Source of the DNA: Arcobacter sp.
GTDB taxonomy: Bacteria; Campylobacterota; Campylobacteria; Campylobacterales; Sulfurimonadaceae
NCBI GenBank assembly: GCA_002733885.1
Contig: NVXJ01000001.1
Span: 109,298 to 171,301 of the forward strand
Direction of reading: 5' to 3'
Length of the DNA stretch: 62,004 nt
The position numbers and the translations under genes are program-made. Each line of letters opens with the position of its first letter. Within the stretch, counting starts at the first letter, position 1. The notes below the pieces were generated by a model that had not been told where the DNA came from, made no database searches, and saw only the letters and a program-made list of their open reading frames with translations. Below, piece by piece: positions 1 to 62,004 of this stretch.

Positions 1-2
1 AT

Positions 3-848
3 ACAGAAAATTTTATTTTATCTGATCTTAGCCAATTACCTGGATTTGACAAACCTATCAAATTGACACTCAAAGGTGCTTATGCACACAACATTAAAAT
101 TATTTCTGATTTAGCTTTTAAGCATCAAAAGATTAATGCTGTTTTGTTAGGTTTAGATATTTATGCCTTATCAGGAGATAAAGAAAAAACTACCAATGGA
201 AAAGAAGCTATTCCTTTTTATTTATATGACGACAATCCTTTTAATGATTATAAATATATCTTCAATATTGACACACTTATAGAGTGTCTTAGACCTTATT
301 TAATTGAGCGAAACTCTTTAATTCTCAATTATGACACAATGTTTGTTGCCGATATAACGACTGACTACTATTCAAGCAGTTTAGCGCTCAATAGTTATAT
401 CTCGAAACATAACAACCCCCCGCCAAAAGAAGTAAACAATGAAAAAAAGCTTGAATATTTTAAAACAAGTTTTTTATATAATATTTTACCTATGATTAAA
501 GAGCACCCTGAAACAGAATTTAAAATCTTCTATCCCCCTTACTCTATTTTGTCTTACAAACTTAAGGGAGAAGAAGGATGGCTTAAAGACTATTTCAAAA
601 TAAAAATCTATATTTTCAACATCCTTAAAAACTATGAGAATGTAGAACTATATGATTTTCAAAGTCATCAAACACTCACTCATAATCTTAATAATTATTA
701 TGACAAAGGCCACTATCATTATAAAATAAACAAATGGATACTTAAACAGATTAAAGACAATAATTTTCTTGTGACAGAAAATAATATCAATATATTTAAT
801 AAGAGCTTGATAGGACAGACAAATAGTTTTGTTATTCCAAATATTTAA
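3..848 (+). CDS. hypothetical protein, 5' end cut by the window edge; C-terminal part only weakly SGNH/DltD-like
   Basis: The frame of the 63..848 ORF stays open back to nt 3 (TENFILSDLSQLPGFDKPIK precedes the listed start), so the gene begins left of the window. The only motif I can point to is a C-terminal D-x-x-H (DKGHYH) resembling SGNH block V. The Ser block would lie outside the window. Confidence 0.5.
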   Translation, partial: TENFILSDLSQLPGFDKPIKLTLKGAYAHNIKIISDLAFKHQKINAVLLGLDIYALSGDKEKTTNGKEAIPFYLYDDNPFNDYKYIFNIDTLIECLRPYLIERNSLILNYDTMFVADITTDYYSSSLALNSYISKHNNPPPKEVNNEKKLEYFKTSFLYNILPMIKEHPETEFKIFYPPYSILSYKLKGEEGWLKDYFKIKIYIFNILKNYENVELYDFQSHQTLTHNLNNYYDKGHYHYKINKWILKQIKDNNFLVTENNINIFNKSLIGQTNSFVIPNI

Positions 849-961
849 ATGTATATTCATCTCATATTATATAGAAATTTACACTAATTGTAATATAAGC
901 TTTACTTAATTATATAAAATTTATTTAAACACAAAACAATACCGATACGTAAATAGCCTAG

Positions 962-970
962 TGTTACAAT
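962..970 (+). promoter_or_regulatory. candidate extended -10 element (TGtTACAAT) for the lipoprotein gene
   Basis: TG-n-TACAAT at 962-970, 48 nt upstream of ATG 1018, in an AT-rich intergenic region. No clear -35. Confidence 0.3.
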
Positions 971-1017
971 CTATTTACTTGTTTATGTTAAATTTAACTT
1001 ACTCAAAGGAGCAAAAG

Positions 1018-2976
1018 ATGAAACAAATAACTTCATTTATCATTGTAACTTCATTAATAGCCACAATATCAGGTTGTGGTGGCGGAGGTGGAGATAGCAC
1101 CAGCAGTATTAGCACTGCTACACATACCTCTAGTGTTACTTCAAGCGATGTTGAAACTGGACAATTAATTGATGTTCCGGCATCAGATTTAGAATCATTT
1201 AAATTGACTGCTCCTGCTAACGACGCCATTGTTTTTCAACAACGTAAGCTTGTAGTGTCTATAGGTAATAACAGTACCACTGAACGTGTTGACTATTGGG
1301 CAGACAACAAAACCATCTTTTTAGGTTCATCAGATCAGGCACCTTTTAGCCATGACTTTGACACTACACTGCTCGCCAACGGACAACATAAAATACAAGC
1401 TTATGCTTACGATATGCTGGGGACTCAACTTGCTTCTCAAGAAGTAACCGTAATTTCGTTTGCAGATAGTTTTAAAAATGCGCAAGAGTTTCATGTCAGT
1501 CCTATAGGGACACCATCTGGTAATGGATCTATAAATTTACCATGGGATGCAGAAACAATGTTCAATTCTTCTGCAATCTCCCCCGGAGACATTGTTTGGA
1601 TGCATGGAGGAAATTATGATAACTCCACTGAAACAAATGTTTATTTAACAAGACTACATGGGACAAAAGAAAAACCTATTCTTATCAGGGCCTACGGAGA
1701 TGGACCTGTTGATATTCATATAAAAGATGGGATTGATGGGTATGGAGTACATACATCTTCATGGAATTGGTTTTGGGGGTTTGAGCCACATATTTCTAGA
1801 CCAGAAAGATCTGTTCCTGATACCGGATACAGACGACTAGCTGCTTTTTACCTAACAAACCAGGGTCATAGAATCATCAACTGTGTAGCTTATGATAATG
1901 GACATCCTGGAATTGGAAACTGGTCAGCCGTAGGTGATACAGGTGAAGTTTATGGAACGCTTATTTGGGGAACTGGAATATATGATTTCAGTCCTACCAT
2001 CAGAGGTTCTGCAATTTATGCACAAAATGAAGTTGGAACACGTTACTTCCGAGATAATATCACCTTTCGAAATTTCACAAATGGAATAAAACCTTATGCT
2101 GAAAATGGATATGTTAATGGATTCCATCTTGAAGGAAATATAGCCTTTAAGAATTACCTTGCACCTATTTCACTGGAATCAGGTACCAATCCTATGCAAA
2201 ATACGAAACTTATCAATAACTACACTTTTGATGACTCAGATGATACACGCAAGGCTGTAACAGTAGGAAAAGCTTCTGAGGGAACATATAATAATGGCTT
2301 AGAACTTATCGGTAACTATTTTGTTGCCGGTGTAACTAGTCAGACAGGGGCTCTTGACATCTCAATGTTTAATAATATGACTGTTAGTAACAATACAATC
2401 ATTACTAAGCATACATTAAATAATTCAGAGAAACCAAGACTATTCACATTTCGTCCAACTCCAACACAGAGTAATGTCAGTTGGAACAATAACAATTACT
2501 TTGGTGGTAGAGACACTAGTCTTGGTAATGATAATATTATCAACAACTATGTTAATTGGAATACACGTGATTATCTTACATCTGTTGATCAGTGGAAATC
2601 TCTTAGAACTCCTTTTGACATAGACAGTACATGGACAAGGTCTTATCCGCAAGAAAACTCTATTTTTGTACGTCCAAATCTTTATGAAAGAGGAAGAGGT
2701 CATATTGTAATTTATAATTGGGAAATTAAGTCAAATGTTAATGTTAACATTTCAGATCTGGGCCTTAATGAAGGTGAAGCATTTGAGATAAGAGATGCCC
2801 AAAATTTTTATGGAGCACCTGTTTTAACAGCTAACTATTCAGAATCAAAAAGTATTGTGCAGTTACCTATGAACTTAACACAAATTTCACCAACAATTGG
2901 AGATGTTCATCATATGGATAAATCATTATCTCATACAAGTAACAGATTTGCTACTTTTGTTGTCTTAAAAAAATAA
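1018..2976 (+). CDS. secreted lipoprotein with Ig-like N-domain and right-handed parallel beta-helix (pectate-lyase fold); candidate polysaccharide lyase/hydrolase
   Basis: ATG at 1018 is preceded by AAAGGAG. Signal peptide plus lipobox MKQITSFIIVTSLIATISGC, then a Gly/Ser/Thr linker. FHVSPIGTPSGNGSINLPW...ISPGDIVWMHGGNY is the typical beta-helix entry motif. Repeated N-x-T/I-x-N-N turns follow (SNNTIITKH, LINNYTF). Confidence 0.75.
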   Translation: MKQITSFIIVTSLIATISGCGGGGGDSTSSISTATHTSSVTSSDVETGQLIDVPASDLESFKLTAPANDAIVFQQRKLVVSIGNNSTTERVDYWADNKTIFLGSSDQAPFSHDFDTTLLANGQHKIQAYAYDMLGTQLASQEVTVISFADSFKNAQEFHVSPIGTPSGNGSINLPWDAETMFNSSAISPGDIVWMHGGNYDNSTETNVYLTRLHGTKEKPILIRAYGDGPVDIHIKDGIDGYGVHTSSWNWFWGFEPHISRPERSVPDTGYRRLAAFYLTNQGHRIINCVAYDNGHPGIGNWSAVGDTGEVYGTLIWGTGIYDFSPTIRGSAIYAQNEVGTRYFRDNITFRNFTNGIKPYAENGYVNGFHLEGNIAFKNYLAPISLESGTNPMQNTKLINNYTFDDSDDTRKAVTVGKASEGTYNNGLELIGNYFVAGVTSQTGALDISMFNNMTVSNNTIITKHTLNNSEKPRLFTFRPTPTQSNVSWNNNNYFGGRDTSLGNDNIINNYVNWNTRDYLTSVDQWKSLRTPFDIDSTWTRSYPQENSIFVRPNLYERGRGHIVIYNWEIKSNVNVNISDLGLNEGEAFEIRDAQNFYGAPVLTANYSESKSIVQLPMNLTQISPTIGDVHHMDKSLSHTSNRFATFVVLKK

Positions 2977-2978
2977 TA

Positions 2979-3012
2979 TATGTTTCATAAGATACTTATC
3001 TTATGAAACATA
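2979..3012. terminator. bidirectional intrinsic terminator between convergent genes
   Basis: Near-perfect 14-16 bp inverted repeat: tgtttcataagata (2981-2994) pairs with tatcttatgaaaca (2997-3010). An A-run lies 5' on the plus strand, which is a U-run after the hairpin for the minus-strand operon. It sits between stop 2976 (+) and stop 3020 (-). Confidence 0.7.
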
Positions 3013-3019
3013 ATACAAT

Positions 3020-3772
3020 TTAATAATACTTTTTAAATCCATAAAATGCCCATTGGCACAATGCAATACAACTTTTGATTAAACTCAGCTGTTCAACATT
3101 TCTATATACTATCCATTGATATTTTGCTGCAAGAAGTTTATTTCTAGAAACAGAGTTCTCTCGCATTCTGTATATTGCCATCGGTTCATGCATGCCATAA
3201 GCATAAGGAACTTTTTTTAGTATTTGTAGCCACAAAGCAAAATCTTGTCTCTTTAAAATATCTGGCATCAAGACCTTCCCTATCCCATCCGTATCATACA
3301 TTGCAGTAAGACATGATATAGGACAGGTTTTTAACAAATCATCATATGACACCTTTTCAGGTACATAAAATGTTCCATTATCTTTTTGTAATGTTTCATC
3401 TTTTCTATCATAGGATGAAAATACAAACTTGACATTGTTTTGTTCAAGATAAGAAATAGATGCTTCTAAAAAAGAGTCATACCATATATCGTCACTGTCT
3501 AAAAAGCATATATATCGTCCTTGAGCGATATTAAGACCTTTATTCCGTGTTTTGGCTGGTCCCATATTTGTTTCATTTTTAAGTAACTTTATGCGTTTGT
3601 CTTGTAAGCAATACTGTTCTATAATCACAACTGCATTATCATCTGATTGATCATCAATGATAATCATCTCCCAATCTTTATGAGTTTGCGCCAACACAGA
3701 TTCAATGGTCATTCTTATAAATTTTTCACTGTTATGGTTTGCTGTAATAATTGATATTTTGGGTTTTTGCAT
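3020..3772 (-). CDS. family 2 glycosyltransferase
   Basis: KISIITANHNSEKFIRMTIESVLAQTHKDWEMIIIDDQSDD and FLDSDD are classic GT2 (GT-A, DxD) motifs. ATG at 3772 has a GGAG 7 nt upstream. The track start at 3784 is a TTG without an RBS. Confidence 0.9.
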   Translation of the reverse strand: MQKPKISIITANHNSEKFIRMTIESVLAQTHKDWEMIIIDDQSDDNAVVIIEQYCLQDKRIKLLKNETNMGPAKTRNKGLNIAQGRYICFLDSDDIWYDSFLEASISYLEQNNVKFVFSSYDRKDETLQKDNGTFYVPEKVSYDDLLKTCPISCLTAMYDTDGIGKVLMPDILKRQDFALWLQILKKVPYAYGMHEPMAIYRMRENSVSRNKLLAAKYQWIVYRNVEQLSLIKSCIALCQWAFYGFKKYY

Positions 3773-3773
3773 T

Positions 3774-5129
3774 TTAGACTCCAATATTTTTCGTGTCTTT
3801 TAAATATATTTTTGCTTTTTCTTTTGACATTACCATACATGGTTTACCCGATGCAGTGGGTTCAATATATGTCTCTATTTTGAAAAGTACTTTTAACTTG
3901 TTATCAATCTGCTCATGAATCTTTTGCCTTACATTATCTAATGTCAGCTTATTAAAACCGCTGTCTTTAATATAACGAACTATTATGCCATCTTCTAGTT
4001 CAATCACCTGAAACTGTTTGATTTCAGAAAAATATTCAAATATTCCAGTAAAAGAATGGACTGTTACATATTTTCCTGATGGTAAATAAATCACATCAGT
4101 TTCTCTTCCAATAACTTTTTCTAAAAGAGGAAAAGGACGTCCACAAGAGCATTTTGTCTTCGGATCAGCTTTAACTGCTAAGTCACCTAGCTTATAACGG
4201 ATTAAAGGCATAGCATAAGCATCTAAACGAGTAACAACCACATGACCAATTTCACCTACTTTTACTTCCTTATTATCATCATCTAGTATCTCTATATATA
4301 CATGAGGACTCATTATATGATACTTTCCAGCTTCACATTCTCCAGCCATCATTAGACCTTCTGAACAGCCATACGTATCAAAAACCTTTGTACTAAACTG
4401 TGCTTCAATTACTTTTTTATAATGACTAAACATTTTATCCCCCAAACTCATAACGGAATGAAACTTAACACCTTCTACCCCATATTTTTGAGCTACAAGA
4501 GCCATTGAGTATATAGAAGAGGCATAACCAATCAAATGATCACGTGGTGACTTTTTCAGTTCTTCTAGAAGGTTTAATATATCTTTATCACTTAATGAAA
4601 AGGCATTCACATACTTAAAGCGTAATACAATATCTTTTAATCTTTTTACCACTCCGCGTTGAGGATTAATACCTGCTTGCAAAACTGTATTTCCAAATCT
4701 GTATCCTGCCCATGACCACCATAAAGCTTGTATAGCAGCAATAGCTGAAACTTCTTTTTTACTCATATAGACTGTACTTTGTACTCCTGATGACCCACTG
4801 CTTGAACGTTTGACTAGATTACTACTTTCTACTGCCAGTAAGTTTTCTTTTTTTAAGATCTCTTTTGTCAAAATAGGAAAATTAGCAAGGAATTTTTTTA
4901 CATCACTAGCATGACTTATGTTTAAATTATTATAATAAGACACTTCTTTTAGTGCATAGTTTAAGATTTTTTCGAGTCCATCATTTTCTAGTTTCTTTAA
5001 GTCTTTGGCTTCTTTTTTTTCTAAGATTTTCCATTGTTTAAACGTTTTCCACAAGGTTGTTTTCAAAACAATATCAGACAAAGGTAAAATAACCTGTTCA
5101 GTAAATATATTATAAATCATTTTTATCAT
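3774..5129 (-). CDS. CapK / phenylacetate-CoA-ligase (F390-synthetase)-like adenylate-forming enzyme
   Basis: About 450 aa, with a P-loop-like SSGSSGVQSTVY and a YGCSEG core typical of the PaaK/CapK branch of the ANL superfamily. Embedded between glycosyltransferases. The start may be 5129 or 5120. Confidence 0.65.
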   Translation of the reverse strand: MIKMIYNIFTEQVILPLSDIVLKTTLWKTFKQWKILEKKEAKDLKKLENDGLEKILNYALKEVSYYNNLNISHASDVKKFLANFPILTKEILKKENLLAVESSNLVKRSSSGSSGVQSTVYMSKKEVSAIAAIQALWWSWAGYRFGNTVLQAGINPQRGVVKRLKDIVLRFKYVNAFSLSDKDILNLLEELKKSPRDHLIGYASSIYSMALVAQKYGVEGVKFHSVMSLGDKMFSHYKKVIEAQFSTKVFDTYGCSEGLMMAGECEAGKYHIMSPHVYIEILDDDNKEVKVGEIGHVVVTRLDAYAMPLIRYKLGDLAVKADPKTKCSCGRPFPLLEKVIGRETDVIYLPSGKYVTVHSFTGIFEYFSEIKQFQVIELEDGIIVRYIKDSGFNKLTLDNVRQKIHEQIDNKLKVLFKIETYIEPTASGKPCMVMSKEKAKIYLKDTKNIGV

Positions 5130-6153
5130 TTCTTAGTGTCAAAAGTTTTTTCCATTCATTTTGAACAGACTTCCAATCAAAGTTTTCTGCTTTTAATAAG
5201 GCATTTTCAGACAAAGACTTAACCAATAATGGCGTCTTCATCAGTTCAGACATTTTTTCATACATCTGGTTCTCATCAGAGATATTCACAAGTAAACCAT
5301 CTTTTTCATCTTCTATTAAAAAAGGGATTCCTCCCACATTTGTTGAGACAATTGGAAAACCTAAGGCCATAGCTTCCATCACACTCACGGGTTGGTTGTC
5401 AAAATTTGTAGGATTAATAAAAATATCATAATCTGAAGAACGTTTAATCCACTCTTCTTTACTTAACTTCCCTGTAAGTTCAATTGATTCGTGCAGACCA
5501 AGTTTTTTAGCTAGCTCTTGACACTCTTGCAGGGTTCCATCCTTGTCGGGCCCAATCATGCACATTTTTGCAGATAAGAATTCTTCTTTAAACATAGAAA
5601 AGGCTTTGATTGCCATTTGTGGGTTATATATTTTACTAAAAGCTCTTACATATAAAATATTAGGAGAGATATTTTCTCTTCTTTTCTGAGGATATTTACT
5701 TAAATCAATATTATTGGTAATAAACTGAACCTTATAATGATGCTCTTCAAAGGCTTTCAAAAGATACTGAGAAGGGGCCACATTCATCACCGAATTATTA
5801 AAAATAAGTTTTGACAAAAAAGGACTTCGTTCTAAGCGACTCGGTAAACTACCACCCCTTAAACACGTAAAATAAGAAACCTTTAAAAGACGCGCCAATT
5901 GCGAGACCAAAAGCGCGTAATAAAAGTTCTTACTGCTATAAGTGTCAATCAAAATCATATCTGTTTCACGTCTAAATTTCACAACACTGCTTAGCATATC
6001 AAATAAACGTAAAATTTGATTTTTTTTATTGGATACCATCTTCACATCATAAAACTCACTTAACAAACGACCTAAAGTTTCAACAGATGTTGGCGTTGAA
6101 CCATGGATGGATAGCGCGTCGCCTATGTAAAGTATCTTCGCTTTTTTACTCAC
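5110..6153 (-). CDS. family 4 (GT-B) glycosyltransferase
   Basis: C-terminal E-x7-E region: VSVMEAMALGFPIVSTNVGGIPFLIEDEKDGLLV. Confidence 0.9.
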   Translation of the reverse strand: MSKKAKILYIGDALSIHGSTPTSVETLGRLLSEFYDVKMVSNKKNQILRLFDMLSSVVKFRRETDMILIDTYSSKNFYYALLVSQLARLLKVSYFTCLRGGSLPSRLERSPFLSKLIFNNSVMNVAPSQYLLKAFEEHHYKVQFITNNIDLSKYPQKRRENISPNILYVRAFSKIYNPQMAIKAFSMFKEEFLSAKMCMIGPDKDGTLQECQELAKKLGLHESIELTGKLSKEEWIKRSSDYDIFINPTNFDNQPVSVMEAMALGFPIVSTNVGGIPFLIEDEKDGLLVNISDENQMYEKMSELMKTPLLVKSLSENALLKAENFDWKSVQNEWKKLLTLRNDKNDL

Positions 6154-7268
6154 AACATTACCTTCTCATATATTTTTAATAATTTATCTAAAACAGCATT
6201 TTTTGAATAGTTATCTTGAACATGTTGATAAAATAATTTTGAATACTTACCTTGGTCTTTACCTGAAGATAAAAGTTGTCGAAGTTTATCTGCCAGGTCC
6301 TTAGAGTCTTTAACCTCAGCAATCAGTCCATAAGTACCTTCTTCTAAAACTTTTGGGCATTCACCTACGCGAGTAGACACAACACTCAAAGAAGCTAAAC
6401 CATATTCCAATAAGGCCATAGGAAGACCTTCTGTTTCTGATGTAATAACTCCAATGCTACATTCATTTAATATGTCAGCCGCGTCACTTCTAACTCCTAA
6501 AATATGTATATTATTTTCTAAATGATATTGTGTAATTAAAGTATTGACTTTTTCTAAATAAACCTTATCCTTCGTACTTCCCACTAAAAGAACATGCCAC
6601 TGTGTAAAACCTTCTTTATAAAGTATATCAAAGGCTTTAATTAAGTTTAGATGATCTTTAACAGGTCGTAAGTTTGCCAAACTTACTATACGGGTATCTT
6701 TTGTTCCAGGTAGCTCAAGACTTTCATCTTTTAAATAGAGCTCAGCATAATTAGGCAAATACTCAATACAGCCTTTTCTTACATAAAGATTTTTTTCAAC
6801 CCATTCATTAATGAGTTTATTGACTGTAATTACATAAGAAAATCGTCGTGATAATAATTTTAAAACTTGTGTCCTTATCTTGAATTTTAGACTTGCTTTA
6901 ATTTTAGCACTTTGTCCATGATGATCATGCCAAATTACTTTTACAGGGGTAAAGAATTGTATAATAAGGGCTGTTAAGTATGAGCCTGTATGGGCATGAA
7001 TAATCTCAATGTCATTTTCTTTTACATACCTTATTGCGCGTGAGTAAGCTTGTCTGTCAAACATACTTTTCTTTTGCATCATAAACGTATCTAGACCTGG
7101 TTTAATAAACTCTTCCAAAGGTCCACCACCTCTTGTTACACAAATATGGCTCTTATACTGTGTATCTAATGTGAAAAGAGCATTTGCGTAATTCACGCAA
7201 ACTCGTTCTGCCCCACCAACATCCAAACTATCAATCATCTGCATAACAGTTATTTTTTTGTCTAACAT
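6150..7268 (-). CDS. family 4 (GT-B) glycosyltransferase
   Basis: N-terminal GGAERV motif and C-terminal ETEGLPMALLEYGLASLSVVSTRVGECPKVLEEGTYGLI. 4-nt overlaps with both neighbours. Confidence 0.9.
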   Translation of the reverse strand: MLDKKITVMQMIDSLDVGGAERVCVNYANALFTLDTQYKSHICVTRGGGPLEEFIKPGLDTFMMQKKSMFDRQAYSRAIRYVKENDIEIIHAHTGSYLTALIIQFFTPVKVIWHDHHGQSAKIKASLKFKIRTQVLKLLSRRFSYVITVNKLINEWVEKNLYVRKGCIEYLPNYAELYLKDESLELPGTKDTRIVSLANLRPVKDHLNLIKAFDILYKEGFTQWHVLLVGSTKDKVYLEKVNTLITQYHLENNIHILGVRSDAADILNECSIGVITSETEGLPMALLEYGLASLSVVSTRVGECPKVLEEGTYGLIAEVKDSKDLADKLRQLLSSGKDQGKYSKLFYQHVQDNYSKNAVLDKLLKIYEKVML

Positions 7269-8389
7269 TCTTTTAAGACCTCTTCAATAGCATCTTCAAA
7301 GGTTTCTAGAACATATTCTTGTGACCATTTTACACCAGCTAAAGAAGCCTCTTCATACTCTTGAGTATCCTTGATATAATAAGAAATCTTTTGAGAAATA
7401 TCTTTAGCATCTACTTCTGCTATTTTTCCTCGTGAACCATACCCTATCATATAGTTTACACATGATACGTTTGTTGAGATAGGTACACATCCCCAAAACA
7501 TAGCTTCAGCCACTACTTTAGGCCAGCCTTCTGACTTTGACATTAAAATTAAAAAATGTGATTTTTGATAATAACTTTTTACATAATCTGCATTTTGATT
7601 ACCATGTAAGGTCACATAATTTCCTAAAGCATTGTTTTTTATATACCTTTCAATTTCAGTCCTCATCTTACCATCACCCATTACATCTAAATGGATATCA
7701 ACCTTGTTTTCAACTAATTCTTTAACGACTTCTAATGCTAATACAGTACGCTTACCTGGATTAAATGAACCTACAAAAAGAAGTTTAATAGTTCCAATAA
7801 GTTTTCTTGGTTGGATTGGTATAATTTCCTCTTTTTTATATGTTGCAGTAAAGAATGGAAGAACATTCTTTGTTTGATGTGGCCATTCACCATAAACTAA
7901 TATCTTCATCTTTTTAGAGCAACTTGTGTTAGCTAAAATCTTTTTTTGGAGTTTATAAGACCATGCTTGACCTTGGGCATTTGGATTCCAATTTCCTGCA
8001 TATTTTGCTGTTTTACATTTACTTGGAAAAAATATTTGTGCAATAGAACCGAGTAAGCCCATATTTCCGGGACATCTAAGGTGAATATGCTCTGCCCAAA
8101 ACATTGCCTTAAGAATTACAAAAAACATAAATGGAAGTTTAAGTAATGTTAATAGTTTTTCTTTTCTTGAGACTAAACTAAACAAAGGTACTTCATCAAA
8201 AATGATATTATTATGAGCATACGCTAAATCAATTTTTGAGACTTCTAAGTTTCTATCAATAGGGCCGACAATTTTAACCTCATCAACATGTTTTAACCAC
8301 AGGTTCATCTCTTTTATATAAGGCCCATAACCATAAAGTTTATCATCTAAACTTTTATGTAGAACATGGGTAATAATTAAAAATTTCAT
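7262..8389 (-). CDS. GT-B fold glycosyltransferase (GT4-like)
   Basis: SKSEGWPKVVAEAMFWGCVPISTNVSCVNYMIG matches the GT4 C-terminal nucleotide-sugar binding region. The N-domain is divergent. Confidence 0.75.
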   Translation of the reverse strand: MKFLIITHVLHKSLDDKLYGYGPYIKEMNLWLKHVDEVKIVGPIDRNLEVSKIDLAYAHNNIIFDEVPLFSLVSRKEKLLTLLKLPFMFFVILKAMFWAEHIHLRCPGNMGLLGSIAQIFFPSKCKTAKYAGNWNPNAQGQAWSYKLQKKILANTSCSKKMKILVYGEWPHQTKNVLPFFTATYKKEEIIPIQPRKLIGTIKLLFVGSFNPGKRTVLALEVVKELVENKVDIHLDVMGDGKMRTEIERYIKNNALGNYVTLHGNQNADYVKSYYQKSHFLILMSKSEGWPKVVAEAMFWGCVPISTNVSCVNYMIGYGSRGKIAEVDAKDISQKISYYIKDTQEYEEASLAGVKWSQEYVLETFEDAIEEVLKEC

Positions 8390-9747
8390 ATTTTCATTCT
8401 TTCATCGTATATTAAATATTTTTTGTTAAAGATCTTTGGACCAGCAAAAATAAATGCCATAAATATTCCACCTATGACGCTCATTCCTGCATTTCCCATT
8501 ATTGAAAACATATATGCAATAGTAAAATACAGTAACATTTCCTGCTTCTTCAAATATAACTTAAAGTTTACATAAGCTGCACGAAGTAAGACATACATAA
8601 AAATCGAAAAAGCAATAATGCCATACTCTACCGCTAATTTAAGGTAAAGCGTATGTATCACGTATGCTTTTTCACTACCATGAACATACCCAAAATCTTT
8701 TACATAATTTTTTCCTTCATCATGTAAAAATCCCCTAGAGTTGGGACCATAGCCAAGTAAAACGTCAAGTAAAGGTGCCGTATCTAAATAGTGAAGTCCT
8801 ACTTGCCATTGAACAAAGCGTGAAGTGGTTACCTGATTTAATGAACGATGGCTTGTATCTAGTTTTTTAACATAAAATTTTTCTATAGTATTAAAATATT
8901 TATCGTCTAAAATGGTAAAGGAAAGCGTTAACATCGCTAGCATAACTAAAAAATATTTCAAAAAATCTGCTCTATTATTTATTCCATAGAAAATTAATGC
9001 AAATAACATAGATATCATATTTGTGCGTGAAGTAGATAAAAAAAGCAATATAAACACAACAATAGTCAACCCGAGTAATATTTTAGAATCACGTTTAAAC
9101 ATAATAAGTTTACCTTGGTCAAGTAGTAAAAATATCAATGAAATTACTAATAAAGATGCTGGTCCACTAGGGTCACCCCCTATTACCCAACCTACTTCAG
9201 TGGGAGTTGCAAATCTATTTGCAATATTTGGAAACATAACTATATAAATCGCAATACTTGAATATATAAAATTTCGCATTGCAAAAGCTCTATATTCAGG
9301 AAAGTATAATAACATTGATATTAGAACTAAGGTCGTACCTAACTCAATTGTCTTAATAAAATACCCTACTTTAACACCTTCAATTATACCTACAGCCACA
9401 AAAATAATAAAAAAGAGTAATATAAAAAAAATATTTTTATTACTTATTGCCCGATTCAGTTCTTTTTTCATTGTAAAGAATGCCAATATTATCACTACAA
9501 TAGTTATCATGGTATAACCACTTTCAAAGAATATAAAAGGGCGTATAAAAACGACAAGTGGTGAAAACCCTATGATCCATGCAATCATAAAAGTGCCACC
9601 TATATTACGATTATAAAAGCTATAAACAACCCCACCTAAAAGAGAAAGACCAAGAAATATTCCAGCATACCTAAAATGAACGCTTAACATAAGTAACTCT
9701 GTAATCAGAAGAACAGCTAAAAATGATTTTGTATAATTACTCATCAA
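8386..9747 (-). CDS. wzy: O-antigen/capsule repeat-unit polymerase (Wzy / O-antigen-ligase-like membrane protein)
   Basis: 453 aa and almost entirely hydrophobic, with at least 10 predicted TM helices and one larger loop (DTSHRSLNQVTTSRFVQWQ...HDEGKNY). Located inside the glycosyltransferase run, next to the Wzx operon partner. Confidence 0.7.
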   Translation of the reverse strand: MMSNYTKSFLAVLLITELLMLSVHFRYAGIFLGLSLLGGVVYSFYNRNIGGTFMIAWIIGFSPLVVFIRPFIFFESGYTMITIVVIILAFFTMKKELNRAISNKNIFFILLFFIIFVAVGIIEGVKVGYFIKTIELGTTLVLISMLLYFPEYRAFAMRNFIYSSIAIYIVMFPNIANRFATPTEVGWVIGGDPSGPASLLVISLIFLLLDQGKLIMFKRDSKILLGLTIVVFILLFLSTSRTNMISMLFALIFYGINNRADFLKYFLVMLAMLTLSFTILDDKYFNTIEKFYVKKLDTSHRSLNQVTTSRFVQWQVGLHYLDTAPLLDVLLGYGPNSRGFLHDEGKNYVKDFGYVHGSEKAYVIHTLYLKLAVEYGIIAFSIFMYVLLRAAYVNFKLYLKKQEMLLYFTIAYMFSIMGNAGMSVIGGIFMAFIFAGPKIFNKKYLIYDERMKI

Positions 9748-10855
9748 TGTACTTTAACATACGTTTATTATAAGTTTTTTCACTGAATAATTTTGTTCGC
9801 TCATAAAAGTATTCTTGATATTTCAACATTTTTTCTTCACTAGCAGTTATTAATTCATCAAACTTATCAAAAAACTCATCATCATTAAAACGAAGTTCTT
9901 CTTTGTCTACAATCTCTTTTTGTCCACCTGAATTATGAACAAATGGGATTGTTCCACTCATAATTGCTTCAACTGTTGTAATACCAAAATGTTCATTAAC
10001 AGCAGGAAAAACATATATCTTTGCATCTTTTAAAGCCTTTTGCAAAACATCAAACTTTTCATTAATAACAAATTTCACATTATTTAATTTATATTTTTCA
10101 ACTAAGTCTTTTAGTGATTGATAATACGGTTCTTGATTAGATTCAACAGTTCCTAAAATACTAAATACTTCATCAGGATATTTTTTTGCTAATTCTATTA
10201 GCATTTCAGGTCGTTTATACGGAACAATTCTAGATAAAAAGACAATACCACTTTTATTACTAAAGCCTTTATCTGTATTTATCTCAAATGCATTAGAGGG
10301 ATACACAACTTCTAATCTTTTATCATGTGCTTCATAAAATAAATCTGACGTAAACTTTGCGTTAATAACTGTATTTTTAGTATTTCCACTAAATTCATAA
10401 ATAGGATAAAAAGGTTTAATAAATAATTTATATATTGCCTTAAAAAGCAAAAACCTATACTTTTTTGCACCTTTTTGAGGGTTTAACTGTGGTAAAAAAG
10501 GTGGACCCGATAGATAAAAAGCATAAGGGGTGTCATCATCTTGCAAGTAGTTATGTCTAAAAGTATATATAAAATCATATTTTTGTTTTAGCTTTGAAAA
10601 TTTAACCATATTAAATGGCCATATTAGATATCTGATTGATGCTTTTTGTTTGGCTATAAAAGCCGTTGAAAAAGGAAAATAATATTTTTCAAAATTTACA
10701 TTTAAGTTATTTTCTTTAATAATATTTGGGTTCGGCTCATCTACCCATATAATTGTTGGTCTAATACCCCTTGCATTTAAACCTTTTATTAAAGAAATTA
10801 CACAGGTTTGGACACCCCCATATTGTGTTAAAGTAAAAATTATACCAATTTTCAT
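9737..10855 (-). CDS. family 4 (GT-B) glycosyltransferase
   Basis: NEHFGITTVEAIMSGTIPFVHNSGGQKEIV (E-x7-E region). Confidence 0.85.
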   Translation of the reverse strand: MKIGIIFTLTQYGGVQTCVISLIKGLNARGIRPTIIWVDEPNPNIIKENNLNVNFEKYYFPFSTAFIAKQKASIRYLIWPFNMVKFSKLKQKYDFIYTFRHNYLQDDDTPYAFYLSGPPFLPQLNPQKGAKKYRFLLFKAIYKLFIKPFYPIYEFSGNTKNTVINAKFTSDLFYEAHDKRLEVVYPSNAFEINTDKGFSNKSGIVFLSRIVPYKRPEMLIELAKKYPDEVFSILGTVESNQEPYYQSLKDLVEKYKLNNVKFVINEKFDVLQKALKDAKIYVFPAVNEHFGITTVEAIMSGTIPFVHNSGGQKEIVDKEELRFNDDEFFDKFDELITASEEKMLKYQEYFYERTKLFSEKTYNKRMLKYIDE

Positions 10856-11958
10856 TTTCTTTCACCCACCAATTCATTTAATATCATCTTAAAATTATCA
10901 ATTGGTGCTAAGGTAGCAAAACTCTTCATTAATCTATCATGCGCAATGTCTGCTCTGCTAGCAGATGCTTCTTTATCTTCTAATACTTCGATAATTTTTT
11001 TAGCTAACAATTTAGGATCTCTTTTAGATACATCAAAAAATAGACCAGATACACCATCTTCAATCATCTCCAAAACACCTCCTGCGTTTGAAGCCACTAC
11101 CGGAACCTTTAAAAATTGAGATTCCAACACAGTTCGAGGGAAAGGTTCTCTATCTGAAACCATACAACTTACATCAAACTGCGGTAATAATTCATACACA
11201 TCGTTTCTATTGCCTAAAAAGAAAATCTTTTTTGATATTTGCTTTGCAACATTTATCATTTTTTGTTTATACGGCTGTTCTTTTTTTGAGGATTCTCCGA
11301 TGACATAAAATTCTACATTAGGTACTTTAGCTTGTACGTAAGGAAAGGCTTCAACAAATAAGTCTTGTTGTTTGTAGGGAGTAACTCTGCCAATAATTGC
11401 AACCTTAGGAGCATCTCCCTCTAAAGTTTTAACATCCTTCTTTACCTTAGAAATTGCACTTGTATCTAAATAGTCATGCATAGTATATACACGTTTATGT
11501 GCTGGTTTTAAATAATCTGCCACATCTTGTGAAACACCAAACATTGCTTGAGCATTATTAATATAATGTTTGTGAATAGGTAGATTCAAATCAATATATT
11601 CGCGAACAAAAATAGCCATTGGAATACCTGTCATACGAGCCACTGTTGTCATTTTATTTGCAGCAAAAAAAGTATTACACAAAAGAAGATCTTGAGGATT
11701 GTTTTTTAAATATCTTTTTAATAAAATTGAGTGGAAGCTATGTAAACCTGGAAATTTCCTGCGTTTATTTGATAAGGCTTGAACATGAACTTTCAGACCT
11801 TGTTCTCTGTAAAATTTTGACAATATATCCTCTCGTGCTACAAACATCGTAAAATCAAAAACATCCTGCAATGGAAGTACCATATCAAGCATTGCGCGCT
11901 CAGCCCCACTAATAACATGTGGGGCATAATGACATATCATAATTTTTGGTTTATTCAT
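10852..11958 (-). CDS. family 4 (GT-B) glycosyltransferase
   Basis: REPFPRTVLESQFLKVPVVASNAGGVLEMIEDGVSGLFF, plus an N-terminal GAERA motif. Confidence 0.9.
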   Translation of the reverse strand: MNKPKIMICHYAPHVISGAERAMLDMVLPLQDVFDFTMFVAREDILSKFYREQGLKVHVQALSNKRRKFPGLHSFHSILLKRYLKNNPQDLLLCNTFFAANKMTTVARMTGIPMAIFVREYIDLNLPIHKHYINNAQAMFGVSQDVADYLKPAHKRVYTMHDYLDTSAISKVKKDVKTLEGDAPKVAIIGRVTPYKQQDLFVEAFPYVQAKVPNVEFYVIGESSKKEQPYKQKMINVAKQISKKIFFLGNRNDVYELLPQFDVSCMVSDREPFPRTVLESQFLKVPVVASNAGGVLEMIEDGVSGLFFDVSKRDPKLLAKKIIEVLEDKEASASRADIAHDRLMKSFATLAPIDNFKMILNELVGERK

Positions 11959-13312
11959 TATATTCTCCTATAAAATGTACAGATTTATCTTTAATCTCAT
12001 AACCTTGAAATGTTAATTCTTTTCGTATAAACTTTTTTTGACCTGTTAGTATATTTTCATTATTAATCAACAGTTCTTTCAATTTATTTTCAAACTCTAA
12101 GGGATTAAAAGTTCCTATTGCCGCATTTGTTTCAATAACACTTTTATAAAAAGGTGCATTCCACATATCAGACACTTTCTTATATATAGTTTCAATATTT
12201 TTATAATTGAAACAAATATTTAAAAAAGGAACTTGCATCAGAGATGCTTCCACAACCACTGTAGAAGGTAAGCCAATGCAAACTGTCGAACGAGTCAATA
12301 AGTAAATGAAGTTTTCAATATCTGACTTTTTAGGATAATTGAAAGCTTCTTTTTCATTCCATTCCCATTCAGAGTTAACTATTTTAACCTTAGAGCTTAT
12401 ATACGAAGGCCAATACTTAGTTTTATCCATTGGATTAATTTTTACTACTATTGTATACTTTTCTAGGCCAATTATTTCTAGTTTTTCTTCCAATAATTTG
12501 AGGTATAAATGTTCATTTTTTACTACAAAAGGGGCGGCAGCAATATAAAGTATAAGTTTTTCATCATCATTAAGGTTTAACTTTTTTTCTATTTTAGTGG
12601 GGGCATTAGCTTTTGGTGAAAATTCACAAAAATGAGAACAACCTATAATCAAAATTTTTTCTTCATTTATATGAGGATTGATTTTCAAAAGTTCATCTTT
12701 CATATCATTATTCCAAACACCAATTCTATTATAAAAAGGACTAATCCTACCTAAAGTGTATAGATCTTTATTTGTATGGAATGCTAAAAGCATTGGTATT
12801 TTATTTTTATGTGCTGTAGCTAAAAGTGTATAATTATAATTTGGAACATTCACTATTATTTTTGTAATCTTATTATCTTGCAAAAGTTTTGCCCAAGACT
12901 CATTATAAAGAGAAAATAAAATTTTTAACTCTAGATTAGTCAATAGATAACGTAACCATCTATTTTTAACACTTATTTCAAATATTTTTTTAAGTACCTT
13001 ATAAATATATTCATTTCGTTTATTTTTAAAAACCTTTTGCTTTGGCATATATTTCCATGTCGTTGAAAGTATATTTTGATTATCTAATACATCTTTTAAT
13101 AAAGTAATATAAAAGGCAACACTTTTTCGATAATAAGGTAAAATTTTTACTCGTGAATCTAATGTTTCAATAATTTCATCACTTTGCACACGTAAACTAA
13201 TATACACTTCTTTATTATCATCAAGTAAAGTAGAAATAACACCCGAATGAGAAAACTGTCGTATTTCAGATCCAAAATTAAAAATAAAAAGAAACCTTTC
13301 TTTTTTTATCAT
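11951..13312 (-). CDS. uncharacterised 453-aa protein, possibly a GT-B-like transferase
   Basis: Soluble protein with alternating beta-alpha character in two halves (KIIVNVPNYNYTLLATAHKNKIPMLLAF...; LILYIAAAP...TVCIGLPSTVVVEASLMQVPFLNI). I recognise no diagnostic motif. Translationally coupled to its neighbours. Confidence 0.4.
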   Translation of the reverse strand: MIKKERFLFIFNFGSEIRQFSHSGVISTLLDDNKEVYISLRVQSDEIIETLDSRVKILPYYRKSVAFYITLLKDVLDNQNILSTTWKYMPKQKVFKNKRNEYIYKVLKKIFEISVKNRWLRYLLTNLELKILFSLYNESWAKLLQDNKITKIIVNVPNYNYTLLATAHKNKIPMLLAFHTNKDLYTLGRISPFYNRIGVWNNDMKDELLKINPHINEEKILIIGCSHFCEFSPKANAPTKIEKKLNLNDDEKLILYIAAAPFVVKNEHLYLKLLEEKLEIIGLEKYTIVVKINPMDKTKYWPSYISSKVKIVNSEWEWNEKEAFNYPKKSDIENFIYLLTRSTVCIGLPSTVVVEASLMQVPFLNICFNYKNIETIYKKVSDMWNAPFYKSVIETNAAIGTFNPLEFENKLKELLINNENILTGQKKFIRKELTFQGYEIKDKSVHFIGEYNE

Positions 13313-14772
13313 TGTTTGCTTCTTTTTAGTACTTTATTTAATACAGGTCTAGCTTCTTCCATAAAATAATTAAAAGATTTAACTCTAAATAATATATTAA
13401 ACATTACATAGAAAAAGGTAAATTCAAATCCTTTTATAAGTAGCATTATAAAATTTCCATATTCTAACGAAGTATTTAGATATACAACAGGAACAACCGA
13501 CAATACTGTTATAAAAATTTGGACCATAAGGCTTCGTACAAAAGTTAATGCGGGTATATGTATTTCTTTAGAAACAAAAGATATATTAAGTAAAATAGCT
13601 AGAAAAGCTGTAAAAACATTTGTATATAAAAAAGCTATAATTCCATAATAAAATAAAACAACTAGCGGTAAAATATTTAAACTTCGTTTATAGATTTCTA
13701 ATCTTAAAAACTTTTTTGACTTGCCTCGGCTACTTAGAACGTTCATTAAAACAGCACTCAGGGGGCCAACATAACCCGATAAGGCAAGAATTTGGAAATA
13801 ACCTGCTGACATCAGCCATTTACTTCCAAACAATAAGACAATAAGTTCTTGCGAGACAAGGTATAAACCACCAAGAAGTAAAAATACGATAAAACTAATT
13901 ATTCCAAAAATCTTTAATACGATATTTTGTAATCGAGGTAAATCTTTTTGAACCTTACTTAACAAAGGTAAAAGCACAGAAAGAAGACTTCCTGATGAAT
14001 ATTGTGAGACTAAACCATTAAGAGATTTTGCTCTTTGAAAAAAGCCTAAGGTTGCTGCAGGGAAAATTTTACCCATTATTATAAAGTCCATACGGGTAAA
14101 CACTGCATTAAGTAAACCAACTAAAAACATTCTAAAGCCAAATCCCCACAATTGTTGTAATGCTTTAAAAGAAAATTTCAATATAGGTTTCCATGTACTC
14201 AGTCGCCAAATTAAAAATGTATATATAACTTTTGACAATAAAATTTGAACCACTAAAGACCAGATACCAGCACCATACCATGCTAATAACACTCCAATTA
14301 TTCCACTACTCACAGACGAGGTAAAACTCACCTTTGTGATAGCCCTAAAGTTTAACTCTTTTCGAAATTTATTTACCTGTATCGTTGAAAAAGAGTTAAT
14401 TATAAAAGTAAATGCAATGGCTTGCGTTAAAATAACCAAGCCCTCTTGATTATAAAAATCAGCAAGTAAGGGAGCTGAAAAAAATGTTATTACAGTTAAT
14501 AATGTTCCAATTGAAATATTAAAATAAAAAACAGACGAGTAATGCACTTCATGTATATGCCTACGCTGAATAATAGCTGCCCCGAGTCCAATATCTGTAA
14601 ACACTTGAGAAATCCCAACTATCACCATAATCATAGCAATTAGTCCAAAATCTTCCGGGGCTAAGAGTCTTGCTAAAAAAATAGATATTATGAAACCAGC
14701 CCCATTACTTGCAATTTTACCGGCAAAGTCCCAAATAAAAGCTGTATATCCTTGTTTTTTTAAACTACTCAT
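13309..14772 (-). CDS. wzx: Wzx-type oligosaccharide flippase (MOP/PST family)
   Basis: 487 aa with about 12-14 TM helices. The N-terminus AGKIASNGAGFIISIFLARLLAPEDFGLIAM is typical of polysaccharide-biosynthesis (PST) flippases. Confidence 0.85.
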   Translation of the reverse strand: MSSLKKQGYTAFIWDFAGKIASNGAGFIISIFLARLLAPEDFGLIAMIMVIVGISQVFTDIGLGAAIIQRRHIHEVHYSSVFYFNISIGTLLTVITFFSAPLLADFYNQEGLVILTQAIAFTFIINSFSTIQVNKFRKELNFRAITKVSFTSSVSSGIIGVLLAWYGAGIWSLVVQILLSKVIYTFLIWRLSTWKPILKFSFKALQQLWGFGFRMFLVGLLNAVFTRMDFIIMGKIFPAATLGFFQRAKSLNGLVSQYSSGSLLSVLLPLLSKVQKDLPRLQNIVLKIFGIISFIVFLLLGGLYLVSQELIVLLFGSKWLMSAGYFQILALSGYVGPLSAVLMNVLSSRGKSKKFLRLEIYKRSLNILPLVVLFYYGIIAFLYTNVFTAFLAILLNISFVSKEIHIPALTFVRSLMVQIFITVLSVVPVVYLNTSLEYGNFIMLLIKGFEFTFFYVMFNILFRVKSFNYFMEEARPVLNKVLKRSKQ

Positions 14773-15767
14773 GAGACAAATAACCTTTTAAACTTCAAAT
14801 AAAACACTTTAGTGTAAGGTAATGAGAAGAATCCTATTTTTAACAGTTCAGATCTATTAATATGGCGATATGTTTCTTCTTTTTTTGCAAATAACACATA
14901 CAGAGTAAAATACAAACCTAAGCCAAAATATTTCATAGATATTAAAAACCTTTTCTCATCACTTAGGTGTCGTGATAAATGTATACATAAATACTGTTTA
15001 GCAATCTTAATATAAAAACTCATTTTTTTAAATTCTTTGTCTTCTAAGAAAAGATCTAAAATTTTCAACCGTTGTAGACTAGATTCTGAGGCTGTCCATC
15101 TATGCATTCCTCCAACATCTCTTCGATACGCAGCTAAGGTTTCATCTATATAAGCAATTTTCCCGTAAAAGCCTGCGGCTAAGAACATAACATAATCAGT
15201 ATAAGGAGCCTTGTGCATAATTTTCATCATACTGGGTGTTTCAATAGATCTATCCATCAAGAATGCGCAGGTATGTATAGGGTTGACTTGCAAAAGTTTT
15301 CTATAATCAATAGGTCCGTTTTCTCTTTCACTGTGACCAATTTCATTATTGTCTTTATCTACCCATTTAACATGCGTAAATACTGCCCTATAGTTTTCAT
15401 CACTTTGGATTAAGTCAATTTGTTTTTGAAGTCTATTTGTTCCTATCCAATAATCATCACCCTCACAAAAAGCAAGATATTTCCCCTGACAACGTTCCAT
15501 AACTTCTTTACTGTTTTGCGCGGCACCAATATTTTTATCTCGTAAAATAGCGATAATAATATCTGGATACTTCATGGCATATTTTTCGACAATAGCACGT
15601 GTATTATCAGTTGAACCATCTTCACCAATTATTAATTCAAAAGAAAAGCTACACTCCTGCGCTACAATACTTTCAATAGCTTGTCCAATATAAGCTTCTT
15701 GATTATATGTTGTCATATAAACACTTACTAAGGGTATAGTTTTTTTAATATTTGTATGGGCTATCAT
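14769..15767 (-). CDS. family 2 glycosyltransferase (paralog A of tandem pair)
   Basis: PLVSVYMTTYNQEAYIGQAIESIVAQ...GEDGSTDNT...CEGDDYW (GT-A DxD). Confidence 0.9.
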   Translation of the reverse strand: MIAHTNIKKTIPLVSVYMTTYNQEAYIGQAIESIVAQECSFSFELIIGEDGSTDNTRAIVEKYAMKYPDIIIAILRDKNIGAAQNSKEVMERCQGKYLAFCEGDDYWIGTNRLQKQIDLIQSDENYRAVFTHVKWVDKDNNEIGHSERENGPIDYRKLLQVNPIHTCAFLMDRSIETPSMMKIMHKAPYTDYVMFLAAGFYGKIAYIDETLAAYRRDVGGMHRWTASESSLQRLKILDLFLEDKEFKKMSFYIKIAKQYLCIHLSRHLSDEKRFLISMKYFGLGLYFTLYVLFAKKEETYRHINRSELLKIGFFSLPYTKVFYLKFKRLFVS

Positions 15768-16741
15768 TACTGCACCCCTTTGAAATATTTATAAATACTT
15801 TTAACAAATGGGAAAGAGAAGATACCGGTTTTTATAATTTCTAATTTAGACACAATTCTATACATTTCTTCTTTTTTAGCAACAAAAACATAACAACTAT
15901 AATAAATACCTAAGATAAAATACTTCATTGATTGCATATATTGTTTTTCATCACTAAAATGTCGGGATAAGTTTATACATAAATATTGTTTCGCAATTTT
16001 TATATAAAAGCTCATCTCTTTAAACTCAGGATATTCTTCAAAAAGATTAAATATTTCCAATCTTTTTAAGCCTGATTCAGTGGCACTCCACTTATGCATA
16101 ACACCAACATCTCTTCTATACGCCGTCAGTATTTCATCTATGTAAGCAACTTTCCCATAATATGCAGCACCCAAAAACATTACATAATCCCCATAAGGAG
16201 CTTTTCTACGAATTTCTTTTATACTTTTAGTATAAACTGATTTATCAATTGTAAAGGCGCAGGTATGAATAGGATTAATCTGCAATAGTTTTTTGTATCC
16301 TATAAAACCTAATTCAGCTTCACTTAGTCCAATTTCTTGATTATTACTATCAACATATTGGACTTGAGAGAAAACGGCTTTTATAGTGTTATCTCTTTGT
16401 AGTATTTCCACCTCTTTTTGTAACTTATTAGAGCTGATCCAAAAGTCATCACCTTCACAAAAAGCTATATATTGTCCACTACAAGCTTCCAATACTTCTC
16501 TAGAGTTTTGTTTTTCTCCTACATTTTCATCTCTTAGTAATGTATGTATAATTGTTGGATATTTTTTTTGATATTTCATTATAATAGCACGTGTACCATC
16601 AGTAGAAAAATCTTCACCAATCACCAATTCAAAAAGAAAATCACATTTTTGATCAACTATACTTTCAATGGCTTGAGCAATGTATTTTTCTTGATTATAG
16701 CTTGTCATAAAAACACTAACCAAAGGTTTAATTTTTGTCAT
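15767..16741 (-). CDS. family 2 glycosyltransferase (paralog B of tandem pair)
   Basis: PLVSVFMTSYNQEKYIAQAIESIVDQ...GEDFSTDGT...CEGDDFW. Collinear with paralog A over the full length. Confidence 0.9.
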   Translation of the reverse strand: MTKIKPLVSVFMTSYNQEKYIAQAIESIVDQKCDFLFELVIGEDFSTDGTRAIIMKYQKKYPTIIHTLLRDENVGEKQNSREVLEACSGQYIAFCEGDDFWISSNKLQKEVEILQRDNTIKAVFSQVQYVDSNNQEIGLSEAELGFIGYKKLLQINPIHTCAFTIDKSVYTKSIKEIRRKAPYGDYVMFLGAAYYGKVAYIDEILTAYRRDVGVMHKWSATESGLKRLEIFNLFEEYPEFKEMSFYIKIAKQYLCINLSRHFSDEKQYMQSMKYFILGIYYSCYVFVAKKEEMYRIVSKLEIIKTGIFSFPFVKSIYKYFKGVQ

Positions 16742-16752
16742 TAGTATTCCCC

Positions 16753-18081
16753 TTATGACTTAATAATTTCAGAAAAAAATGAGCTTCTAAGACTTTTAAG
16801 ATACTTCATATTTAAATCATACACAGGGCCAAATAGTTTTGTTTGTTCGCTAATAATCTCTAAAAAATTATTTTCTATATGTAAAAACATTTCTTCTTGC
16901 TTAAAGAACAAAAACTCTTTAGCCTCAAAACTTTGTTTTTTAAAAACCATATTTAACACACCAAAGTTTTTATTATAATAATATCTATAATCACCTAAAA
17001 CGAGCTTCATAGTATTTACAACAGGTGTTTTTGCCCCTAATGCAATAACCATCGTATGATATCTTGTACCAATCACTAACGATGCATTAGAAATAAGATT
17101 ATAAACATCATTTAGTTCAGGAAAGCCTTTTTCATTAATATCATACATATGAAACATCTCCTTATTTGGAGTTAATGTTTTAAAATACTTTCCTTGATTC
17201 TCACCTCCGTTACCTTTTTGAAACGGTAAAAATACAATTTTTTTATTATATTTTACTTGTAATGTCCTTAGCATACTTATAATATTTATTTTGTACTGTT
17301 CAAGTTTTTCAATAGATACATATGTTTCTATTACAACATAACTGTTTTTTTCTAACCCAAGATTATTCTCACTATTTATAATTTTTTTGTTTAACACTAG
17401 TAAATCATCCGGTATAACTACAATTGTCTTTTCTTTAATCCCCATATCATTTAAGTATGACTCAGATAAAAGTTGATCTCTAACCCCAAATTTTGTATTT
17501 TTAAGCCCTTTAAAAAACATTCGATAAAATTCATGAGATGAATCAAATGGACCATAACTGTTACCCGTAAAAAATATTTTTTTATTGAGTTGATTTGCGA
17601 TAAGTATTGGAACCATAATTTTATATAAGTCTTCTTTTCGTGACCAACTTGACCATAATATATTAAAATATCCTCCACCGTTAACGATTAAAATATCTAG
17701 CTCTTCTATACTCTTTTTTAAGGTTACATATCCATCAACTCTGTCTAACAGCTCTAAAGGAGTTAAATGTTCAAAAGGCTTAGCTACACGCATAAGGTTT
17801 AAATATCGGATGCCTTTACGTGTCAATTTATTTATCACTTTATTTATAAATGAACGTTTTTCACTTTTCTTATTTTGTGGCTTGAACTTAACATTAACTT
17901 TTTCTATATTGTAATCATCAAAGTATTCATTTACAATATTATCAAACTCAGTAACACCTTTTCTCTTATAATAAAAGAATTTATACTGATGTTTATTACC
18001 TAGGTCGTAAACGTTATTAATTAACATACCGTAATCACCAAAATTCACTTCAGATATTGGACCTGTAATTCCTATTTTCAC
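16753..18081 (-). CDS. putative polysaccharide pyruvyl transferase family protein
   Basis: ILIVNGGGYFN and GTRYHTMVIALGAKTPVV resemble the PS_pyruv_trans (CsaB/WcaK-like) signature. Assigned from motif memory only. Confidence 0.55.
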   Translation of the reverse strand: MKIGITGPISEVNFGDYGMLINNVYDLGNKHQYKFFYYKRKGVTEFDNIVNEYFDDYNIEKVNVKFKPQNKKSEKRSFINKVINKLTRKGIRYLNLMRVAKPFEHLTPLELLDRVDGYVTLKKSIEELDILIVNGGGYFNILWSSWSRKEDLYKIMVPILIANQLNKKIFFTGNSYGPFDSSHEFYRMFFKGLKNTKFGVRDQLLSESYLNDMGIKEKTIVVIPDDLLVLNKKIINSENNLGLEKNSYVVIETYVSIEKLEQYKINIISMLRTLQVKYNKKIVFLPFQKGNGGENQGKYFKTLTPNKEMFHMYDINEKGFPELNDVYNLISNASLVIGTRYHTMVIALGAKTPVVNTMKLVLGDYRYYYNKNFGVLNMVFKKQSFEAKEFLFFKQEEMFLHIENNFLEIISEQTKLFGPVYDLNMKYLKSLRSSFFSEIIKS

Positions 18082-18087
18082 TTTAAC

Positions 18088-19389
18088 TTAATCCTCAAAC
18101 AATAATTGCATATTATCTAAACTATACGCATACAACCCATGTTGTATAGCTTCTTTTCTCTCTTGAAATGAATCATCTATTAACAATGAATTCTTTTTCA
18201 TGTATTTATATTTTTTGTCATCATCTTTAATATGAATAATCTCATGAAAAACTGTTGTTAACCCAAATTCTTTTAAGGTACTTTCTAAATTACCTTTTTT
18301 ATTTTTTGTAATTAATATAACCTCGTTGTTATTATTTTTTGCTTGAAAAATAAGTTTCATAATATCTGTATTAATATATTTTTCATCTAAATAAAGGGTA
18401 TCATCAAAATCTATATATAAGGTTTCATAAAAAATATTGTGTTTATATCTTGGTAGAAGTGCTCTTGAAAGTGATAAAGAAACATCGTTAACATAAACTT
18501 CAACAGTATTCCCCATTGCTTGAAAAAGAGCAAGTTCAATAAAATTAATTCCTTTTGCTCTATTAAGCATCATCGTTCCAGAAACACGAGGCCCCACTTC
18601 TAAAAGCTTTAATTTTCCATGTTTGTCATATTTCATTTGAAAGAACCAGATTCCATGTAAACCCATTTTCTTACTTATAATAGAGGCGTATTGATAAAAC
18701 TCTTCTAATAAACTTTTATCTTCTATGAGTCTTGATAAAACAGAAATACCACGAGTTGTTTTTTCCCTTGTCCGTGGACCTGAATAAAGAACTTCTCCAT
18801 TATCAGAAAAACAGTCAATCGTAAATTCTGCCCCCGTTAAATGTTCCATCAGTACATAGGTGGCAATATCATGTTTATTAAAGTATCCATTAAACTCATG
18901 TTCTGTTTCTAAGCATAAAGAGTTTAAAGCACCTTGCCCTTTTTTTGGCTTTACAAATACTGGAAAACACACTTCTTCTTGATTTTTATATACATCTGCT
19001 AAAGGAATAATATCCTTGAAATATTTGTATGTAACATCTTTAAAACGGACAACTTTATTCGTATGTCTATCTTGACCAATCACTTTAGCTTCAAGCTGCT
19101 CAGTAATAAGACTTAGTTCATAAGCCACATCATCATGCGCAGGAATAATAAAGTCAATATTATGTTCACTAATAAACGCTTGCATAATTTCAGTAAAGCT
19201 TTCATTATCTGCATAAGGCAACTTATACACCTCTTGATTTAAAAACTCAGCATGAGATGTTTTTATACTTGATGCGAAAACCACTTTAAAATATTTATTA
19301 TGCTTTAACGCATTAAATATCTCATTTGATATTTCCGTTCCAGCAGGAAAAACCAATACATTTTTTTTATTCATTTTATCATTATCCAT
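18088..19389 (-). CDS. ATP-grasp ligase fused to a C-terminal HAD-type phosphatase-like domain
   Basis: ATP-grasp motifs: FPVFVKPKKGQGA, MEHLTGAEFTIDCF, LLEVGPRVSG (aa 1 to about 315). HAD motifs: DFDDT (aa 327-331, nt 18397-18411), VILITK, LLIDDS (aa about 322-433). Confidence 0.8.
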   Translation of the reverse strand: MDNDKMNKKNVLVFPAGTEISNEIFNALKHNKYFKVVFASSIKTSHAEFLNQEVYKLPYADNESFTEIMQAFISEHNIDFIIPAHDDVAYELSLITEQLEAKVIGQDRHTNKVVRFKDVTYKYFKDIIPLADVYKNQEEVCFPVFVKPKKGQGALNSLCLETEHEFNGYFNKHDIATYVLMEHLTGAEFTIDCFSDNGEVLYSGPRTREKTTRGISVLSRLIEDKSLLEEFYQYASIISKKMGLHGIWFFQMKYDKHGKLKLLEVGPRVSGTMMLNRAKGINFIELALFQAMGNTVEVYVNDVSLSLSRALLPRYKHNIFYETLYIDFDDTLYLDEKYINTDIMKLIFQAKNNNNEVILITKNKKGNLESTLKEFGLTTVFHEIIHIKDDDKKYKYMKKNSLLIDDSFQERKEAIQHGLYAYSLDNMQLLFED

Positions 19390-19403
19390 TTTTTTATTAA
19401 ACC

Positions 19404-20093
19404 TTATACCAAATCATAACTAACTAGCATTTTTTTTATATTACTAACTGAATTAAACATTAGAACATCAATTAAAGACAATTTAGCTATAAAATCATCA
19501 TTAAACTGTTTATACACTATCTTCTCTTTATTAATAAATTTTAAATCAACAGTTGCTTCAGCAAATTTTAGTTTACAATACAAGTTTTTACCACCTACTG
19601 CATTCACATATTCTTTTTCATTTAAACGATTACAAATATCAATTATTCGTTCATCCATCATTAGAGAATTGTCTTTTTCAATCTCACTAGAATATAAAAT
19701 TTTTGTATCCATTTCTAAATAAGCAGCAACTCTAATTAATGCATCGCCTAAAAATTTTGCAAGATTTTCTTCTTTATTTAAGAGTATTTTTTCTATTAAT
19801 GGAAAAGCATCTTCAAAATGAGGTGCTTTTTTATAACTTCGTCGTATTGTTTCTAAAAGTTTTGCACCATTCGCACCAACTTCAATTTCATTAATAAGCT
19901 TATTTTGACTTGCGCCCTTAAGTTGAAGCGAAATCTTAAATTCTTGATTATTCATTAAAATAATATTTTTATTAATAAAACCATTTTTAATGTAATGTAA
20001 ATCATCCGCTATAACATAGATATCAACTGCATTAAGTAATTGAAAGTACCCGATATATGGGAAAAAATAGGGTTGCATAATCGCTATACTCAT
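19404..20093 (-). CDS. WbqC-family protein
   Basis: N-terminus MSIAIMQPYFFPYIGYFQLLNAVD is the hallmark of the WbqC-like family found in O-antigen loci. Confidence 0.8.
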   Translation of the reverse strand: MSIAIMQPYFFPYIGYFQLLNAVDIYVIADDLHYIKNGFINKNIILMNNQEFKISLQLKGASQNKLINEIEVGANGAKLLETIRRSYKKAPHFEDAFPLIEKILLNKEENLAKFLGDALIRVAAYLEMDTKILYSSEIEKDNSLMMDERIIDICNRLNEKEYVNAVGGKNLYCKLKFAEATVDLKFINKEKIVYKQFNDDFIAKLSLIDVLMFNSVSNIKKMLVSYDLV

Positions 20094-20239
20094 GCAATAC
20101 CTTCTTCCATAAAAAGTTCTACTAAGTTTTCAGCATTACTCATTTTTTCAACTGAATCAAATTTTAAAAATGCTTTATAACTCTTACTTACCCCTAAATA
20201 AAGACTCTTATTCTGTTTTACTTTATTATTTTTGTGCAT
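20090..20239 (-). CDS. unlisted small ORF (49 aa), translationally coupled to wbqC
   Basis: ATG at 20239 is preceded by AGGGGGA. It encodes MHKNNKVKQNKSLYLGVSKSYKAFLKFDSVEKMSNAENLVELFMEEGIA. Its TGA overlaps the wbqC ATG (ATGA). It fills an otherwise unexplained 184-nt gap in a gap-free operon. It is below the 60-aa cut-off of the ORF track. Confidence 0.45.
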   Translation of the reverse strand: MHKNNKVKQNKSLYLGVSKSYKAFLKFDSVEKMSNAENLVELFMEEGIA

Positions 20240-20277
20240 ACTATTTCATTCCCCCTATATTTAACTTCTATTAAAGA

Positions 20278-20793
20278 CTAGTTATTAAGTTTACTTAAGA
20301 CAATTACATCATGGTGTTTTCCCTTTTTAAAAACTGCATTTCGTAATCTACCTTCTTTATCAAATCCACATTTTTCATGAGTACGTAAAGAGGCTGTATT
20401 ATAAGAAAGAACATGTGAATATATTCGATGTAAATTACGTTCTTCAAAACCATACTTTAAGATTTTAGAAATTGCCTCAGTTCCTATACCTTTTCCATAA
20501 AGGGATGCTTCCCCAAGTAAAATATGCAATTGAGCACTTCTATTTATATTATCAATATCTGTTAAATAAATATTACCTACATATTGATCTGTTGCTTGTA
20601 AACATATTGCTAGAACAATTTCTGTCCCTTTAGCATTGTAAATTTTATCTTCTACCCACTTTTTTTCATATGCTTCTGATACAAAGTAATGGAGTCCTCC
20701 AAGTTGAACCGATATACTTTCATCTTTGCGCCACTTAATGGAAACCTTGTAATCATCTAGTTCTAATGCTCTAAAATAAATCAGATCTTGCAT
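20278..20793 (-). CDS. GNAT-family N-acetyltransferase (RimJ/RimL-like)
   Basis: 171 aa. ...LHILLGEASLYGKGIGTEAISKILKYGFEERNLHRIYSHVLSYNTASLRTHEKCGF is the acetyl-CoA binding core. Confidence 0.85.
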   Translation of the reverse strand: MQDLIYFRALELDDYKVSIKWRKDESISVQLGGLHYFVSEAYEKKWVEDKIYNAKGTEIVLAICLQATDQYVGNIYLTDIDNINRSAQLHILLGEASLYGKGIGTEAISKILKYGFEERNLHRIYSHVLSYNTASLRTHEKCGFDKEGRLRNAVFKKGKHHDVIVLSKLNN

Positions 20794-21771
20794 TTATATC
20801 TCCTCTTTTAAAAAAACAGTAACAACATCAATAATTCTTTGCATATCTTCTATCTCATAACGTTGATCTATTGGTATTGGCAACAAGTATTTTACAAAAC
20901 TTGCTTCTACTTGTTCTTGAGTTTCTACATAATCTAAAACTTCATTCCAGTATGTTGGTACATATATCTTTTGCTCAATTAAAAAAGACCTTAATCCCTC
21001 TTTTTCAATCCATAAAGGGTATACCATTGGTCCAATAATTTGACCTTCTCTTATCTTTAGCTTATTAATAGAAATAAAAGTGGCATGCAAATATAAAAAG
21101 TTTCGTTCACGTCTAAGTTTAATCTTTTCATAATCTATTGATGAAAGAATTTTTTGAGTTAAAACAGACATTTTCTTTAAAGGTCTATGACACATCTCTT
21201 TATTATGATTTGCATACAGTGAATAGGCTTGAGAAGCTTCATTTTCTGTTCTTGTAAGTAAGGCGGCACAACGGTCATAGGACATCTCAAATTCCAACTC
21301 TTCATCTAACTTCGTACTTGAGTATACATACCCTCCATCTGCTACACCAAAGAACTTGCGAGGAGAGTAGCAGTTATTTGTATTTTTAATTGGCTGCTTA
21401 AAAAAGGCTTGAGTATTGTCTATAATAAGCCTCTCACCATACATCTTTGCCAATTTATTTATATACTCATTTTTAATACCAAAATAATTAATATAAATAA
21501 GTTTTTCATTATCCTTTATATCTTGAGGAAGTAAGTTTATAATTTCTAAATTTTCATTAATTGCATAAAACACATACTCAATACCAAGTGTAATTACTGG
21601 TTCAATTACAGTACCGCAAGTAAAATATGGTACATAAACTTTTTGTGTACTAGATGCTTTTAAGACATACGCAATAGCATTTCGACCACTGTTTACCTTT
21701 GCTGTGGCATCTGTATACAACTCATTTCTTACATCAAATTCAAATTCAAAGTAACCGCCAATTTCTCTCAT
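20794..21771 (-). CDS. short DegT/DnrJ/EryC1-like PLP-dependent enzyme
   Basis: NSGRNAIAYVL...VYVPYFTCGTVIEPV, LIIDNTQAF and YSPRKFFGVADGG (candidate PLP Lys) follow the DegT fold order. Shorter (325 aa) and more divergent than the neighbouring transaminase. Confidence 0.55.
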   Translation of the reverse strand: MREIGGYFEFEFDVRNELYTDATAKVNSGRNAIAYVLKASSTQKVYVPYFTCGTVIEPVITLGIEYVFYAINENLEIINLLPQDIKDNEKLIYINYFGIKNEYINKLAKMYGERLIIDNTQAFFKQPIKNTNNCYSPRKFFGVADGGYVYSSTKLDEELEFEMSYDRCAALLTRTENEASQAYSLYANHNKEMCHRPLKKMSVLTQKILSSIDYEKIKLRRERNFLYLHATFISINKLKIREGQIIGPMVYPLWIEKEGLRSFLIEQKIYVPTYWNEVLDYVETQEQVEASFVKYLLPIPIDQRYEIEDMQRIIDVVTVFLKEEI

Positions 21772-21783
21772 CTATAAAATACC

Positions 21784-22887
21784 TTACTTTTTCTCAAAAT
21801 AGATATCATGTTCTTTATGATAATCACAAATAATATTAATAATTCTATCTTGAACTTCTAGTTCAAGCCCAGGGTAAATAGGAAGTGCCAGTATTCTCTC
21901 AGACACATCTCTTGAGACAGGCATTACATCTGAATCTTGAGTATAAGGAAGCGTATCTAAAGAAGGATAAAAATATCTTCTTGGATTGATTCCATTGTCT
22001 TTTAAAATCTTCACTACCCTTAAAAGTTGTTGCTCATTTTTAAAAAGAATGGGGAAATAAGCATGATTATTTGTACAATTTTCATTCTTTTTTTGAATTT
22101 CTACGATCCCAGTTAAAGCATTGAAATAACGTTCATATAATTCTTTACGTTGCTCTTGAATGAGTTCTATCTCATCCAATACGCATAGCCCCATAGCCGC
22201 TTCAAATTCATTCATTTTAGCATTAGTACCTAAGGCTTTAACTGTTTCAGGCCCATCTATCCCAAAGTTGATAAGGTATCTGGCATCTTGAACAAGTCTA
22301 TCATCATTTATAATTAAAGCCCCACCTTCAATAGAATGAAATATTTTCGTTGCATGGAAACTAAGAGTCGAAACATCTCCATAATTTAAAAGGCTTTCAT
22401 TCTTATAATTTTCTCCAAAGGCGTGTGCTGCATCATAAATTACTTTTAAGTTATGCTTATCTGCAATTTTTTCAATACTTTCAACCTCACAAGCATTACC
22501 AAATACATGAACAGGAACTATTGCACTCGTCTTATCTGTGATTCTTTCTTCTAATTTTTTTGGGTCTAAGTTTAAACTTTCTTTATCTATATCACAAAAT
22601 ATAGGTTTAAGTCCATTTGACACTAAAGAACTTGTCGTTGCTACAAAAGAAAAAGGTGTTGTTATAACCTCACCTTTTAATTTTAATAATCTATATGCAA
22701 TTTCTAAAGCAACCGTACCATTTGAAACAAGAACAATATTTTTTACCCCTAAAAATTTTGCTAAGCGACTCTCTAGCTCTTGAACCAAAGGACCATTATT
22801 AGTCACCCAACCACTTTCGTAGATCTTGTCTATATACGAAATATACTTCTCTTTATCTGGCATATATGTTTTTGTAACATTAATCAT
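21784..22887 (-). CDS. DegT/DnrJ/EryC1/StrS-family sugar aminotransferase (probable dTDP-4-keto-6-deoxyhexose 4-aminotransferase)
   Basis: GWVTNNGPLVQELE, VSNGTVALE, IYDAAHAFG and SFHATKIFHSIEGGALI (PLP Lys). The start is taken at ATG 22887 (MINVTKTY), which overlaps the rmlB stop. The track's 22911 start lies deep inside rmlB. Confidence 0.9.
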   Translation of the reverse strand: MINVTKTYMPDKEKYISYIDKIYESGWVTNNGPLVQELESRLAKFLGVKNIVLVSNGTVALEIAYRLLKLKGEVITTPFSFVATTSSLVSNGLKPIFCDIDKESLNLDPKKLEERITDKTSAIVPVHVFGNACEVESIEKIADKHNLKVIYDAAHAFGENYKNESLLNYGDVSTLSFHATKIFHSIEGGALIINDDRLVQDARYLINFGIDGPETVKALGTNAKMNEFEAAMGLCVLDEIELIQEQRKELYERYFNALTGIVEIQKKNENCTNNHAYFPILFKNEQQLLRVVKILKDNGINPRRYFYPSLDTLPYTQDSDVMPVSRDVSERILALPIYPGLELEVQDRIINIICDYHKEHDIYFEKK

Positions 22888-23893
22888 TATATTTCTCCAA
22901 ATACCAATCAATTGTTTTCACAATCCCCGTACTAAAATCTTCATCGGCTTTCCAGCCTAGTTCTTTTTCTAACTTAGTAGCATCAATAGCGTAACGTCTA
23001 TCATGTCCTGCTCTATCTTCGACAAAGCTAATTAAATCCTTATACGATTTATCTGTGGGAACCTTCTCGTCCAAGATACTACAAATTGTATCTACAATCT
23101 GTAAGTTCGTTCTTTCATTATGTCCACCAATGTTATAAATATTAGCTTCTCTTCCCGTATGATAAACTAAATCAATTCCCTTACAATGATCAAATACATA
23201 TAACCAATCTCTAATATTTTTTCCATCACCATAAATAGGAATATTATCTCCTGATAAACATTTGCGAATAATCGTTGGAATAAGTTTTTCATCATGCTGC
23301 TTAGGACCATAATTGTTTGAGCAGTTAGTTATGACTGTATTCATTCCGTAAGTTTCTTGATAAGAACGCACTATCATGTCACTACTGGCTTTTGAAGCCG
23401 CGTAAGGTGAATTTGGGGCATAAGGTGTTTCTTCCGTAAAAAGATCTGTCTCATTTAAAGTTCCATATACTTCATCTGTCGAAATATGGTGAAAACGGCA
23501 TTTTTCATATCCTGCTTTAAAGCTAAATGGCTTTTTCATCCATTTCTTGTAAGCAACATCTAGCAGTGTAAAAGTACCATTAACATTTGTTTCAATAAAA
23601 ACACCAGGATTTTTAATTGAATTGTCTACATGTGATTCCGCAGCAAAATGAATAATGCCTTTAATATCATACTCATCAAAGATAAACTCAACTAAGTCAC
23701 GATTACAGATATCACCTTTGATAAACTTGTAATTTGAATCTTTTTCAATATCATTTAAATTCATTAAATCACCTGCGTAGGTTAGAAGATCTAAGTTAAT
23801 AATTTGGTATTCTGGGTATTTATCTAAAAAGTAAGGGACAAAATTTGAACCTATAAATCCAGCACAACCTGTCACTAAGATTGATTTAGACAT
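22880..23893 (-). CDS. rfbB: dTDP-glucose 4,6-dehydratase
   Basis: [37 protein letters not shown] 23893 (MSKSILV) has AAGGAAG 6 nt upstream. The longer track start lies inside rmlA. Confidence 0.95.
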
Positions 23894-24800
23894 TTTCATC
23901 TTCCTTACAAGGTTGACAGTAATGACCTTCCTCTGCTCTACGTAACAGGTATTGTCCATATTGGTTTTTCTTTAAAGGCTGAGCAAGTTCAATTAATTGT
24001 TCTTTTGTAATATAGTTCATCTCAAAGGCAATTTCTTCTAAACAAGCTACTTTTAAACCCTGACGTTTTTCAATAGTCTGAATAAACTGCCCTGCATCTA
24101 AAAGACTCTCATGCGTTCCTGTATCTAACCAGGCATATCCCCGTCCCATAATTTCAACTTTTAAGTTTTTTTCTTCCAAATAAGCTTGATTAATTGAGGT
24201 TATCTCTAACTCGCCACGGTCAGATGGTTTTACTTTTTTAGCTTTTGAAACTACATCATTAGGATAAAAATACAAGCCGACAACCGCATAATGACTTTTA
24301 GGATTTTCAGGCTTTTCTTCTAAAGAAAGCACTTCCTCTTTGTTATTAAATTCAACCACCCCATAACGTTCTGGATCATTTACATAATAACCAAATACAG
24401 TCGCTTGCTTATTATTTTGTGCATTAAGTACAGACTTATTTAACATCTCCACTAATCCACCTCCATAAAAGACATTATCCCCTAACACAAGGCAAACATC
24501 ATCATCTCCTATAAAGTCCTCTCCAAGAATAAAAGCTTGGGCTAAACCATCAGGCGAAGGCTGAATAACATAGTCAAAATACATACCAAGGTCTGAACCA
24601 TCTCCAAGAAGTTCTTTAAAACGTGGTAGGTCATGTGGCGTTGAAATAATTAATATTTCTTTTATCCCCGCAAGCATAAGAACAGAAAGTGGATAATAAA
24701 TCATTGGCTTATCATAAAGTGGTGCTAACTGCTTACTAATACCTTTAGTAATTGGATATAGACGTGTTCCACTTCCTCCAGCTAAAATAATTCCCTTCAT
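23886..24800 (-). CDS. rfbA: glucose-1-phosphate thymidylyltransferase
   Basis: [25 protein letters not shown]...GLAQAF...[13 protein letters not shown] is the canonical RmlA. Confidence 0.97.
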
Positions 24801-24813
24801 ACACTTCCTTAAC

Positions 24814-24841
24814 TTAATGTAATTATATTAATGTAATTATA
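24814..24841. repeat. perfect 14-bp tandem direct repeat (ttaatgtaattata x2) in the divergent promoter region
   Basis: 24814-24827 equals 24828-24841. Located 14 nt upstream of the rmlA start, in the 187-nt rmlA/acyltransferase intergenic region. Confidence 0.9.
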
Positions 24842-24944
24842 TTATAATAATTATTAAAATAAGTAAAATATAGTTAAAATTCATTAGTTTGTAATACTTA
24901 TGTTATGAAAGACATTAGTTCAGAGATAATACTTTATTTTTGTG

Positions 24945-24950
24945 TATAAT
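24945..24950 (+). promoter_or_regulatory. candidate -10 box (TATAAT) for the acyltransferase gene
   Basis: tgtgTATAAT lies 38 nt upstream of ATG 24988. A GAGAGAGA RBS precedes the start. Confidence 0.3.
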
Positions 24951-24987
24951 TTTGACTTTTTAAAACATAATAATCAAGAGAGAGAAA

Positions 24988-26016
24988 ATGCAAGAACGAA
25001 TCCAATGGCTAGACTCCTATCGTGGTATATTGATAAGCTCTATCGTTTTTATTCATATTTTAGACTTATTTCCTATTTACAACCCTTTTATGGAAATGTT
25101 TTCAGGTATGCGTATGCCTGCATTTTTCTTTATCTCTGGCTTTTTACTGAGTGATAGGTATACAGCTTTCTCAAGTTTTTTCAAACATAGATTCAGGCAA
25201 CTCATTGTTCCATATTTTATATTTTTTATTTTAACACTTCTCTTTTGGAATTTTTTTGATCTCTTTGTGAACAATACTATTGTTCATAGTTTGCAACTAC
25301 TCAAAGGTATGATTTACGGAGTGCCCTCTAGTGGGTTAATGCTAACTGCTGCACCTTTATGGTTTGTTGTTACTCTCTTTTTATCTGAAATGTACTATAT
25401 TACTCTAAAAATATATATAAAAAGTGATTTGCAAAAACTATTTATATTAATTCTCTTTAGTTTAGTCACCTTGTACCTAAGTATACATCTTAAATATAGA
25501 TTACCGTGGAATGCTGATATTGCTTTTTTAGGTGCTGTTTTTTATGGCCTAGGAAATATCACCAAAAAGTACAATCTTTTACATTACCTTCATATCGAGC
25601 ATACTTTGCTAAAGCTAATTGTGATTATATTTTCTTTGGGGATCAGCATTTGGTTAAGTTTACATAGTACTAACGATTATGCTAGAAATATCTTTAATAA
25701 TATGTTTTTCACACTTCTAAGTGCAGGCTTTGGAATTATTTCACTTGTTTTATTCTCTTCATTTAAGCCTATAAAAGAAAGCCAAGCACTTCAATACCTT
25801 GGTATTAATACCTATGTTATTTTAGCCTTCCACAATATACCTATTAAACTTTTTTCAATAATTTTATTAAAACTAACAGGTTCAAATACTGTATTTGTAA
25901 ATAGTAGCATTGCTCAGCTATTTACTGGGCCTTTGTTCTTAGTTATTCTTCTTTTTTCTATGATGCCACTTATCTATATCATCAATAAAAAAGCACCCAT
26001 GATATTAAATAAATAG
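24988..26016 (+). CDS. membrane acyltransferase family 3 (O-acetyl/acyltransferase, OafA/WecH-like, no SGNH extension)
   Basis: N-terminus RIQWLDSYRGILISSIVFIH (conserved R and H) and about 10 TM helices. It is the only plus-strand gene inside the locus. Confidence 0.85.
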   Translation: MQERIQWLDSYRGILISSIVFIHILDLFPIYNPFMEMFSGMRMPAFFFISGFLLSDRYTAFSSFFKHRFRQLIVPYFIFFILTLLFWNFFDLFVNNTIVHSLQLLKGMIYGVPSSGLMLTAAPLWFVVTLFLSEMYYITLKIYIKSDLQKLFILILFSLVTLYLSIHLKYRLPWNADIAFLGAVFYGLGNITKKYNLLHYLHIEHTLLKLIVIIFSLGISIWLSLHSTNDYARNIFNNMFFTLLSAGFGIISLVLFSSFKPIKESQALQYLGINTYVILAFHNIPIKLFSIILLKLTGSNTVFVNSSIAQLFTGPLFLVILLFSMMPLIYIINKKAPMILNK

Positions 26017-26035
26017 TAAATTCACTTAAGGGTAC

Positions 26036-29000
26036 TTATTTTTCGTCAAAACTACTATAATAGGAATCAATAGTTTTCTTAAGACTCTGAACATTCTCAC
26101 TTAACAATACCGTTAAATGTTCACCATCTATATAATTAACACTTACATTCTTCTCTATAAGCTGACTCCAACCATACTTAGTCATAACACTATTTCTTTG
26201 CATATTTTCATTTTTATCTTTAATAAATAATAATGATATATTAAGATCTTCTTTCATTGGTTTAAACCTATAATAATCATAAGCGAGTACTGCATATGGT
26301 ACTATTTGTGTCTTAGAATGATGTTCTAACTTATGCTTTGCAAAACTAAAAAACTGCATTCTACTCATTTTATTAAATATCTTTTTTATTTCAAACTTTG
26401 ATAAAGATTTTGTCATCTGAAATAATTGTTTATAGTTTTTCTTTTGAGGAACAGATGTATTAAGCATTATAATTGATTCAATCTCATCTTTTAAAATTTT
26501 TGCCATTTCATAAGCAACTAATGACCCCATGCAATAACCAATTAAGCGATATGGCCCATGCCGTTGTATTGATTTAATTGCCTTTACATTTGCTTTTGCA
26601 ATTTCAACAATCGCATTCACTGCTGAACTTGAGGATGTAGGATACAACATATCTAATCCATAAAAAGGTTGTGTTTCACCCATAACTTCGGAAAGCGCTT
26701 TATATATCACCGTGCTCCCACCTGCTCCTGGTAGTCCAAAAATTGCTCTTTTATTACCCTTAATTTGAATAGGAACTAATATTTCTTCGGAAGTTTTTTC
26801 TGCTTTAATCCATATTCCTAATTTTTCTACAGTTGGTGCCTGAAAAAGTACTGATGCTACTAACTTAATATTAAGAAACTTATTTACTTTTTCAATTAAC
26901 TGTACTGATAATAAAGAATGCCCACCTAGCTCAAAAAAATCATCATAAATACCAATTTCTTTTATTTTAAAAACTTCTGAAAAAATAGAACTAAGCTTTA
27001 CTTCAATATCATTTCGTGGTTCCATATATTCTCTTGACAATTCTCTTATAACTTCTATTTTGGCTAAAGCTTTTTTATCCACTTTTCCGTTAGAGGTTAA
27101 TGGCATTTTTTTCAAGAATACGATTGCACTTGGAAGCATATATTCTGGTAAATTCAAAGATAAATTTATTTTTATCCTAGCTGTATCTATTTTTTGATTA
27201 TTTGCAGTGATGACATATCCAACTAAAGCTTTTTCACCATGATTATCTTCATTAGCTAGTACAACCGCTTCCTTAATTTCATTTAATTGTATAAGTTGTT
27301 GTTCAATTTCACCTAACTCAATTCTAAAACCGCGTATCTTTACTTGGTCATCTATTCTACCAAGATATTCTATGTCCCCATCTTCTGTATAACGAACTAA
27401 ATCACCTGCCTTATACATTCTAGTACTTGTTTCAAATGGATTAGGTATGAACTTTTCATCTGTTAAGACAACTTGATTTAAATATCCTCGTGCTAATCCT
27501 GGCCCTGATATATAAAGTTCTCCTGCTACTCCCTGTGGCACTAGCTGGTTGTCTTTATTTAAAATATAACAAGATAAGTCTTTTAAAGTTTTTCCAATTA
27601 AAGTTTTTTCATTCTTTACATCTTCTTTGTATAAAGCCTTGTAGGTAGTATGTACTGTCGTTTCCGTAATCCCATACATATTAACGAGTAAAGGATGAGT
27701 GTCATTATATTTTTCATACCAACTAGACAAGACACTAAACTCTAACTTTTCACCACCAAAAATTACTTTTCGAAGACTATTTATTTTTTCTTTATGTTGT
27801 TTATCAACTTCTATAATTTGCTTAAATGCAGAAGGTGTCTGATTTAAAATAGTAATTTTTTCTCTACCTAAAAGTTTATAAAATTCTTCAGGTGAACGAG
27901 AAATCTCATAAGGAACAATCACAAGTTTTCCACCATGTAATAAGGCACCCCAAATTTCCCAAACTGCGAAATCAAAGGCAAACGAATGGAAAAAAGTCCA
28001 CACATCATTTTCATCAAACTTAAAGTCATCTTGAGTTGATTGAAAAAGCCTCTGAATATTTGTATGCTCAAGCATAACACCTTTTGGTTTTCCAGTTGTT
28101 CCCGAAGTATAAATCACATAGGCTAAGTTTTTAGACTTCGTTTTGGTTTTAGGATTGTTTGTCTGGTAAGTACTTAGGTCATTTGTATCTAAACAGACTA
28201 TCTTACTCTTAGTCTCAGGAATAAGACTAAGAAGAGTTTCGTGTGTTAATAAAATTTCTGCTTTTGAATCTTCTAAGGTATATTCAATTCTATCTCTAGG
28301 ATAAGCTGGATCAATCGGTAAATAGGCTCCCCCCGCTTTTAAAATAGCTAACAACCCAACAATCATATCTATTGAACGCTCAACACATATGGCAATAAGT
28401 TTATCTGCACAGGCACCTTCCCTAATCAAATACTGTGCTAACTGATTAGACCGTTCATTTAAGCACTTATACGTTAATGACTCTTTCTCAAAAACAACAG
28501 CAATATTATCAGGTGTTTTAGTTACTTGACTTTCAAAAAGCTCCTGTATCGTTTTAGATGCATCATATTTTGTCTCTTTTTTATTCAGTTCAAATAAAAG
28601 ATTATTTTTTTGAACCTGCGATAAAATTTCATATTGTGATATTTCCTTCTGACTATCTAAATTCACTTCGTCTAAAAGCATTTTAAAATTGTCTATCATT
28701 GAGGTAATGTATACAGGAGAAAACAAATCAGTCGCATATTTCAAAGAACCTAAAAGGATATTGTCTTTTTTCGTTATAGATAGGGTGATATCAAACTTAG
28801 ATGTCATTTTTTTTATTTTATCTCTAGAAATATCATTATCATTTAGAATAAACATAGCTTGAACTAAGGGCGCACGTGAGGTGTCTTTTACAATATTTAA
28901 AGCATCTGCAATTTCTTCAAATACCATGTCATTAAAATCATATGAATCTATAATTTTATTTTTTACTTGATTAAGCAATTTTTCAAAGCTAGAAGTATCG

Positions 29001-29368
29001 CTATAATCCTGTCTTAAGATCATAGTGTTTAAACAAGGGACTATTACATCTTTTATATTTACCTTATTTTGTATACAATCTGAAGTAGCAATAAGAATAT
29101 TATCTTGTTCAGAATACCGATGAAGTAATATCGAAAAACAAGTAAGCAAGTTCATCAACAATGTTGTGTCAAACTTCTTACTCAGTAAAGCGAGGTTAGC
29201 TGTCACTTCTTCATTTATTATAAAATCAATTGTTTGCATTTTTCCACTAGCTTTTAAAGGCCTCATGTAAGTTGTAGATAATTCTAGGACTTGACTTCCC
29301 TCTAATTGCTTTGTCCAATATAATAGTTTATCATTCTTTGAAGGTACACTTTTAGCTTTCATTAACAT
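26036..29368 (-). CDS. single-module nonribosomal peptide synthetase: C-domain remnant, adenylation, thiolation and thioesterase domains
   Basis: A-domain cores: [95 protein letters not shown]. Carrier: [29 protein letters not shown], DGEH. An AGGAGA RBS precedes ATG 29368. Confidence 0.93.
   Translation of the reverse strand: [1110 protein letters not shown]
26054..26776 (-). other. NRPS type-I thioesterase domain with Cys at the nucleophile position
   Basis: G944-Y-C946-M-G948: the tgc codon at 26531-26533 on the minus strand replaces the usual GxSxG serine. The GEH1084 His motif lies near the C-terminus (26117-26119). Confidence 0.8.
26804..27022 (-). other. NRPS peptidyl-carrier (thiolation) domain
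   Basis: GGHS motif with Ser818 encoded at 26915-26917 (tct on the minus strand). Confidence 0.85.
27044..28561 (-). other. NRPS adenylation domain, hand-derived specificity code DFWNIGMVHK (L-Thr type)
   Basis: See the motif list above. Code residues are D466, F467, W470, N509, I536, G538, M564, V572, H573, K762. Confidence 0.8.
28634..29368 (-). other. NRPS domain: C-terminal half of a condensation domain only (no HHxxxDG)
   Basis: aa 1 to about 245 begin at the ...[10 protein letters not shown]...L.....RP region that normally follows the catalytic His motif. No HHxxxDG appears anywhere in the protein, and only 21 nt separate the ORF from kdsA. Confidence 0.7.
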
Positions 29369-29389
29369 TATTCTCCTAGAGCTAAATTA

Positions 29390-30166
29390 TTATTTAATAG
29401 ACTCTAAAATTGCCTCAAAATCTTTAAGATAAACCATATTTGGTCCATCACTTAAGGCCTCTTCTGGATTTTCATGTACTTCAAAAAAGAAACCGTTTAC
29501 ACCAACAGTATTGGCAAGTTTTGCCATATAAGGAGCATACTCACGGTTTCCACCACTTGTACTTCCTCCCCCTGGTCTTTGTGTTGAATGTGTCACATCC
29601 ATCACGATAGGGTATCCAAACTCTTTCATATCAATGATCTGTCTAAAGTCAACTACTAAGTTTCCTAGACCAAACATAGAGCCACGTTCTGTTAACATGA
29701 TTTTATCATTTCCACTTTCTTTAACTTTTTGAGCAGGAAAGAACATGTCTTTACCATCAAGAAACTGTGCTTTTTTAATGTTAATGATTCTGTCTGTTTT
29801 AGCTGCCGCAACAAGTAAGTCTGTTTGTCTACATAAAAAAGCGGGGATTTGAAGTATATCAACTACTTCACCTACCATAGCTGCTTGAGAAGGCTCATGA
29901 ATGTCTGTGGTTAGTGGAAGTTCAAACTCTGTTTTAACCTTTTCTAAGATTCTTAAACCTTCTTCAATTCCTGGTCCACGGTATGAATTAACAGATGTTC
30001 TATTTGCCTTATCAAATGAAGCCTTGAAAATATAAGTAAAACCACAATCTTCTGTCATCTTTTTAATCTTTTCAGCAAGATTCATTATCATTGACTCACT
30101 TTCGATAACACATGGTCCTGATAAAATAAATTTTTTCTCTTGTAAACTTTTATATAATTCTTCCAT
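29390..30166 (-). CDS. kdsA: 3-deoxy-8-phosphooctulonate (KDO-8-P) synthase
   Basis: FILSGPCVIESE...FKASFDKANRTS..YRGPG...DVTHS.QRPGG is the canonical KdsA. Confidence 0.93.
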   Translation of the reverse strand: MEELYKSLQEKKFILSGPCVIESESMIMNLAEKIKKMTEDCGFTYIFKASFDKANRTSVNSYRGPGIEEGLRILEKVKTEFELPLTTDIHEPSQAAMVGEVVDILQIPAFLCRQTDLLVAAAKTDRIINIKKAQFLDGKDMFFPAQKVKESGNDKIMLTERGSMFGLGNLVVDFRQIIDMKEFGYPIVMDVTHSTQRPGGGSTSGGNREYAPYMAKLANTVGVNGFFFEVHENPEEALSDGPNMVYLKDFEAILESIK

Positions 30167-30702
30167 TACATTTCCCCTTTAATTGCTTTTTGTATGATTT
30201 TTTCTAGCTTACCTTGTTCTTCAAGTATCATGTCACAAAGATCTCTCACTGCACCATCTCCACCCTTTGAAGCTAAAACAATATCAACATTTTCTTTTAT
30301 ATAATACCTCGCGTCAGCAGGACAAGCACTTAGCCCTACCCTACTTAAAACAGATAAATCGATAATATCATCGCCGATATAAGCTATCTCTTCATCAACT
30401 AAGTCAAACTGTTTTTTAAAGTTTTCATATTTTAAGAGTTTATTATTTACACCATGTTCATGAAAGTCTAACTTTAATTCTTCACAGCGTTTTTCAACCA
30501 CATCTGAGGCTCTGCCTGTGATAGCACCAACCACAAAACCGTTAAAACGTAAATGTGAAATAATTTGTCCGTCTTTTACATTAAAACGTTTATACTTTTG
30601 AAAATTGTTGTCATAAATAATCCCGCCATCTGTTAATACACCATCAACATCAAAGATAATACCTTTGATTTTTTTCGCTTGATTTTTTAAATTTGCATGC
30701 AT
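30166..30702 (-). CDS. kdsC: KDO-8-phosphate phosphatase (HAD-IIIA)
   Basis: IKGIIFDVDGVLTDGGIIY, ITGR, YIGDDIIDL. Confidence 0.9.
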   Translation of the reverse strand: MHANLKNQAKKIKGIIFDVDGVLTDGGIIYDNNFQKYKRFNVKDGQIISHLRFNGFVVGAITGRASDVVEKRCEELKLDFHEHGVNNKLLKYENFKKQFDLVDEEIAYIGDDIIDLSVLSRVGLSACPADARYYIKENVDIVLASKGGDGAVRDLCDMILEEQGKLEKIIQKAIKGEM

Positions 30703-30791
30703 TATTTACTCAAATCATAAATTTGTACAACACCAAGCAACTTAGAGTCTTGACTTACTAAAAGTGAATTTACTTTTTTATCTTCCATCAT
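30702..30791 (-). pseudogene. kdsD: displaced 3' end of kdsD (29 codons, out of frame with the gene body)
   Basis: MMEDKKVNSLLVSQDSKLLGVVQIYDLSK reads like the end of a CBS domain. Its TAA overlaps the kdsC ATG (TAATG). One extra A in the A5 run (T5 at 30791-30795 on the plus strand) would fuse it in frame to the kdsD body. Confidence 0.7.
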
Positions 30792-31648
30792 TTTTCGGCC
30801 TCAATTAACTTAGCCTTAGGTGATATAAACAAGGGAGAACTTGACATAAGGTCACTCACCTTAAGTGAAAAGAAGGCATCTTCGTTTTCTTCCATTGCTC
30901 GTCTTATATCACCATCTGCAATAACACCTTTAATTTCATCCTTATCTTGAACAACCGCTAAACCAAGTTTACCTGCAGTAATAACATGCACAACTTCTTT
31001 AATCGAAGTATTTTCAGCACATACAGGAAGCGCTTTATCTTGCATAATATTTTCAACCCTCATTAAAAGTCTTCTACCCAAACTACCGCCAGGGTGAAAT
31101 AGTGCAAAATTTTCTTCTTGAAAGTCTTTTATTTTCATTAAACATACAGCAAGAACATCTCCCATAACTAAACACGCCGTTGTTGAAGATGTTGGTGCTA
31201 ATTGTAAGGGGCAGGCTTCTTTTTCAACATGTGTATTTAAATGATATTTTGAGTTAAGTGCTAAACTTGATTTTGGATTTCCCGTCATTGAGACAATAAT
31301 ATTACCTTGAGATTGTAAAAAAGGGACTACCTTTAAAACTTCATCAGTTTCCCCTGAATTAGATATTAATAAAACAATATCTTCTTTTTCTATCATTCCA
31401 AGGTCACCATGATAAGCCTCCCCTGGATGTAAAAAGAAGCTAGGTGTTCCGGTACTTGCCAAGGTAGCCGCTATCTTTTTACCAATTAACCCTGACTTTC
31501 CCATACCACAGATAATAAACTTACCCTTAGACCCTGAAATATCATCTATACACTTTTCAAAATCATCTGTTAGGTATTTTTGCATATTAGCAATTTCTTT
31601 TGCTTCTACCGCTATAACTTCTTTAGCTATTTCTAAACTTTTACTCAT
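30788..31648 (-). CDS. kdsD: arabinose-5-phosphate isomerase (KdsD/KpsF family), apparently truncated by a 1-nt frameshift in the second CBS domain
   Basis: SIS domain GKFIICGMGKSGLIGKKIAATLASTGTPSFFLHP..A.HGDLG, then CBS repeats. The start is taken at ATG 31648 (MSKSLEI), 1 nt after the manC stop. The ORF stops at 30788, right after an A5 run. Confidence 0.85.
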   Translation of the reverse strand: MSKSLEIAKEVIAVEAKEIANMQKYLTDDFEKCIDDISGSKGKFIICGMGKSGLIGKKIAATLASTGTPSFFLHPGEAYHGDLGMIEKEDIVLLISNSGETDEVLKVVPFLQSQGNIIVSMTGNPKSSLALNSKYHLNTHVEKEACPLQLAPTSSTTACLVMGDVLAVCLMKIKDFQEENFALFHPGGSLGRRLLMRVENIMQDKALPVCAENTSIKEVVHVITAGKLGLAVVQDKDEIKGVIADGDIRRAMEENEDAFFSLKVSDLMSSSPLFISPKAKLIEAEK

Positions 31649-31649
31649 T

Positions 31650-33011
31650 TTAGACTCTTTTAAAATCATCTGATATTCTGACAATATCATCTTCACCAAG
31701 ATACTCACCTACCTGAGCTTCAATCATAACCAAAGGAATTTTTCCAACATTTTCTAAGCGGTGAATTTCTCCCATTGGGATATATGTTGACTCATTAGCA
31801 CGAACTAAAAATTCTTCTTCCCCACGCGTTACTGTCGCCGTTCCACTTACAACTATCCAATGTTCTGAACGATGAAAGTGTTTTTGTAAAGAAAGTCTTT
31901 TACCTGGATTTACTACAATGCGTTTAATCTTATACTTTTCACATTCGTCAAGTATGGTGTAAGTACCCCAAGGTCTATGTGCAGTTGTATGAATCTGAGG
32001 TAAATGTGAACCTTTCTCTTTTAACTGTTTTACTACTTCTTTGACCTTTTGCGAGCTGCCTTTTTTAGAAATAAGTAAGGCATCAACCGTATCAACAATA
32101 ATTAAATCTTCTACATCAATAGTTGCAATATTTTTAGTTGTTAAAATAAGGTTATTTTTCGAGTTTATACTGATATGCTTATCTTCTTGCGTATTTCCAT
32201 TTTTATCTTGAGGAAGTTCCTCATACAAGGCATCAAAGCTGCCTAAGTCACTCCAATCAATATCACTAGCAATAACCTTAACAATATCACTCTTTTCCAT
32301 TACCGCGTAGTCAATACTATCTTCTGAGATATTTTCCATATCTTCATGCGCAATTCTTATTAAATCGTCTTTATTCGCATTAGTATAGGCTGTTAAACAA
32401 GTATCATATATCTTTGGAGAATATTTTTTAAGTTCATTTAAAAAAACACCCGCTTTAAAACAAAACATTCCACTGTTCCAATAATAATTTCCTGCTTCAA
32501 GATATTGTGTAGCTGTTTGTAAGTCAGGTTTTTCTTTAAAAGACTTAACATCATTCCCCTCAGCCTCTATATAACCATATCCCGTTTCTGCAAAAAGGGG
32601 TTTAATACCAAAGGTAACAAGCTTATTATTTTCAGCTTCTTCTTTTGCCTTAAGTACTACTTCTTTATACGCTACTTCATTTTTAATTAAATGATCAGAT
32701 GGACTAACTAAAACAATTTCTTCTTTATCTAGACCAAGGCAAGCAAGAGCAATAGCAGGTGCAGTATTACGTCCAATAGGTTCTAATAAAAAAGTTGTTT
32801 TTTCTTTAGATTCCAGTTGATCCATCGCTAAAAAGTATTGTTCTGCATTAGAAACAATATATTGGTTTTCACAAAAGTGTGCGTTTCGTTTTACTGTTAA
32901 TTGAAAAAGGGACTTATCTTTAAAAAGCTTAACAAACTGCTTTGGCATTAAGGTTCTACTAATGGGCCAAAGGCGTGTACCATTACCCCCACATAAAATT
33001 AAGTTTGTCAT
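31650..33011 (-). CDS. manC: bifunctional mannose-1-phosphate guanylyltransferase / mannose-6-phosphate isomerase (type II PMI-GMP)
   Basis: LILCGGNGTRLWPISR at the N-terminus and a C-terminal cupin, RLSLQKHFHRSEHWIVVSGTA...IPMGEIHRLEN. The start is taken at MTNLIL (33011). Confidence 0.92.
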   Translation of the reverse strand: MTNLILCGGNGTRLWPISRTLMPKQFVKLFKDKSLFQLTVKRNAHFCENQYIVSNAEQYFLAMDQLESKEKTTFLLEPIGRNTAPAIALACLGLDKEEIVLVSPSDHLIKNEVAYKEVVLKAKEEAENNKLVTFGIKPLFAETGYGYIEAEGNDVKSFKEKPDLQTATQYLEAGNYYWNSGMFCFKAGVFLNELKKYSPKIYDTCLTAYTNANKDDLIRIAHEDMENISEDSIDYAVMEKSDIVKVIASDIDWSDLGSFDALYEELPQDKNGNTQEDKHISINSKNNLILTTKNIATIDVEDLIIVDTVDALLISKKGSSQKVKEVVKQLKEKGSHLPQIHTTAHRPWGTYTILDECEKYKIKRIVVNPGKRLSLQKHFHRSEHWIVVSGTATVTRGEEEFLVRANESTYIPMGEIHRLENVGKIPLVMIEAQVGEYLGEDDIVRISDDFKRV

Positions 33012-33128
33012 TTTACTTCCCCTACTTTTCATAAAATAGTTTTAAATATTTTGATGTAGCATATTAACATCCATCAATTTTTATACTCGCCATCTTATTA
33101 GGAGTAGCCTTTATATTTCAAAAATTAT

Positions 33129-34391
33129 TTACAATTTACCATCACTATATTCAAGGACTGACTTAATGTCATAAATTATTGTATCGTTACCATTTTTCAG
33201 TGCATCCATATCAATAGTTTTAAATTTATCATGTGAAACAGCAAGGACAACTGCATCATACTTCCCAGCTTTCATAGTAGCTTCGTCTATTAAGCCAAAA
33301 CCATATTCTCTTTGTACATCATCACTGTTAGCCCATGCATCATAAACAGACACATTACATTCGAAATCTTTTAGTTCATTAATTACATCAATTACACGTG
33401 AATTTCTAATATCTGGACAATTTTCTTTAAAGGTGATTCCAAGTACCAGAACATTCGATTTTTCAACTCTATGACCTTTTTTAATCATAAGCTTAATCAC
33501 TTGATTAGCCACATAAATACCCATGTTGTCATTAAGTCTACGACCTGCTAGAATAATTTCAGGGTTATAACCAATTTCTTGTGCCTTATGTGTAAGGTAA
33601 TAAGGGTCAACACCAATACAGTGTCCGCCAACAAGACCTGGCTTAAATTTCAAGAAGTTCCATTTTGTACCCGCTGCCTCTAAAACTGCATTTGTATCAA
33701 TACCTAATTTGTTAAAAATAATCGCTAATTCATTTACAAAAGCAATATTAATATCTCTTTGAGAATTTTCAATAACCTTAGCTGCTTCAGCAACTTTAAT
33801 ACTTGGTGCTAAATGTGTTCCTGCAGTAATAATACTTTTATAAAGGTTATCAACTTTTATAGCAATTTCTGGAGTTGAGCCCGCAGTTACTTTTAAAATT
33901 TTTGCAACTGTATGTTCTTTATCACCTGGATTGATACGTTCAGGTGAGTATCCACAAAAGAAATCCACATTAAATTTAAGGCCAGAAAATTTTTCTAAGA
34001 CTGGCACACAATCTTCTTCTGTTGCCCCAGGATAAACAGTTGACTCATAAATAACAATATCACCCTTATTTAGAACCTTCCCTATGCTCTCGCTCGCTTT
34101 AAATAAAGGAGTTAGATCTGGACGCTTATTTTTATCAATAGGCGTAGGTACCGTAACGATAAAGTAGTTACATGACTTTAAATCATCTAATTGATTTGTA
34201 TAAGACATCATAGGAGCATCTTTTAACTGTTCTTCATTCAACTCTAGCGTTCTATCATAACCTGAACGTAATTCATCAATACGCCATTGAGCGATATCAA
34301 AACCAACTGTTTCGTACTGTTTTGCAAATTCTACTGCTAAAGGTAAACCCACATATCCTAAACCAATTACTGCTATTTTAATTTGACTCAT
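33129..34391 (-). CDS. UDP-N-acetyl-hexosamine 6-dehydrogenase (WbpO/TviB/VipA type nucleotide-sugar dehydrogenase)
   Basis: [26 protein letters not shown]...[12 protein letters not shown] and [12 protein letters not shown]. Adjacent to its usual epimerase partner. Confidence 0.85.
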
Positions 34392-35425
34392 TATTTTCCC
34401 TTAATATTTTGAATATACCAATTGATTGCTAGTTTCATACCTTCATCAATTGTTTGAGTTGGCTCATATCCAACAAGTTCTTGCGCCTTAGATATATTTG
34501 CATTAGAATGACGAATATCACCTTCTCTAAAATCTCTGTAAACTGCTTCTTTTTTACTAAAATCTTTAAGGTTATTTCTTAACTCTTTATTAATTAATTC
34601 ATACAATTCATTCAAAGTTGTTTGCCCACCAACAGCAACATTAAATGCTCCACCAAAAGCTTTTTCATTCTTAGTAGTTCCGGCTAACAAGTTCATTTGA
34701 ATAACATTATCTATATAACAAAAATCACGACTCGTTTCACCATCACCATTAATAAACACAGTTTCATCATCTAGTAAAGAACCCACCCACTTTGGAATAA
34801 CCGCTGCATAAGCACCATCTGGGTCTTGACGACGACCAAATACATTAAAATAACGTAAGCCTACACATTCCATTCCATAGGTTCGTGTAAAAACTCCCGC
34901 ATAAAGTTCATTTGTAAACTTCATTACTGCGTAAGGTGAAAGTAAGTTACCTGTGCGTTCTTCAACCTTTGGCAATTCAGCAGAATCTCCATATACAGAA
35001 CTTGAAGAAGCATAGATAAAGCGCTTAATGCCCTCGTTCTTAGCGGCTGTCAACATATTTAAAAAACCCGTTATATTTGACAGATTAGAAGTAATAGGGT
35101 CTGCAATAGAGCGAGGAACAGAGCCTAGAGCGGCTTGATGTAAAACTATATTTACACCATCACATGCTTTTTCACATACACTATAGTCACTAATATCACC
35201 TTCAATAAATTTTAAATTTTTATATTTATTTTCTCCAACACTTTGTTTTATCATGTCAAGGTTTTTTTGGTAGCCTGTAGAAAAATTATCTAAACCTACC
35301 ACATTTTGATTATGTTTAAGTAAAAACTCTGCTAAATTGGATCCTATAAAGCCTGCAATTCCTGTAATTAGCCAAGTTTTCTGTGTCGTTTTAAATTCAT
35401 TTATTAAGTCTGTGAATACACTCAT
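34391..35425 (-). CDS. UDP-HexNAc(A) C4-epimerase (WbpP/TviC/VipB type SDR)
   Basis: [59 protein letters not shown]. Confidence 0.85.
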
Positions 35426-35513
35426 TTCTTTTTATTCCCTAGGTTTTATATATTTATATAATAATTTTTATTATATAATGTTTTATATTAAACTACAGTA
35501 AACAGAATACAAT

Positions 35514-36245
35514 TCATAATGTTTTATTTAAAATCTTATTATTCCTAAATATCATTTCAACATGATTACTCACAATATTTTTTTTATAAGCATCTAAATT
35601 CTTTTGATGATGAATATCACTTCCTATAAAATCAACCATACCTTTTTGACCTAGCATTAATGATTTTTTCTGTGCTTCTTGTCCATAAAAGCCATTTAAT
35701 GAATTTACATTAATTTGAAAAAGCATTCCAAGTTTTTTTAAATTTCTAAAACAAGTCACATCTTTTAAAAATCTATATCTTTCAGGATGTGCTAAAACAG
35801 GCTTATATCCTTTTACAATTAAAGCTTTAACACACTTTTCTAAATTAACAGGACGAGTTGTATATGAAAACTCAAATAAAATATAATTTTCCCCAAAAGA
35901 CAATAATTCTTTTTTTTGTATTAAGTCAAAAAAATGTTCATCGCAATAATATTCAGCAGCTGCCTCAAGCTCAATGTCAATATTTTCAACCTTTAATATT
36001 GAACGTAACTCAAATAAACCATTTTTTATTGTTTTAATGTCATTGGGATAACGATGTGACATAATATGAGGTGTAGTAATTAGTTTTTTATATCCAAGAT
36101 TTTTCATTTGACGTATTAAAGTAAGAGACTCTTTTATGGACTCAGACCCATCATCAATATCGGGTATAAAATGGGAATGCAAGTCAATATTACTTTGCAA
36201 ACTATCTTTTCTTTTCAAGAGTCCATATTTAAAGAATTCAAACAC
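35514..36245 (-). CDS. PHP-family protein-tyrosine phosphatase (CpsB/CapC/YwqE type)
   Basis: DLHSHFIPDIDDGS, TPHI, AHPERY, GSDIHH metal-binding motifs. Confidence 0.88.
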   Translation of the reverse strand: MFEFFKYGLLKRKDSLQSNIDLHSHFIPDIDDGSESIKESLTLIRQMKNLGYKKLITTPHIMSHRYPNDIKTIKNGLFELRSILKVENIDIELEAAAEYYCDEHFFDLIQKKELLSFGENYILFEFSYTTRPVNLEKCVKALIVKGYKPVLAHPERYRFLKDVTCFRNLKKLGMLFQINVNSLNGFYGQEAQKKSLMLGQKGMVDFIGSDIHHQKNLDAYKKNIVSNHVEMIFRNNKILNKTL

Positions 36246-36253
36246 AATAAACC

Positions 36254-38560
36254 TTAGTAATATCCATATCCATGTTTTTCTTGTCGTTTTAGTTTAATCC
36301 CATGATAAATAATTCCTGCAAATTCAATCTGGTAATTTTTCAAAATCTCTTTTAACTGTGGAATACATTTACGACTTGAGTAGTCTGCCATAATACTAAA
36401 CAGTACAATATCAACTTTTTTCATTAGAATTGTAGCATCAGTAACTATAGAGTATGGAGGTGTATCAATTAAAATATAGTCATAACTTTTTGATAGTGTT
36501 TTTAGTAACAAGTCCATTTCCTCAGACATAATTAATTCTGATGGGTTAGGAGGAGTAGGGCCTGCTGAAATTATTTCAATATTATCTTTTGTTCGTTGAA
36601 GACACTCTTGTAAATTATTTTGTCCTGATAAAAGCATACTTAAACCTATATCATTAGTAATACCCTTAAAATATTTATGCAAGCTAGGTCGACGTAAATC
36701 AAGGTCAAGTACTATTACCTTTTTATTTAATTTAACTAACATTACAGCCATGTTTTTAATGGTTGTTGACTTACCTTCCCCTGAAATGGAGGATGCGACA
36801 AGTACTGTTTTAGATGGTTTATCTGTATTTATAAACTCCAAATTTGTACGTAATATACGAAAAGCTTCTTCATAGCTTGTGGCTTGTACTTTTTTCTTAT
36901 TATAAGGAATTTTTCCATATATAGGAATAGGACTTCTTTTTTCTATTTCTTCTATATTGCTAATAACATTATTTATAGATGCACGAATAAAAGCAATAAT
37001 CACACCTATTATTAAACCTAGCAAAGCACCCATTAATAGCATTCTCATTTTCTTTGGAGCATAAGGTCGCATAGGTAAGGTTGCTGGGTCCATTAAACGA
37101 GCTTGCGATAATGTAGATGAATTTAATATTGCTGTTTCTACTCTTCTTTTCAATAAAAATGAATAAATTTCCTGATTTACCGATGAGTTTCGAGTCAATT
37201 CTCCTAATTCTCTCTCTTGTTCAGGTAGTTTTGTCAATGATGCCTGCCTCACCTTAAGTTCTCTTCTTAAATATTCCTTACGTGTTTTAATAGTTTTTAT
37301 ACCTAGAACAACCGTTGCTTGAATGTTTTTTCTTAAATTAAATACTTCTTCATTTAATTTTATAACTTCAGGATGGAATTCTGTCACAGAGACTAACATA
37401 CTTCTTCGATTAGTTAAAGCCGTTTGATAGTTGATAATAAGTTCATTTAAATTCGTAGCTGTTGTCTCCAATGATTGAACCGTTAAACCTGTTAAATCAT
37501 CATTTTCATCAATATATTCTTTTAAGTTTTCTAATATACTTTCTTCAGAAGATAAAGAGCTTATCTCAGTACCAATTTTTTCAACATTTTTACTTACCAT
37601 TGCAGCTTTAATATCTAAGCTCAAAAGATTATTTTTTTGTTTAAATCCTTGTAGAACTTTTTCAGATTTACTTAGTGTTTTGTTAATATTATCCAGTTGT
37701 TTATCTATAAAGGCTAAAGATCTTTCAGTAGAAGACTTTTTTTGGTCCACAGAATCTTGAATATATGCTGTTGTTATCCCATCAACAATATCTTTTGCTC
37801 TTAGAGCAACAGTATCATCAAAACGAACAAAAATATTTGAGCTATACTTTGCATCTTGCTCCGTTGATAAATTATTTTGAATATATCCAACCATATTTCT
37901 ATTATCTATATAACTAAAGAAATATTCTAATGAATTGAGCTCACGAACTTTAATGACTTTAAGTTGAAAATACTTTGAAATAACATCTTCTCCAAACTTG
38001 TGGATTCCCTTATACTCAATATATACTTTCTGCTTTCCAAAAAGTAATCTTGTAAAATAATCTATATTTATTTTAATTTTTGTTTTATAACTTAATTCAT
38101 AGGTTTCACCATCGATAGCACGTATTTTAAGTTTTTTTTCTAAAAGATTATATTCCATAAAAGTAACATTGACAACTAAAGGAGATTTTTTATACAGTTC
38201 TACAAGCCTATAGTTTTTTTCTTTGTAGTAACGAGTTCCTAATTCTAAATTCTCTAGCATCTTGGAAATAAGATATCCTGAACTCATAATAGAATCAATA
38301 TTTTGCCCTTGTGAATCACCAAGCCCGAGAGCTGTCAGTACGGGATCATTCCATCCACTTCGTCCTTTTTCAGAAATTTGCACAACTGCAGTTGAAAAAT
38401 ACATAGAAGGTTTGAAGTAAGCCATTATCCCTGAAATGATTATAAATACAACTACAATAAAGGCAATAGATTTATTATATTTTTTAATAATGTATAAAGC
38501 TTGCTGTATATCAAAACTTTCTTCGTCAGCTTCCATATTTTTTGTTATATTACTATCCAT
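36254..38560 (-). CDS. wzc: polysaccharide co-polymerase / BY-tyrosine autokinase (Wzc/Etk/ExoP type)
   Basis: N-terminal TM, a long coiled-coil periplasmic region and a second TM (LLMGALLGLIIGVIIAFI). Kinase domain with Walker A SSISGEGKSTT, VLDLDLRRP and IDTPP. Tyr-rich tail KHGYGYY. Confidence 0.92.
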   Translation of the reverse strand: MDSNITKNMEADEESFDIQQALYIIKKYNKSIAFIVVVFIIISGIMAYFKPSMYFSTAVVQISEKGRSGWNDPVLTALGLGDSQGQNIDSIMSSGYLISKMLENLELGTRYYKEKNYRLVELYKKSPLVVNVTFMEYNLLEKKLKIRAIDGETYELSYKTKIKINIDYFTRLLFGKQKVYIEYKGIHKFGEDVISKYFQLKVIKVRELNSLEYFFSYIDNRNMVGYIQNNLSTEQDAKYSSNIFVRFDDTVALRAKDIVDGITTAYIQDSVDQKKSSTERSLAFIDKQLDNINKTLSKSEKVLQGFKQKNNLLSLDIKAAMVSKNVEKIGTEISSLSSEESILENLKEYIDENDDLTGLTVQSLETTATNLNELIINYQTALTNRRSMLVSVTEFHPEVIKLNEEVFNLRKNIQATVVLGIKTIKTRKEYLRRELKVRQASLTKLPEQERELGELTRNSSVNQEIYSFLLKRRVETAILNSSTLSQARLMDPATLPMRPYAPKKMRMLLMGALLGLIIGVIIAFIRASINNVISNIEEIEKRSPIPIYGKIPYNKKKVQATSYEEAFRILRTNLEFINTDKPSKTVLVASSISGEGKSTTIKNMAVMLVKLNKKVIVLDLDLRRPSLHKYFKGITNDIGLSMLLSGQNNLQECLQRTKDNIEIISAGPTPPNPSELIMSEEMDLLLKTLSKSYDYILIDTPPYSIVTDATILMKKVDIVLFSIMADYSSRKCIPQLKEILKNYQIEFAGIIYHGIKLKRQEKHGYGYY

Positions 38561-38571
38561 TTCTACAATTC

Positions 38572-39366
38572 CTAGTTATTACTATTTTTAAGTGTATCAA
38601 TTAGAACAAATGGTGTAAGAATTCCACTTATTAAACTAAATGGTGGTAGTACCTCTTGTGTAAACAGTTGCATCCCTTTTGCAGATCTCGGTTGAACATA
38701 TACAATATCTTTATCTCTTAAATATAAACTACTTAAACTTAATGCCGACATATTTGTCAAGTCTATTATACGTACTTCTGGTTTGCGTAAGTCACCCCTA
38801 AGAACAACAATATGCGTACGCATTGCCCAGTCAGTCATGTCCCCACTTCGTGCAATTGCTTCTATAAGGTTCATTGTTCCATTGGTAATGGGGATAACTC
38901 CTGGTTTATTTACTTCACCAATCATTATAATTCTTTGGTTTCTTATTCGAACAATTGCGTATGGATTTCGTAAATAAATTTTATATTCTTCCATTAAATA
39001 CTTTGCCGCTTGATCTTCAGTCATACCTTCCAACTTAACAGGTCCAATAAGAGGCAGGTTAATCGTACCATCTGCTGTAACTAAAAAACCTTCTGTCTCA
39101 CCTCTTTGTCCTCCTTGACCAGATGATCTTTGGTCAACTATAGATGTTATCTGTTGGGATGAACCAATTTGATTAAAAACTTCAATTGATACCCTATCAT
39201 TGGGTTGAATTTTATATTCAAAAGTTACTTCTTCATTATATTGTGCATCTGAGATAACCGTAGATTCTGCACTGTTTTGGTCCCCTTGAAAGAGTCTATA
39301 TTCTTTTAAACTACACCCCGAACTCAATATGAATAATGCCATTAATATAATATTCATTAACTTCAT
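38572..39366 (-). CDS. wza: outer-membrane polysaccharide export lipoprotein (Wza/OPX family, short form)
   Basis: Lipobox LFILSSGC. Poly_export motif YKIQPNDRVSIEVF...DGTINLPLIGPVKLEGMT..QAA. SLBB-like IIMIGEVNKPGVIPI. Confidence 0.88.
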   Translation of the reverse strand: MKLMNIILMALFILSSGCSLKEYRLFQGDQNSAESTVISDAQYNEEVTFEYKIQPNDRVSIEVFNQIGSSQQITSIVDQRSSGQGGQRGETEGFLVTADGTINLPLIGPVKLEGMTEDQAAKYLMEEYKIYLRNPYAIVRIRNQRIIMIGEVNKPGVIPITNGTMNLIEAIARSGDMTDWAMRTHIVVLRGDLRKPEVRIIDLTNMSALSLSSLYLRDKDIVYVQPRSAKGMQLFTQEVLPPFSLISGILTPFVLIDTLKNSNN

Positions 39367-39526
39367 TGTCTTCCCCTAAACACTTAATTCTTAAGATAGA
39401 TTTTTGCAATTATACTTTAATGAAGAGTATAAATAGATTAAATGCAGAGGGAATTTTGAAATTTATAATGAAGAATTGTTATTTTATGTTTCAAGAGTAG
39501 AGTGCTTGGAGCACTCCAATTAAAAT

Positions 39527-40849
39527 TTATACACCGATTTGAAAGTACTCAAATCCTAACTCATTCATACGAATTTTATCAAATTGGTTACGACCGTCAA
39601 AAAAGATCTTAGTTTTTAAAAGTTTACTTATCTCATCAAAGTCAGGACTTCTAAATTCTTGCCATTCAGTCACAAGAATTACTGCATCAGCGTCTTTTAG
39701 TGCCTCATATTTTGAATCTACATAAGAAGTATTTTTATTATCTTTTAGATAGTGAGATTCTGCTTCATGACGTGCCTTTGGATCATAAGCAACAATTTTT
39801 GCCCCGGCTGCTGTTAATTCATTAATTATAGTTATAGAAGAGGCCTCACGCATATCATCTGTTTCTGGTTTAAAAGCAAGTCCCCAAACCGCAAAGGTCT
39901 TACCCTTTAAATCTTTTCCAAATCTATCAAAGACCTTTCTTGAAATAACAGATTTTTGATCATAATTTACAGCTTCTACTGCATCTAAAATACGAGGTGT
40001 GTATCCAAAGTCTTTTGAGGTTTTAGCTAAGGCTTGAACATCTTTAGGAAAACAGCTTCCACCATATCCACATCCTGGGTATATAAAGCTATATCCTATA
40101 CGTGAATCAGAACCAATTCCATTTCTTACCTTATTGATATCAGCACCTACAAGTTCACATATATTTGAAATTTCATTCATAAAAGAAATTTTTGTTGCAA
40201 GCATTGCATTAGCTGTATATTTAGTCATCTCAGCTGATTTAATATCCATACTAATAAATCTATCATGATTCTTCATAAATGGCGCGTATAAATCATGCAT
40301 AATCTGCATAGCTTTTTCACTATCAGCTCCAATTACAACACGATCAGGATGCATAAAGTCTTGAATCGCCGCACCCTCTTTTAAAAATTCAGGATTAGAA
40401 ACTACATCAAATTTCAAGTCTGAACCACGCTTATCTAATTCAGCTTGAATGGTAGCAGTAACCTTATCTGCTGTACCTACAGGCACGGTTGACTTATCAA
40501 CAACTACTATATACTCTTGCATATGTTCACCTATACTTTTAGCAACTGCTAAAACGTATTGTAAGTCAGCCGAGCCATCTTCTCCCATAGGTGTACCAAC
40601 AGCAATAAAAGAGATACTTGTATTCGCCACAGCATTTTTAATATCAGTAGTAAAAGTTAGGCTTTCTTTTTTGTAATTTTCTAGAACCATCTCTTCTAAA
40701 CCTGGTTCATAAATAGGAATAACACCCTCTTTTAGACTTTGAACTTTCTTCTCATCTATGTCTACACAAATAACACTATTTCCCATTTGCGCGAAACATG
40801 TTCCTGATACTAAGCCTACGTAGCCTGTTCCAATTACTGATATTTTCAT
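39527..40849 (-). CDS. ugd: UDP-glucose 6-dehydrogenase
   Basis: [47 protein letters not shown]. Confidence 0.95.
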
Positions 40850-40964
40850 TTAATTCCTTATCAAGTCAATGTATTTTTGTTGAAGCTATTTAGCAAATTT
40901 GACTCGAGTGTATAATCTATTGTCTTATTTTAACAAGATAAAGCTTAGTCTAGATAGTTTTTAT

Positions 40965-42161
40965 CTATATTTTTACGTTTTTAAATATCTCAATTGCATC
41001 TAATTTTTCCCAAGGATAGTCACTTTGACCAACCTGTCCACGGGCTGCAACATCTGCGTAAAGGAAGGTTTCTTCTGAAGGTTTATCTAAACCAAATTTT
41101 TCAGTAATCCAACGTGGAGTCAGAGGAAAGGTATTTAAAACAAAGTTAGATAATTTTTCATCATCTATATTTCCTGTACCCATAGTATCAACGGTAACAG
41201 ATACTGGTTTAGCAACACCAATTGCATAAGACAGTTGTATAATCGCCTTTTTAGATAGTCCCGCTGCCACAATATTTTTGGCTAACCATCTAGCTGCATA
41301 TAATCCTGATCTATCTACCTTAGTATAATCTTTTGAAGACTGAGCACCACCACCAATTGGCGCGTATCCTCCAAAACTATCTACAATAAGTTTTCTACCC
41401 GTTAAACCCGAGTCATGTAAAGGTGAATGAGAAACATATTTTCCTGTTGGATTAATATGAATAATACAGTCATCTGGATTGAAGAGATTTGTTGGAAGTG
41501 CTGCATCTAAAATTAATCCCATAATAAGCTCTCTAACCTCATCTATATTCATACTGTTTACACAAGGTGCGGATACAACAATTGTATGGATTGATTGAGG
41601 CTTACAGTTTTCAAAATTTTCTTTTGTTACATAATCCATGGTTACTTGCGTCTTAATATCCACTCCAAGCTTATGGTTATGCTCTAAGGCATAATGATAA
41701 ACTTTTTCCATTAAGGTTCTTGCATAGGTAATCGCAGAAGGCATATAATCAGCACTTTCAATGTCTGCGTAACCAAACATAATACCTTGATCCCCCGCAC
41801 CTATTTCACCATCTTCTTGATCAACCCCTTGATTTATCTCTGGAGATTGACGATTAAGTAATACTTGAACTTCTACATCATCAGGATGCAAACACTCTTC
41901 TCTAGTAAATGCGGCCTTACCGTCATAACCTATCTTAGCCAAGGCATCTAATACAATTTTTTTATATCCATCTATATCAACCTTTGCTTTTGTTGTGACT
42001 TCCCCACCAATGATAACATGCTTTCCTGCTACAAAAACCTCTGAGGCAACGCGAGACGTTGGGTCTTCCATAATAAGCTTATCAACTATGCTATCGGCGA
42101 TAATATCAGCACACTTATCGGGGTGACCTGGACTTACTACTTCTGATGTAAAAAGATACAT
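40965..42161 (-). CDS. metK: S-adenosylmethionine synthetase
   Basis: LFTSEVVSPGHPDKCADIIADSIVD, GAGDQGIMFGYA, GGGAQSSKDYTKVDRSGLYAARW. Confidence 0.96.
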   Translation of the reverse strand: MYLFTSEVVSPGHPDKCADIIADSIVDKLIMEDPTSRVASEVFVAGKHVIIGGEVTTKAKVDIDGYKKIVLDALAKIGYDGKAAFTREECLHPDDVEVQVLLNRQSPEINQGVDQEDGEIGAGDQGIMFGYADIESADYMPSAITYARTLMEKVYHYALEHNHKLGVDIKTQVTMDYVTKENFENCKPQSIHTIVVSAPCVNSMNIDEVRELIMGLILDAALPTNLFNPDDCIIHINPTGKYVSHSPLHDSGLTGRKLIVDSFGGYAPIGGGAQSSKDYTKVDRSGLYAARWLAKNIVAAGLSKKAIIQLSYAIGVAKPVSVTVDTMGTGNIDDEKLSNFVLNTFPLTPRWITEKFGLDKPSEETFLYADVAARGQVGQSDYPWEKLDAIEIFKNVKI

Positions 42162-42268
42162 TTAAATTTCCTATTATAAAGTTTATTATTTTATGACTTA
42201 TACAAAAAAACTGTTAAGAGAGTGTTGAATTTAAGAAAGGTAAAACAATATTGAGACAAGACTGTAAC

Positions 42269-42298
42269 AGATAGAAGCATTTGCTTCTTATCTTTTTT
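42269..42298 (+). terminator. terminator-like hairpin with T6 tail, oriented on the plus strand between two minus-strand genes
   Basis: agatagaagca (42269-42279) pairs with tgcttct(t)atct (42282-42293): 11 bp with one bulge. It is followed by T-run 42293-42298, which overlaps the galE stop codon. Confidence 0.3.
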
Positions 42299-43322
42299 AA
42301 CTAATTGATTTTTCCCAAGCTAAAGCAGTTTGACATATGAGTTTTATATCATCAAATTTAGGTTCCCAATGTAAAACTTTTTTTGTTTTAGAATTATCTG
42401 AAATTAAGATAGCCGGATCACCCATACGGCGAGGTTCTTTATCAACCTGAAAATCTACACCTGAAACTTCTTTCATCGTATTAATAACTTCTGCCACTGA
42501 AAAACCATGTCCATAACCAACATTAAAAATATCAGGTGAAACTTTATCTTCTTTTTCTAAATATACTAAGGCCTTTAAATGCGCGGAGGCAAGATCGTCA
42601 ACGTGAATATAATCTCTCTCACAGGTCCCATCTTTTGTTTCATAATCTTCACCAAATAAAGACATCTTATCTCTTGAACCTAAAGCAGTTTGAGCAGCAA
42701 CCTTAATTAAATGCGTTGCATTTGGAAAACTTTGTCCAATTCTGTTTTGAGTATCTGCCCCTGCCACATTGAAGTATCTAAGTATAACTGCGTCAAAATT
42801 ATCATGAGCATTACAGGTATCCGTAATCACCTGTTCACTCATCAGTTTTGACCAACCGTAAGGATTAATAGGGGCCTTAGCTGTTGTTTCTTTAACAGGT
42901 ATCTCTTTAGCATCTCCATACACAGCTGCCGTAGAAGAAAAAATCATCTTAGCAACACCATGCTTTACACACATATTAATAATATTTGTTGTATTCACTG
43001 TATTATTCATATAATATTTCAAAGGATTTTCAACAGATTCTGGAACGACAATACTAGCAGCAAAATGAATTAGGGCATCAAAATCATTTTCTGAAAATAT
43101 CTTATCAATATTTACAAAGTCGGCTAAATCAGCTTGTATAAAATTAAAGCTTCTATTTCCTCTTTTATTGTCCGTAAAAATATCTTCTAAGCTTTTTATA
43201 GTTTCATCATGTCCTGTAGATAAATTATCCAAAATTGTAACCGTATTATCCGTATCTTCAAGTAATTGTTTAACAACATGTGACCCTATATACCCGGCTC
43301 CGCCTGTAACTAATATATGCAT
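42297..43322 (-). CDS. galE: UDP-glucose 4-epimerase
   Basis: ILVTGGAGYIGSH, SSTAAVYG, PYGWSKLM, RYFNVAGA. Confidence 0.93.
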   Translation of the reverse strand: MHILVTGGAGYIGSHVVKQLLEDTDNTVTILDNLSTGHDETIKSLEDIFTDNKRGNRSFNFIQADLADFVNIDKIFSENDFDALIHFAASIVVPESVENPLKYYMNNTVNTTNIINMCVKHGVAKMIFSSTAAVYGDAKEIPVKETTAKAPINPYGWSKLMSEQVITDTCNAHDNFDAVILRYFNVAGADTQNRIGQSFPNATHLIKVAAQTALGSRDKMSLFGEDYETKDGTCERDYIHVDDLASAHLKALVYLEKEDKVSPDIFNVGYGHGFSVAEVINTMKEVSGVDFQVDKEPRRMGDPAILISDNSKTKKVLHWEPKFDDIKLICQTALAWEKSIS

Positions 43323-44527
43323 TATTTTTTCCTCATCTTTTCTTTTAAAATAATTTTTCCCATCTCAACACCCGGTTGATCGTAAGCGTTAATATCTAAC
43401 ATTTGAGCTACTAAGGCCGTAAGAAGCTCATAATAATAAATCAACTCCCCAATAGTTTGTTCATTTACCTTATCAACTTCTATCACATCTAAGGGAATAA
43501 ATTCTAAAGATTCTAAAGATTCTATCATTGCGTCCGCTTGCATGTTAATAAGTTCTTCAAAACCATATCCATTTAGGATGTCTAGCTTCTCAAGAGCAGG
43601 AAGTGTAATATCGGGAATTTTTATACTATTTTCAAAGTCTTTAATTTTTATCACCGTCACTGTCTTATCTCTTTTTCCATCTACAATGAGTTGTAAAAAA
43701 GAATGTTGATCTGTTGGTCCAATAAGTCCAACGGGAGTAAGTCCCACATGTAGCTGAGAATTTCTTTGCTGTTTACCTAAGCTCTCTCCCCACAACTGAA
43801 CATACCAAGCATTAAATTCTCTAAAAGCTTCTGAGTATGAAAATAAACAGTTGATATTGTAAGCATTACTTACTTGAGCATAATATGTAGCCTTAGTTAA
43901 AAGCTTTTCACAATACCCGTGATTATTAAAAAATGAGTCTTTAACCCCTCTGGCCCCTTCTAAAAGTGCGTCAATATCAACACCGATAATGGCCAAAGGA
44001 ACTAAGCCAACTGCAGATAAGACAGAAAACCTTCCCCCCACATTAGCCGGCATATTAAAAACTTTAATGCCGTAAGAAGCAGCAAACTTCTCTAAATCTG
44101 AAGAAGGGTCTGTAATCACTGCATAGTTTTCTTTACAAATTGGAACAAAACTTTGCAAATATTTTAAAGCAGCAATAGTTTCTACCGTAGCACCCGATTT
44201 TGACACAACAATAATAAGCGCATCATCTAAATCAATTTGTTCTACCTTCTGCTTTAAAACCAAAGGATCTGTTGTATCTATAAAATGTAAATTTTTCTCA
44301 AAGCTTTGACCTAGGCCTAAAAAGTGATAAATAGCTAAGGTACCTAAGGCAGATCCACCAATACCTACAACAACGATATCTTTTTGCTTAACATTCTTAG
44401 CGTAAGACTTATACTCACTAGTATCAGCATCTGGCAAATGATAAAAACCAATTTCTTCACTTTCTTTAGAAAGCACTGAGGCAAATTCTTCATTGATTTT
44501 AGTACTAAAAAAAAGTCTGTTATTCAT
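43322..44527 (-). CDS. pgi: glucose-6-phosphate isomerase (short epsilonproteobacterial type)
   Basis: VVVGIGGSALG, VVSKSGATVET, GGRFSVLSAVGL, TDQHSFLQL. The start is taken at MNNRLFF (44527). Confidence 0.9.
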   Translation of the reverse strand: MNNRLFFSTKINEEFASVLSKESEEIGFYHLPDADTSEYKSYAKNVKQKDIVVVGIGGSALGTLAIYHFLGLGQSFEKNLHFIDTTDPLVLKQKVEQIDLDDALIIVVSKSGATVETIAALKYLQSFVPICKENYAVITDPSSDLEKFAASYGIKVFNMPANVGGRFSVLSAVGLVPLAIIGVDIDALLEGARGVKDSFFNNHGYCEKLLTKATYYAQVSNAYNINCLFSYSEAFREFNAWYVQLWGESLGKQQRNSQLHVGLTPVGLIGPTDQHSFLQLIVDGKRDKTVTVIKIKDFENSIKIPDITLPALEKLDILNGYGFEELINMQADAMIESLESLEFIPLDVIEVDKVNEQTIGELIYYYELLTALVAQMLDINAYDQPGVEMGKIILKEKMRKK

Positions 44528-44608
44528 AATAATCCATTTAAATTTGTGAAATATTATCATATATCACTTGAAGTAAAGATAATAAAAGTCTTTACTTTTA
44601 CTTATAAG

Positions 44609-44637
44609 CTTGACATGTTTCATTATATAGTATAAAA
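44609..44637 (+). promoter_or_regulatory. candidate sigma-70 promoter for rho (TTGACA-17 nt-TAAAAT)
   Basis: TTGACA at 44609-44614, a 17-nt spacer, TAAAAT at 44632-44637, about 78 nt upstream of the rho ATG. Confidence 0.45.
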
Positions 44638-44715
44638 TGTCATTATATTTATAGATAGACCTTCTATCAGCACAAACGCTGACTCACCTTTTAAAATCCC
44701 CAAAACAGAGGCAAT

Positions 44716-46032
44716 ATGAGCGAAAACTCTAGCAAAAAAAAGAATAACAACAGAACCCATGTACCCGCACAAGGCTTTACAATTGACGATCTTCGTGCTA
44801 AACCCCTAGATGCCCTTATTGTTATTGCAGATGATTTAAAGGTTGAACATCCTAATGAATTAAAACGTCAAGACCTTTTATTTGAAATTTTAAAGGCACA
44901 AACGACTAAGGGTGGATTTATCCTTTTCACAGGTATTCTTGAAATTATGCAAGATGGATATGGCTTCTTACGTGGGACAGATACAAGTTTCTCTGATTCT
45001 GTGAATGATGCTTATGTTTCAAGCACACAGATTAAAAGATTTGCACTTAGAAATGGAGATGTTGTAACAGGTCAGGTTCGTCCTCCTAAAGAGCAAGAGC
45101 GTTATTACGCCCTACTTAAGATAGAAGCGATTAATTACCTTCCACCTGAAGAAAGTAAAAAGCGTCCACTTTTTGAAAACCTTACACCATTATATGCTCA
45201 AGATCAAATTAAACTTGAGTATAAAAAAGACAATCTAACAGGACGTATGTTAGACATGTTCTCTCCTATTGGGAAGGGACAACGTGGTCTTATTGTTGCA
45301 CCTCCTCGCTCAGGTAAAACAGAGCTTATGAAAGAACTCGCTCATGGTATTACGCACAACCATCCTGAAATTGATTTAATGGTTCTTCTTGTTGATGAAC
45401 GCCCTGAGGAAGTTACGGATATGGAGCGTTCTGTTAAGGGTGAGGTTTATAACTCTACCTTTGACCAACCTGCAAAAAACCATGTAAAAGTTGCCGAAAT
45501 GGTAATTGAACGTGCTAAACGTAAGGTTGAAATGGGAAAAGATGTTGTTATCTTACTTGATTCAATCACAAGACTAGCTCGTGCTTACAATACAGCAACA
45601 CCTTCTTCAGGTAAGGTGCTTTCTGGTGGTGTTGATGCCAATGCACTTCATAAACCAAAACGCTTTTTTGGTGCAGCAAGAAATATCGAATTTGGTGGCT
45701 CTTTAACTATCATTGCAACCGCTCTTATTGAAACAGGTAGCCGTATGGATGAAGTTATTTTTGAAGAGTTCAAGGGTACAGGTAACTCAGAGATTGTACT
45801 TAGTCGTCATATTGCTGAACGTCGTATCTATCCTGCGATGGACCTTCTAAAATCAGGAACACGTAAAGAAGAACTACTTATTCCCGAAGATAAACTTAAA
45901 AAAATCTATGTACTTCGTTCAATGCTTCATAAACAAGAAAATGAAATGAAGGCGCTTCAATTTATCTTTGGTCAGCTTAAGAAGACTAAAGACAATGATG
46001 AGTTTTTTGCAATGATGAACGAAGGTCAATAG
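44716..46032 (+). CDS. rho: transcription termination factor Rho
   Basis: N-terminal RNA-binding [14 protein letters not shown], Walker [46 protein letters not shown]. Confidence 0.98.
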
Positions 46033-46039
46033 TCCTTTT

Positions 46040-46783
46040 ATGAAAGTAGGTGTATTTGACAGTGGTGTTGGTGGACTAACCGTTGTAAAAAGTTTATTAG
46101 AACATAAACTTTTTGAAGAAATTATCTACTTTGGAGACACTGCTAGAGTCCCTTATGGTATCAAAGATAAAAATACGGTTACTCGTTATTCCCTCGAAGC
46201 TCTAGAGTTTTTTAAAAACTTTGAGATAGACCTACTTATCACCGCCTGTAATACTGTCAGCGCATATTCTCTAAATGAACTAAAAGAAGCAGCTCCCTTT
46301 GATGTAGTGGGTGTTGTAGAACCAGGTATCCTCGCCTTAGAAAATACCGTAGAAGATAAAAATGCAAATATCCTCATTATAGGAACCAAGGCAACTATCA
46401 AATCAAGAGCCTATGAAAAGCCTCTAATTTCAAATCAATATTCAAATATCTCTGCCTGTGCAACAGGCCTTTTTGTTCCTATTGTAGAAGAAGGTTTATA
46501 TGAAGGAGAGGTACTTGAAAGTGCAATGCATCATTATTTTAAGGACCTTGAGCACCCTGACGCTATTATCTTAGGGTGTACCCATTTTCCACTTATTGAA
46601 AAAGCAATATCAAATTATTTTCAGGGGAATACTCAACTTATACATTCAGGAGAGGCTATTGTCGAGTACTTAGAACATCATTATGACTTTTCTAAAAAAT
46701 TCGAGAAAACAGAACTTAAACTTTTTGCTTCTGAAAATCCTGAAGCATTAAGAGCTGTTGCTAAAAAATGGTTAGACCTTTAA
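46040..46783 (+). CDS. murI: glutamate racemase
   Basis: VGVFDSGVGGLTV...YFGDTARVPYG...ACNT....GCTHFPL. Confidence 0.95.
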   Translation: MKVGVFDSGVGGLTVVKSLLEHKLFEEIIYFGDTARVPYGIKDKNTVTRYSLEALEFFKNFEIDLLITACNTVSAYSLNELKEAAPFDVVGVVEPGILALENTVEDKNANILIIGTKATIKSRAYEKPLISNQYSNISACATGLFVPIVEEGLYEGEVLESAMHHYFKDLEHPDAIILGCTHFPLIEKAISNYFQGNTQLIHSGEAIVEYLEHHYDFSKKFEKTELKLFASENPEALRAVAKKWLDL

Positions 46784-46848
46784 TTCATTAACCCCCTCTT
46801 TAATCTTCTTATGATAAACTAAAAACAATATTATTCAAGAGGCATTAC

Positions 46849-48729
46849 GTGAAACAAAATTCTGAAGTTTTAGCATTAAAATATAGACCCAAACGTTTTG
46901 AAGACCTTATTGGTCAAGAAACAATTGCTCAAACCCTTTCACTTGCCCTTGATACTGCTAGACTTTCTCATGCTTATCTTTTTTCAGGTCTAAGAGGTTC
47001 AGGTAAGACCTCTACGGCTCGTATCTTTGCAAAAGCCTTGATCTGTGAGCATGGGCCTACTTCTAAGCCTTGTGATGTATGTGAGCATTGTGTAATGGCG
47101 AATGATGGTCGTCATATTGATATTATTGAGATGGATGCGGCTTCTTCTCGCAAGATTGATGATATTCGTGACTTAATTGAACATACAAAGTACAAGCCTG
47201 CTACTGCAAGATTTAAAATCTTTATCATTGATGAAGTACATATGCTTACCAAAGAGGCTTTTAATGCCCTTCTTAAAACCTTAGAAGAACCACCGCCCTT
47301 TGTGAAGTTTATATTAGCAACAACAGATCCATTAAAGCTTCCAGCGACTATCTTAAGTCGTACTCAGCATTTTAGATTTAAAAAGATATCAACCGTAAAT
47401 ATTGTCAACCACCTTAGCCATATCATGCACCTTGAAAATATTGAATACCAAAATGAAGCCTTAGAGATTCTAGCGCGTTCGGGTTCAGGTTCATTACGTG
47501 ACACCCTTACTCTTTTAGATCAAGCTATTATTTTTTCTAAACATTTTGTAGATGTTCAAACTGTTACCGATATGTTAGGACTTATTGACCCTGAATTTAT
47601 AGACAATATTTTCAAGTCTGTCTTTTCAAAAAATCAAGCTGAGATTATTTCTCATGTTAAGGCTCTAGAAGATTATGAAGGGGAAATGGTTGTAGATGAA
47701 CTTATTGCTTATCTTAAAGAAAAACTTTATCTATCTGATCCTCTTTTCTCCACCCTTATCTTAGAAAGATTTTTTAGAATTCTCTCAGATGCAAAATCTT
47801 TATTTAGCATCAATGCAGACAGCTCATTTGTTCTTTCCCTTGTCTTTTTTAAGATGATAGAAGCACTTCGTATTAAAGAAGTGGATCAAATGATAGAAGA
47901 ACTTGAAGCCCAAATGGAAAGACCTGAGATTAATGCTGCACCAAAAGTCCCTATTGCAGTACAAGCGGTGCAAACAGCAGAAAGTAATCAAGAGTCTAAA
48001 GTAATTAAGGTAGATGAACCTCAAGAACCAACTATCATAGAAAGTATTCCTGAACCAAAAATCATAGCTAAAGAGTCCCCGAAGATAGATATAGGAATAA
48101 AACACTTTGAAAAGCTAGTCAGTGCCCTAAATGATAGAAGTGCCGAACTAGGCCTGTGTTTTAGTGAAAATATATTTTACAAAAGCTTCGAAAGTAATGT
48201 TTTAACCTGGGAATCATGCGCAGCTGATGAATGTAAAGACAAGCTTCGTCATGGATGGGGTGTTATTAATCATTTTGTAAAAGATATTTTTGGTTTTGAA
48301 ACAAAGATTAAAAACCTTTCTTGTTCTAGAACTATCGAAGAAAAAAAAAATAATTCTAGCGTAGAGATAGCCTTAAAAGAAGTTGTTCAAAATATTCCCT
48401 CACAACAAAATTCTGGGCCTATTAGTATGCCCCCTATTCCAGAGCCCATCCCTGAATCAAGTATGCTTACAGCTGAACAAATGGAGGCACAACCTATAGA
48501 AGAAACAGGTTCAATGATTGCCGAGATTGTTGCCGGTGATGTACCCCAAAATGATGAAAATGGTATGCAAGACTTGTCCTGTGTATCAGGATGTAGAGGT
48601 GATGATGCGAGTCAACTTGATGAAGCAAGCAAAGAAATTGATGCCGCTTCTATTATGGATGAACCAATGATTAAAAAAGCTCAAGAGATGTTTGAAGCTA
48701 CCAAGATTACGATACAGTCCAAGGTTTAA
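46849..48729 (+). CDS. dnaX: DNA polymerase III subunit gamma/tau
   Basis: GTG start. YRPKRFEDLIGQE, HAYLFSGLRGSGKTS, Zn module CEHGPTSKPCDVCEHC, IIDEVHML, SRTQHF. A long acidic/Pro-rich C-terminal extension follows. Confidence 0.95.
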   Translation: MKQNSEVLALKYRPKRFEDLIGQETIAQTLSLALDTARLSHAYLFSGLRGSGKTSTARIFAKALICEHGPTSKPCDVCEHCVMANDGRHIDIIEMDAASSRKIDDIRDLIEHTKYKPATARFKIFIIDEVHMLTKEAFNALLKTLEEPPPFVKFILATTDPLKLPATILSRTQHFRFKKISTVNIVNHLSHIMHLENIEYQNEALEILARSGSGSLRDTLTLLDQAIIFSKHFVDVQTVTDMLGLIDPEFIDNIFKSVFSKNQAEIISHVKALEDYEGEMVVDELIAYLKEKLYLSDPLFSTLILERFFRILSDAKSLFSINADSSFVLSLVFFKMIEALRIKEVDQMIEELEAQMERPEINAAPKVPIAVQAVQTAESNQESKVIKVDEPQEPTIIESIPEPKIIAKESPKIDIGIKHFEKLVSALNDRSAELGLCFSENIFYKSFESNVLTWESCAADECKDKLRHGWGVINHFVKDIFGFETKIKNLSCSRTIEEKKNNSSVEIALKEVVQNIPSQQNSGPISMPPIPEPIPESSMLTAEQMEAQPIEETGSMIAEIVAGDVPQNDENGMQDLSCVSGCRGDDASQLDEASKEIDAASIMDEPMIKKAQEMFEATKITIQSKV

Positions 48730-48926
48730 TCAATCTCTTCAGCTGAATAATTACTTTGAAAATAAAAGTTATCCTACCTAAGCCATAGGCGCAGAAAAAT
48801 TACAATACAGTCAAAAGTCTAATTAAGTTCTTCAGCTAAGAAATTGTTCTAAAAGACAAAGCTATCCTACCTAAGCTCTAGGCGCAGAAAATTACAATGC
48901 ACTTTATCTCACAGACTTCTTAACTA
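48706..48926. repeat. tandem repeat of about 92-93 bp, about 2.4 decaying copies, whose first copy contains the last 7 codons and the stop of dnaX
   Basis: Units start at 48706, 48799 and 48891 (attacRat...). Shared blocks are attac.atacagtc, ttcttcagct.a, tatcctacctaagc..taggcgcagaaa. Roughly three-quarters identity by eye. Confidence 0.85.
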
Positions 48927-49052
48927 ATCTTCTTTATTGATGGCATTAGAAATGTCACTTGTCACACTATCAACACCTTCATTAATTTTTTTGGCACTAC
49001 AACCTCCAAGAATAATTGCTAATATTGAACTTAATATAATAAGTTTTTTCAC
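48924..49052 (-). CDS. unlisted small lipoprotein (42 aa), entericidin-like in size and layout
   Basis: GTG at 49052 with AAGGA 6 nt upstream. It encodes (M)KKLIILSSILAIILGGCSAKKINEGVDSVTSDISNAINKED. Lipobox LGGC. Immediately downstream of, and co-directional with, the ymdB-like gene. Confidence 0.6.
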   Translation of the reverse strand: MKKLIILSSILAIILGGCSAKKINEGVDSVTSDISNAINKED

Positions 49053-49103
49053 TTTAATTCCTTTTATTTATAAAAATATTCTACTGCTTTTAAACTTAAG
49101 ATA

Positions 49104-49910
49104 TCAGTCTATCCAAGCCTCGGTTATAAATTTTCTGCCATCATTAAAGGTCTTAATTTTAAAGGCATTAGAACACTTCCCTTCGCTTATATCAAAAACA
49201 ACCATTTGCAAAATAGACTTACATTTATCAGGAACCTTAAAACGCTCAGGCAAGCCTGTTAAAAATCTACGAATAGGTACATCTGAACTCATTCCAATAA
49301 CATTATCCCTGCATCCAGTTAGTCCAATGTCAGTAAGATATCCCGTTCCCTCATCAATTTGAAGATCATCTGTTCCAACATGTGTATGTGTACCTACAAT
49401 AGCTGATACCTGTGATTTTAGCATCATCATTAAGGCACGTTTTTCAGCAGTTGCCTCTGCATGCATATCTATAAAGATATTTTTTACACCCTCTTCTTGA
49501 AGAGAAGCTATTGTATCTTTTGCACATCTAAAAGGGTTGTCTGTTAGAGGCATACCATAATACCCCATAAGATTTAGTACCGCAATCTTTTCACCACAAA
49601 CCTCATAAGTTTTACAGCCTGTTCCACTTACTTCAAGAGGATAGTTATGGGGTCTTAAGAGTTCATACTTATCAAAAAGACCATGTATCTCTTTTCTATC
49701 CCAGCTATGATTTCCACCTGTCATCACATCTATACCTGTATTAAAAAGCTCAGCTGCATTTTTTTGTGTCAGACCAAATCCATGAGATGCATTTTCATAA
49801 TTAGCAATTACGAAATCAATCTTGTGTTCTTTTTTTAATTGTTTTAAATTTTCTTTGATGATGGAGCGGCCGGGGCGACCAATAATGTCCCCTATGAAAG
49901 CAATACGCAT
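49104..49910 (-). CDS. ymdB: YmdB-family (TIGR00282) metallophosphoesterase
   Basis: MRIAFIGDIIGRPGR...ANYENASHGFG...GNH.WD...DMHAEATAEK...GTHTHV.T.D. Confidence 0.9.
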   Translation of the reverse strand: MRIAFIGDIIGRPGRSIIKENLKQLKKEHKIDFVIANYENASHGFGLTQKNAAELFNTGIDVMTGGNHSWDRKEIHGLFDKYELLRPHNYPLEVSGTGCKTYEVCGEKIAVLNLMGYYGMPLTDNPFRCAKDTIASLQEEGVKNIFIDMHAEATAEKRALMMMLKSQVSAIVGTHTHVGTDDLQIDEGTGYLTDIGLTGCRDNVIGMSSDVPIRRFLTGLPERFKVPDKCKSILQMVVFDISEGKCSNAFKIKTFNDGRKFITEAWID

Positions 49911-49968
49911 GATATATCCAAATATTTTTATTGGATGTATTGTAGCATTATTTAAAAATCACTTTTTC

Positions 49969-50544
49969 TTAAAAGTTATACTGAAGCGTCACATAAGCAG
50001 AGGCTAAATTTTGTTTAAAATCTTCATCTTCACCTTCTAAATCAAATACAAGAATTTCTGTTCCAACACGCATAGTAAAATGTTTAGAGAAAGAAGGAGT
50101 ATAAGCTACACCAAAGCCAAGTTTATACCCACCTGTTGTTTTGTCTTTAATATCCGTTTTAGTATCAATTAAACTAAGGCCAATAGGTGTATATAGTTCA
50201 ATGCCATCCCAAATTAAAGGATACATAACAACAATACTAGCTGACAAGGCAGAATACTCGGCTGTACCTGAAGTGCCTGGCGTTGCATCTGCACCTAAAA
50301 TACCTTGGTAGTCATATTCACCATAATAAGCATAATCAATTTCTAAAGCGATGTATGTCGAAACTCTATAGCCTACATAAGCCTTTACTGTAGTACTTTT
50401 TTCATCTATATCGGTAAAAAGCTCATCCTTATCTTCTAAAAATGTAGCTCCTCCACCTGCTCCAAAATACCAAAATTCTTCACGTGCTTGAACAGAACTA
50501 CTTAAAAATAAAACAACTAATATATATAAATTAAATATTCGCAT
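49969..50544 (-). CDS. small outer-membrane beta-barrel protein (OmpW/OmpX/OprF-N-like, about 8 strands)
   Basis: Signal peptide MRIFNLYILVVLFLSSSVQA, alternating hydrophobic strands, and the C-terminal OMP signature ...YVTLQYNF. Confidence 0.8.
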   Translation of the reverse strand: MRIFNLYILVVLFLSSSVQAREEFWYFGAGGGATFLEDKDELFTDIDEKSTTVKAYVGYRVSTYIALEIDYAYYGEYDYQGILGADATPGTSGTAEYSALSASIVVMYPLIWDGIELYTPIGLSLIDTKTDIKDKTTGGYKLGFGVAYTPSFSKHFTMRVGTEILVFDLEGEDEDFKQNLASAYVTLQYNF

Positions 50545-50620
50545 TTAACTTCCCCTTAAAATAGATGCCAAATTATAGTTTATATTTATTAAAAAAATAA
50601 TTAAATATGTGTTTATTTGT

Positions 50621-53599
50621 TTAAAGTTTCTTAGGCTTAGCCTTTCTCAAATACGTCAATACTGATTTAATAATGTCATCATCATCTTTACTAGGGGCCT
50701 TTATTGTTTCCATTGATCCATTAGAATAAGTAATTGAAATATTTTGACCATAGTTCCCAATAAGTGTAATCGACTTTTCTATACTCAATAGTTTAATAAC
50801 GATAAGTTCAAAGAACTGCTTTGTATTAATATCTAAGCGTCCAAACCTATCCATGGCTTCTTCTTCTATCTCATAAACCTCAGTAACCTCTTCACAATGA
50901 CTTAATCGTCTATAAAGCTCTAATCGTAAGCGTTCTTCTTGAACAACCTCATCTGAGATATAAGCCGAGATAGTAAGCTTGATGTCAACCTTCTTTCTCT
51001 CAATTTGTTGTTGGTTTGAAAGCTCTTTTATTGCGTCTTCTAACATTCTAAGATATAAGGTATACCCGATGTTTTTAATATGTCCACTTTGAGCGTCACC
51101 TACTAGGTTTCCACCGCCACGAATTTCTAAGTCATGATAGGCCAAGACAGAACCTGCCCCTAAGAAGGAGTTTGATTCAAGGGCAAGAAGACGTTTCTTT
51201 GCCTCATCTGTTAGATTTTCCTTATCATTTACAATAAAGTACGCATAACCTTCTATATGACCCCGTCCCACACGACCACGAAGTTGATGAAGGTCTGCTA
51301 TTCCAAATCTATCAGCGCCATCAATAAGCATAGTATTAACCGTAGGCATATGAATACCTGACTCAATTATAGACGTAGCCAAAAGAACATCATACTCCCT
51401 GTTTTGAAACTTCATTAACTCTTTTTCTGTGTCACTAGCAGAGACCTTTGAATGAAGCATTAAAATTCTTAGGTTTGGAAGTATGGCTAGAAGCTCATTT
51501 TTCTTTATAGGCATCGCGTCTATAGAGTTAAACACATAAAAGAGTTGACCCCCACGTCTAAGCTCTCTTAAAATTACCTCTTTAAGCAATTTCTCATCAT
51601 ACTCTTTAACAAAGGTTCTAACCCCTTGTCTTTCACTTGGAGGTGTCATTAACGTAGACATCTGCTTAATTGAAGACATAGCTTGATTAAGAGAACGTGG
51701 AATTGGTGTGGCCGACATAGAAAGAAGATGCACCTTTTCATATAAGACTTTTAATTTCTCTTTTTGCTTCACTCCAAACTTATGTTCTTCATCTATAATA
51801 ATAAGACCCGGTTTTTTAAACTTAGCCGAAAATAAAGAGTGCGTTCCTATAACAAGGTCTAAGTCCCCCGATTCTAAGGCCTTTAGTACCTGGTTTTTAT
51901 CCTTAGTTGAAACAAAGCGGTCTAGCTTAGCAATCTTTATCCCATATCCTTCAAAACGCTCGCTTATAGACTTATAATGCTGAGAAGAGAGCAAGGTCGT
52001 AGGGACAATGAGTGCAGACTGATAACCACTTAGATACGCCGCGTAAATAGCGTTCATTGCCACCTCTGTCTTACCAAAGCCAACATCTCCTGATAAGAGT
52101 CTGTCCATAACCTTATCTTGACTAATGCTCAGTAATATCTCTTTGATAGAGCGAGTTTGATCTTCTGTATATTCAAAGCCTGCTTCTGCTTGAAACTTTT
52201 TAATCTTATTAGCATCTGCAATAATACGAGGTGCTTTAATAAGGGCTCTTGAGGCTGCAAGGTTTATAATCTCACCTGCAATTTCAAAAAGCTTCTTCTT
52301 AACCTTGTCTTTTAATTTAGCAAAACTTCCCTTACCAAGTCTATCTAGCACTGGTAAAGAACCCGAAGAGATATATCTGTCTATAGATTCTAAGTTCTCA
52401 ACAGGAATAAGAACTCTTTCTTCCCCCTGATAAGAGATAGCCACAAAGTCTTTTACCCCACCAAGAATTTGAGCCTGTTCTATCTTTTCAAAAATACCCA
52501 CTCCATAATCTTCATGAACAATATAATCCCCAGGTTTTAACTCATCAAGAATGATGCTTGTCTTTTTACGGCGTTTCTTTTTAATCTCTTTATTCAAAGA
52601 AAAAACAAGTTCTTTATCACCTATGAAATTTACAATAACAGGGGAATACACCACATTTATCTTAGATGTATCGTGCAGGTCTTGTTGTTTAATTTGTGCC
52701 TCATTAGAAGCAATTAAGGTAATTTTCTTATTTTTATGGGCCTTAAGCGTGGTATGAATATCCACCAAAACGAAGTCTGAAAATTCTTTAGGTTCAGGCA
52801 TGATTTTAAAGTCGAAGTGCTTTTCATCAACTGCACCCTCATCAAAGGCATAAATTTCTTGAAGTTCTAAGGATAAGTCAGAAGAATAAATAGCTTTCTT
52901 ATCTAGCATAAAAGGTTCTGCAAGTTCATCTAAATGCCAAAGACCTAAAGAACTTAAATCTTTTACAAAACTATCTGAAGAACTATGTTCACACTTAGAT
53001 ACAAGAGCGTCATATTGCTGTTCTTCTAAGGCAAAAAAAGCAGATGTTATTTCTATTTTCTCAATCTCTTCTTTAATACTCTTTTGCGTTTCAAGCTCAA
53101 ATCGACGTATCTCTTCAACCTCATCTCCAAAAAGTGAAATACGATAAGGTTTATTCACACAAAGGGGGAAGATATCTATAATATCCCCACGAAATGAAAT
53201 TTCCCCTTTTTCTTCAACAATATCCACAAAGGTATATCCCCAATGCAACATCTTGTTTTTGAAAGTTGGAAGGTCAATAGTATCACCAAACTCAAGAATA
53301 TCTATCTTGCTTAAGTCTTCTATAGGAAGGGGATGTGACACGGTTTTGATAGGTGAAATTACTATGGGCTTTTTCTTAGCATTTTTATAGGTATTCAAGG
53401 CCCAAAACAATTCAAAGAGTTCTGTTTTAAAAGAGCGTAAGTCATCTCCACTCACCGCACGCAAGTCGGGAAAAACAAGCACATCTATATCTAGGTACTT
53501 CAGCACATCAGCAAAGGCCAAGGCCTCTTTTGAATCTTTTACAATGATAAGTTCTGGGGAATTACTCTGGAGGTATTCGTATAATTTACTCTGGCTCAA
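50621..53599 (-). CDS. mfd: transcription-repair coupling factor
   Basis: CarD-like LKPGDYIVHEDYGVG. Helicase motifs DVGFGKTEVA, DEEHKFGV, SATPIPR, QLRGRVGR. TRG/TRCF C-terminal domain. Confidence 0.96.
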   Translation of the reverse strand: MSQSKLYEYLQSNSPELIIVKDSKEALAFADVLKYLDIDVLVFPDLRAVSGDDLRSFKTELFELFWALNTYKNAKKKPIVISPIKTVSHPLPIEDLSKIDILEFGDTIDLPTFKNKMLHWGYTFVDIVEEKGEISFRGDIIDIFPLCVNKPYRISLFGDEVEEIRRFELETQKSIKEEIEKIEITSAFFALEEQQYDALVSKCEHSSSDSFVKDLSSLGLWHLDELAEPFMLDKKAIYSSDLSLELQEIYAFDEGAVDEKHFDFKIMPEPKEFSDFVLVDIHTTLKAHKNKKITLIASNEAQIKQQDLHDTSKINVVYSPVIVNFIGDKELVFSLNKEIKKKRRKKTSIILDELKPGDYIVHEDYGVGIFEKIEQAQILGGVKDFVAISYQGEERVLIPVENLESIDRYISSGSLPVLDRLGKGSFAKLKDKVKKKLFEIAGEIINLAASRALIKAPRIIADANKIKKFQAEAGFEYTEDQTRSIKEILLSISQDKVMDRLLSGDVGFGKTEVAMNAIYAAYLSGYQSALIVPTTLLSSQHYKSISERFEGYGIKIAKLDRFVSTKDKNQVLKALESGDLDLVIGTHSLFSAKFKKPGLIIIDEEHKFGVKQKEKLKVLYEKVHLLSMSATPIPRSLNQAMSSIKQMSTLMTPPSERQGVRTFVKEYDEKLLKEVILRELRRGGQLFYVFNSIDAMPIKKNELLAILPNLRILMLHSKVSASDTEKELMKFQNREYDVLLATSIIESGIHMPTVNTMLIDGADRFGIADLHQLRGRVGRGHIEGYAYFIVNDKENLTDEAKKRLLALESNSFLGAGSVLAYHDLEIRGGGNLVGDAQSGHIKNIGYTLYLRMLEDAIKELSNQQQIERKKVDIKLTISAYISDEVVQEERLRLELYRRLSHCEEVTEVYEIEEEAMDRFGRLDINTKQFFELIVIKLLSIEKSITLIGNYGQNISITYSNGSMETIKAPSKDDDDIIKSVLTYLRKAKPKKL

Positions 53600-54009
53600 G
53601 CTTCTTTTTTCTTCTCATTTAGGGCTGTGTTGACAGGTTTATTTTTCATTTCTTTGTTTTTTATCTTGCTATCACCTTCAAAGTGACCCTGAGCTTCGAT
53701 AATGAGTTCGGATGAAACAATAGATCCAAGGACCTTACCTGCCGCCATGATTTCTAAGCGATTTGCATCAATTGAGCCTTCTACAAGACCTTGAACTACA
53801 ATATGGTCAGTTTGGATTTCTCCACGTACCTTTCCACTTTTACCAATGGTTACAAGTTTTTTTGAAATAATAGTACCTTCAAACTCACCATCTATATATA
53901 AGTTACAGTCGAGTTTCATCTCGCCCTTGATAAAAGAACCTTCTGTGATAATAGTGGTATTGTTGTTGTTTGGTGTAGGCGCGTTGTCGCTGTGATTAAA
54001 GATTGCCAT
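53596..54009 (-). CDS. ccmA: bactofilin (CcmA-like polymer-forming cytoskeletal protein)
   Basis: Repetitive beta-helical I.G.v.G pattern (FIKGEMKLDCNLYIDGEFEGTI...VRGEIQTDHIVVQGLVEGSI...). As I recall it, the N-terminus MAIFN... resembles Helicobacter CcmA. ATGA overlap with mfd. Confidence 0.85.
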   Translation of the reverse strand: MAIFNHSDNAPTPNNNNTTIITEGSFIKGEMKLDCNLYIDGEFEGTIISKKLVTIGKSGKVRGEIQTDHIVVQGLVEGSIDANRLEIMAAGKVLGSIVSSELIIEAQGHFEGDSKIKNKEMKNKPVNTALNEKKKEA

Positions 54010-54866
54010 GGTACGTTTTTCTCCTTCTCAAAAATAGAGTTGTAAGAAGCAATATTCCACTTAACAAACCAAAATGGGTTAAGTGCTCTTTGAACAAATC
54101 TTACTTCATAATGTAAATGAGGGCCGTTTGACATTCCGCTATTCCCAGTATAGCCGATGAGATCCCCACGCTTAATAAACTGACCTGATTTTACCACAAT
54201 TTTGTTAAGGTGACCGAAATAAGTCTTAAATCCAAAACTATGGTCTAAAATAATAAGATTCCCATAGCCACTTCGTTTATGTTTGGCCGCCCATTCAACA
54301 ATAGCGTCAGCTGTCGCATAAATAGGTGTTTTCATAGGAGCCTTCATATCTGAGCCCCTGTGAAATTCTTTGGATTGTAAGGTAGGATGTATTCTATATC
54401 CAAACTTAGAAGTAATACCTCTATACTCTACGGGAGAGCCATTAGGAACATGTTGCATTAAAGCAGACATCACCTCAGAAGTTACTGTAGCTAAGTCAAC
54501 CCGCTCAGCTAAGGTAGTACCTTCCTCAATTGAAAGACCAATGAGTTGTTCAATGTCTGAAAGCTTGTCAGTAACACTAATAAGTTCATCTCTTTTAATT
54601 TTCAAGGTGTTTTCAGTTTCTACAACTATATTTTGAAGTTTTTGATTTTTTCTTTTTAAGGAGATATAAGCCAGTTCCATCTCATCTTTTTTCTCTTCTA
54701 TCTTATTAACACTTACATTTAAATACGAAATAGAAAAAGCAGACATAGCAAAAATAAATAATAAAAATCCCAATAAATATAAACCAAATTTTTTCACTAT
54801 TTGGTGAATATTAAACTGTTTAACCCCATGTACATCATGAATAGTAATTGTAAATTGATTATGCAT
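53916..54866 (-). CDS. M23-family (LytM) peptidoglycan endopeptidase with N-terminal TM and coiled coil (Csd1/Csd2-like)
   Basis: HRGSDM, GYTGNSGMSNGPHLHYEVR metal-binding motifs. The 3' end overlaps the bactofilin gene by 94 nt. Confidence 0.88.
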   Translation of the reverse strand: MHNQFTITIHDVHGVKQFNIHQIVKKFGLYLLGFLLFIFAMSAFSISYLNVSVNKIEEKKDEMELAYISLKRKNQKLQNIVVETENTLKIKRDELISVTDKLSDIEQLIGLSIEEGTTLAERVDLATVTSEVMSALMQHVPNGSPVEYRGITSKFGYRIHPTLQSKEFHRGSDMKAPMKTPIYATADAIVEWAAKHKRSGYGNLIILDHSFGFKTYFGHLNKIVVKSGQFIKRGDLIGYTGNSGMSNGPHLHYEVRFVQRALNPFWFVKWNIASYNSIFEKEKNVPWQSLITATTRLHQTTTIPLLSQKVLLSRAR

Positions 54867-54883
54867 GTAATCAAGTTCCTTTT

Positions 54884-56029
54884 TTAATCAGACAAGGCTT
54901 TAAAGGCTTCTACCACACTAAAAGAGCCAAAAACCAGATAGTTCTCATCATCTAATACTTTTGTAAATGTTTTATATTTCAGTCCATTTTCAATAATCGC
55001 TGCTACCAAGTCCCCACGAGGCACTATACGATCATCATCAACTTCAATAATTTCAACCTGCTTAATAATAGGTGCAAGCAAACTTAATATCGACAAATAA
55101 TTTTTATCTTTATAACTATTATAGACCAAATTTACTGATTTGGGAGCAAAACTATGTGCTATTGCCTCTGCCGCCAGACTATTATGCCCAACATCTAACC
55201 AGATATTGGCCTTAATTCTTTGCATTCTACCCTCTAATCGCTGAGAGTTAAATAAGTTTTTCTTAATTTCGTATCCTAATTCTTTGATAACTGCCATAGA
55301 TAGAAGGAGATTTTCTTGTAAGTAGTGGGGATGTTCTTGCTCACAGGATATATCTTCTGCCATTTTTACCATTTTTTCATTTAAATAGCTTGTATACGAG
55401 ATGAATTCTTTATCAGAACCTTTTGCCAAGGATACGGCCACCTCTAAAACTTCTTCAAAACCTTGCTTCGCCATAATAGCCTTAGAACTCACACTACGAA
55501 GCTTTGTTAGGGATATGTCTTCAATGCTCTTTCCTAAAAAGTCTTCATGGTCTATTCCAATAGGCGTAATAACAGATAAAATTTTATCAAAGGCATTTGT
55601 TGCGTCATATTCACCACCAAGACCCGCTTCTAAAACAATATAATCGCAGTCCTTATAAACTAAGATCGCTAAAAATGTTGTGTACTCAAAATAACTTAGT
55701 GTTTTTAAAAATTCATCTGATAAAAGCTCTTGAAGTCTTTCATGTGCCTCTTGTAAAATAGCATTTTTTACATTTTCGCCATTAAGCCATATACGTTCAT
55801 TAAATTTTTTAATATGAGGAGAGGTGTAATGCCCTACGTTTTTGCCTAAGGCAACTAAGGCGTTTGCAATAAACCTTCCTGTACTACCCTTCCCATTTGT
55901 TCCAACAAGATGAATAATAGGAGGGATATGAAGTTTATCTTTGATAGATGCGTAAGCACGAGGCATACGGGTATAATCAATCTCAGTATAATATAAAGGT
56001 TTGTCATTTAAAAAGTCATGTAAAGTCAT
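54884..56029 (-). CDS. folC: folylpolyglutamate synthase / dihydrofolate synthase (Mur-ligase family)
   Basis: IHLVGTNGKGSTGRFIA, TSPHI..FNERI, EAGLGGEYDATN. Confidence 0.9.
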   Translation of the reverse strand: MTLHDFLNDKPLYYTEIDYTRMPRAYASIKDKLHIPPIIHLVGTNGKGSTGRFIANALVALGKNVGHYTSPHIKKFNERIWLNGENVKNAILQEAHERLQELLSDEFLKTLSYFEYTTFLAILVYKDCDYIVLEAGLGGEYDATNAFDKILSVITPIGIDHEDFLGKSIEDISLTKLRSVSSKAIMAKQGFEEVLEVAVSLAKGSDKEFISYTSYLNEKMVKMAEDISCEQEHPHYLQENLLLSMAVIKELGYEIKKNLFNSQRLEGRMQRIKANIWLDVGHNSLAAEAIAHSFAPKSVNLVYNSYKDKNYLSILSLLAPIIKQVEIIEVDDDRIVPRGDLVAAIIENGLKYKTFTKVLDDENYLVFGSFSVVEAFKALSD

Positions 56030-57561
56030 GAGACTACTTGATTTCGCCCATTTTCTTTTGCCTTATACAACTTATCATCTGCTGCCTTCATCATGAGCTT
56101 TACAGAGGGATATTCTTCTCTAAAAGCAATACCTCCACTAATGGTCACTTGCAATTTATTTCCGGCGTGTACAAAGCGAGAGATCTCAAGCTTTTTTCTT
56201 ACCTTATCTGCAAATACTGTCGCACCCTTATGGTCCGTTTCAGAAAGAATGGCTAAAAATTCTTCTCCTCCATAACGTCCAACAATATCAACATTTCGTG
56301 CTATCTTCTTAAAAATCTGAGCAAAACCCCTTAAGACAACATCTCCAGCGTCATGACCATAAGTATCATTCACTACCTTAAACAAATCAATATCAAAAAA
56401 GACTATGCTATAAGGTTTTTTATATCGTTTAAATTCACCCTCTCTAATGTCTAAAAATTCATCCAAAGCGCGCTTATTATAAAGTTTAGTAAGAACATCC
56501 TCTCTTGAGGCTTTCTTTACAAGAACTAACTCTTTTTCAAGTTCTTGTATCTTCTTTTCCATTTCTAGTACTTCTTCATTATGCTCTTTTAATTCTGAGC
56601 TTAGAAGATGGGTCTCTTCTTCTAGTGAAGAGGCAATGGTATAAAGTTTTTTATGGGCTGACCTAAAATCATCACTTTTCTCTAATTCTAAGCTTTCAAG
56701 ATTTTTCTTGATTTTTGAAATTTCTTTACCTGAATGGTCCGTTTTTTCAATAAGAGCAAGAATTTGAATAGAGAGTTTTTCTAGTATATTATCAAGGGTC
56801 ACTAACATCTTTTTAATATGTGATTTATCCAAAGATATACGCAGTTTAATTGCTTTTTTGATGGTTTTCATCATCGATTCTGAATTTAAACTTTGAGGGT
56901 ATTTTCTTATTTCTTCAGATATAAGAGCTAACTCTTCATTCACTGAAGAAGCAATAGAAGGGCTAAATGAGGCAATAAAAAGTAAGGCTAGGTTTTGGTA
57001 CTCGCCCTCATTTTCAGATGAAACCTCTAGTTTTAAGTTTTCTATCGTGTTTTTAATATCATGTTTATTAACCTTACCCAAGGGTCTTAAAAGGTCTAAA
57101 AAACTATCATCATAGCTTGTTAAAAAATCAATCCAATTATCTTTAATTTTTTCAACTTGAGAAGCATTTGTCACAAGGTCTAAGTCTTTAATTGACTTAG
57201 TTGAAAGCGCTGAAAGTTGAGCATTATGCATAGAGGCTATGGTTTGTAGGATACGTTTTAGTAAGGCATTAAGCGCCACATTTTGGGCATTTGATTCTGC
57301 AGGGTTTGTTCGATTAAGTTTAGCAATAAAATACGTAACAAGTTCATTAAGAGTTTTAACCCTATACTGTTTCAACTCGTCTTGCAAGGTCTTATCAAGT
57401 TTTTTTGTAAACTTTTGAACCTGGTTACAATCTTCAATAATAATACCTGCTGCCTTAGCTTCTTTACAAAAAGCTTCCATATAAAAGTCAGGCGTCATTT
57501 GCTTATTTTCTTTTTTAAGTCTTTCAAATGTACGTTTAATAATCTGATTAATTGTCATCAA
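56026..57561 (-). CDS. diguanylate cyclase (GGDEF) with long uncharacterised coiled-coil N-terminal region
   Basis: FFDIDLFKVVNDTYGHDAGD, GGEEF at nt 56257-56271 (aa 431-435), and an RNVD I-site exactly five residues upstream. No TM segment. Confidence 0.9.
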   Translation of the reverse strand: MMTINQIIKRTFERLKKENKQMTPDFYMEAFCKEAKAAGIIIEDCNQVQKFTKKLDKTLQDELKQYRVKTLNELVTYFIAKLNRTNPAESNAQNVALNALLKRILQTIASMHNAQLSALSTKSIKDLDLVTNASQVEKIKDNWIDFLTSYDDSFLDLLRPLGKVNKHDIKNTIENLKLEVSSENEGEYQNLALLFIASFSPSIASSVNEELALISEEIRKYPQSLNSESMMKTIKKAIKLRISLDKSHIKKMLVTLDNILEKLSIQILALIEKTDHSGKEISKIKKNLESLELEKSDDFRSAHKKLYTIASSLEEETHLLSSELKEHNEEVLEMEKKIQELEKELVLVKKASREDVLTKLYNKRALDEFLDIREGEFKRYKKPYSIVFFDIDLFKVVNDTYGHDAGDVVLRGFAQIFKKIARNVDIVGRYGGEEFLAILSETDHKGATVFADKVRKKLEISRFVHAGNKLQVTISGGIAFREEYPSVKLMMKAADDKLYKAKENGRNQVVS

Positions 57562-57598
57562 TTTTCCTTAACTAGTTTCTAAAGCACTTCTTTCTAAC

Positions 57599-58099
57599 TT
57601 ATAACTCACTTCCTTCAGCACCCACTTGGGCAACAAATGAATCAAGCGCTTTTAAAGAAGCATTTGTAATAGCATTAAAACGTTGGGTATCTGTAATGAC
57701 AGCATTTGGCTCAATACTAAAATCAAAATTACCTCTTGATGTATAAGACTGACTCTGCGCTGAACTACTACGTGTAACACGTATATTTACCACTGCTCGA
57801 TATACAATTATATAACCATTTTCATCATATTGCAAAGGGATAAACCCAATTCCCGACATTTCCACAAGTAATATTGTTCTTGCCTTATCCTTAGGCACTA
57901 AGGATGAATGGAAACGAGTTACTACTGCTCTACGTGTCGCGTCCTTAATTATAACCGCATTTTCAGGGTCTTGAAGAGAAACGACTACATCAACATAAAC
58001 ATTTTTTCCCACTACTTTTCGCGCTTGTTTGGAAGCAGGAAGGTACCCACAACCTGCAATAAACACTAAAAGTAAAAAGACAGAAAAAAGTTTTTTCAT
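57599..58099 (-). CDS. lptE: LPS-assembly lipoprotein LptE-like
   Basis: Lipobox LLLVFIAGCGY, 166 aa, immediately downstream of leuS (stop and start abut). This is the conserved leuS-lptE arrangement. Confidence 0.7.
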   Translation of the reverse strand: MKKLFSVFLLLVFIAGCGYLPASKQARKVVGKNVYVDVVVSLQDPENAVIIKDATRRAVVTRFHSSLVPKDKARTILLVEMSGIGFIPLQYDENGYIIVYRAVVNIRVTRSSSAQSQSYTSRGNFDFSIEPNAVITDTQRFNAITNASLKALDSFVAQVGAEGSEL

Positions 58100-60547
58100 T
58101 TATTTAACAACCAAATTGACAAGCTTATTAGGAACAACTATCTCTTTAACAATAGTAAGACCTTCTAACCATTTAGCCCCTGCTTCTTTAGCAAGTACAA
58201 TAATCTCTTCTTTTGAAGCAGATGGAGAAACTTCTATCTGAGTACGATTTTTACCATTTATAGAAACACCAAGCATTACCGTATCAACAGTAAATACTTC
58301 TTCAAGAACCACTTGTTTCATAAGGTTTTTACGCTTAAATAAGGTATCTGACACTTCCCAAGCAAGGTGAGGAACAATTGGCTCTATAATAGATGAAAGA
58401 ATCCAATACCCTTCTGTCCATACATCTGCATTATCTTGCTCATTTAGTGCGTTCATAGCCTCCATAACACCGGCTATCATTGTATTAAAGGTATGACGTT
58501 CAACAAAGACTTCATTTGCACGTACTAGCGCGTCATATACCTTTTTACGGGCTGCTTTTTCTGCCTTTGAAAGTTCATCATGCTTGATACTAGGAATGCT
58601 CTGGGTTTCATAAGCATTTTTACTTCTATCAGCAAAACGCTTTAAGAACTTAAATGCACCCTCAACCCCTTGGTCATTCCACTCTAACTCTTGAGTAGGA
58701 GGCGCTGCAAAAAGGATAAACAGTCTCGCAGTATCTGCTCCATACTTTTCTACTAAGGCGTCAGGATCAACAGTGTTTCCCTTAGACTTAGACATTTTTG
58801 TCCCATCTTTAAGTACCATCCCTTGAGTCAGTAAATGCTCAAATGGCTCATCTTGATTAACATAACCTAGGTCACGCATAACCTTAGTAAAGAAACGTGC
58901 GTATAAAAGGTGTAAAATTGCATGTTCAATCCCACCAATATAATGATCCACACCCATCCAGTAATCAAGTTCTTTTTTATCAAAGGCCTTATCTTCCCAA
59001 ATAGAAGGACTCGCTGTATAACGTAAGAAATACCAAGAAGACTGAACAAAGGTGTCCATCGTATCTGTTTCTCTAATCGCATCTTTTCCACATTGGCTAC
59101 ATTTACAATGCTTCCATGTAGGATGATGATCAAGTGGATTTCCCTCACCGGTGATTTCTATATCTTCAGGAAGAGCGACAGGAAGGTTCTCTTTTTTCTC
59201 CATCACTAAGCCACAGTCTTCACAATGAATAAATGGAAGTGGCGCTCCCCAGTAACGTTGGCGTGAAACACCCCAGTCTTTTAACTTAAAGTTAATCACT
59301 TTTTTACCAAGACCATTGGTATCAAAGTAATGCATAATAGTACCCTGAGACTTTTTAGACGCTAGTCCATCAAACTCCCCTGAGTTAAAAAGAATTCCTG
59401 TTTCAGTAAAGGCCTTCCCCTCAGGTAAGTCTCCCTTCTTTGGCTTAATAACGGCATTAATTTCTAAGTCATACTTCTTAGCAAAGTCATAATCTCTATC
59501 ATCATGAGCAGGAACCGCCATAACTGCTCCTGAACCATAATCCATAAGTACAAAGTTAGCTATCCATACAGGAATACATTTACCCGTTAGTGGATGAATC
59601 ACAGAGATGTCTAAAGACACCCCTGCCTTTTCTTTTTGTCTGTCTATAGAAGAAGCGTTTTTCATAGCTTTTATCTGAGTAGACGCTTCTTCACTAAGAA
59701 GCCCATTATCAAGCATATAGCTAACAATATCATGCTCAGGAGCAAGGGCACAATAAGACACTCCATAAATAGTATCAGGACGTGTAGTAAATACATCAAA
59801 CTTTTCAAACTCGTTATTTAACTTAGTCTTAGAAGCCTCATCAAAATGCAGGTCAAATTCTAAACCCGTTGACTTACCAATCCAGTTTTCTTGCATAGTA
59901 AGAACCTGTTTAGGCCAACCTCCCTCAAGCTTTTTTAAATCAGCTAATAATTCATCTGTATAATCTGTAATCTTAAAGTAGTACTGATTCATCTCTTTTT
60001 TAACAACAGGCGTATCACAACGCCAACAACAACCATCAACTACCTGCTCATTTGCAAGTACCGTTTGGTCATTTTCACACCAGTTAAGAAGGCCAGTTTT
60101 AGAATACATCAAGCCTTTTTCATACATATCAATGATAAAACCTTGCTCAAACTTCGTATAAAGTTCATCTGAGGTTGCAAACTCTCTTTTTTTAGAAAAG
60201 GAAAGCCCTAAACGCGCTAGTTCTTTACGCATATAGTCTATATTGTCATAAGTCCATTGTTTAGGATGAGCACCGTTTTTAATCGCCGCATTTTCAGCAG
60301 GCATACCGAAGCTATCCCAACCAATAGGATGTAAAACATTTTTACCCTCTTGACGATAACGTCTAGCAAAGGCATCACCAATAGTATAGTTACGCACATG
60401 CCCCATATGCAAACGTCCACTAGGAAAAGGGAACATAGATAAAATATATTTTTTGTCTAAACTATAATCTTCACTTGGTTCAAAACTTTCATTTTCATCC
60501 CAAAACTTCTGCCACTTGCTTTCTACTTCACTTGCTATGTATTCCAA
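58100..60547 (-). CDS. leuS: leucine--tRNA ligase
   Basis: HMGHVRNY (HIGH), the CP1 editing domain, KMSKSKGN (KMSKS). TTG start at 60547 with GAGGAAA 5 nt upstream. Confidence 0.98.
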
Positions 60548-60581
60548 ACTATTTCCTCGTTCTTATGTTTTGGATAACAAT

Positions 60582-60627
60582 TTGTGCGGCTACGCCTTTT
60601 CAAGACATCCCTACGCGACCACCACGG
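60582..60627 (-). repeat. 46-nt GC-rich element, copy 1 (34 nt upstream of the leuS start)
   Basis: Plus-strand sequence: ttgtgcggctaCgcc-N20-gaccAccacgg. The termini match copy 2. Confidence 0.8.
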
Positions 60628-60718
60628 TTTGTTTTCCACTGCACTATTTTAATCTGTAATCATTAATATTAAAAGGTATCTAATACCACTTAAGAGTAAT
60701 GACTTATTTAAAAGCCAT

Positions 60719-60773
60719 TTGTCCACAGATTAAAATCAATTAAATCTACTCAATCTGTGGACAACTCTTTTTT
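60719..60773. terminator. 13-bp perfect hairpin with a T6 tail on the plus strand and a weaker U4 on the minus strand
   Basis: ttgtccacagatt (60719-60731) pairs with aatctgtggacaa (60752-60764), with a 20-nt loop. Plus strand continues ctcTTTTTT (T6 at 60768-60773). Minus strand continues AUGGCUUUUAAA. Confidence 0.5.
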
Positions 60774-60783
60774 AAAACTAGTA

Positions 60784-60829
60784 TTGTGCGGCTAGGCCTG
60801 ATACTTCTTGCTAAGCAAGACCGCCACGG
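60784..60829 (-). repeat. 46-nt GC-rich element, copy 2 (abuts the stop codon of the small membrane-protein gene)
   Basis: Plus-strand sequence: ttgtgcggctaGgcc-N20-gaccGccacgg. Same length as copy 1. The 15-nt and 11-nt termini differ from copy 1 by one base each. Confidence 0.8.
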
Positions 60830-61168
60830 CTAGTATTCTTCTCTTTGTCTAGCACTTTCAACAAGAACAAGTCCCATTGAAAAGATATTAGCGATAAGAG
60901 CACCAATAGCTAAGGCAGTTGCCCATTCTACGTTTCCAATAATTACTAAATAAATAAAGGCAGGAATAAGGTGTAAGTCAGCCACTAAAGAACTTGCAAG
61001 AAGTTCAGCCGCAAGCAAGTTTCTAACACCAATTTTCAAGATAGTAGACACTAGATTTAATGACCCAGCCATAAACAAGGCAATAGGACTATGCTCATAT
61101 AAAAAACCTGCTGTTGACGTTAAACTCATTAATGTGAAGAACACATAAATTACTTTTCCCCAATCCAT
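60830..61168 (-). CDS. small integral membrane protein (about 4 TM), function unknown
   Basis: 112 aa from ATG 61168, which has AAGGA 5 nt upstream. The track's earlier ATG 61198 has no RBS and lies inside a strong hairpin. Hydrophobic segments: VIYVFFTLMSLTSTAGFL, IALFMAGSLNLVSTIL, LIPAFIYLVIIG, ATALAIGALIANIFSMGLVLV. Confidence 0.75.
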   Translation of the reverse strand: MDWGKVIYVFFTLMSLTSTAGFLYEHSPIALFMAGSLNLVSTILKIGVRNLLAAELLASSLVADLHLIPAFIYLVIIGNVEWATALAIGALIANIFSMGLVLVESARQREEY

Positions 61169-61193
61169 TTGATTCCTTTGTATTAGTTTATAC

Positions 61194-61277
61194 GGCATCG
61201 GAGCAAAGCCCCGACACCTACGCTAACGCTTTGTTTAACTCGGCGTTAAGCCCACGTGCAGTAATCCGCACTTTGGG
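61194..61277 (-). promoter_or_regulatory. GC-rich structured 5' leader (three consecutive hairpins) upstream of the small membrane-protein gene
   Basis: Read on the minus strand: P1 61277-61251 (CCCAAAGUGC/GCACGUGGG), P2 61249-61223 (UUAACGC/GCGUUAG), P3 61218-61194 (GGUGUCGGGGC-UUU-GCUCCGAUGCC, 11 bp). The G-U pairs work only on the minus-strand RNA. Confidence 0.35.
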
Positions 61278-61282
61278 TTGTT

Positions 61283-61337
61283 AAAATCGAACACTCGACT
61301 AATAGCTTTAGTTTTATTTCCTAATTACTATTCGAGT
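61283..61337 (-). terminator. possible secF terminator (interrupted hairpin followed by U4)
   Basis: On the minus strand, ACUCGAAUAG (61337-61328) pairs with CUAU(UAG)UCGAGU (61305-61293). It is followed by GUUCGAUUUU. Confidence 0.3.
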
Positions 61338-61373
61338 CTTTAATTTTTTGGCTATTTTATGTAAGGTAAAGCC

Positions 61374-62004
61374 TTACATCGTTCCTTGTTCGAATTGTGC
61401 TCTCATTTTATCTTTTTCTATTCTTCTTTTTTCTTTTTCTGACAGTTTCTTTCTGAAGGCTTTGATATCAAAACCTAACCATATCAACACTGGAGAGGCT
61501 ACAAAAATTGAAGAGTATGTACCAACAATTATACCCACTAAAAGAGTAAAACCAAATCCGTGGATAATCTCACCACCGTACATCCAAAGCGTAAGAACAA
61601 CAAAGAAAGTTGTTAATGAGGTCAGTGTTGTACGTGAAAGTGTACGTGTTACAGACTCATTAATAACCTCTGCAAGAACTGCTGATTTTATCTTGTTAAT
61701 TCCCTCACGAATACGGTCAAAAACGATAATCGTATCATTTAGAGAATAACCAAGTATAGTAAGCATAGCCGCTAAGATATCAAGGTTTACCTCAATAGCA
61801 AAAAGTGAGATAGCTCCCATTGCAATAGAAATATCATGAATTAAGGCCACGACAGAAGCAAGAGCAAAACGCCACTCAAATCTAAAAGAAACATAGATTA
61901 AAATCCCGATAATTGCTAAAACCATAGCCATTATCCCTTTTTCTCTTAGTTCGTTTCCAACCTTTGGTCCAACGATATCAACACGTCTTATCTCAAAGTT
62001 GCCT
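61374..62004 (-). CDS. secF: protein translocase subunit SecF, 5' end cut by the window edge
   Basis: The frame stays open from 61931 to the right edge (...RRVDIVGPKVGNELREKGIMAMVLAI...). FRFEWRFALASVVALIHD, LNDTIIVFDRIRE and TRTLSRTTLTSLTT are typical SecF TM-domain motifs. Confidence 0.93.
   Translation of the reverse strand, partial: GNFEIRRVDIVGPKVGNELREKGIMAMVLAIIGILIYVSFRFEWRFALASVVALIHDISIAMGAISLFAIEVNLDILAAMLTILGYSLNDTIIVFDRIREGINKIKSAVLAEVINESVTRTLSRTTLTSLTTFFVVLTLWMYGGEIIHGFGFTLLVGIIVGTYSSIFVASPVLIWLGFDIKAFRKKLSEKEKRRIEKDKMRAQFEQGTM

What the first reader, a model, noticed from the sequence alone, without database searches (positions are those of the whole stretch)
18088..19389. 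ATP-grasp ligase fused to a HAD phosphatase-like domain in the amino-sugar sub-cluster
Residues 1 to about 315 carry ATP-grasp motifs: FPVFVKPKKGQGA, EHLTGAEFTIDCF and LLEVGPRVSG. Residues from about 322 to 433 carry all four HAD motifs: DFDDT at nt 18397-18411, VILITK, a Lys-rich motif III region, and LLIDDS.

As I recall the Campylobacter jejuni HS:2 capsule work, an ATP-dependent amide ligase joins a phosphorylated amine to glucuronate and a separate HAD phosphatase then removes the phosphate. Here the two activities look fused in one polypeptide. That would suggest a ligate-then-dephosphorylate step installing an amino-alcohol or amino-acid-derived amide on a uronic acid or on the 4-amino sugar made next door. 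I do not recognise this fusion as a described enzyme.
Basis: partly seen in the sequence, partly recalled or inferred. Interest (0 to 1): 0.6.

Follow-up and report, generated by a model that had tools for sequence, protein, structure and literature searches.

The report
Fused ligase-phosphatase for amino-sugar acylation
This gene encodes a real, widespread but never-characterised two-part enzyme (an ATP-driven amide-forming ligase joined to a small phosphatase) that most likely hangs a phosphate-bearing acid on a 4-amino sugar of a cell-surface polysaccharide and then strips the phosphate off.

Summary
The ORF at 18088-19389 (minus strand, 433 aa) carries every quoted motif at the stated coordinates.

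- **N-terminal part:** residues 1 to about 310 are an ATP-grasp ligase (PF15632, E 9e-23; best fold match 2pn1, then PylC).
- **C-terminal part:** residues 312-433 fall below all curated HAD cut-offs. They still fold (pLDDT 95) as a capless HAD core, closest to MDP-1 and the T4 PNK phosphatase.
- **Catalytic residues:** D327, D329, T/S361, K393 and D405 are kept in at least 264 of 267 family members, down to 29% identity.
- **The fusion is not an artefact:** it is a family of at least 545 clusters (50% identity) in more than 12 phyla, including archaea.
- **Constant partner:** a DesI-like sugar 4-aminotransferase sits in 55 of 69 loci. The closest relatives read RmlA-RmlB-DegT-fusion. A uronic-acid dehydrogenase is nearby in only 2 of 69.

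My reading is that the enzyme N-acylates the dTDP-4-amino-4,6-dideoxyhexose pathway product with a phosphorylated acid and then dephosphorylates it. My best guess for the acid is 3-phosphoglycerate, giving a glyceroyl group; phosphoserine is the alternative. The Campylobacter-style amidation of a uronic acid is disfavoured. Nothing has been shown biochemically.

Earlier work in this scan found the same family on other DNA and reached similar views. In this window an E. coli O121-type WbqC/GNAT block is inserted between DegT and the fusion gene.

The parts
18088..19389 (-). Whole gene: ATP-grasp ligase fused to a mini-HAD phosphatase (433 aa; an alternative start at M6, ATG 19374, gives 428 aa)
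   Evidence: ORF. The public collection holds a 428-aa version at 100% identity. It is the only copy in its own genome.
18460..19389 (-). ATP-grasp ligase domain, residues 1 to about 310 (PylC-like N-domain plus ATPgrasp_Ter-type core)
   Evidence: PF15632 at E 9e-23 and PF21360 at E 2.5e-4. NF009405 (PRK12767) at E 9e-20 over residues 10-321. Foldseek best match 2pn1 at E 3e-18, with PylC also high. K147, E188, R206, E264 and R268 are kept in 266-267 of 267 members.
18091..18456 (-). Capless (C0-type) HAD phosphatase-like domain, residues 312-433
   Evidence: The domain model has pLDDT 95.1 and a five-stranded Rossmannoid core with a short hairpin after strand 1. Its best fold matches are MDP-1, 2pr7 and the T4 PNKP phosphatase. 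23 of 27 orthologues give weak PF00702 hits.
18397..18411 (-). HAD motif I, DFDDT (D327 nucleophile, D329 general acid/base)
   Evidence: Coordinates. D327 is kept in 266 of 267 members and D329 in 265 of 267.
18304..18321 (-). HAD motif II, VILITK (T361)
   Evidence: Coordinates. Thr or Ser in 267 of 267 members.
18211..18213 (-). HAD motif III lysine, K393
   Evidence: Lys in 264 of 267 members. Invariant in alignments A1, A2 and A3.
18169..18186 (-). HAD motif IV, LLIDDS (D405, D406), followed by the family-specific F-x-E-R
   Evidence: Coordinates. D405 is kept in 266 of 267 members and D406 in 260. S407, E410 and R411 are nearly invariant.
21784..22911 (-). DesI-like DegT 4-aminotransferase, the presumed maker of the amine substrate
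   Evidence: PF01041 at E 1e-95. Best NCBIfam hit is TIGR04427 (DesI). Best PDB hit is 2po3 at E 5e-60. A DegT is present in 55 of 69 related loci and adjacent in 44.
22880..24800 (-). rmlB (22880-23959) and rmlA (23886-24800), which supply dTDP-4-keto-6-deoxyglucose
   Evidence: TIGR01181 at 462 bits and TIGR01207 at 480 bits, both above their cut-offs.
19404..21771 (-). Inserted second acylation block: the unknown 325-aa protein (20794-21771), GNAT (20278-20793) and WbqC (19404-20093)
   Evidence: Pfam hits. The closest relatives L001, L003 and L004 have DegT directly followed by the fusion gene, without this block. The E. coli O121 cluster has DegT-WbqC-GNAT and no ATP-grasp gene. Fusions of the 325-aa family with a GNAT exist.
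16753..18081 (-). Polysaccharide pyruvyl transferase-family gene, 6 nt downstream
   Evidence: PF04230 at E 6e-26. The same family lies directly downstream of the fusion gene in L001, L003, L020, L042 and L052.

Best explanation
The gene encodes a bifunctional enzyme of the amino-sugar branch of this polysaccharide locus.

1. RmlA, RmlB and the DesI-like DegT make a dTDP-4-amino-4,6-dideoxyhexose of the viosamine type. This step is inferred from strong family matches.
2. The ATP-grasp domain activates the carboxylate of a phosphorylated acid as an acyl phosphate. It then joins that acid to the sugar's 4-amino group as an amide. This is inferred from ATP-grasp chemistry and gene context.
3. The fused capless HAD domain hydrolyses the phosphate ester left on the new N-acyl group. 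This is inferred from intact phosphatase-type DxDxT, T/S, K and DD motifs and from the obligate fusion.

My best guess for the acid is 3-phospho-D-glycerate, which would give an N-glyceroyl sugar. O-phosphoserine or a similar phospho-amino-acid, giving an N-seryl sugar, is the main alternative. In many relatives a methyltransferase then modifies the product.

In this window an E. coli O121-type WbqC/GNAT block (with the unknown 325-aa protein) lies between DegT and this gene. The locus therefore makes either two differently acylated versions of the sugar, or one sugar carrying a two-part acyl chain.
For: 1. **Both domains look catalytically intact and are under selection.** K147, E188, R206, E264 and R268, and D327, D329, T/S361, K393 and D405, are each kept in at least 264 of 267 members at 29-100% identity.
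2. **The fusion is obligate.**
   - A search with the C-domain alone found 545 representatives. Nearly all of the best 150 are about 425 aa long with the domain at about residues 300-430.
   - All 120 best full-length hits are 422-445 aa.
   - The 80 listed genome loci span Campylobacterota, Bacteroidota, Pseudomonadota, Bacillota, Actinomycetota, Acidobacteriota, Chloroflexota, Planctomycetota, Saccharibacteria and Woesearchaeota.
3. **The partner is a sugar 4-aminotransferase.**
   - A DegT is in 55 of 69 loci and adjacent in 44.
   - Both the window's DegT and the one in L001 best match DesI, 2po3.
   - The closest relatives read RmlA-RmlB-DegT-fusion (L001, L003, L004).
   - In L007-L011 the partners are NeuB- and NeuC-like genes. 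That is a nonulosonic-acid pathway, where the same step acylates a 4-amino trideoxyhexose.
4. **Ligases of this ATP-grasp type recur next to unrelated phosphatases in amino-sugar pathways.**
   - L091/L099 reads priming transferase, ATP-grasp, capped HAD, formyltransferase-like gene, DegT, PglF-like dehydratase. P0001 matches that ATP-grasp at 22% identity over 301 aa (E 3e-12), and the two HADs are not specifically related.
   - L104, and less clearly L103 (its HAD reads DFADT, not DxDxT), from the window's own family and genus, show the same split pair.
5. **Literature precedents.**
   - Neisseria PglB2, an ATP-grasp fused to a phosphoglycosyl transferase and inserted together with 'ORF8', makes the 4-glyceramido sugar GATDH (PMC11130364, PMC6959607).
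   - The Pragia fontium O antigen carries D-glyceroyl on QuiNAc4N (PMC10609480).
   - C. jejuni Cj1438C and Cj1435 show the ligate-then-dephosphorylate logic experimentally (PMC11800397).
6. **The HAD is capless.** From established knowledge of the HAD superfamily, capless members have open active sites that accept bulky substrates. That fits action on the nucleotide-sugar product rather than on a small metabolite.
7. **The product carries a modifiable group.** Methyltransferases lie next to the gene in about 15-19 loci and are fused to it in P0254 and P0205. A FemAB-like acyltransferase is fused in P0194.
Against: - There is no biochemical or genetic result for any member of this family.
- The identity of the acid is a guess by analogy. 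The PglB2-type ligase is only 22% identical, and I could not fetch the Neisseria PglB2 or ORF8 sequences to compare directly.
- I know of no published viosamine carrying an N-glyceroyl group.
- The HAD half fails every curated sequence threshold, so phosphatase activity rests on motifs and a predicted fold.
- In this window WbqC and GNAT, which seem sufficient for the N-acetylglycyl group in E. coli O121, compete for the same amine. The direct acceptor here may therefore be an aminoacyl amine instead of the sugar amine.
- 14 of 69 loci show no DegT within the stretch held.
Confidence: 0.55

Rival explanations
1. Campylobacter HS:2-type reading. The ATP-grasp domain activates the C6 carboxylate of a uronic acid residue (or another sugar-borne carboxylate, such as a pyruvate ketal). 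It amidates that carboxylate with an amine phosphate (serinol phosphate or ethanolamine phosphate), and the HAD then removes the phosphate.
For: - The logic is proven for Cj1438C and Cj1435 (PMC11800397).
- The window holds a Ugd-family dehydrogenase (33129-34391) and an epimerase (34391-35425).
- In the HS:2 system, DegT-family enzymes make the amine phosphates.
- A pyruvyl transferase, which introduces a carboxylate, lies directly downstream here and in five relatives.
Against: - A Ugd-type gene is within the held stretch in only 2 of 69 loci, against 55 of 69 for DegT.
- The neighbouring DegTs are DesI-like and follow RmlA/RmlB with no RmlC or RmlD in L001 and in the window. They are therefore needed as sugar aminotransferases.
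- P0001 has no detectable sequence match to any PDB chain other than 2pn1 and 3vot.
- Its only above-threshold Pfam match is PF15632, with a weaker PylC-like N-domain hit.
Confidence: 0.08
2. Capping reading, specific to this window and the few WbqC-containing loci. WbqC (with the 325-aa protein) first puts an amino acid such as glycine on the sugar's 4-amino group. The ATP-grasp/HAD enzyme then acylates that amino acid's free amine with the phospho-acid and dephosphorylates it, giving a two-part acyl chain.
For: - The E. coli O121 cluster makes N-acetylglycyl-Qui4N with only DegT, WbqC and GNAT (the N-acetylglycine substituent of O121 is in PMC7685785; that it sits on Qui4N is my own recollection).
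- DegT, WbqC, the 325-aa protein and a member of this fusion family recur together in a Paenibacillus locus (L107) and in L035.
- In C. difficile type B flagellin glycan, a FemAB-like protein and a 'carbamoyl-phosphate-synthetase-like' ATP-grasp are both assigned to building taurinyl-Ala-Gly on Fuc3N (PMC5207245, PMC5207246).
- A fusion of this family with a FemAB-like domain exists (P0194).
Against: - WbqC occurs in only 1 of the 80 related loci fetched and the 325-aa family in 1 of 80. Family-wide, then, the enzyme works without them.
- The closest relatives have DegT directly followed by the fusion gene.
- The GNAT in the window would be left without an obvious amine to acetylate.
Confidence: 0.2
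3. Supply-first reading. The HAD domain dephosphorylates a small phospho-metabolite (3-phosphoglycerate, phosphoglycolate or phosphoserine) to make the free acid on site. The ATP-grasp domain then ligates that free acid to the amino sugar.
For: - Many small-molecule phosphatases, such as phosphoglycolate and phosphoserine phosphatases, are HADs.
- A fusion would channel a scarce hydroxy-acid to the ligase.
- The split systems (L091, L104) use capped HADs of the kind that usually act on small molecules.
Against: - The fused domain has no cap. From established knowledge of the HAD superfamily, capless members normally act on bulky substrates.
- In the one proven system, Cj1438C and Cj1435, the phosphate is removed after ligation.
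Confidence: 0.12
4. The HAD-like domain is not a phosphatase of the pathway. It might be a structural or oligomerisation module, a phosphotransferase or mutase, or a proofreading hydrolase for the acyl phosphate.
For: - It fails all curated HAD sequence thresholds.
- It is very small, at about 110 residues.
- It carries family-specific invariant residues of unknown role (F381, S407, F408, E410, R411).
Against: The nucleophile Asp, the Asp two residues downstream of it, the Thr/Ser, the Lys and the acidic pair are almost perfectly conserved across 267 members. A purely structural domain would not be expected to keep them. The DxD form of motif I is the phosphatase/mutase signature (established HAD knowledge).
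Confidence: 0.05

Closest known systems
Campylobacter jejuni HS:2 capsule pair: the Cj1438 C-terminal amidoligase plus the Cj1435 HAD phosphatase (with Cj1436 and Cj1437)
   Same: An ATP-dependent amide ligase uses a phosphorylated partner, and a HAD phosphatase then removes the phosphate. Both systems decorate a surface polysaccharide and have DegT-family enzymes nearby (PMC11800397).
   Different: - The C. jejuni proteins are separate; here the two activities are fused.
- There the sugar gives the carboxylate (GlcA) and the small molecule gives the amine. Here the context (DesI-like DegT after RmlA/RmlB; Ugd in 2 of 69 loci) points to the reverse polarity.
- No sequence relationship beyond the superfamily was detected.
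- Cj1435 is described as a protein of about 25.8 kDa. The domain here is about 110 residues and capless.
Neisseria PglB2 (phosphoglycosyl transferase fused to an ATP-grasp domain) with the co-inserted ORF8, which makes 4-glyceramido-2-acetamido-2,4,6-trideoxyhexose (GATDH)
   Same: - An ATP-grasp domain replaces the usual N-acetyltransferase on the 4-amino group of a 4-amino-6-deoxy sugar (PMC11130364, PMC6959607).
- A PglB2-like split arrangement found here (L091/L099: transferase, ATP-grasp, HAD, DegT, dehydratase) has an ATP-grasp with the same Pfam make-up as P0001. It aligns with P0001 over 301 residues at E 3e-12.
   Different: - Identity to the PglB2-like ligase is only 22%.
- The phosphatases are not specifically related (hhalign probability 9%).
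- There is no transferase fusion here.
- The nucleotide sugar is of the dTDP-Qui4N type, not the UDP-bacillosamine type.
- The Neisseria sequences themselves could not be fetched. That ORF8 is a HAD comes from earlier AI notes, not from the papers I read.
PRK12767 'carbamoyl-phosphate-synthase-like' ATP-grasp proteins (PDB 2pn1) and PylC (3-methylornithine--lysine ligase)
   Same: These are the best sequence and fold relatives of the N-terminal 310 residues. PylC forms an amide between an amino-acid carboxylate and an amine.
   Different: They have no HAD domain. 2pn1 has no known function. Scores are far below the equivalog cut-offs (70.9 bits against 390).
Capless (C0) HAD phosphatases: MDP-1 (1u7p, 2wm8) and the T4 polynucleotide kinase phosphatase domain (2ia5)
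   Same: These are the best fold matches of the C-domain (TM 0.65-0.72). They share the DxDxT, Thr/Ser, Lys and acidic-pair motifs and lack a cap.
   Different: Sequence identity is 9-15%. The domain here exists almost only as the tail of this ATP-grasp family. It also carries its own invariant D-D-S-F-x-E-R signature.
E. coli O121 / Shigella dysenteriae 7 route to N-acetylglycyl-Qui4N (RmlA, RmlB, VioA-type DegT, WbqC, GNAT)
   Same: The window contains the same gene set: rmlA, rmlB, DegT, WbqC and GNAT.
   Different: The O121 cluster has no ATP-grasp/HAD gene. The best match in that chromosome is E 0.002 at an unrelated locus. The fusion enzyme is therefore an addition to the WbqC route, not part of it.
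Clostridioides difficile type B flagellin glycan genes (CDR20291_0244 FemAB-like, _0245 ATP-grasp, _0246, _0247 FdtB-like)
   Same: A 'carbamoyl-phosphate-synthetase-like' ATP-grasp sits next to a sugar aminotransferase and is genetically required for an amide-linked acyl chain on an amino-dideoxyhexose (PMC5207246).
   Different: The sugar there is Fuc3N and the chain is taurinyl-Ala-Gly (PMC5207245). I did not test whether _0245 belongs to this fused family or carries a HAD.

Membership tests
ATP-grasp superfamily (carboxylate-amine ligases) | Match to a curated ATP-grasp model above its threshold | tested here: met
   PF15632 scores 80.9 bits against a cut-off of 29.1, E 9e-23.
ATP-grasp superfamily (carboxylate-amine ligases) | Three-domain ATP-grasp fold | tested here: met
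   The full-length model has pLDDT 90.7. Foldseek gives 2pn1 at E 3e-18 (TM to target 0.76), plus PylC and biotin carboxylases.
ATP-grasp superfamily (carboxylate-amine ligases) | Conserved nucleotide- and Mg-binding residues (Lys after strand FVKP; Glu in the L-E-x-x-P-R strand) | tested here: met
   K147 is kept in 266 of 267 members. E188, R206, E264 and R268 are kept in 267 of 267. The assignment of roles to these residues is by analogy only.
HAD superfamily phosphatases | Motif I, DxDx(T/V), with the nucleophile Asp and the Asp two residues downstream | tested here: met
   The motif is DFDDT at residues 327-331. D327 is kept in 266 of 267 members and D329 in 265.
HAD superfamily phosphatases | Motif II Thr/Ser, motif III Lys, and the motif IV acidic pair | tested here: met
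   T/S361 in 267 of 267 members, K393 in 264, D405 in 266 and D406 in 260.
HAD superfamily phosphatases | Rossmannoid core with a hairpin (flap) after strand 1 | tested here: met
   The domain model has pLDDT 95.1, with short strands at 18-28 after strand 12-16. All significant fold matches are HAD proteins: MDP-1, 2pr7 and T4 PNKP.
HAD superfamily phosphatases | Match to a curated HAD sequence model above its threshold | tested here: not met
   The best scores are 14.0-14.2 bits against cut-offs of 23.8-26.4. TIGR00099 scores 22.8 against 137. Profile searches against PDB sequences are not significant.
HAD superfamily phosphatases | Mg-dependent phosphoester hydrolysis | not testable with these tools
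   This needs an enzyme assay.
C. jejuni HS:2-type uronate amidation system (Cj1438C/Cj1435) | A uronic-acid-forming dehydrogenase travels with the ligase | tested here: not met
   A Ugd-type gene is within the held stretch in 2 of 69 loci.
C. jejuni HS:2-type uronate amidation system (Cj1438C/Cj1435) | The neighbouring DegT-family enzyme makes an amine phosphate, not an amino sugar | tested here: not met
   The neighbouring DegTs best match DesI. They follow RmlA/RmlB with no other consumer of the 4-keto sugar in L001 or in the window.
C. jejuni HS:2-type uronate amidation system (Cj1438C/Cj1435) | Sequence homology of the ligase to Cj1438C | not tested
PglB2-type amino-sugar N-acylation (ATP-grasp in place of the acetyltransferase) | ATP-grasp homologous to the ligase of a priming-transferase-linked, bacillosamine-type locus | tested here: inconclusive
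   P0001 matches the ATP-grasp of L091/L099 at 22% identity over 301 aa, E 3e-12, with the same Pfam domains. That locus is PglB2-like by gene order, but it is an unnamed Burkholderiales genome and not Neisseria PglB2 itself.
PglB2-type amino-sugar N-acylation (ATP-grasp in place of the acetyltransferase) | Fusion to, or adjacency with, a phosphoglycosyl transferase | tested here: not met
   There is no Bac_transf domain in P0001. I saw no priming transferase in the window genes scanned.
PglB2-type amino-sugar N-acylation (ATP-grasp in place of the acetyltransferase) | The product carries a glyceramido group | not testable with these tools
   This needs MS or NMR of the sugar nucleotide or the glycan.

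The most novel reading that the evidence does not exclude
This fused family is a general, previously unrecognised route by which bacteria and some archaea put hydroxy-acyl or hydroxy-aminoacyl groups (glyceroyl, seryl and their methylated forms) on 4-amino-6-deoxy sugars and on nonulosonic-acid precursors. It would take a phosphorylated central metabolite directly as the acyl donor (ATP-grasp ligation followed by built-in dephosphorylation), bypassing CoA and carrier-protein thioesters. If so, one enzyme type would explain the genetic origin of N-glyceroyl-type decorations whose biosynthesis is still described as unknown.
Probability: 0.45. Interest if true: 0.7.

Novelty: new variant of a known kind. 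Interest (0 to 1): 0.55.

Why it matters
N-acyl groups on rare amino sugars define serotypes, phage receptors and immune epitopes. Yet the enzymes that install anything other than acetyl, formyl or CoA-derived acyl groups are mostly unknown. The genetic basis of the N-glyceroyl group of Tannerella pseudaminic acid, for example, was called 'a major challenge' (PMC5378307).

This family is very widespread: hundreds of sequence clusters across more than a dozen phyla, including gut Clostridia and Bacteroidia. It is compact, being a single polypeptide. Its predicted substrates can be made enzymatically from RmlA, RmlB and DegT, so it is directly testable.

A positive result would give genome annotators a rule for predicting a class of glycan decoration. 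It would also give glyco-engineers a CoA-independent way to acylate amino sugars.

Tried and rejected
- **Sequencing-derived fusion.** Rejected. Full-length orthologues of 422-445 aa number in the hundreds, and both halves stay in frame across phyla.
- **Sequence-level proof of HAD membership.** This failed with Pfam, NCBIfam, and profiles A2 and A3 against PDB sequences. Only fold comparison and motif conservation settled it.
- **Link to a known O-antigen structure through E. coli.**
  - The Citrobacter and Buttiauxella orthologues have no DNA-level match in 5,426 E. coli genomes.
  - The O121 chromosome has WbqC but no orthologue of this gene.
  - E. coli O114 (N-acetylseryl-Qui3N), O123/O186, Pragia fontium, Tannerella forsythia and C. 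difficile R20291 could not be reached by name with the tools left.
- **Neisseria PglB2 and ORF8.** The original paper (PMC1976187) and the Raushel papers on Cj1437 and Cj1438 (PMC8524856, PMC9619395) are not held. A sample of 401 Burkholderiales genomes gave a PglB2-like split locus (L091) but no identifiable Neisseria locus.
- **Other conserved neighbours that might reveal the acid donor.** Nothing recurs beyond DegT and methyltransferases. Cytidylyltransferase, LicD and a phosphonopyruvate-decarboxylase-like gene look like separate decoration modules.
- **GNAT as evidence for a free amine on the product.** Rejected. No related locus has the window's GNAT. It goes with the 325-aa protein and WbqC block instead.
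- **Distance between the two active sites.** I could not measure it, because model coordinates are not exposed.
Full report
**1. What is there**

The finding's ORF lies on the minus strand at 18088-19389 and encodes 433 residues. All quoted motifs sit at the stated residues, and DFDDT maps to nt 18397-18411 as claimed. A second ATG five codons in would give the 428-aa form that the public collection holds at 100% identity.

The gene sits in a long same-strand run of polysaccharide genes. Reading in gene order, the run contains:
- rmlA (23886-24800)
- rmlB (22880-23959)
- a DegT aminotransferase (21784-22911)
- a 325-aa protein with no Pfam family (20794-21771)
- a GNAT (20278-20793)
- WbqC (19404-20093)
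- this gene
- a pyruvyl-transferase-family gene (16753-18081)
- two GT2 genes, a Wzx flippase, GT4 genes and a Wzy-like gene

**2. The two domains**

*N-terminal half.* Residues 1 to about 310 are a bona fide ATP-grasp.
- PF15632 matches at E 9e-23, above its threshold, with a PylC-like N-domain hit as well.
- PRK12767-type 'carbamoyl-phosphate-synthase-like' models align over residues 10-321.
- The only PDB sequence relatives are 2pn1 and an L-amino-acid ligase.
- A full-length AlphaFold model (pLDDT 90.7, pTM 0.88) best superposes on 2pn1, then on biotin carboxylases and PylC.

*C-terminal half.* The C-terminal 120 residues are harder to place.
- Every HAD model scores below its curated cut-off.
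- 23 of 27 orthologous C-domains give only weak PF00702 hits.
- Profiles of the domain find nothing significant among PDB sequences.

I therefore built an alignment of the domain from 41 loci and modelled it alone. The model has pLDDT 95.1 and shows a five-stranded alpha/beta core with a small hairpin after strand 1 and no cap. Its best structural matches are all HAD proteins. They are led by the capless phosphatases MDP-1 (TM 0.72), 2pr7 and the T4 polynucleotide kinase phosphatase domain.

*Conservation.* I aligned 267 full-length members at 29-100% identity to the window protein.
- The HAD catalytic set is almost perfectly kept: D327 in 266, D329 in 265, Thr/Ser361 in 267, K393 in 264, D405 in 266 and D406 in 260.
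- The ATP-grasp residues are kept as well: K147 in 266, and E188, R206, E264 and R268 in all 267.
- The DxD form of motif I is the phosphatase/mutase signature (established HAD knowledge).

HAD membership rests on fold and motifs, not on a curated sequence threshold.

**3. The fusion is a family, not an accident**

- A word-indexed search gave 602 relatives, and the best 120 are all 422-445 aa long.
- An exhaustive search with the C-domain alone gave 545 representatives of 50%-identity clusters. Nearly all of the best 150 are about 425 aa long with the domain at residues about 300-430. Shorter ones look like gene fragments.
- The few longer proteins carry extra domains: a methyltransferase in front (P0254), a methyltransferase behind (P0205) and a FemAB-like acyltransferase behind (P0194).
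- In one-genome-per-species contigs, 175 relatives were found. The 80 listed span Campylobacterota, Bacteroidota, Gamma- and Alphaproteobacteria, Desulfobacterota, Bacillota, Actinomycetota, Acidobacteriota, Chloroflexota, Planctomycetota, Saccharibacteria and Woesearchaeota.
- Among 40 relatives of the window's own genome, including 16 of its genus, none of those searched has a full-length orthologue. This is the patchy pattern usual for polysaccharide loci.

**4. What it travels with**

I called and clustered ORFs in the 80 loci. The dominant partner is a DegT aminotransferase.
- A DegT is in 55 of 69 loci with a complete fusion gene.
- It is directly adjacent in 44 of them.
- Both the window's DegT and the adjacent one in L001 best match DesI (2po3), the dTDP-4-keto-6-deoxyglucose 4-aminotransferase. 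TIGR04427 (DesI) is also the window DegT's best NCBIfam hit.
- The three closest relatives (57-60% identity, all Campylobacterota) read RmlA-RmlB-DegT-fusion with nothing in between (L001, L003, L004).

Other partners:
- In L007-L011 the neighbours are NeuB- and NeuC-like genes, that is, a nonulosonic-acid pathway.
- Methyltransferases follow the gene in about 15-19 loci.
- A Ugd-type dehydrogenase is nearby in only 2 of 69 loci.
- WbqC appears in 1 of the 80 loci fetched, and the 325-aa family in 1 of 80.

**5. The WbqC/GNAT block is a separate module**

The E. coli O121 O antigen carries amide-linked N-acetylglycine (PMC7685785); that it sits on Qui4N is my own recollection. Its gene cluster reads rfbB-rfbA-DegT-WbqC-GNAT-wzx and onwards. 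That chromosome has no orthologue of the fusion gene. WbqC plus GNAT therefore appear to suffice for that decoration.

In the window the same pair, plus the 325-aa protein, is wedged between DegT and the fusion gene. The 325-aa family is large and has no Pfam family: 3,121 hits, some fused to a GNAT. In a Paenibacillus locus it follows WbqC, and a 428-aa member of the fusion family lies nearby (L107).

The window thus combines two acylation modules. Whether they act in parallel or in series is open.

**6. How it most likely works**

ATP-grasp ligases activate a carboxylate as an acyl phosphate and pass it to an amine. The conserved partner supplies an amine on a nucleotide sugar, so the small substrate should be the acid. 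The obligate phosphatase then implies that the acid is phosphorylated.

Three lines of evidence support this.

1. *The logic is proven in C. jejuni HS:2.* Cj1438C ligates serinol phosphate or ethanolamine phosphate to glucuronate. The HAD Cj1435 then removes the phosphate (PMC11800397).
2. *Related ATP-grasps sit next to unrelated phosphatases in amino-sugar pathways.*
   - In an unnamed Burkholderiales genome the order is priming transferase, ATP-grasp, capped HAD, formyltransferase-like gene, DegT, PglF-like dehydratase (L091/L099).
   - Its ligase aligns with P0001 over 301 residues (22% identity, E 3e-12). The two HADs are not specifically related.
   - The same split pair occurs in the window's own family (L104) and, less clearly, its own genus (L103, whose HAD reads DFADT).
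3. *That arrangement mirrors Neisseria PglB2.* PglB2 is an ATP-grasp fused to a phosphoglycosyl transferase and was inserted together with 'ORF8'. It makes the 4-glyceramido sugar GATDH (PMC11130364, PMC6959607).

D-glyceroyl on the 4-amino group of QuiNAc4N is also known from Pragia fontium (PMC10609480).

3-Phosphoglycerate is therefore my first guess. Its ATP-grasp activation would give an acyl phosphate chemically identical to 1,3-bisphosphoglycerate. Phosphoserine is second: N-acetylserine occurs amide-linked in the E. coli O114 O antigen (PMC7685785; on Qui3N by my recollection), made by unknown enzymes.

The capless HAD fits action on the bulky product rather than on a free metabolite (established HAD knowledge). 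All of these steps are inferred, and none is shown.

**7. Rivals**

- *Uronate amidation.* This is weakened by the near absence of Ugd partners and by the DesI-like nature and RmlA/RmlB linkage of the DegT.
- *Capping role.* The enzyme might act on an amino acid first added by WbqC. This is plausible for this window and the few WbqC-bearing loci. It has a parallel in C. difficile type B flagellin glycan, where a FemAB-like protein and an ATP-grasp build taurinyl-Ala-Gly on Fuc3N. It cannot be the family's general role.
- *Phosphatase first.* Dephosphorylation before ligation remains possible.
- *Non-catalytic HAD.* This is unlikely given the conservation of the catalytic residues.

**8. Novelty and standing**

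I found no characterised member and no paper describing the fusion. Public annotations read 'ATP-grasp domain-containing protein' or 'carbamoylphosphate synthase large subunit short form'.

The kind of chemistry, an ATP-grasp ligase plus a HAD phosphatase in glycan decoration, is known. The fusion, the mini-HAD and the probable reversed polarity are a new variant.

Earlier agents of this scan met the same family on other DNA and reached similar conclusions. I used their PglB2 lead and checked it only in part.

Interest is moderate to good. The family is widespread, testable and relevant to an acknowledged gap, but it is not a new kind of system.

Noticed in passing
window 20794-21771 (-): This 325-aa protein has no Pfam family, only a faint DegT-like N-terminal hit at E 0.033. 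It belongs to a very large uncharacterised family (3,121 hits). Some members are fused to a GNAT (461 aa). In a Paenibacillus locus it follows WbqC, and in Arcobacter sp. YIC-80 it follows a different, LAL-type ATP-grasp. It is probably part of amino-sugar N-acylation.
   Followed up: partly
window 19404-20793 (-); L084 7933-10161 (E. coli O121): The E. coli O121 O-antigen cluster has DegT-WbqC-GNAT as its only candidates for making the N-acetylglycyl group on Qui4N. WbqC (PF08889, function unknown) is therefore a strong candidate for the glycine-adding enzyme, and the window carries the same pair.
   Followed up: partly
window 16753-18081 (-): A pyruvyl-transferase-family gene lies 6 nt downstream of the fusion gene. 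The same family is the immediate downstream neighbour in five unrelated loci (L001, L003, L020, L042, L052), which hints at a functional link.
   Followed up: partly
L099 7273-10354; L104 1366-2938; L103 350-2046: Split versions occur as an ATP-grasp of about 320-330 aa directly followed, often with overlap, by a capped HAD of 208-234 aa. They are found in a Burkholderiales capsule locus with a bacillosamine-type pathway and in the window's own family and genus. The L103 HAD reads DFADT where DxDxT is expected.
   Followed up: partly
P0254, P0205, P0194, P0173 (proteins): Longer members of the family carry extra domains: a methyltransferase before or after the ATP-grasp-HAD unit, a FemAB-like acyltransferase after it, or a weak GT-D-like hit in the region before it.
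   Followed up: partly
L092, L090, L093 (Burkholderiales genomes): Ter-operon-type ATP-grasp genes, the namesake of PF15632, are followed by a roughly 390-aa protein. In L092 an ORF beginning with a DxDxT motif (FADLDDTLF) comes after that. This is another recurrent pairing of an ATP-grasp with a HAD.
   Followed up: no
window 33129-35425 (-): A UDP-sugar 6-dehydrogenase-family gene and an epimerase lie about 14 kb upstream in the same large locus, so the polymer probably also contains a uronic acid. Arcobacter relatives (L004, L106) place the same pair directly before rmlA.
   Followed up: no
L002 3859-4932: A gene resembling phosphonopyruvate decarboxylase (judged by eye, not tested), together with a small cytidylyltransferase, lies just downstream of the fusion gene in a Sulfurimonas MAG. 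This suggests a phosphonate decoration module next door.
   Followed up: no

What the first reader, a model, noticed from the sequence alone, without database searches (positions are those of the whole stretch)
26525..26539. Thioesterase nucleophile is cysteine (GYCMG) instead of the canonical GxSxG serine
The TE domain otherwise looks standard. It has IFGLPGAGGS near its start, GPYRLIGYCMGSLVAYEMA at the nucleophile elbow and DGEH near the C-terminus. The elbow codon is tgc (Cys946, nt 26531-26533 on the minus strand), read directly from the DNA.

Cys-for-Ser TE domains are rare. The characterised examples I know (the obafluorin and sulfazecin synthetase TEs) perform unusual off-loading: strained-ring formation from beta-hydroxy or beta-amino acyl chains. 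A thioester acyl-enzyme is also a better donor for weak or unusual acceptors.

Combined with a predicted beta-hydroxy amino acid substrate (Thr), this points to a non-hydrolytic transfer. The target could be a sugar hydroxyl or amine, or the product could be a Thr-derived beta-lactone.
Basis: partly seen in the sequence, partly recalled or inferred. Interest (0 to 1): 0.65.

Follow-up and report, generated by a model that had tools for sequence, protein, structure and literature searches.

The report
Cysteine thioesterase in sugar-coat NRPS
A one-module, threonine-activating peptide-synthetase gene inside a cell-surface polysaccharide locus of a sulfur-oxidising Campylobacterota bacterium really has cysteine instead of serine at its release domain's active site, which suggests (unproven) that it hands threonine to a sugar rather than hydrolysing it.

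Summary
ORF 26036-29368 (-) encodes a remnant-C/A/T/TE protein of 1110 aa. Cys946 (TGC, 26531-26533) sits exactly at the TE nucleophile elbow. The only orthologue found (58% identical, from a related Sulfurimonadaceae) keeps Cys with a different codon and replaces Ser949 by Ala.

New points:
- The canonical triad Asp after beta6 is Asn970. Asn at this position occurs only in Cys-type TEs (11/54 against 0/152 Ser-type).
- The "DGEH" Asp is not conserved.
- The C domain lacks its catalytic half.
- The A-domain code is DFWNIGMVHK (Thr).

Cys TEs are not rare in sequence space: about a quarter of the nearest relatives have Cys, after A domains of many specificities. This TE groups with AB3403/Pks13/EntF-type TEs, not with ObiF/SulM, so the beta-lactone analogy is weak.

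The gene is the last gene of a Wza/Wzc/Wzx/Wzy polysaccharide operon. It lies next to Kdo genes, dTDP-4-amino-6-deoxyhexose genes and a GNAT.

Best reading, inferred only: a Cys-His-Asn threonyl-transferase that decorates a glycan precursor. N-acetyl-threonyl amino sugars are known. Moderately interesting; a new variant of a known kind.

The parts
26036..29368 (-). NRPS-like gene, 1110 aa: remnant C / A(Thr) / T / TE(Cys). It is the last gene of the wza...kdsA operon.
28595..29332 (-). C-terminal lobe only of a condensation domain (aa 13-258 match Pfam profile positions 193-456). There is no HHxxxDG motif. kdsA ends 22 nt upstream, so nothing is missing from the assembly.
27083..28537 (-). Adenylation domain (aa 278-762) with core motifs intact. 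The specificity code is DFWNIGMVHK (Thr).
26816..26998 (-). Carrier (T) domain, aa 791-851. The phosphopantetheine Ser818 lies in GGHSL (nt 26915-26917).
26066..26743 (-). Thioesterase domain (aa 876-1101), alpha/beta-hydrolase fold.
26531..26533 (-). Cys946 codon TGC: the nucleophile at the elbow after beta5.
26459..26461 (-). Asn970 codon AAT: position I after beta6, where the canonical triad Asp sits. It is conserved as Asn in the orthologue and in P0123.
26216..26218 (-). Asp1051 codon GAT: two residues after beta7 (position II). It is Glu in the orthologue and Asp in P0123, making it an alternative triad acid.
26117..26119 (-). His1084 codon CAT (GEH): invariant in the 22-sequence family alignment.
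29390..31708 (-). kdsA (29390-30166), kdsC-like HAD phosphatase (30166-30702) and kpsF/kdsD (30788-31708), directly upstream in the same direction.
24988..26016 (+). Acyl_transf_3 membrane acyltransferase with 8 hydrophobic segments. It is convergent with the NRPS gene, with a 19-nt gap.
18088..24800 (-). The next operon. It holds rmlA, rmlB (dTDP-glucose 4,6-dehydratase), a DegT-type aminotransferase for dTDP-4-keto-6-deoxyglucose, an unknown 325-aa protein, a GNAT N-acetyltransferase, WbqC and an ATP-grasp ligase.
3020..39366 (-). The whole Wzx/Wzy-type polysaccharide locus. It includes Wza, Wzc, CpsB, uronic-acid dehydrogenases, ManC, a pyruvyl transferase, GT2/GT4 glycosyltransferases, the Wzx flippase, Wzy and a PaaK-like ligase.

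Best explanation
The gene encodes a stand-alone NRPS-derived tailoring enzyme of a surface-polysaccharide pathway.

Proposed steps:
1. The A domain adenylates L-threonine and loads it on Ser818-phosphopantetheine of the T domain. This is inferred from intact motifs and the Thr code.
2. The threonyl group moves by an energy-neutral transthioesterification onto Cys946 of the TE.
3. The TE active site is Cys946-His1084, with Asn970 in the place of the usual Asp (a papain-like Cys-His-Asn arrangement). Asp1051 after beta7 is the alternative third residue.
4. The module has no catalytic C domain, and hydrolysing Thr back to Thr would be futile. The threonyl-S-enzyme is therefore resolved by an external nucleophile from the glycan pathway.
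5. The most likely acceptor is the 4-amino group of the dTDP-4-amino-4,6-dideoxyhexose made by the adjacent RmlA/RmlB/aminotransferase. The neighbouring GNAT would then N-acetylate it, giving an N-(N-acetyl-threonyl) amino sugar of a kind already known in O-antigens.

Shown here: the sequence features, the fold, conservation of Cys/Asn/His, the Thr code and the genomic context. Inferred: every catalytic step and the identity of the acceptor.
For: Nucleophile:
- Cys946 sits at the elbow by alignment to solved TEs and by the model.
- The orthologue keeps Cys, Asn and His but not Ser949 or Asp1081.

Cys/Asn subtype:
- Asn at position I occurs only with a Cys nucleophile: 11/54 against 0/152, Fisher p about 2e-7, not corrected for phylogeny.
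- In large NRPSs (P0147, P0202, P0214; by position also P0136, P0158) the Cys/Asn TE is an internal domain followed by further modules. Hydrolysis there would abort synthesis, which argues for a transfer or holding role.

The module:
- The Thr code is identical to that of PvdD.
- The C domain lacks the HHxxxDG lobe.
- The A, T and TE motifs are intact.
- The gene's GC (30.5%) is close to the window's (32.6%).

Context:
- The gene is embedded co-directionally in a Wza/Wzc/Wzx/Wzy locus, with rmlA, rmlB, a 4-aminotransferase and a GNAT nearby.
- The product type exists: N-acetyl-L-threonyl-FucN in Pseudoalteromonas agarivorans and 4-(N-acetyl-L-allothreonyl)amino-4,6-dideoxyglucose in V. cholerae O43 (PMC10609480).

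Mechanistic precedents:
- The Pks13 TE, the second-best fold match (TM 0.70-0.72), releases its product onto trehalose.
- CouN7 moves an acyl group off a T domain onto a free-standing substrate; by my own recollection, not checked here, that acceptor is a sugar hydroxyl.
- LgnA and SyrC carry threonyl as an acyl-enzyme (PMC8748450).
Against: - There is no biochemical test, and the acceptor is not identified.
- The NRPS gene ends the Kdo-gene operon rather than lying inside the dTDP-sugar operon.
- The locus already holds two other candidate amide-forming enzymes, an ATP-grasp ligase and a PaaK-like ligase, which could do the aminoacylation.
- Only one orthologue exists, on a 1.1-kb contig where the gene is followed by murI, so conserved neighbourhood could not be tested.
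- No phosphopantetheinyl transferase was found among the ORFs of the window that were scanned.
- About half of Cys TEs keep Asp, and terminal Cys TEs may simply cyclise or hydrolyse.
Confidence: 0.45

Rival explanations
1. ObiF-like release. The threonyl (or N-acyl-threonyl) thioester on Cys946 is attacked by its own beta-hydroxyl, and the product leaves as a threonine beta-lactone.
For: - There is a Cys nucleophile and a beta-hydroxy amino acid substrate.
- Position I is not Asp, as in ObiF (Gly1173).
- An acid lies 33 residues before His (Asp1051), comparable to the 30 residues in ObiF1 (Asp1254/His1284) and in SulM.
Against: - ObiF and SulM are absent from the phmmer hits (E<=1), the best 60 profile hits and the top 50 fold matches. 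AB3403, Pks13, EntF and even RifR are found.
- ObiF/SulM group with type II TEs, and this TE does not.
- No catalytic C domain is present to N-acylate Thr. A free-amine beta-lactone would be unstable (own knowledge).
- The wider Cys/Asn subtype has no conserved acid after beta7.
- Acidic residues after beta7 also occur in Ser/Asp TEs.
- Cys TEs follow many non-beta-hydroxy A domains.
Confidence: 0.08
2. Epimerising or hydrolytic release. The thioester on Cys946 makes the alpha-proton acidic, so L-Thr becomes D-allo-Thr (or is N-acetylated on the carrier) and is released as a free acid. The ATP-grasp or PaaK-like ligase then joins it to a uronic acid or an amino sugar.
For: - The best sequence match in the PDB (7crn) is a bifunctional epimerising/cyclising TE, and NocB TE is also matched.
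- NocTE has a dual epimerase/hydrolase function (PMC11298585).
- D-allothreonine and L-allothreonine occur on bacterial glycans.
- The locus has two UDP-sugar dehydrogenases, an ATP-grasp ligase and a PaaK-like ligase.
Against: - The similarity to 7crn is family-level only (18% identity in the fold alignment).
- No residue known to mediate epimerisation was tested.
- It is an expensive route to a free amino acid.
- Internal Cys/Asn TEs in large NRPSs argue against a hydrolytic role.
Confidence: 0.15
3. Dlt-like route. The threonyl group is passed from the T domain or TE to the adjacent membrane Acyl_transf_3 protein, which esterifies hydroxyl groups of the exported polymer.
For: - The AT3 gene abuts the NRPS gene with a 19-nt gap and has 8 hydrophobic segments.
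- D-alanylation of teichoic acids by DltA/DltC/DltB/DltD is an established precedent for an A domain and carrier feeding a membrane acyltransferase (own knowledge). The A domain also matches the DltA models.
Against: - AT3 is on the opposite strand, in a separate transcription unit.
- In the orthologue contig the gene downstream of the TE is murI, not AT3.
- AT3 enzymes normally use acyl-CoA donors (own knowledge).
Confidence: 0.1
4. Relic or unrelated small-molecule synthetase. A 5'-truncated termination module that is either inactive or makes a small threonine-derived metabolite unconnected with the polysaccharide. Cys would then simply be inherited from a Cys-type ancestor.
For: - The C domain is truncated.
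- No PPTase was found among the scanned ORFs of the window.
- The protein is extremely rare: one orthologue in searches of billions of proteins.
- Thr-code modules ending in Cys TEs exist in ordinary NRPSs (P0014, P0007).
Against: - The 3.3-kb ORF is intact with all A, T and TE core motifs.
- The orthologue is 58% identical, against 80% for MurI, yet it keeps the catalytic residues and motif blocks while the lid varies.
- Its GC matches the host's.
- It has a tight operon position 22 nt after kdsA.
Confidence: 0.12

Closest known systems
ObiF1 and SulM thioesterase domains (obafluorin beta-lactone, sulfazecin beta-lactam)
   Same: All have a Cys nucleophile in a GxCxG elbow, lack Asp at the canonical post-beta6 position, and act on a small substrate ending in a beta-substituted amino acid.
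   Different: Those TEs place Asp after beta7 and cluster with type II TEs. They receive an N-acylated substrate from a working C domain, and SulM has a Gln-Cys-Asn motif. Here the elbow is Tyr-Cys-Met and the C domain is a remnant. The TE is not detectably related to them beyond the fold.
AB3403 (A. baumannii C-A-T-TE, PDB 4zxh)
   Same: It is the best fold match and among the top three sequence and profile matches. It is a single module ending in a Cys TE, and its function is also unknown.
   Different: AB3403 keeps Asp at position I and has a complete C domain. Own recollection, not checked: it prefers glycine and sits in a small-molecule cluster, not a glycan locus.
Pks13 thioesterase domain of Mycobacterium tuberculosis
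   Same: It is a type I TE fold match (TM 0.70-0.72). It off-loads its acyl-enzyme onto a sugar (trehalose) instead of water.
   Different: Pks13 has a Ser nucleophile. By my own recollection its triad Asp is at position I. Its substrate is a very long lipid, and it is part of a PKS.
Carrier-dependent alpha/beta-hydrolase transferases: SyrC, CmaE, LgnA, CouN7
   Same: They take an aminoacyl or acyl group (threonyl for SyrC and LgnA) from a T domain as a covalent enzyme intermediate. They pass it to another acceptor. For CouN7 that acceptor is a free-standing substrate (PMC8748450), by my own recollection a sugar hydroxyl.
   Different: They are free-standing proteins in NRPS or aminocoumarin clusters, and LgnA uses Ser.
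DltABCD D-alanylation of teichoic acids; lincosamide synthetase
   Same: In both, an NRPS-type A domain plus carrier activates one amino acid. It ends up on a cell-wall polymer or is amide-linked to an amino sugar (the DltA model match is; PMC4351081 is).
   Different: There is no TE domain in either. Transfer is done by MBOAT/DltD or by LmbD-type proteins.
Glycans carrying N-acetyl-threonyl amino sugars (V. cholerae O43, P. agarivorans KMM 232)
   Same: This is the product class predicted here: threonine linked through its carboxyl group to the amine of a 6-deoxy-amino-hexose and then N-acetylated.
   Different: Those are chemical structures only. To my knowledge (not searched specifically) the enzymes that attach the amino acid are not established. 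No structure is known for this organism.

Membership tests
Type I NRPS/PKS thioesterase domain (PF00975, alpha/beta hydrolase) | Significant match to the family model, located directly after a carrier domain | tested here: met
   PF00975 scores 77.2 bits against a cut-off of 26.4 at aa 876-1101, after PP-binding at 791-851. The fold search returns TE domains only.
Type I NRPS/PKS thioesterase domain (PF00975, alpha/beta hydrolase) | Nucleophile elbow Gx(S/C)xG after beta5 and a catalytic His after beta8 | tested here: met
   GYCMG has Cys946 right after strand 80-85 (TE numbering). His1084 is invariant in alignment A2.
Type I NRPS/PKS thioesterase domain (PF00975, alpha/beta hydrolase) | Triad Asp on the loop after beta6 (position I) | tested here: not met
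   The residue is Asn970, and it is Asn in the orthologue and in P0123 too. Among Ser-type relatives, 147 of 152 have Asp there.
ObiF/SulM-type beta-lactone/beta-lactam-forming TE | Cysteine nucleophile | tested here: met
ObiF/SulM-type beta-lactone/beta-lactam-forming TE | Triad Asp moved to the loop after beta7 (position II) | tested here: inconclusive
   Asp1051 lies two residues after beta7 and is Glu or Asp in the two nearest relatives. However, acids occur there in Ser/Asp TEs as well, and the wider Cys/Asn subtype lacks one. No coordinates were available to measure distances.
ObiF/SulM-type beta-lactone/beta-lactam-forming TE | Closest relatives are ObiF/SulM and type II TEs | tested here: not met
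   ObiF and SulM are absent from the PDB sequence, profile and fold hits. The best matches are 7crn, AB3403, FAS, Pks13, NocB and EntF.
ObiF/SulM-type beta-lactone/beta-lactam-forming TE | Substrate N-acylated by a functional upstream C domain (SulM also has the Gln-Cys-Asn motif) | tested here: not met
   Only profile positions 193-456 of the C domain are present, with no HHxxxDG motif. The elbow is Tyr-Cys-Met.
AB3403-like single-module Cys-TE NRPS | Complete C-A-T-TE module with a Cys nucleophile and Asp at position I | tested here: not met
   Cys is present, but position I is Asn and the C domain is a half-domain.
Thr-activating NRPS adenylation domain | Ten-residue specificity code DFWNIGMVHK and intact core motifs | tested here: met
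   The code, read by motif anchors, is identical to that of both modules of proteins named PvdD. The motifs are listed. That the code means Thr is established knowledge. Substrate activation itself was not tested.
Wzx/Wzy-dependent polysaccharide locus | Wza, Wzc, Wzx flippase, Wzy polymerase, glycosyltransferases and nucleotide-sugar genes in one block | tested here: met
Carrier-dependent aminoacyl/acyl transferases (SyrC, CmaE, CouN7, LgnA) | Covalent acyl-enzyme resolved by a non-water acceptor | not testable with these tools
   This needs enzymology. There is only indirect support, from the internal position of Cys/Asn TEs in large NRPSs.

The most novel reading that the evidence does not exclude
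This is the first example of an NRPS-derived module, with a papain-like Cys-His-Asn triad on a thioesterase scaffold, acting as an aminoacyl-transferase for a bacterial surface glycan. It would be the missing type of enzyme that puts carboxyl-linked amino acids such as N-acetyl-threonyl on amino sugars of O-antigens and capsules. The Cys/Asn TE subtype, including the internal copies in large NRPSs, would then be a general transfer domain rather than a release domain.
Probability: 0.3. Interest if true: 0.75.

Novelty: new variant of a known kind. Interest (0 to 1): 0.5.

Why it matters
Many bacterial O-antigens and capsules carry amino acids on their amino sugars. As far as I know, the enzymes that attach them are largely unassigned. 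A compact A-T-TE(Cys) enzyme in a glycan operon gives a directly testable candidate. It would extend NRPS logic into cell-surface polysaccharide tailoring.

Separately, the survey shows that Cys thioesterases are a sizeable and barely studied class. It defines a Cys/Asn subtype: Asn replaces the triad Asp only when the nucleophile is Cys. This subtype also occurs as an internal domain of large synthetases. That bears on how TE domains are annotated and engineered.

Tried and rejected
- **Ser949 as the true nucleophile: rejected.** It is Ala in the orthologue and Gly in most of the family.
- **Asp1081 of DGEH as the triad acid: rejected.** It is Gln in the orthologue.
- **My first tally of position I was wrong.** Searches were mis-registered by three residues for many relatives and overstated the loss of Asp in Cys TEs. 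I corrected this with a local MAFFT alignment. About half of Cys TEs keep Asp. Asn is the Cys-specific state.
- **Searches for further orthologues found only the L004 fragment and distant TEs.** I tried an exhaustive HMMER search of the TE, word-index searches of the TE and of the half-C region, and scans of genome and metagenome contigs.
- **The two assemblies add no independent evidence.** L001 and L002 are 100% identical to the window.
- **Context of the nearest Cys relative could not be read.** P0123 lies on a 4-kb contig that holds only that gene.
- **The 325-aa protein stays unknown.** It has no Pfam, NCBIfam or PDB match. Single-sequence AlphaFold failed (pLDDT 32), and there is no similarity to the adjacent DegT.
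- **WbqC literature search:** nothing informative.
- **Promoter/terminator scan around the gene:** not above background in this AT-rich DNA.
- **The 49-aa ORF between the GNAT and WbqC is not a carrier protein**.
- **Model coordinates are not returned by the tool,** so His-Asn and His-Asp distances could not be measured.
Full report
**Observation.**
The window holds an ORF at 26036..29368 on the minus strand that encodes 1110 aa. GYCMG is aa 944-948, which is nt 26525-26539.

Pfam gives these domains:
- Condensation, aa 13-258, matching only profile positions 193-456
- AMP-binding, aa 278-630, plus AMP-binding_C, aa 687-762
- PP-binding, aa 791-851
- Thioesterase, aa 876-1101

There is no HHxxxDG motif anywhere in the N-terminal region. 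kdsA ends 22 nt upstream. The module therefore really starts with only the C-terminal lobe of a C domain.

**Is Cys946 the nucleophile?**
Several lines agree that it is.
- phmmer against the PDB aligns GYCMGS with GWSLGS of the TE 7crn. Its S->A mutant 7dxo reads GWALGS. The same stretch aligns with GWCFGG of AB3403.
- An AlphaFold model built on a 22-sequence alignment is confident (pLDDT 86.3, pTM 0.85). It puts Cys946 immediately after strand beta5.
- The only orthologue found is on a 1156-bp contig (L004, JAPOGU010395141.1) and is 58% identical. It reads GPYRLVGYCMGALIAYE, with Cys encoded by TGT rather than TGC, and Ser949 replaced by Ala.
- The MurI fragment on that contig is 80.5% identical to the window's MurI. 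The orthologue therefore comes from a related but distinct organism.
- In the family the position of Ser949 is normally Gly.

The JGI and Logan contigs that carry the protein are 100% identical in DNA to the window. They exclude an assembler artefact but add no independent evidence.

**The rest of the active site is not standard.**
In TE numbering (protein residue minus 860) the model has these elements:
- beta6 at 103-109, followed by Asn110, which is Asn970
- beta7 at 183-189, followed by Lys and then Asp191, which is Asp1051
- beta8 at 215-220, followed by His224, which is His1084

Asn970 occupies position I, where NRPS TEs have the triad Asp. It is Asn in the orthologue and in the nearest full-length Cys relative, P0123. 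The Asp of DGEH is Gln in the orthologue, so it is not catalytic. His1084 is invariant in the alignment.

My first tally of position I across relatives was partly mis-registered, so I redid it with a local alignment of 217 TE segments.

| Nucleophile | Residue at position I | n |
|---|---|---|
| Ser | Asp 147, Glu 3, Gly 2 | 152 |
| Cys | Asp 30, Asn 11, Glu 9, Gly 3, Ser 1 | 54 |

Asn occurs only with Cys (Fisher p about 2e-7; the sequences are related, so this is indicative only). Across the wider Cys/Asn subtype no acid is conserved just after beta7, and acids at that place also occur in Ser/Asp TEs. I therefore favour a Cys946-His1084-Asn970 arrangement. Asp1051 remains an unresolved alternative, because the tool does not return model coordinates.

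**How rare is a Cys TE?**
Among solved structures only ObiF1, SulM and the uncharacterised AB3403 have Cys (PMC11298585). In sequence space Cys is common. Of the 150 best 50%-cluster representatives from an exhaustive search, 148 could be scored at the elbow, and 38 of those carry Cys. Cys TEs follow A domains whose codes differ widely; by established code assignments (own knowledge) these are Gly, Val, Ile, Ala, Ser, Asn and Thr. Cys is therefore not tied to beta-hydroxy residues.

In several large NRPSs the Cys/Asn TE is an internal domain after the first C-A-T module, with more modules and a second TE downstream. Pfam confirms this for P0147, P0202 and P0214. Position indicates the same for P0136 and P0158. 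An internal hydrolase would abort synthesis, so this subtype probably holds or transfers intermediates.

**Relation to ObiF/SulM.**
The literature defines those TEs by three things: a Cys nucleophile, Asp relocated after beta7, and grouping with type II TEs. ObiF1 has Gly at position I.

The window's TE shares the Cys and the non-acidic position I. Otherwise it groups with type I TEs:
- phmmer, a profile of the family and Foldseek all return 7crn, AB3403, FAS, Pks13, NocB, EntF and Vlm2.
- RifR appears at E = 3e-6.
- ObiF and SulM do not appear at all.

The substrate also cannot be N-acylated by the module itself. The beta-lactone reading is therefore kept only as a minor rival.

**Substrate.**
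The ten specificity residues, read by motif anchors, are DFWNIGMVHK. They are identical to both modules of proteins annotated PvdD and to 125 A domains in the retrieved set. That this code means L-Thr is established knowledge. The A3, A5, A7, A8 and A10 motifs and the GGHSL carrier motif are intact.

**Context.**
LeuRS in the window is 91-95% identical to Sulfurimonadaceae MAGs. The window GC is 32.6% and the gene's is 30.5%.

The gene is the last of a long co-directional block: wza, wzc, cpsB, an epimerase, two UDP-sugar dehydrogenases, manC, kpsF/kdsD, a kdsC-like gene and kdsA. A membrane Acyl_transf_3 gene converges on it.

The next operon encodes RmlA, RmlB, a DegT-type aminotransferase for dTDP-4-keto-6-deoxyglucose, an unknown 325-aa protein, a GNAT, WbqC and an ATP-grasp ligase. 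After those come a pyruvyl transferase, glycosyltransferases, Wzx, Wzy and a PaaK-like ligase. No phosphopantetheinyl transferase was found among the ORFs of the window that were scanned.

**Mechanism proposed.**
With no catalytic C domain, hydrolysis of Thr-S-enzyme would be a futile cycle. The most economical reading is that the TE acts as a threonyl-transferase to a glycan-pathway nucleophile.

The best candidate acceptor is the amine of the dTDP-4-amino-4,6-dideoxyhexose made next door, followed by N-acetylation by the GNAT. Such products exist. Examples are 4-(N-acetyl-L-allothreonyl)amino-4,6-dideoxyglucose in V. cholerae O43 and N-acetyl-L-threonyl-FucN in P. agarivorans (PMC10609480).

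Precedents for the chemistry:
- The Pks13 TE releases its product onto trehalose (PMC9210659), and it is the second-best fold match.
- CouN7 moves an acyl group from a carrier to a free-standing substrate, by my own recollection a sugar hydroxyl.
- SyrC and LgnA carry threonyl as an acyl-enzyme (PMC8748450).
- Lincosamide synthetase joins an amino acid to an amino sugar with NRPS parts (PMC4351081).

All catalytic steps and the acceptor are inferred.

**Rivals.**
- Epimerising or hydrolytic release of D-allo-Thr, or of N-acetyl-Thr, for the ATP-grasp or PaaK-like ligases. The nearest solved relatives, 7crn and NocB, are epimerising TEs.
- A Dlt-like hand-over to the adjacent AT3 protein.
- ObiF-like beta-lactone formation.
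- A relic or unrelated module.

The weakest point of the main model is the lack of comparative support. Despite five search strategies, only one short orthologue contig exists. On it the gene is followed by murI, not by AT3 or rmlA.

**Verdict.**
A Cys TE as such is known. The Cys/Asn subtype, the truncated single-module architecture and the placement in a Wzx/Wzy polysaccharide operon of a Campylobacterota bacterium make it a new variant of a known kind. Interest is moderate.

Noticed in passing
P0147, P0202, P0214 (also P0136, P0158, P0142): Large multi-module NRPSs carry a complete internal TE domain with Cys at the elbow and Asn at position I, right after the first C-A-T module. A second Cys TE, with Asp or Glu at position I, sits at the C-terminus. 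As far as I know, internal Cys/Asn TEs have not been described.
   Followed up: partly
window 3774-5129 (-): This 451-aa protein has no Pfam hit, but it matches phenylacetate-CoA ligase (PaaK) structures (E = 1.5e-18). It is a second adenylate-forming enzyme in the polysaccharide locus, possibly CapK-like.
   Followed up: partly
window 20794-21771 (-): This 325-aa protein lies between the sugar aminotransferase and the GNAT. It has no Pfam, NCBIfam or PDB match, and single-sequence AlphaFold failed (pLDDT 32). It may be part of the amino-sugar tailoring cassette.
   Followed up: partly
window 29390-31708 (-): kpsF/kdsD, a kdsC-like phosphatase and kdsA sit inside the polysaccharide operon, directly upstream of the NRPS gene. 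No kdsB (CMP-Kdo synthetase) was seen among the scanned ORFs of the window.
   Followed up: no
L008:7454-10807 (+): In a high-GC NRPS cluster from a metagenome, a 1117-aa protein has a similar layout: a remnant C (profile positions 391-454 only), then A, T and a half-length TE with Cys and Asn. It is flanked by ordinary C-A-T and C-A-T-TE(Cys) proteins and an ABC transporter.
   Followed up: partly
window 11951-13312 (-): This 453-aa soluble protein lies between the Wzx flippase and a GT4 glycosyltransferase and has no family match.
   Followed up: no
L004:267-276: The orthologue contig has a run of 10 N inside the TE gene, just upstream of the elbow. This shifts the frame, so the public gene call splits the TE into two ORFs. 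The elbow itself is read cleanly.
   Followed up: yes
window 22880-23959 and 23886-24800 (-): The mechanical rmlB ORF (359 aa, ATG) overlaps the end of rmlA by 74 nt. The public gene call uses a later start (337 aa), which is probably the real one.
   Followed up: no
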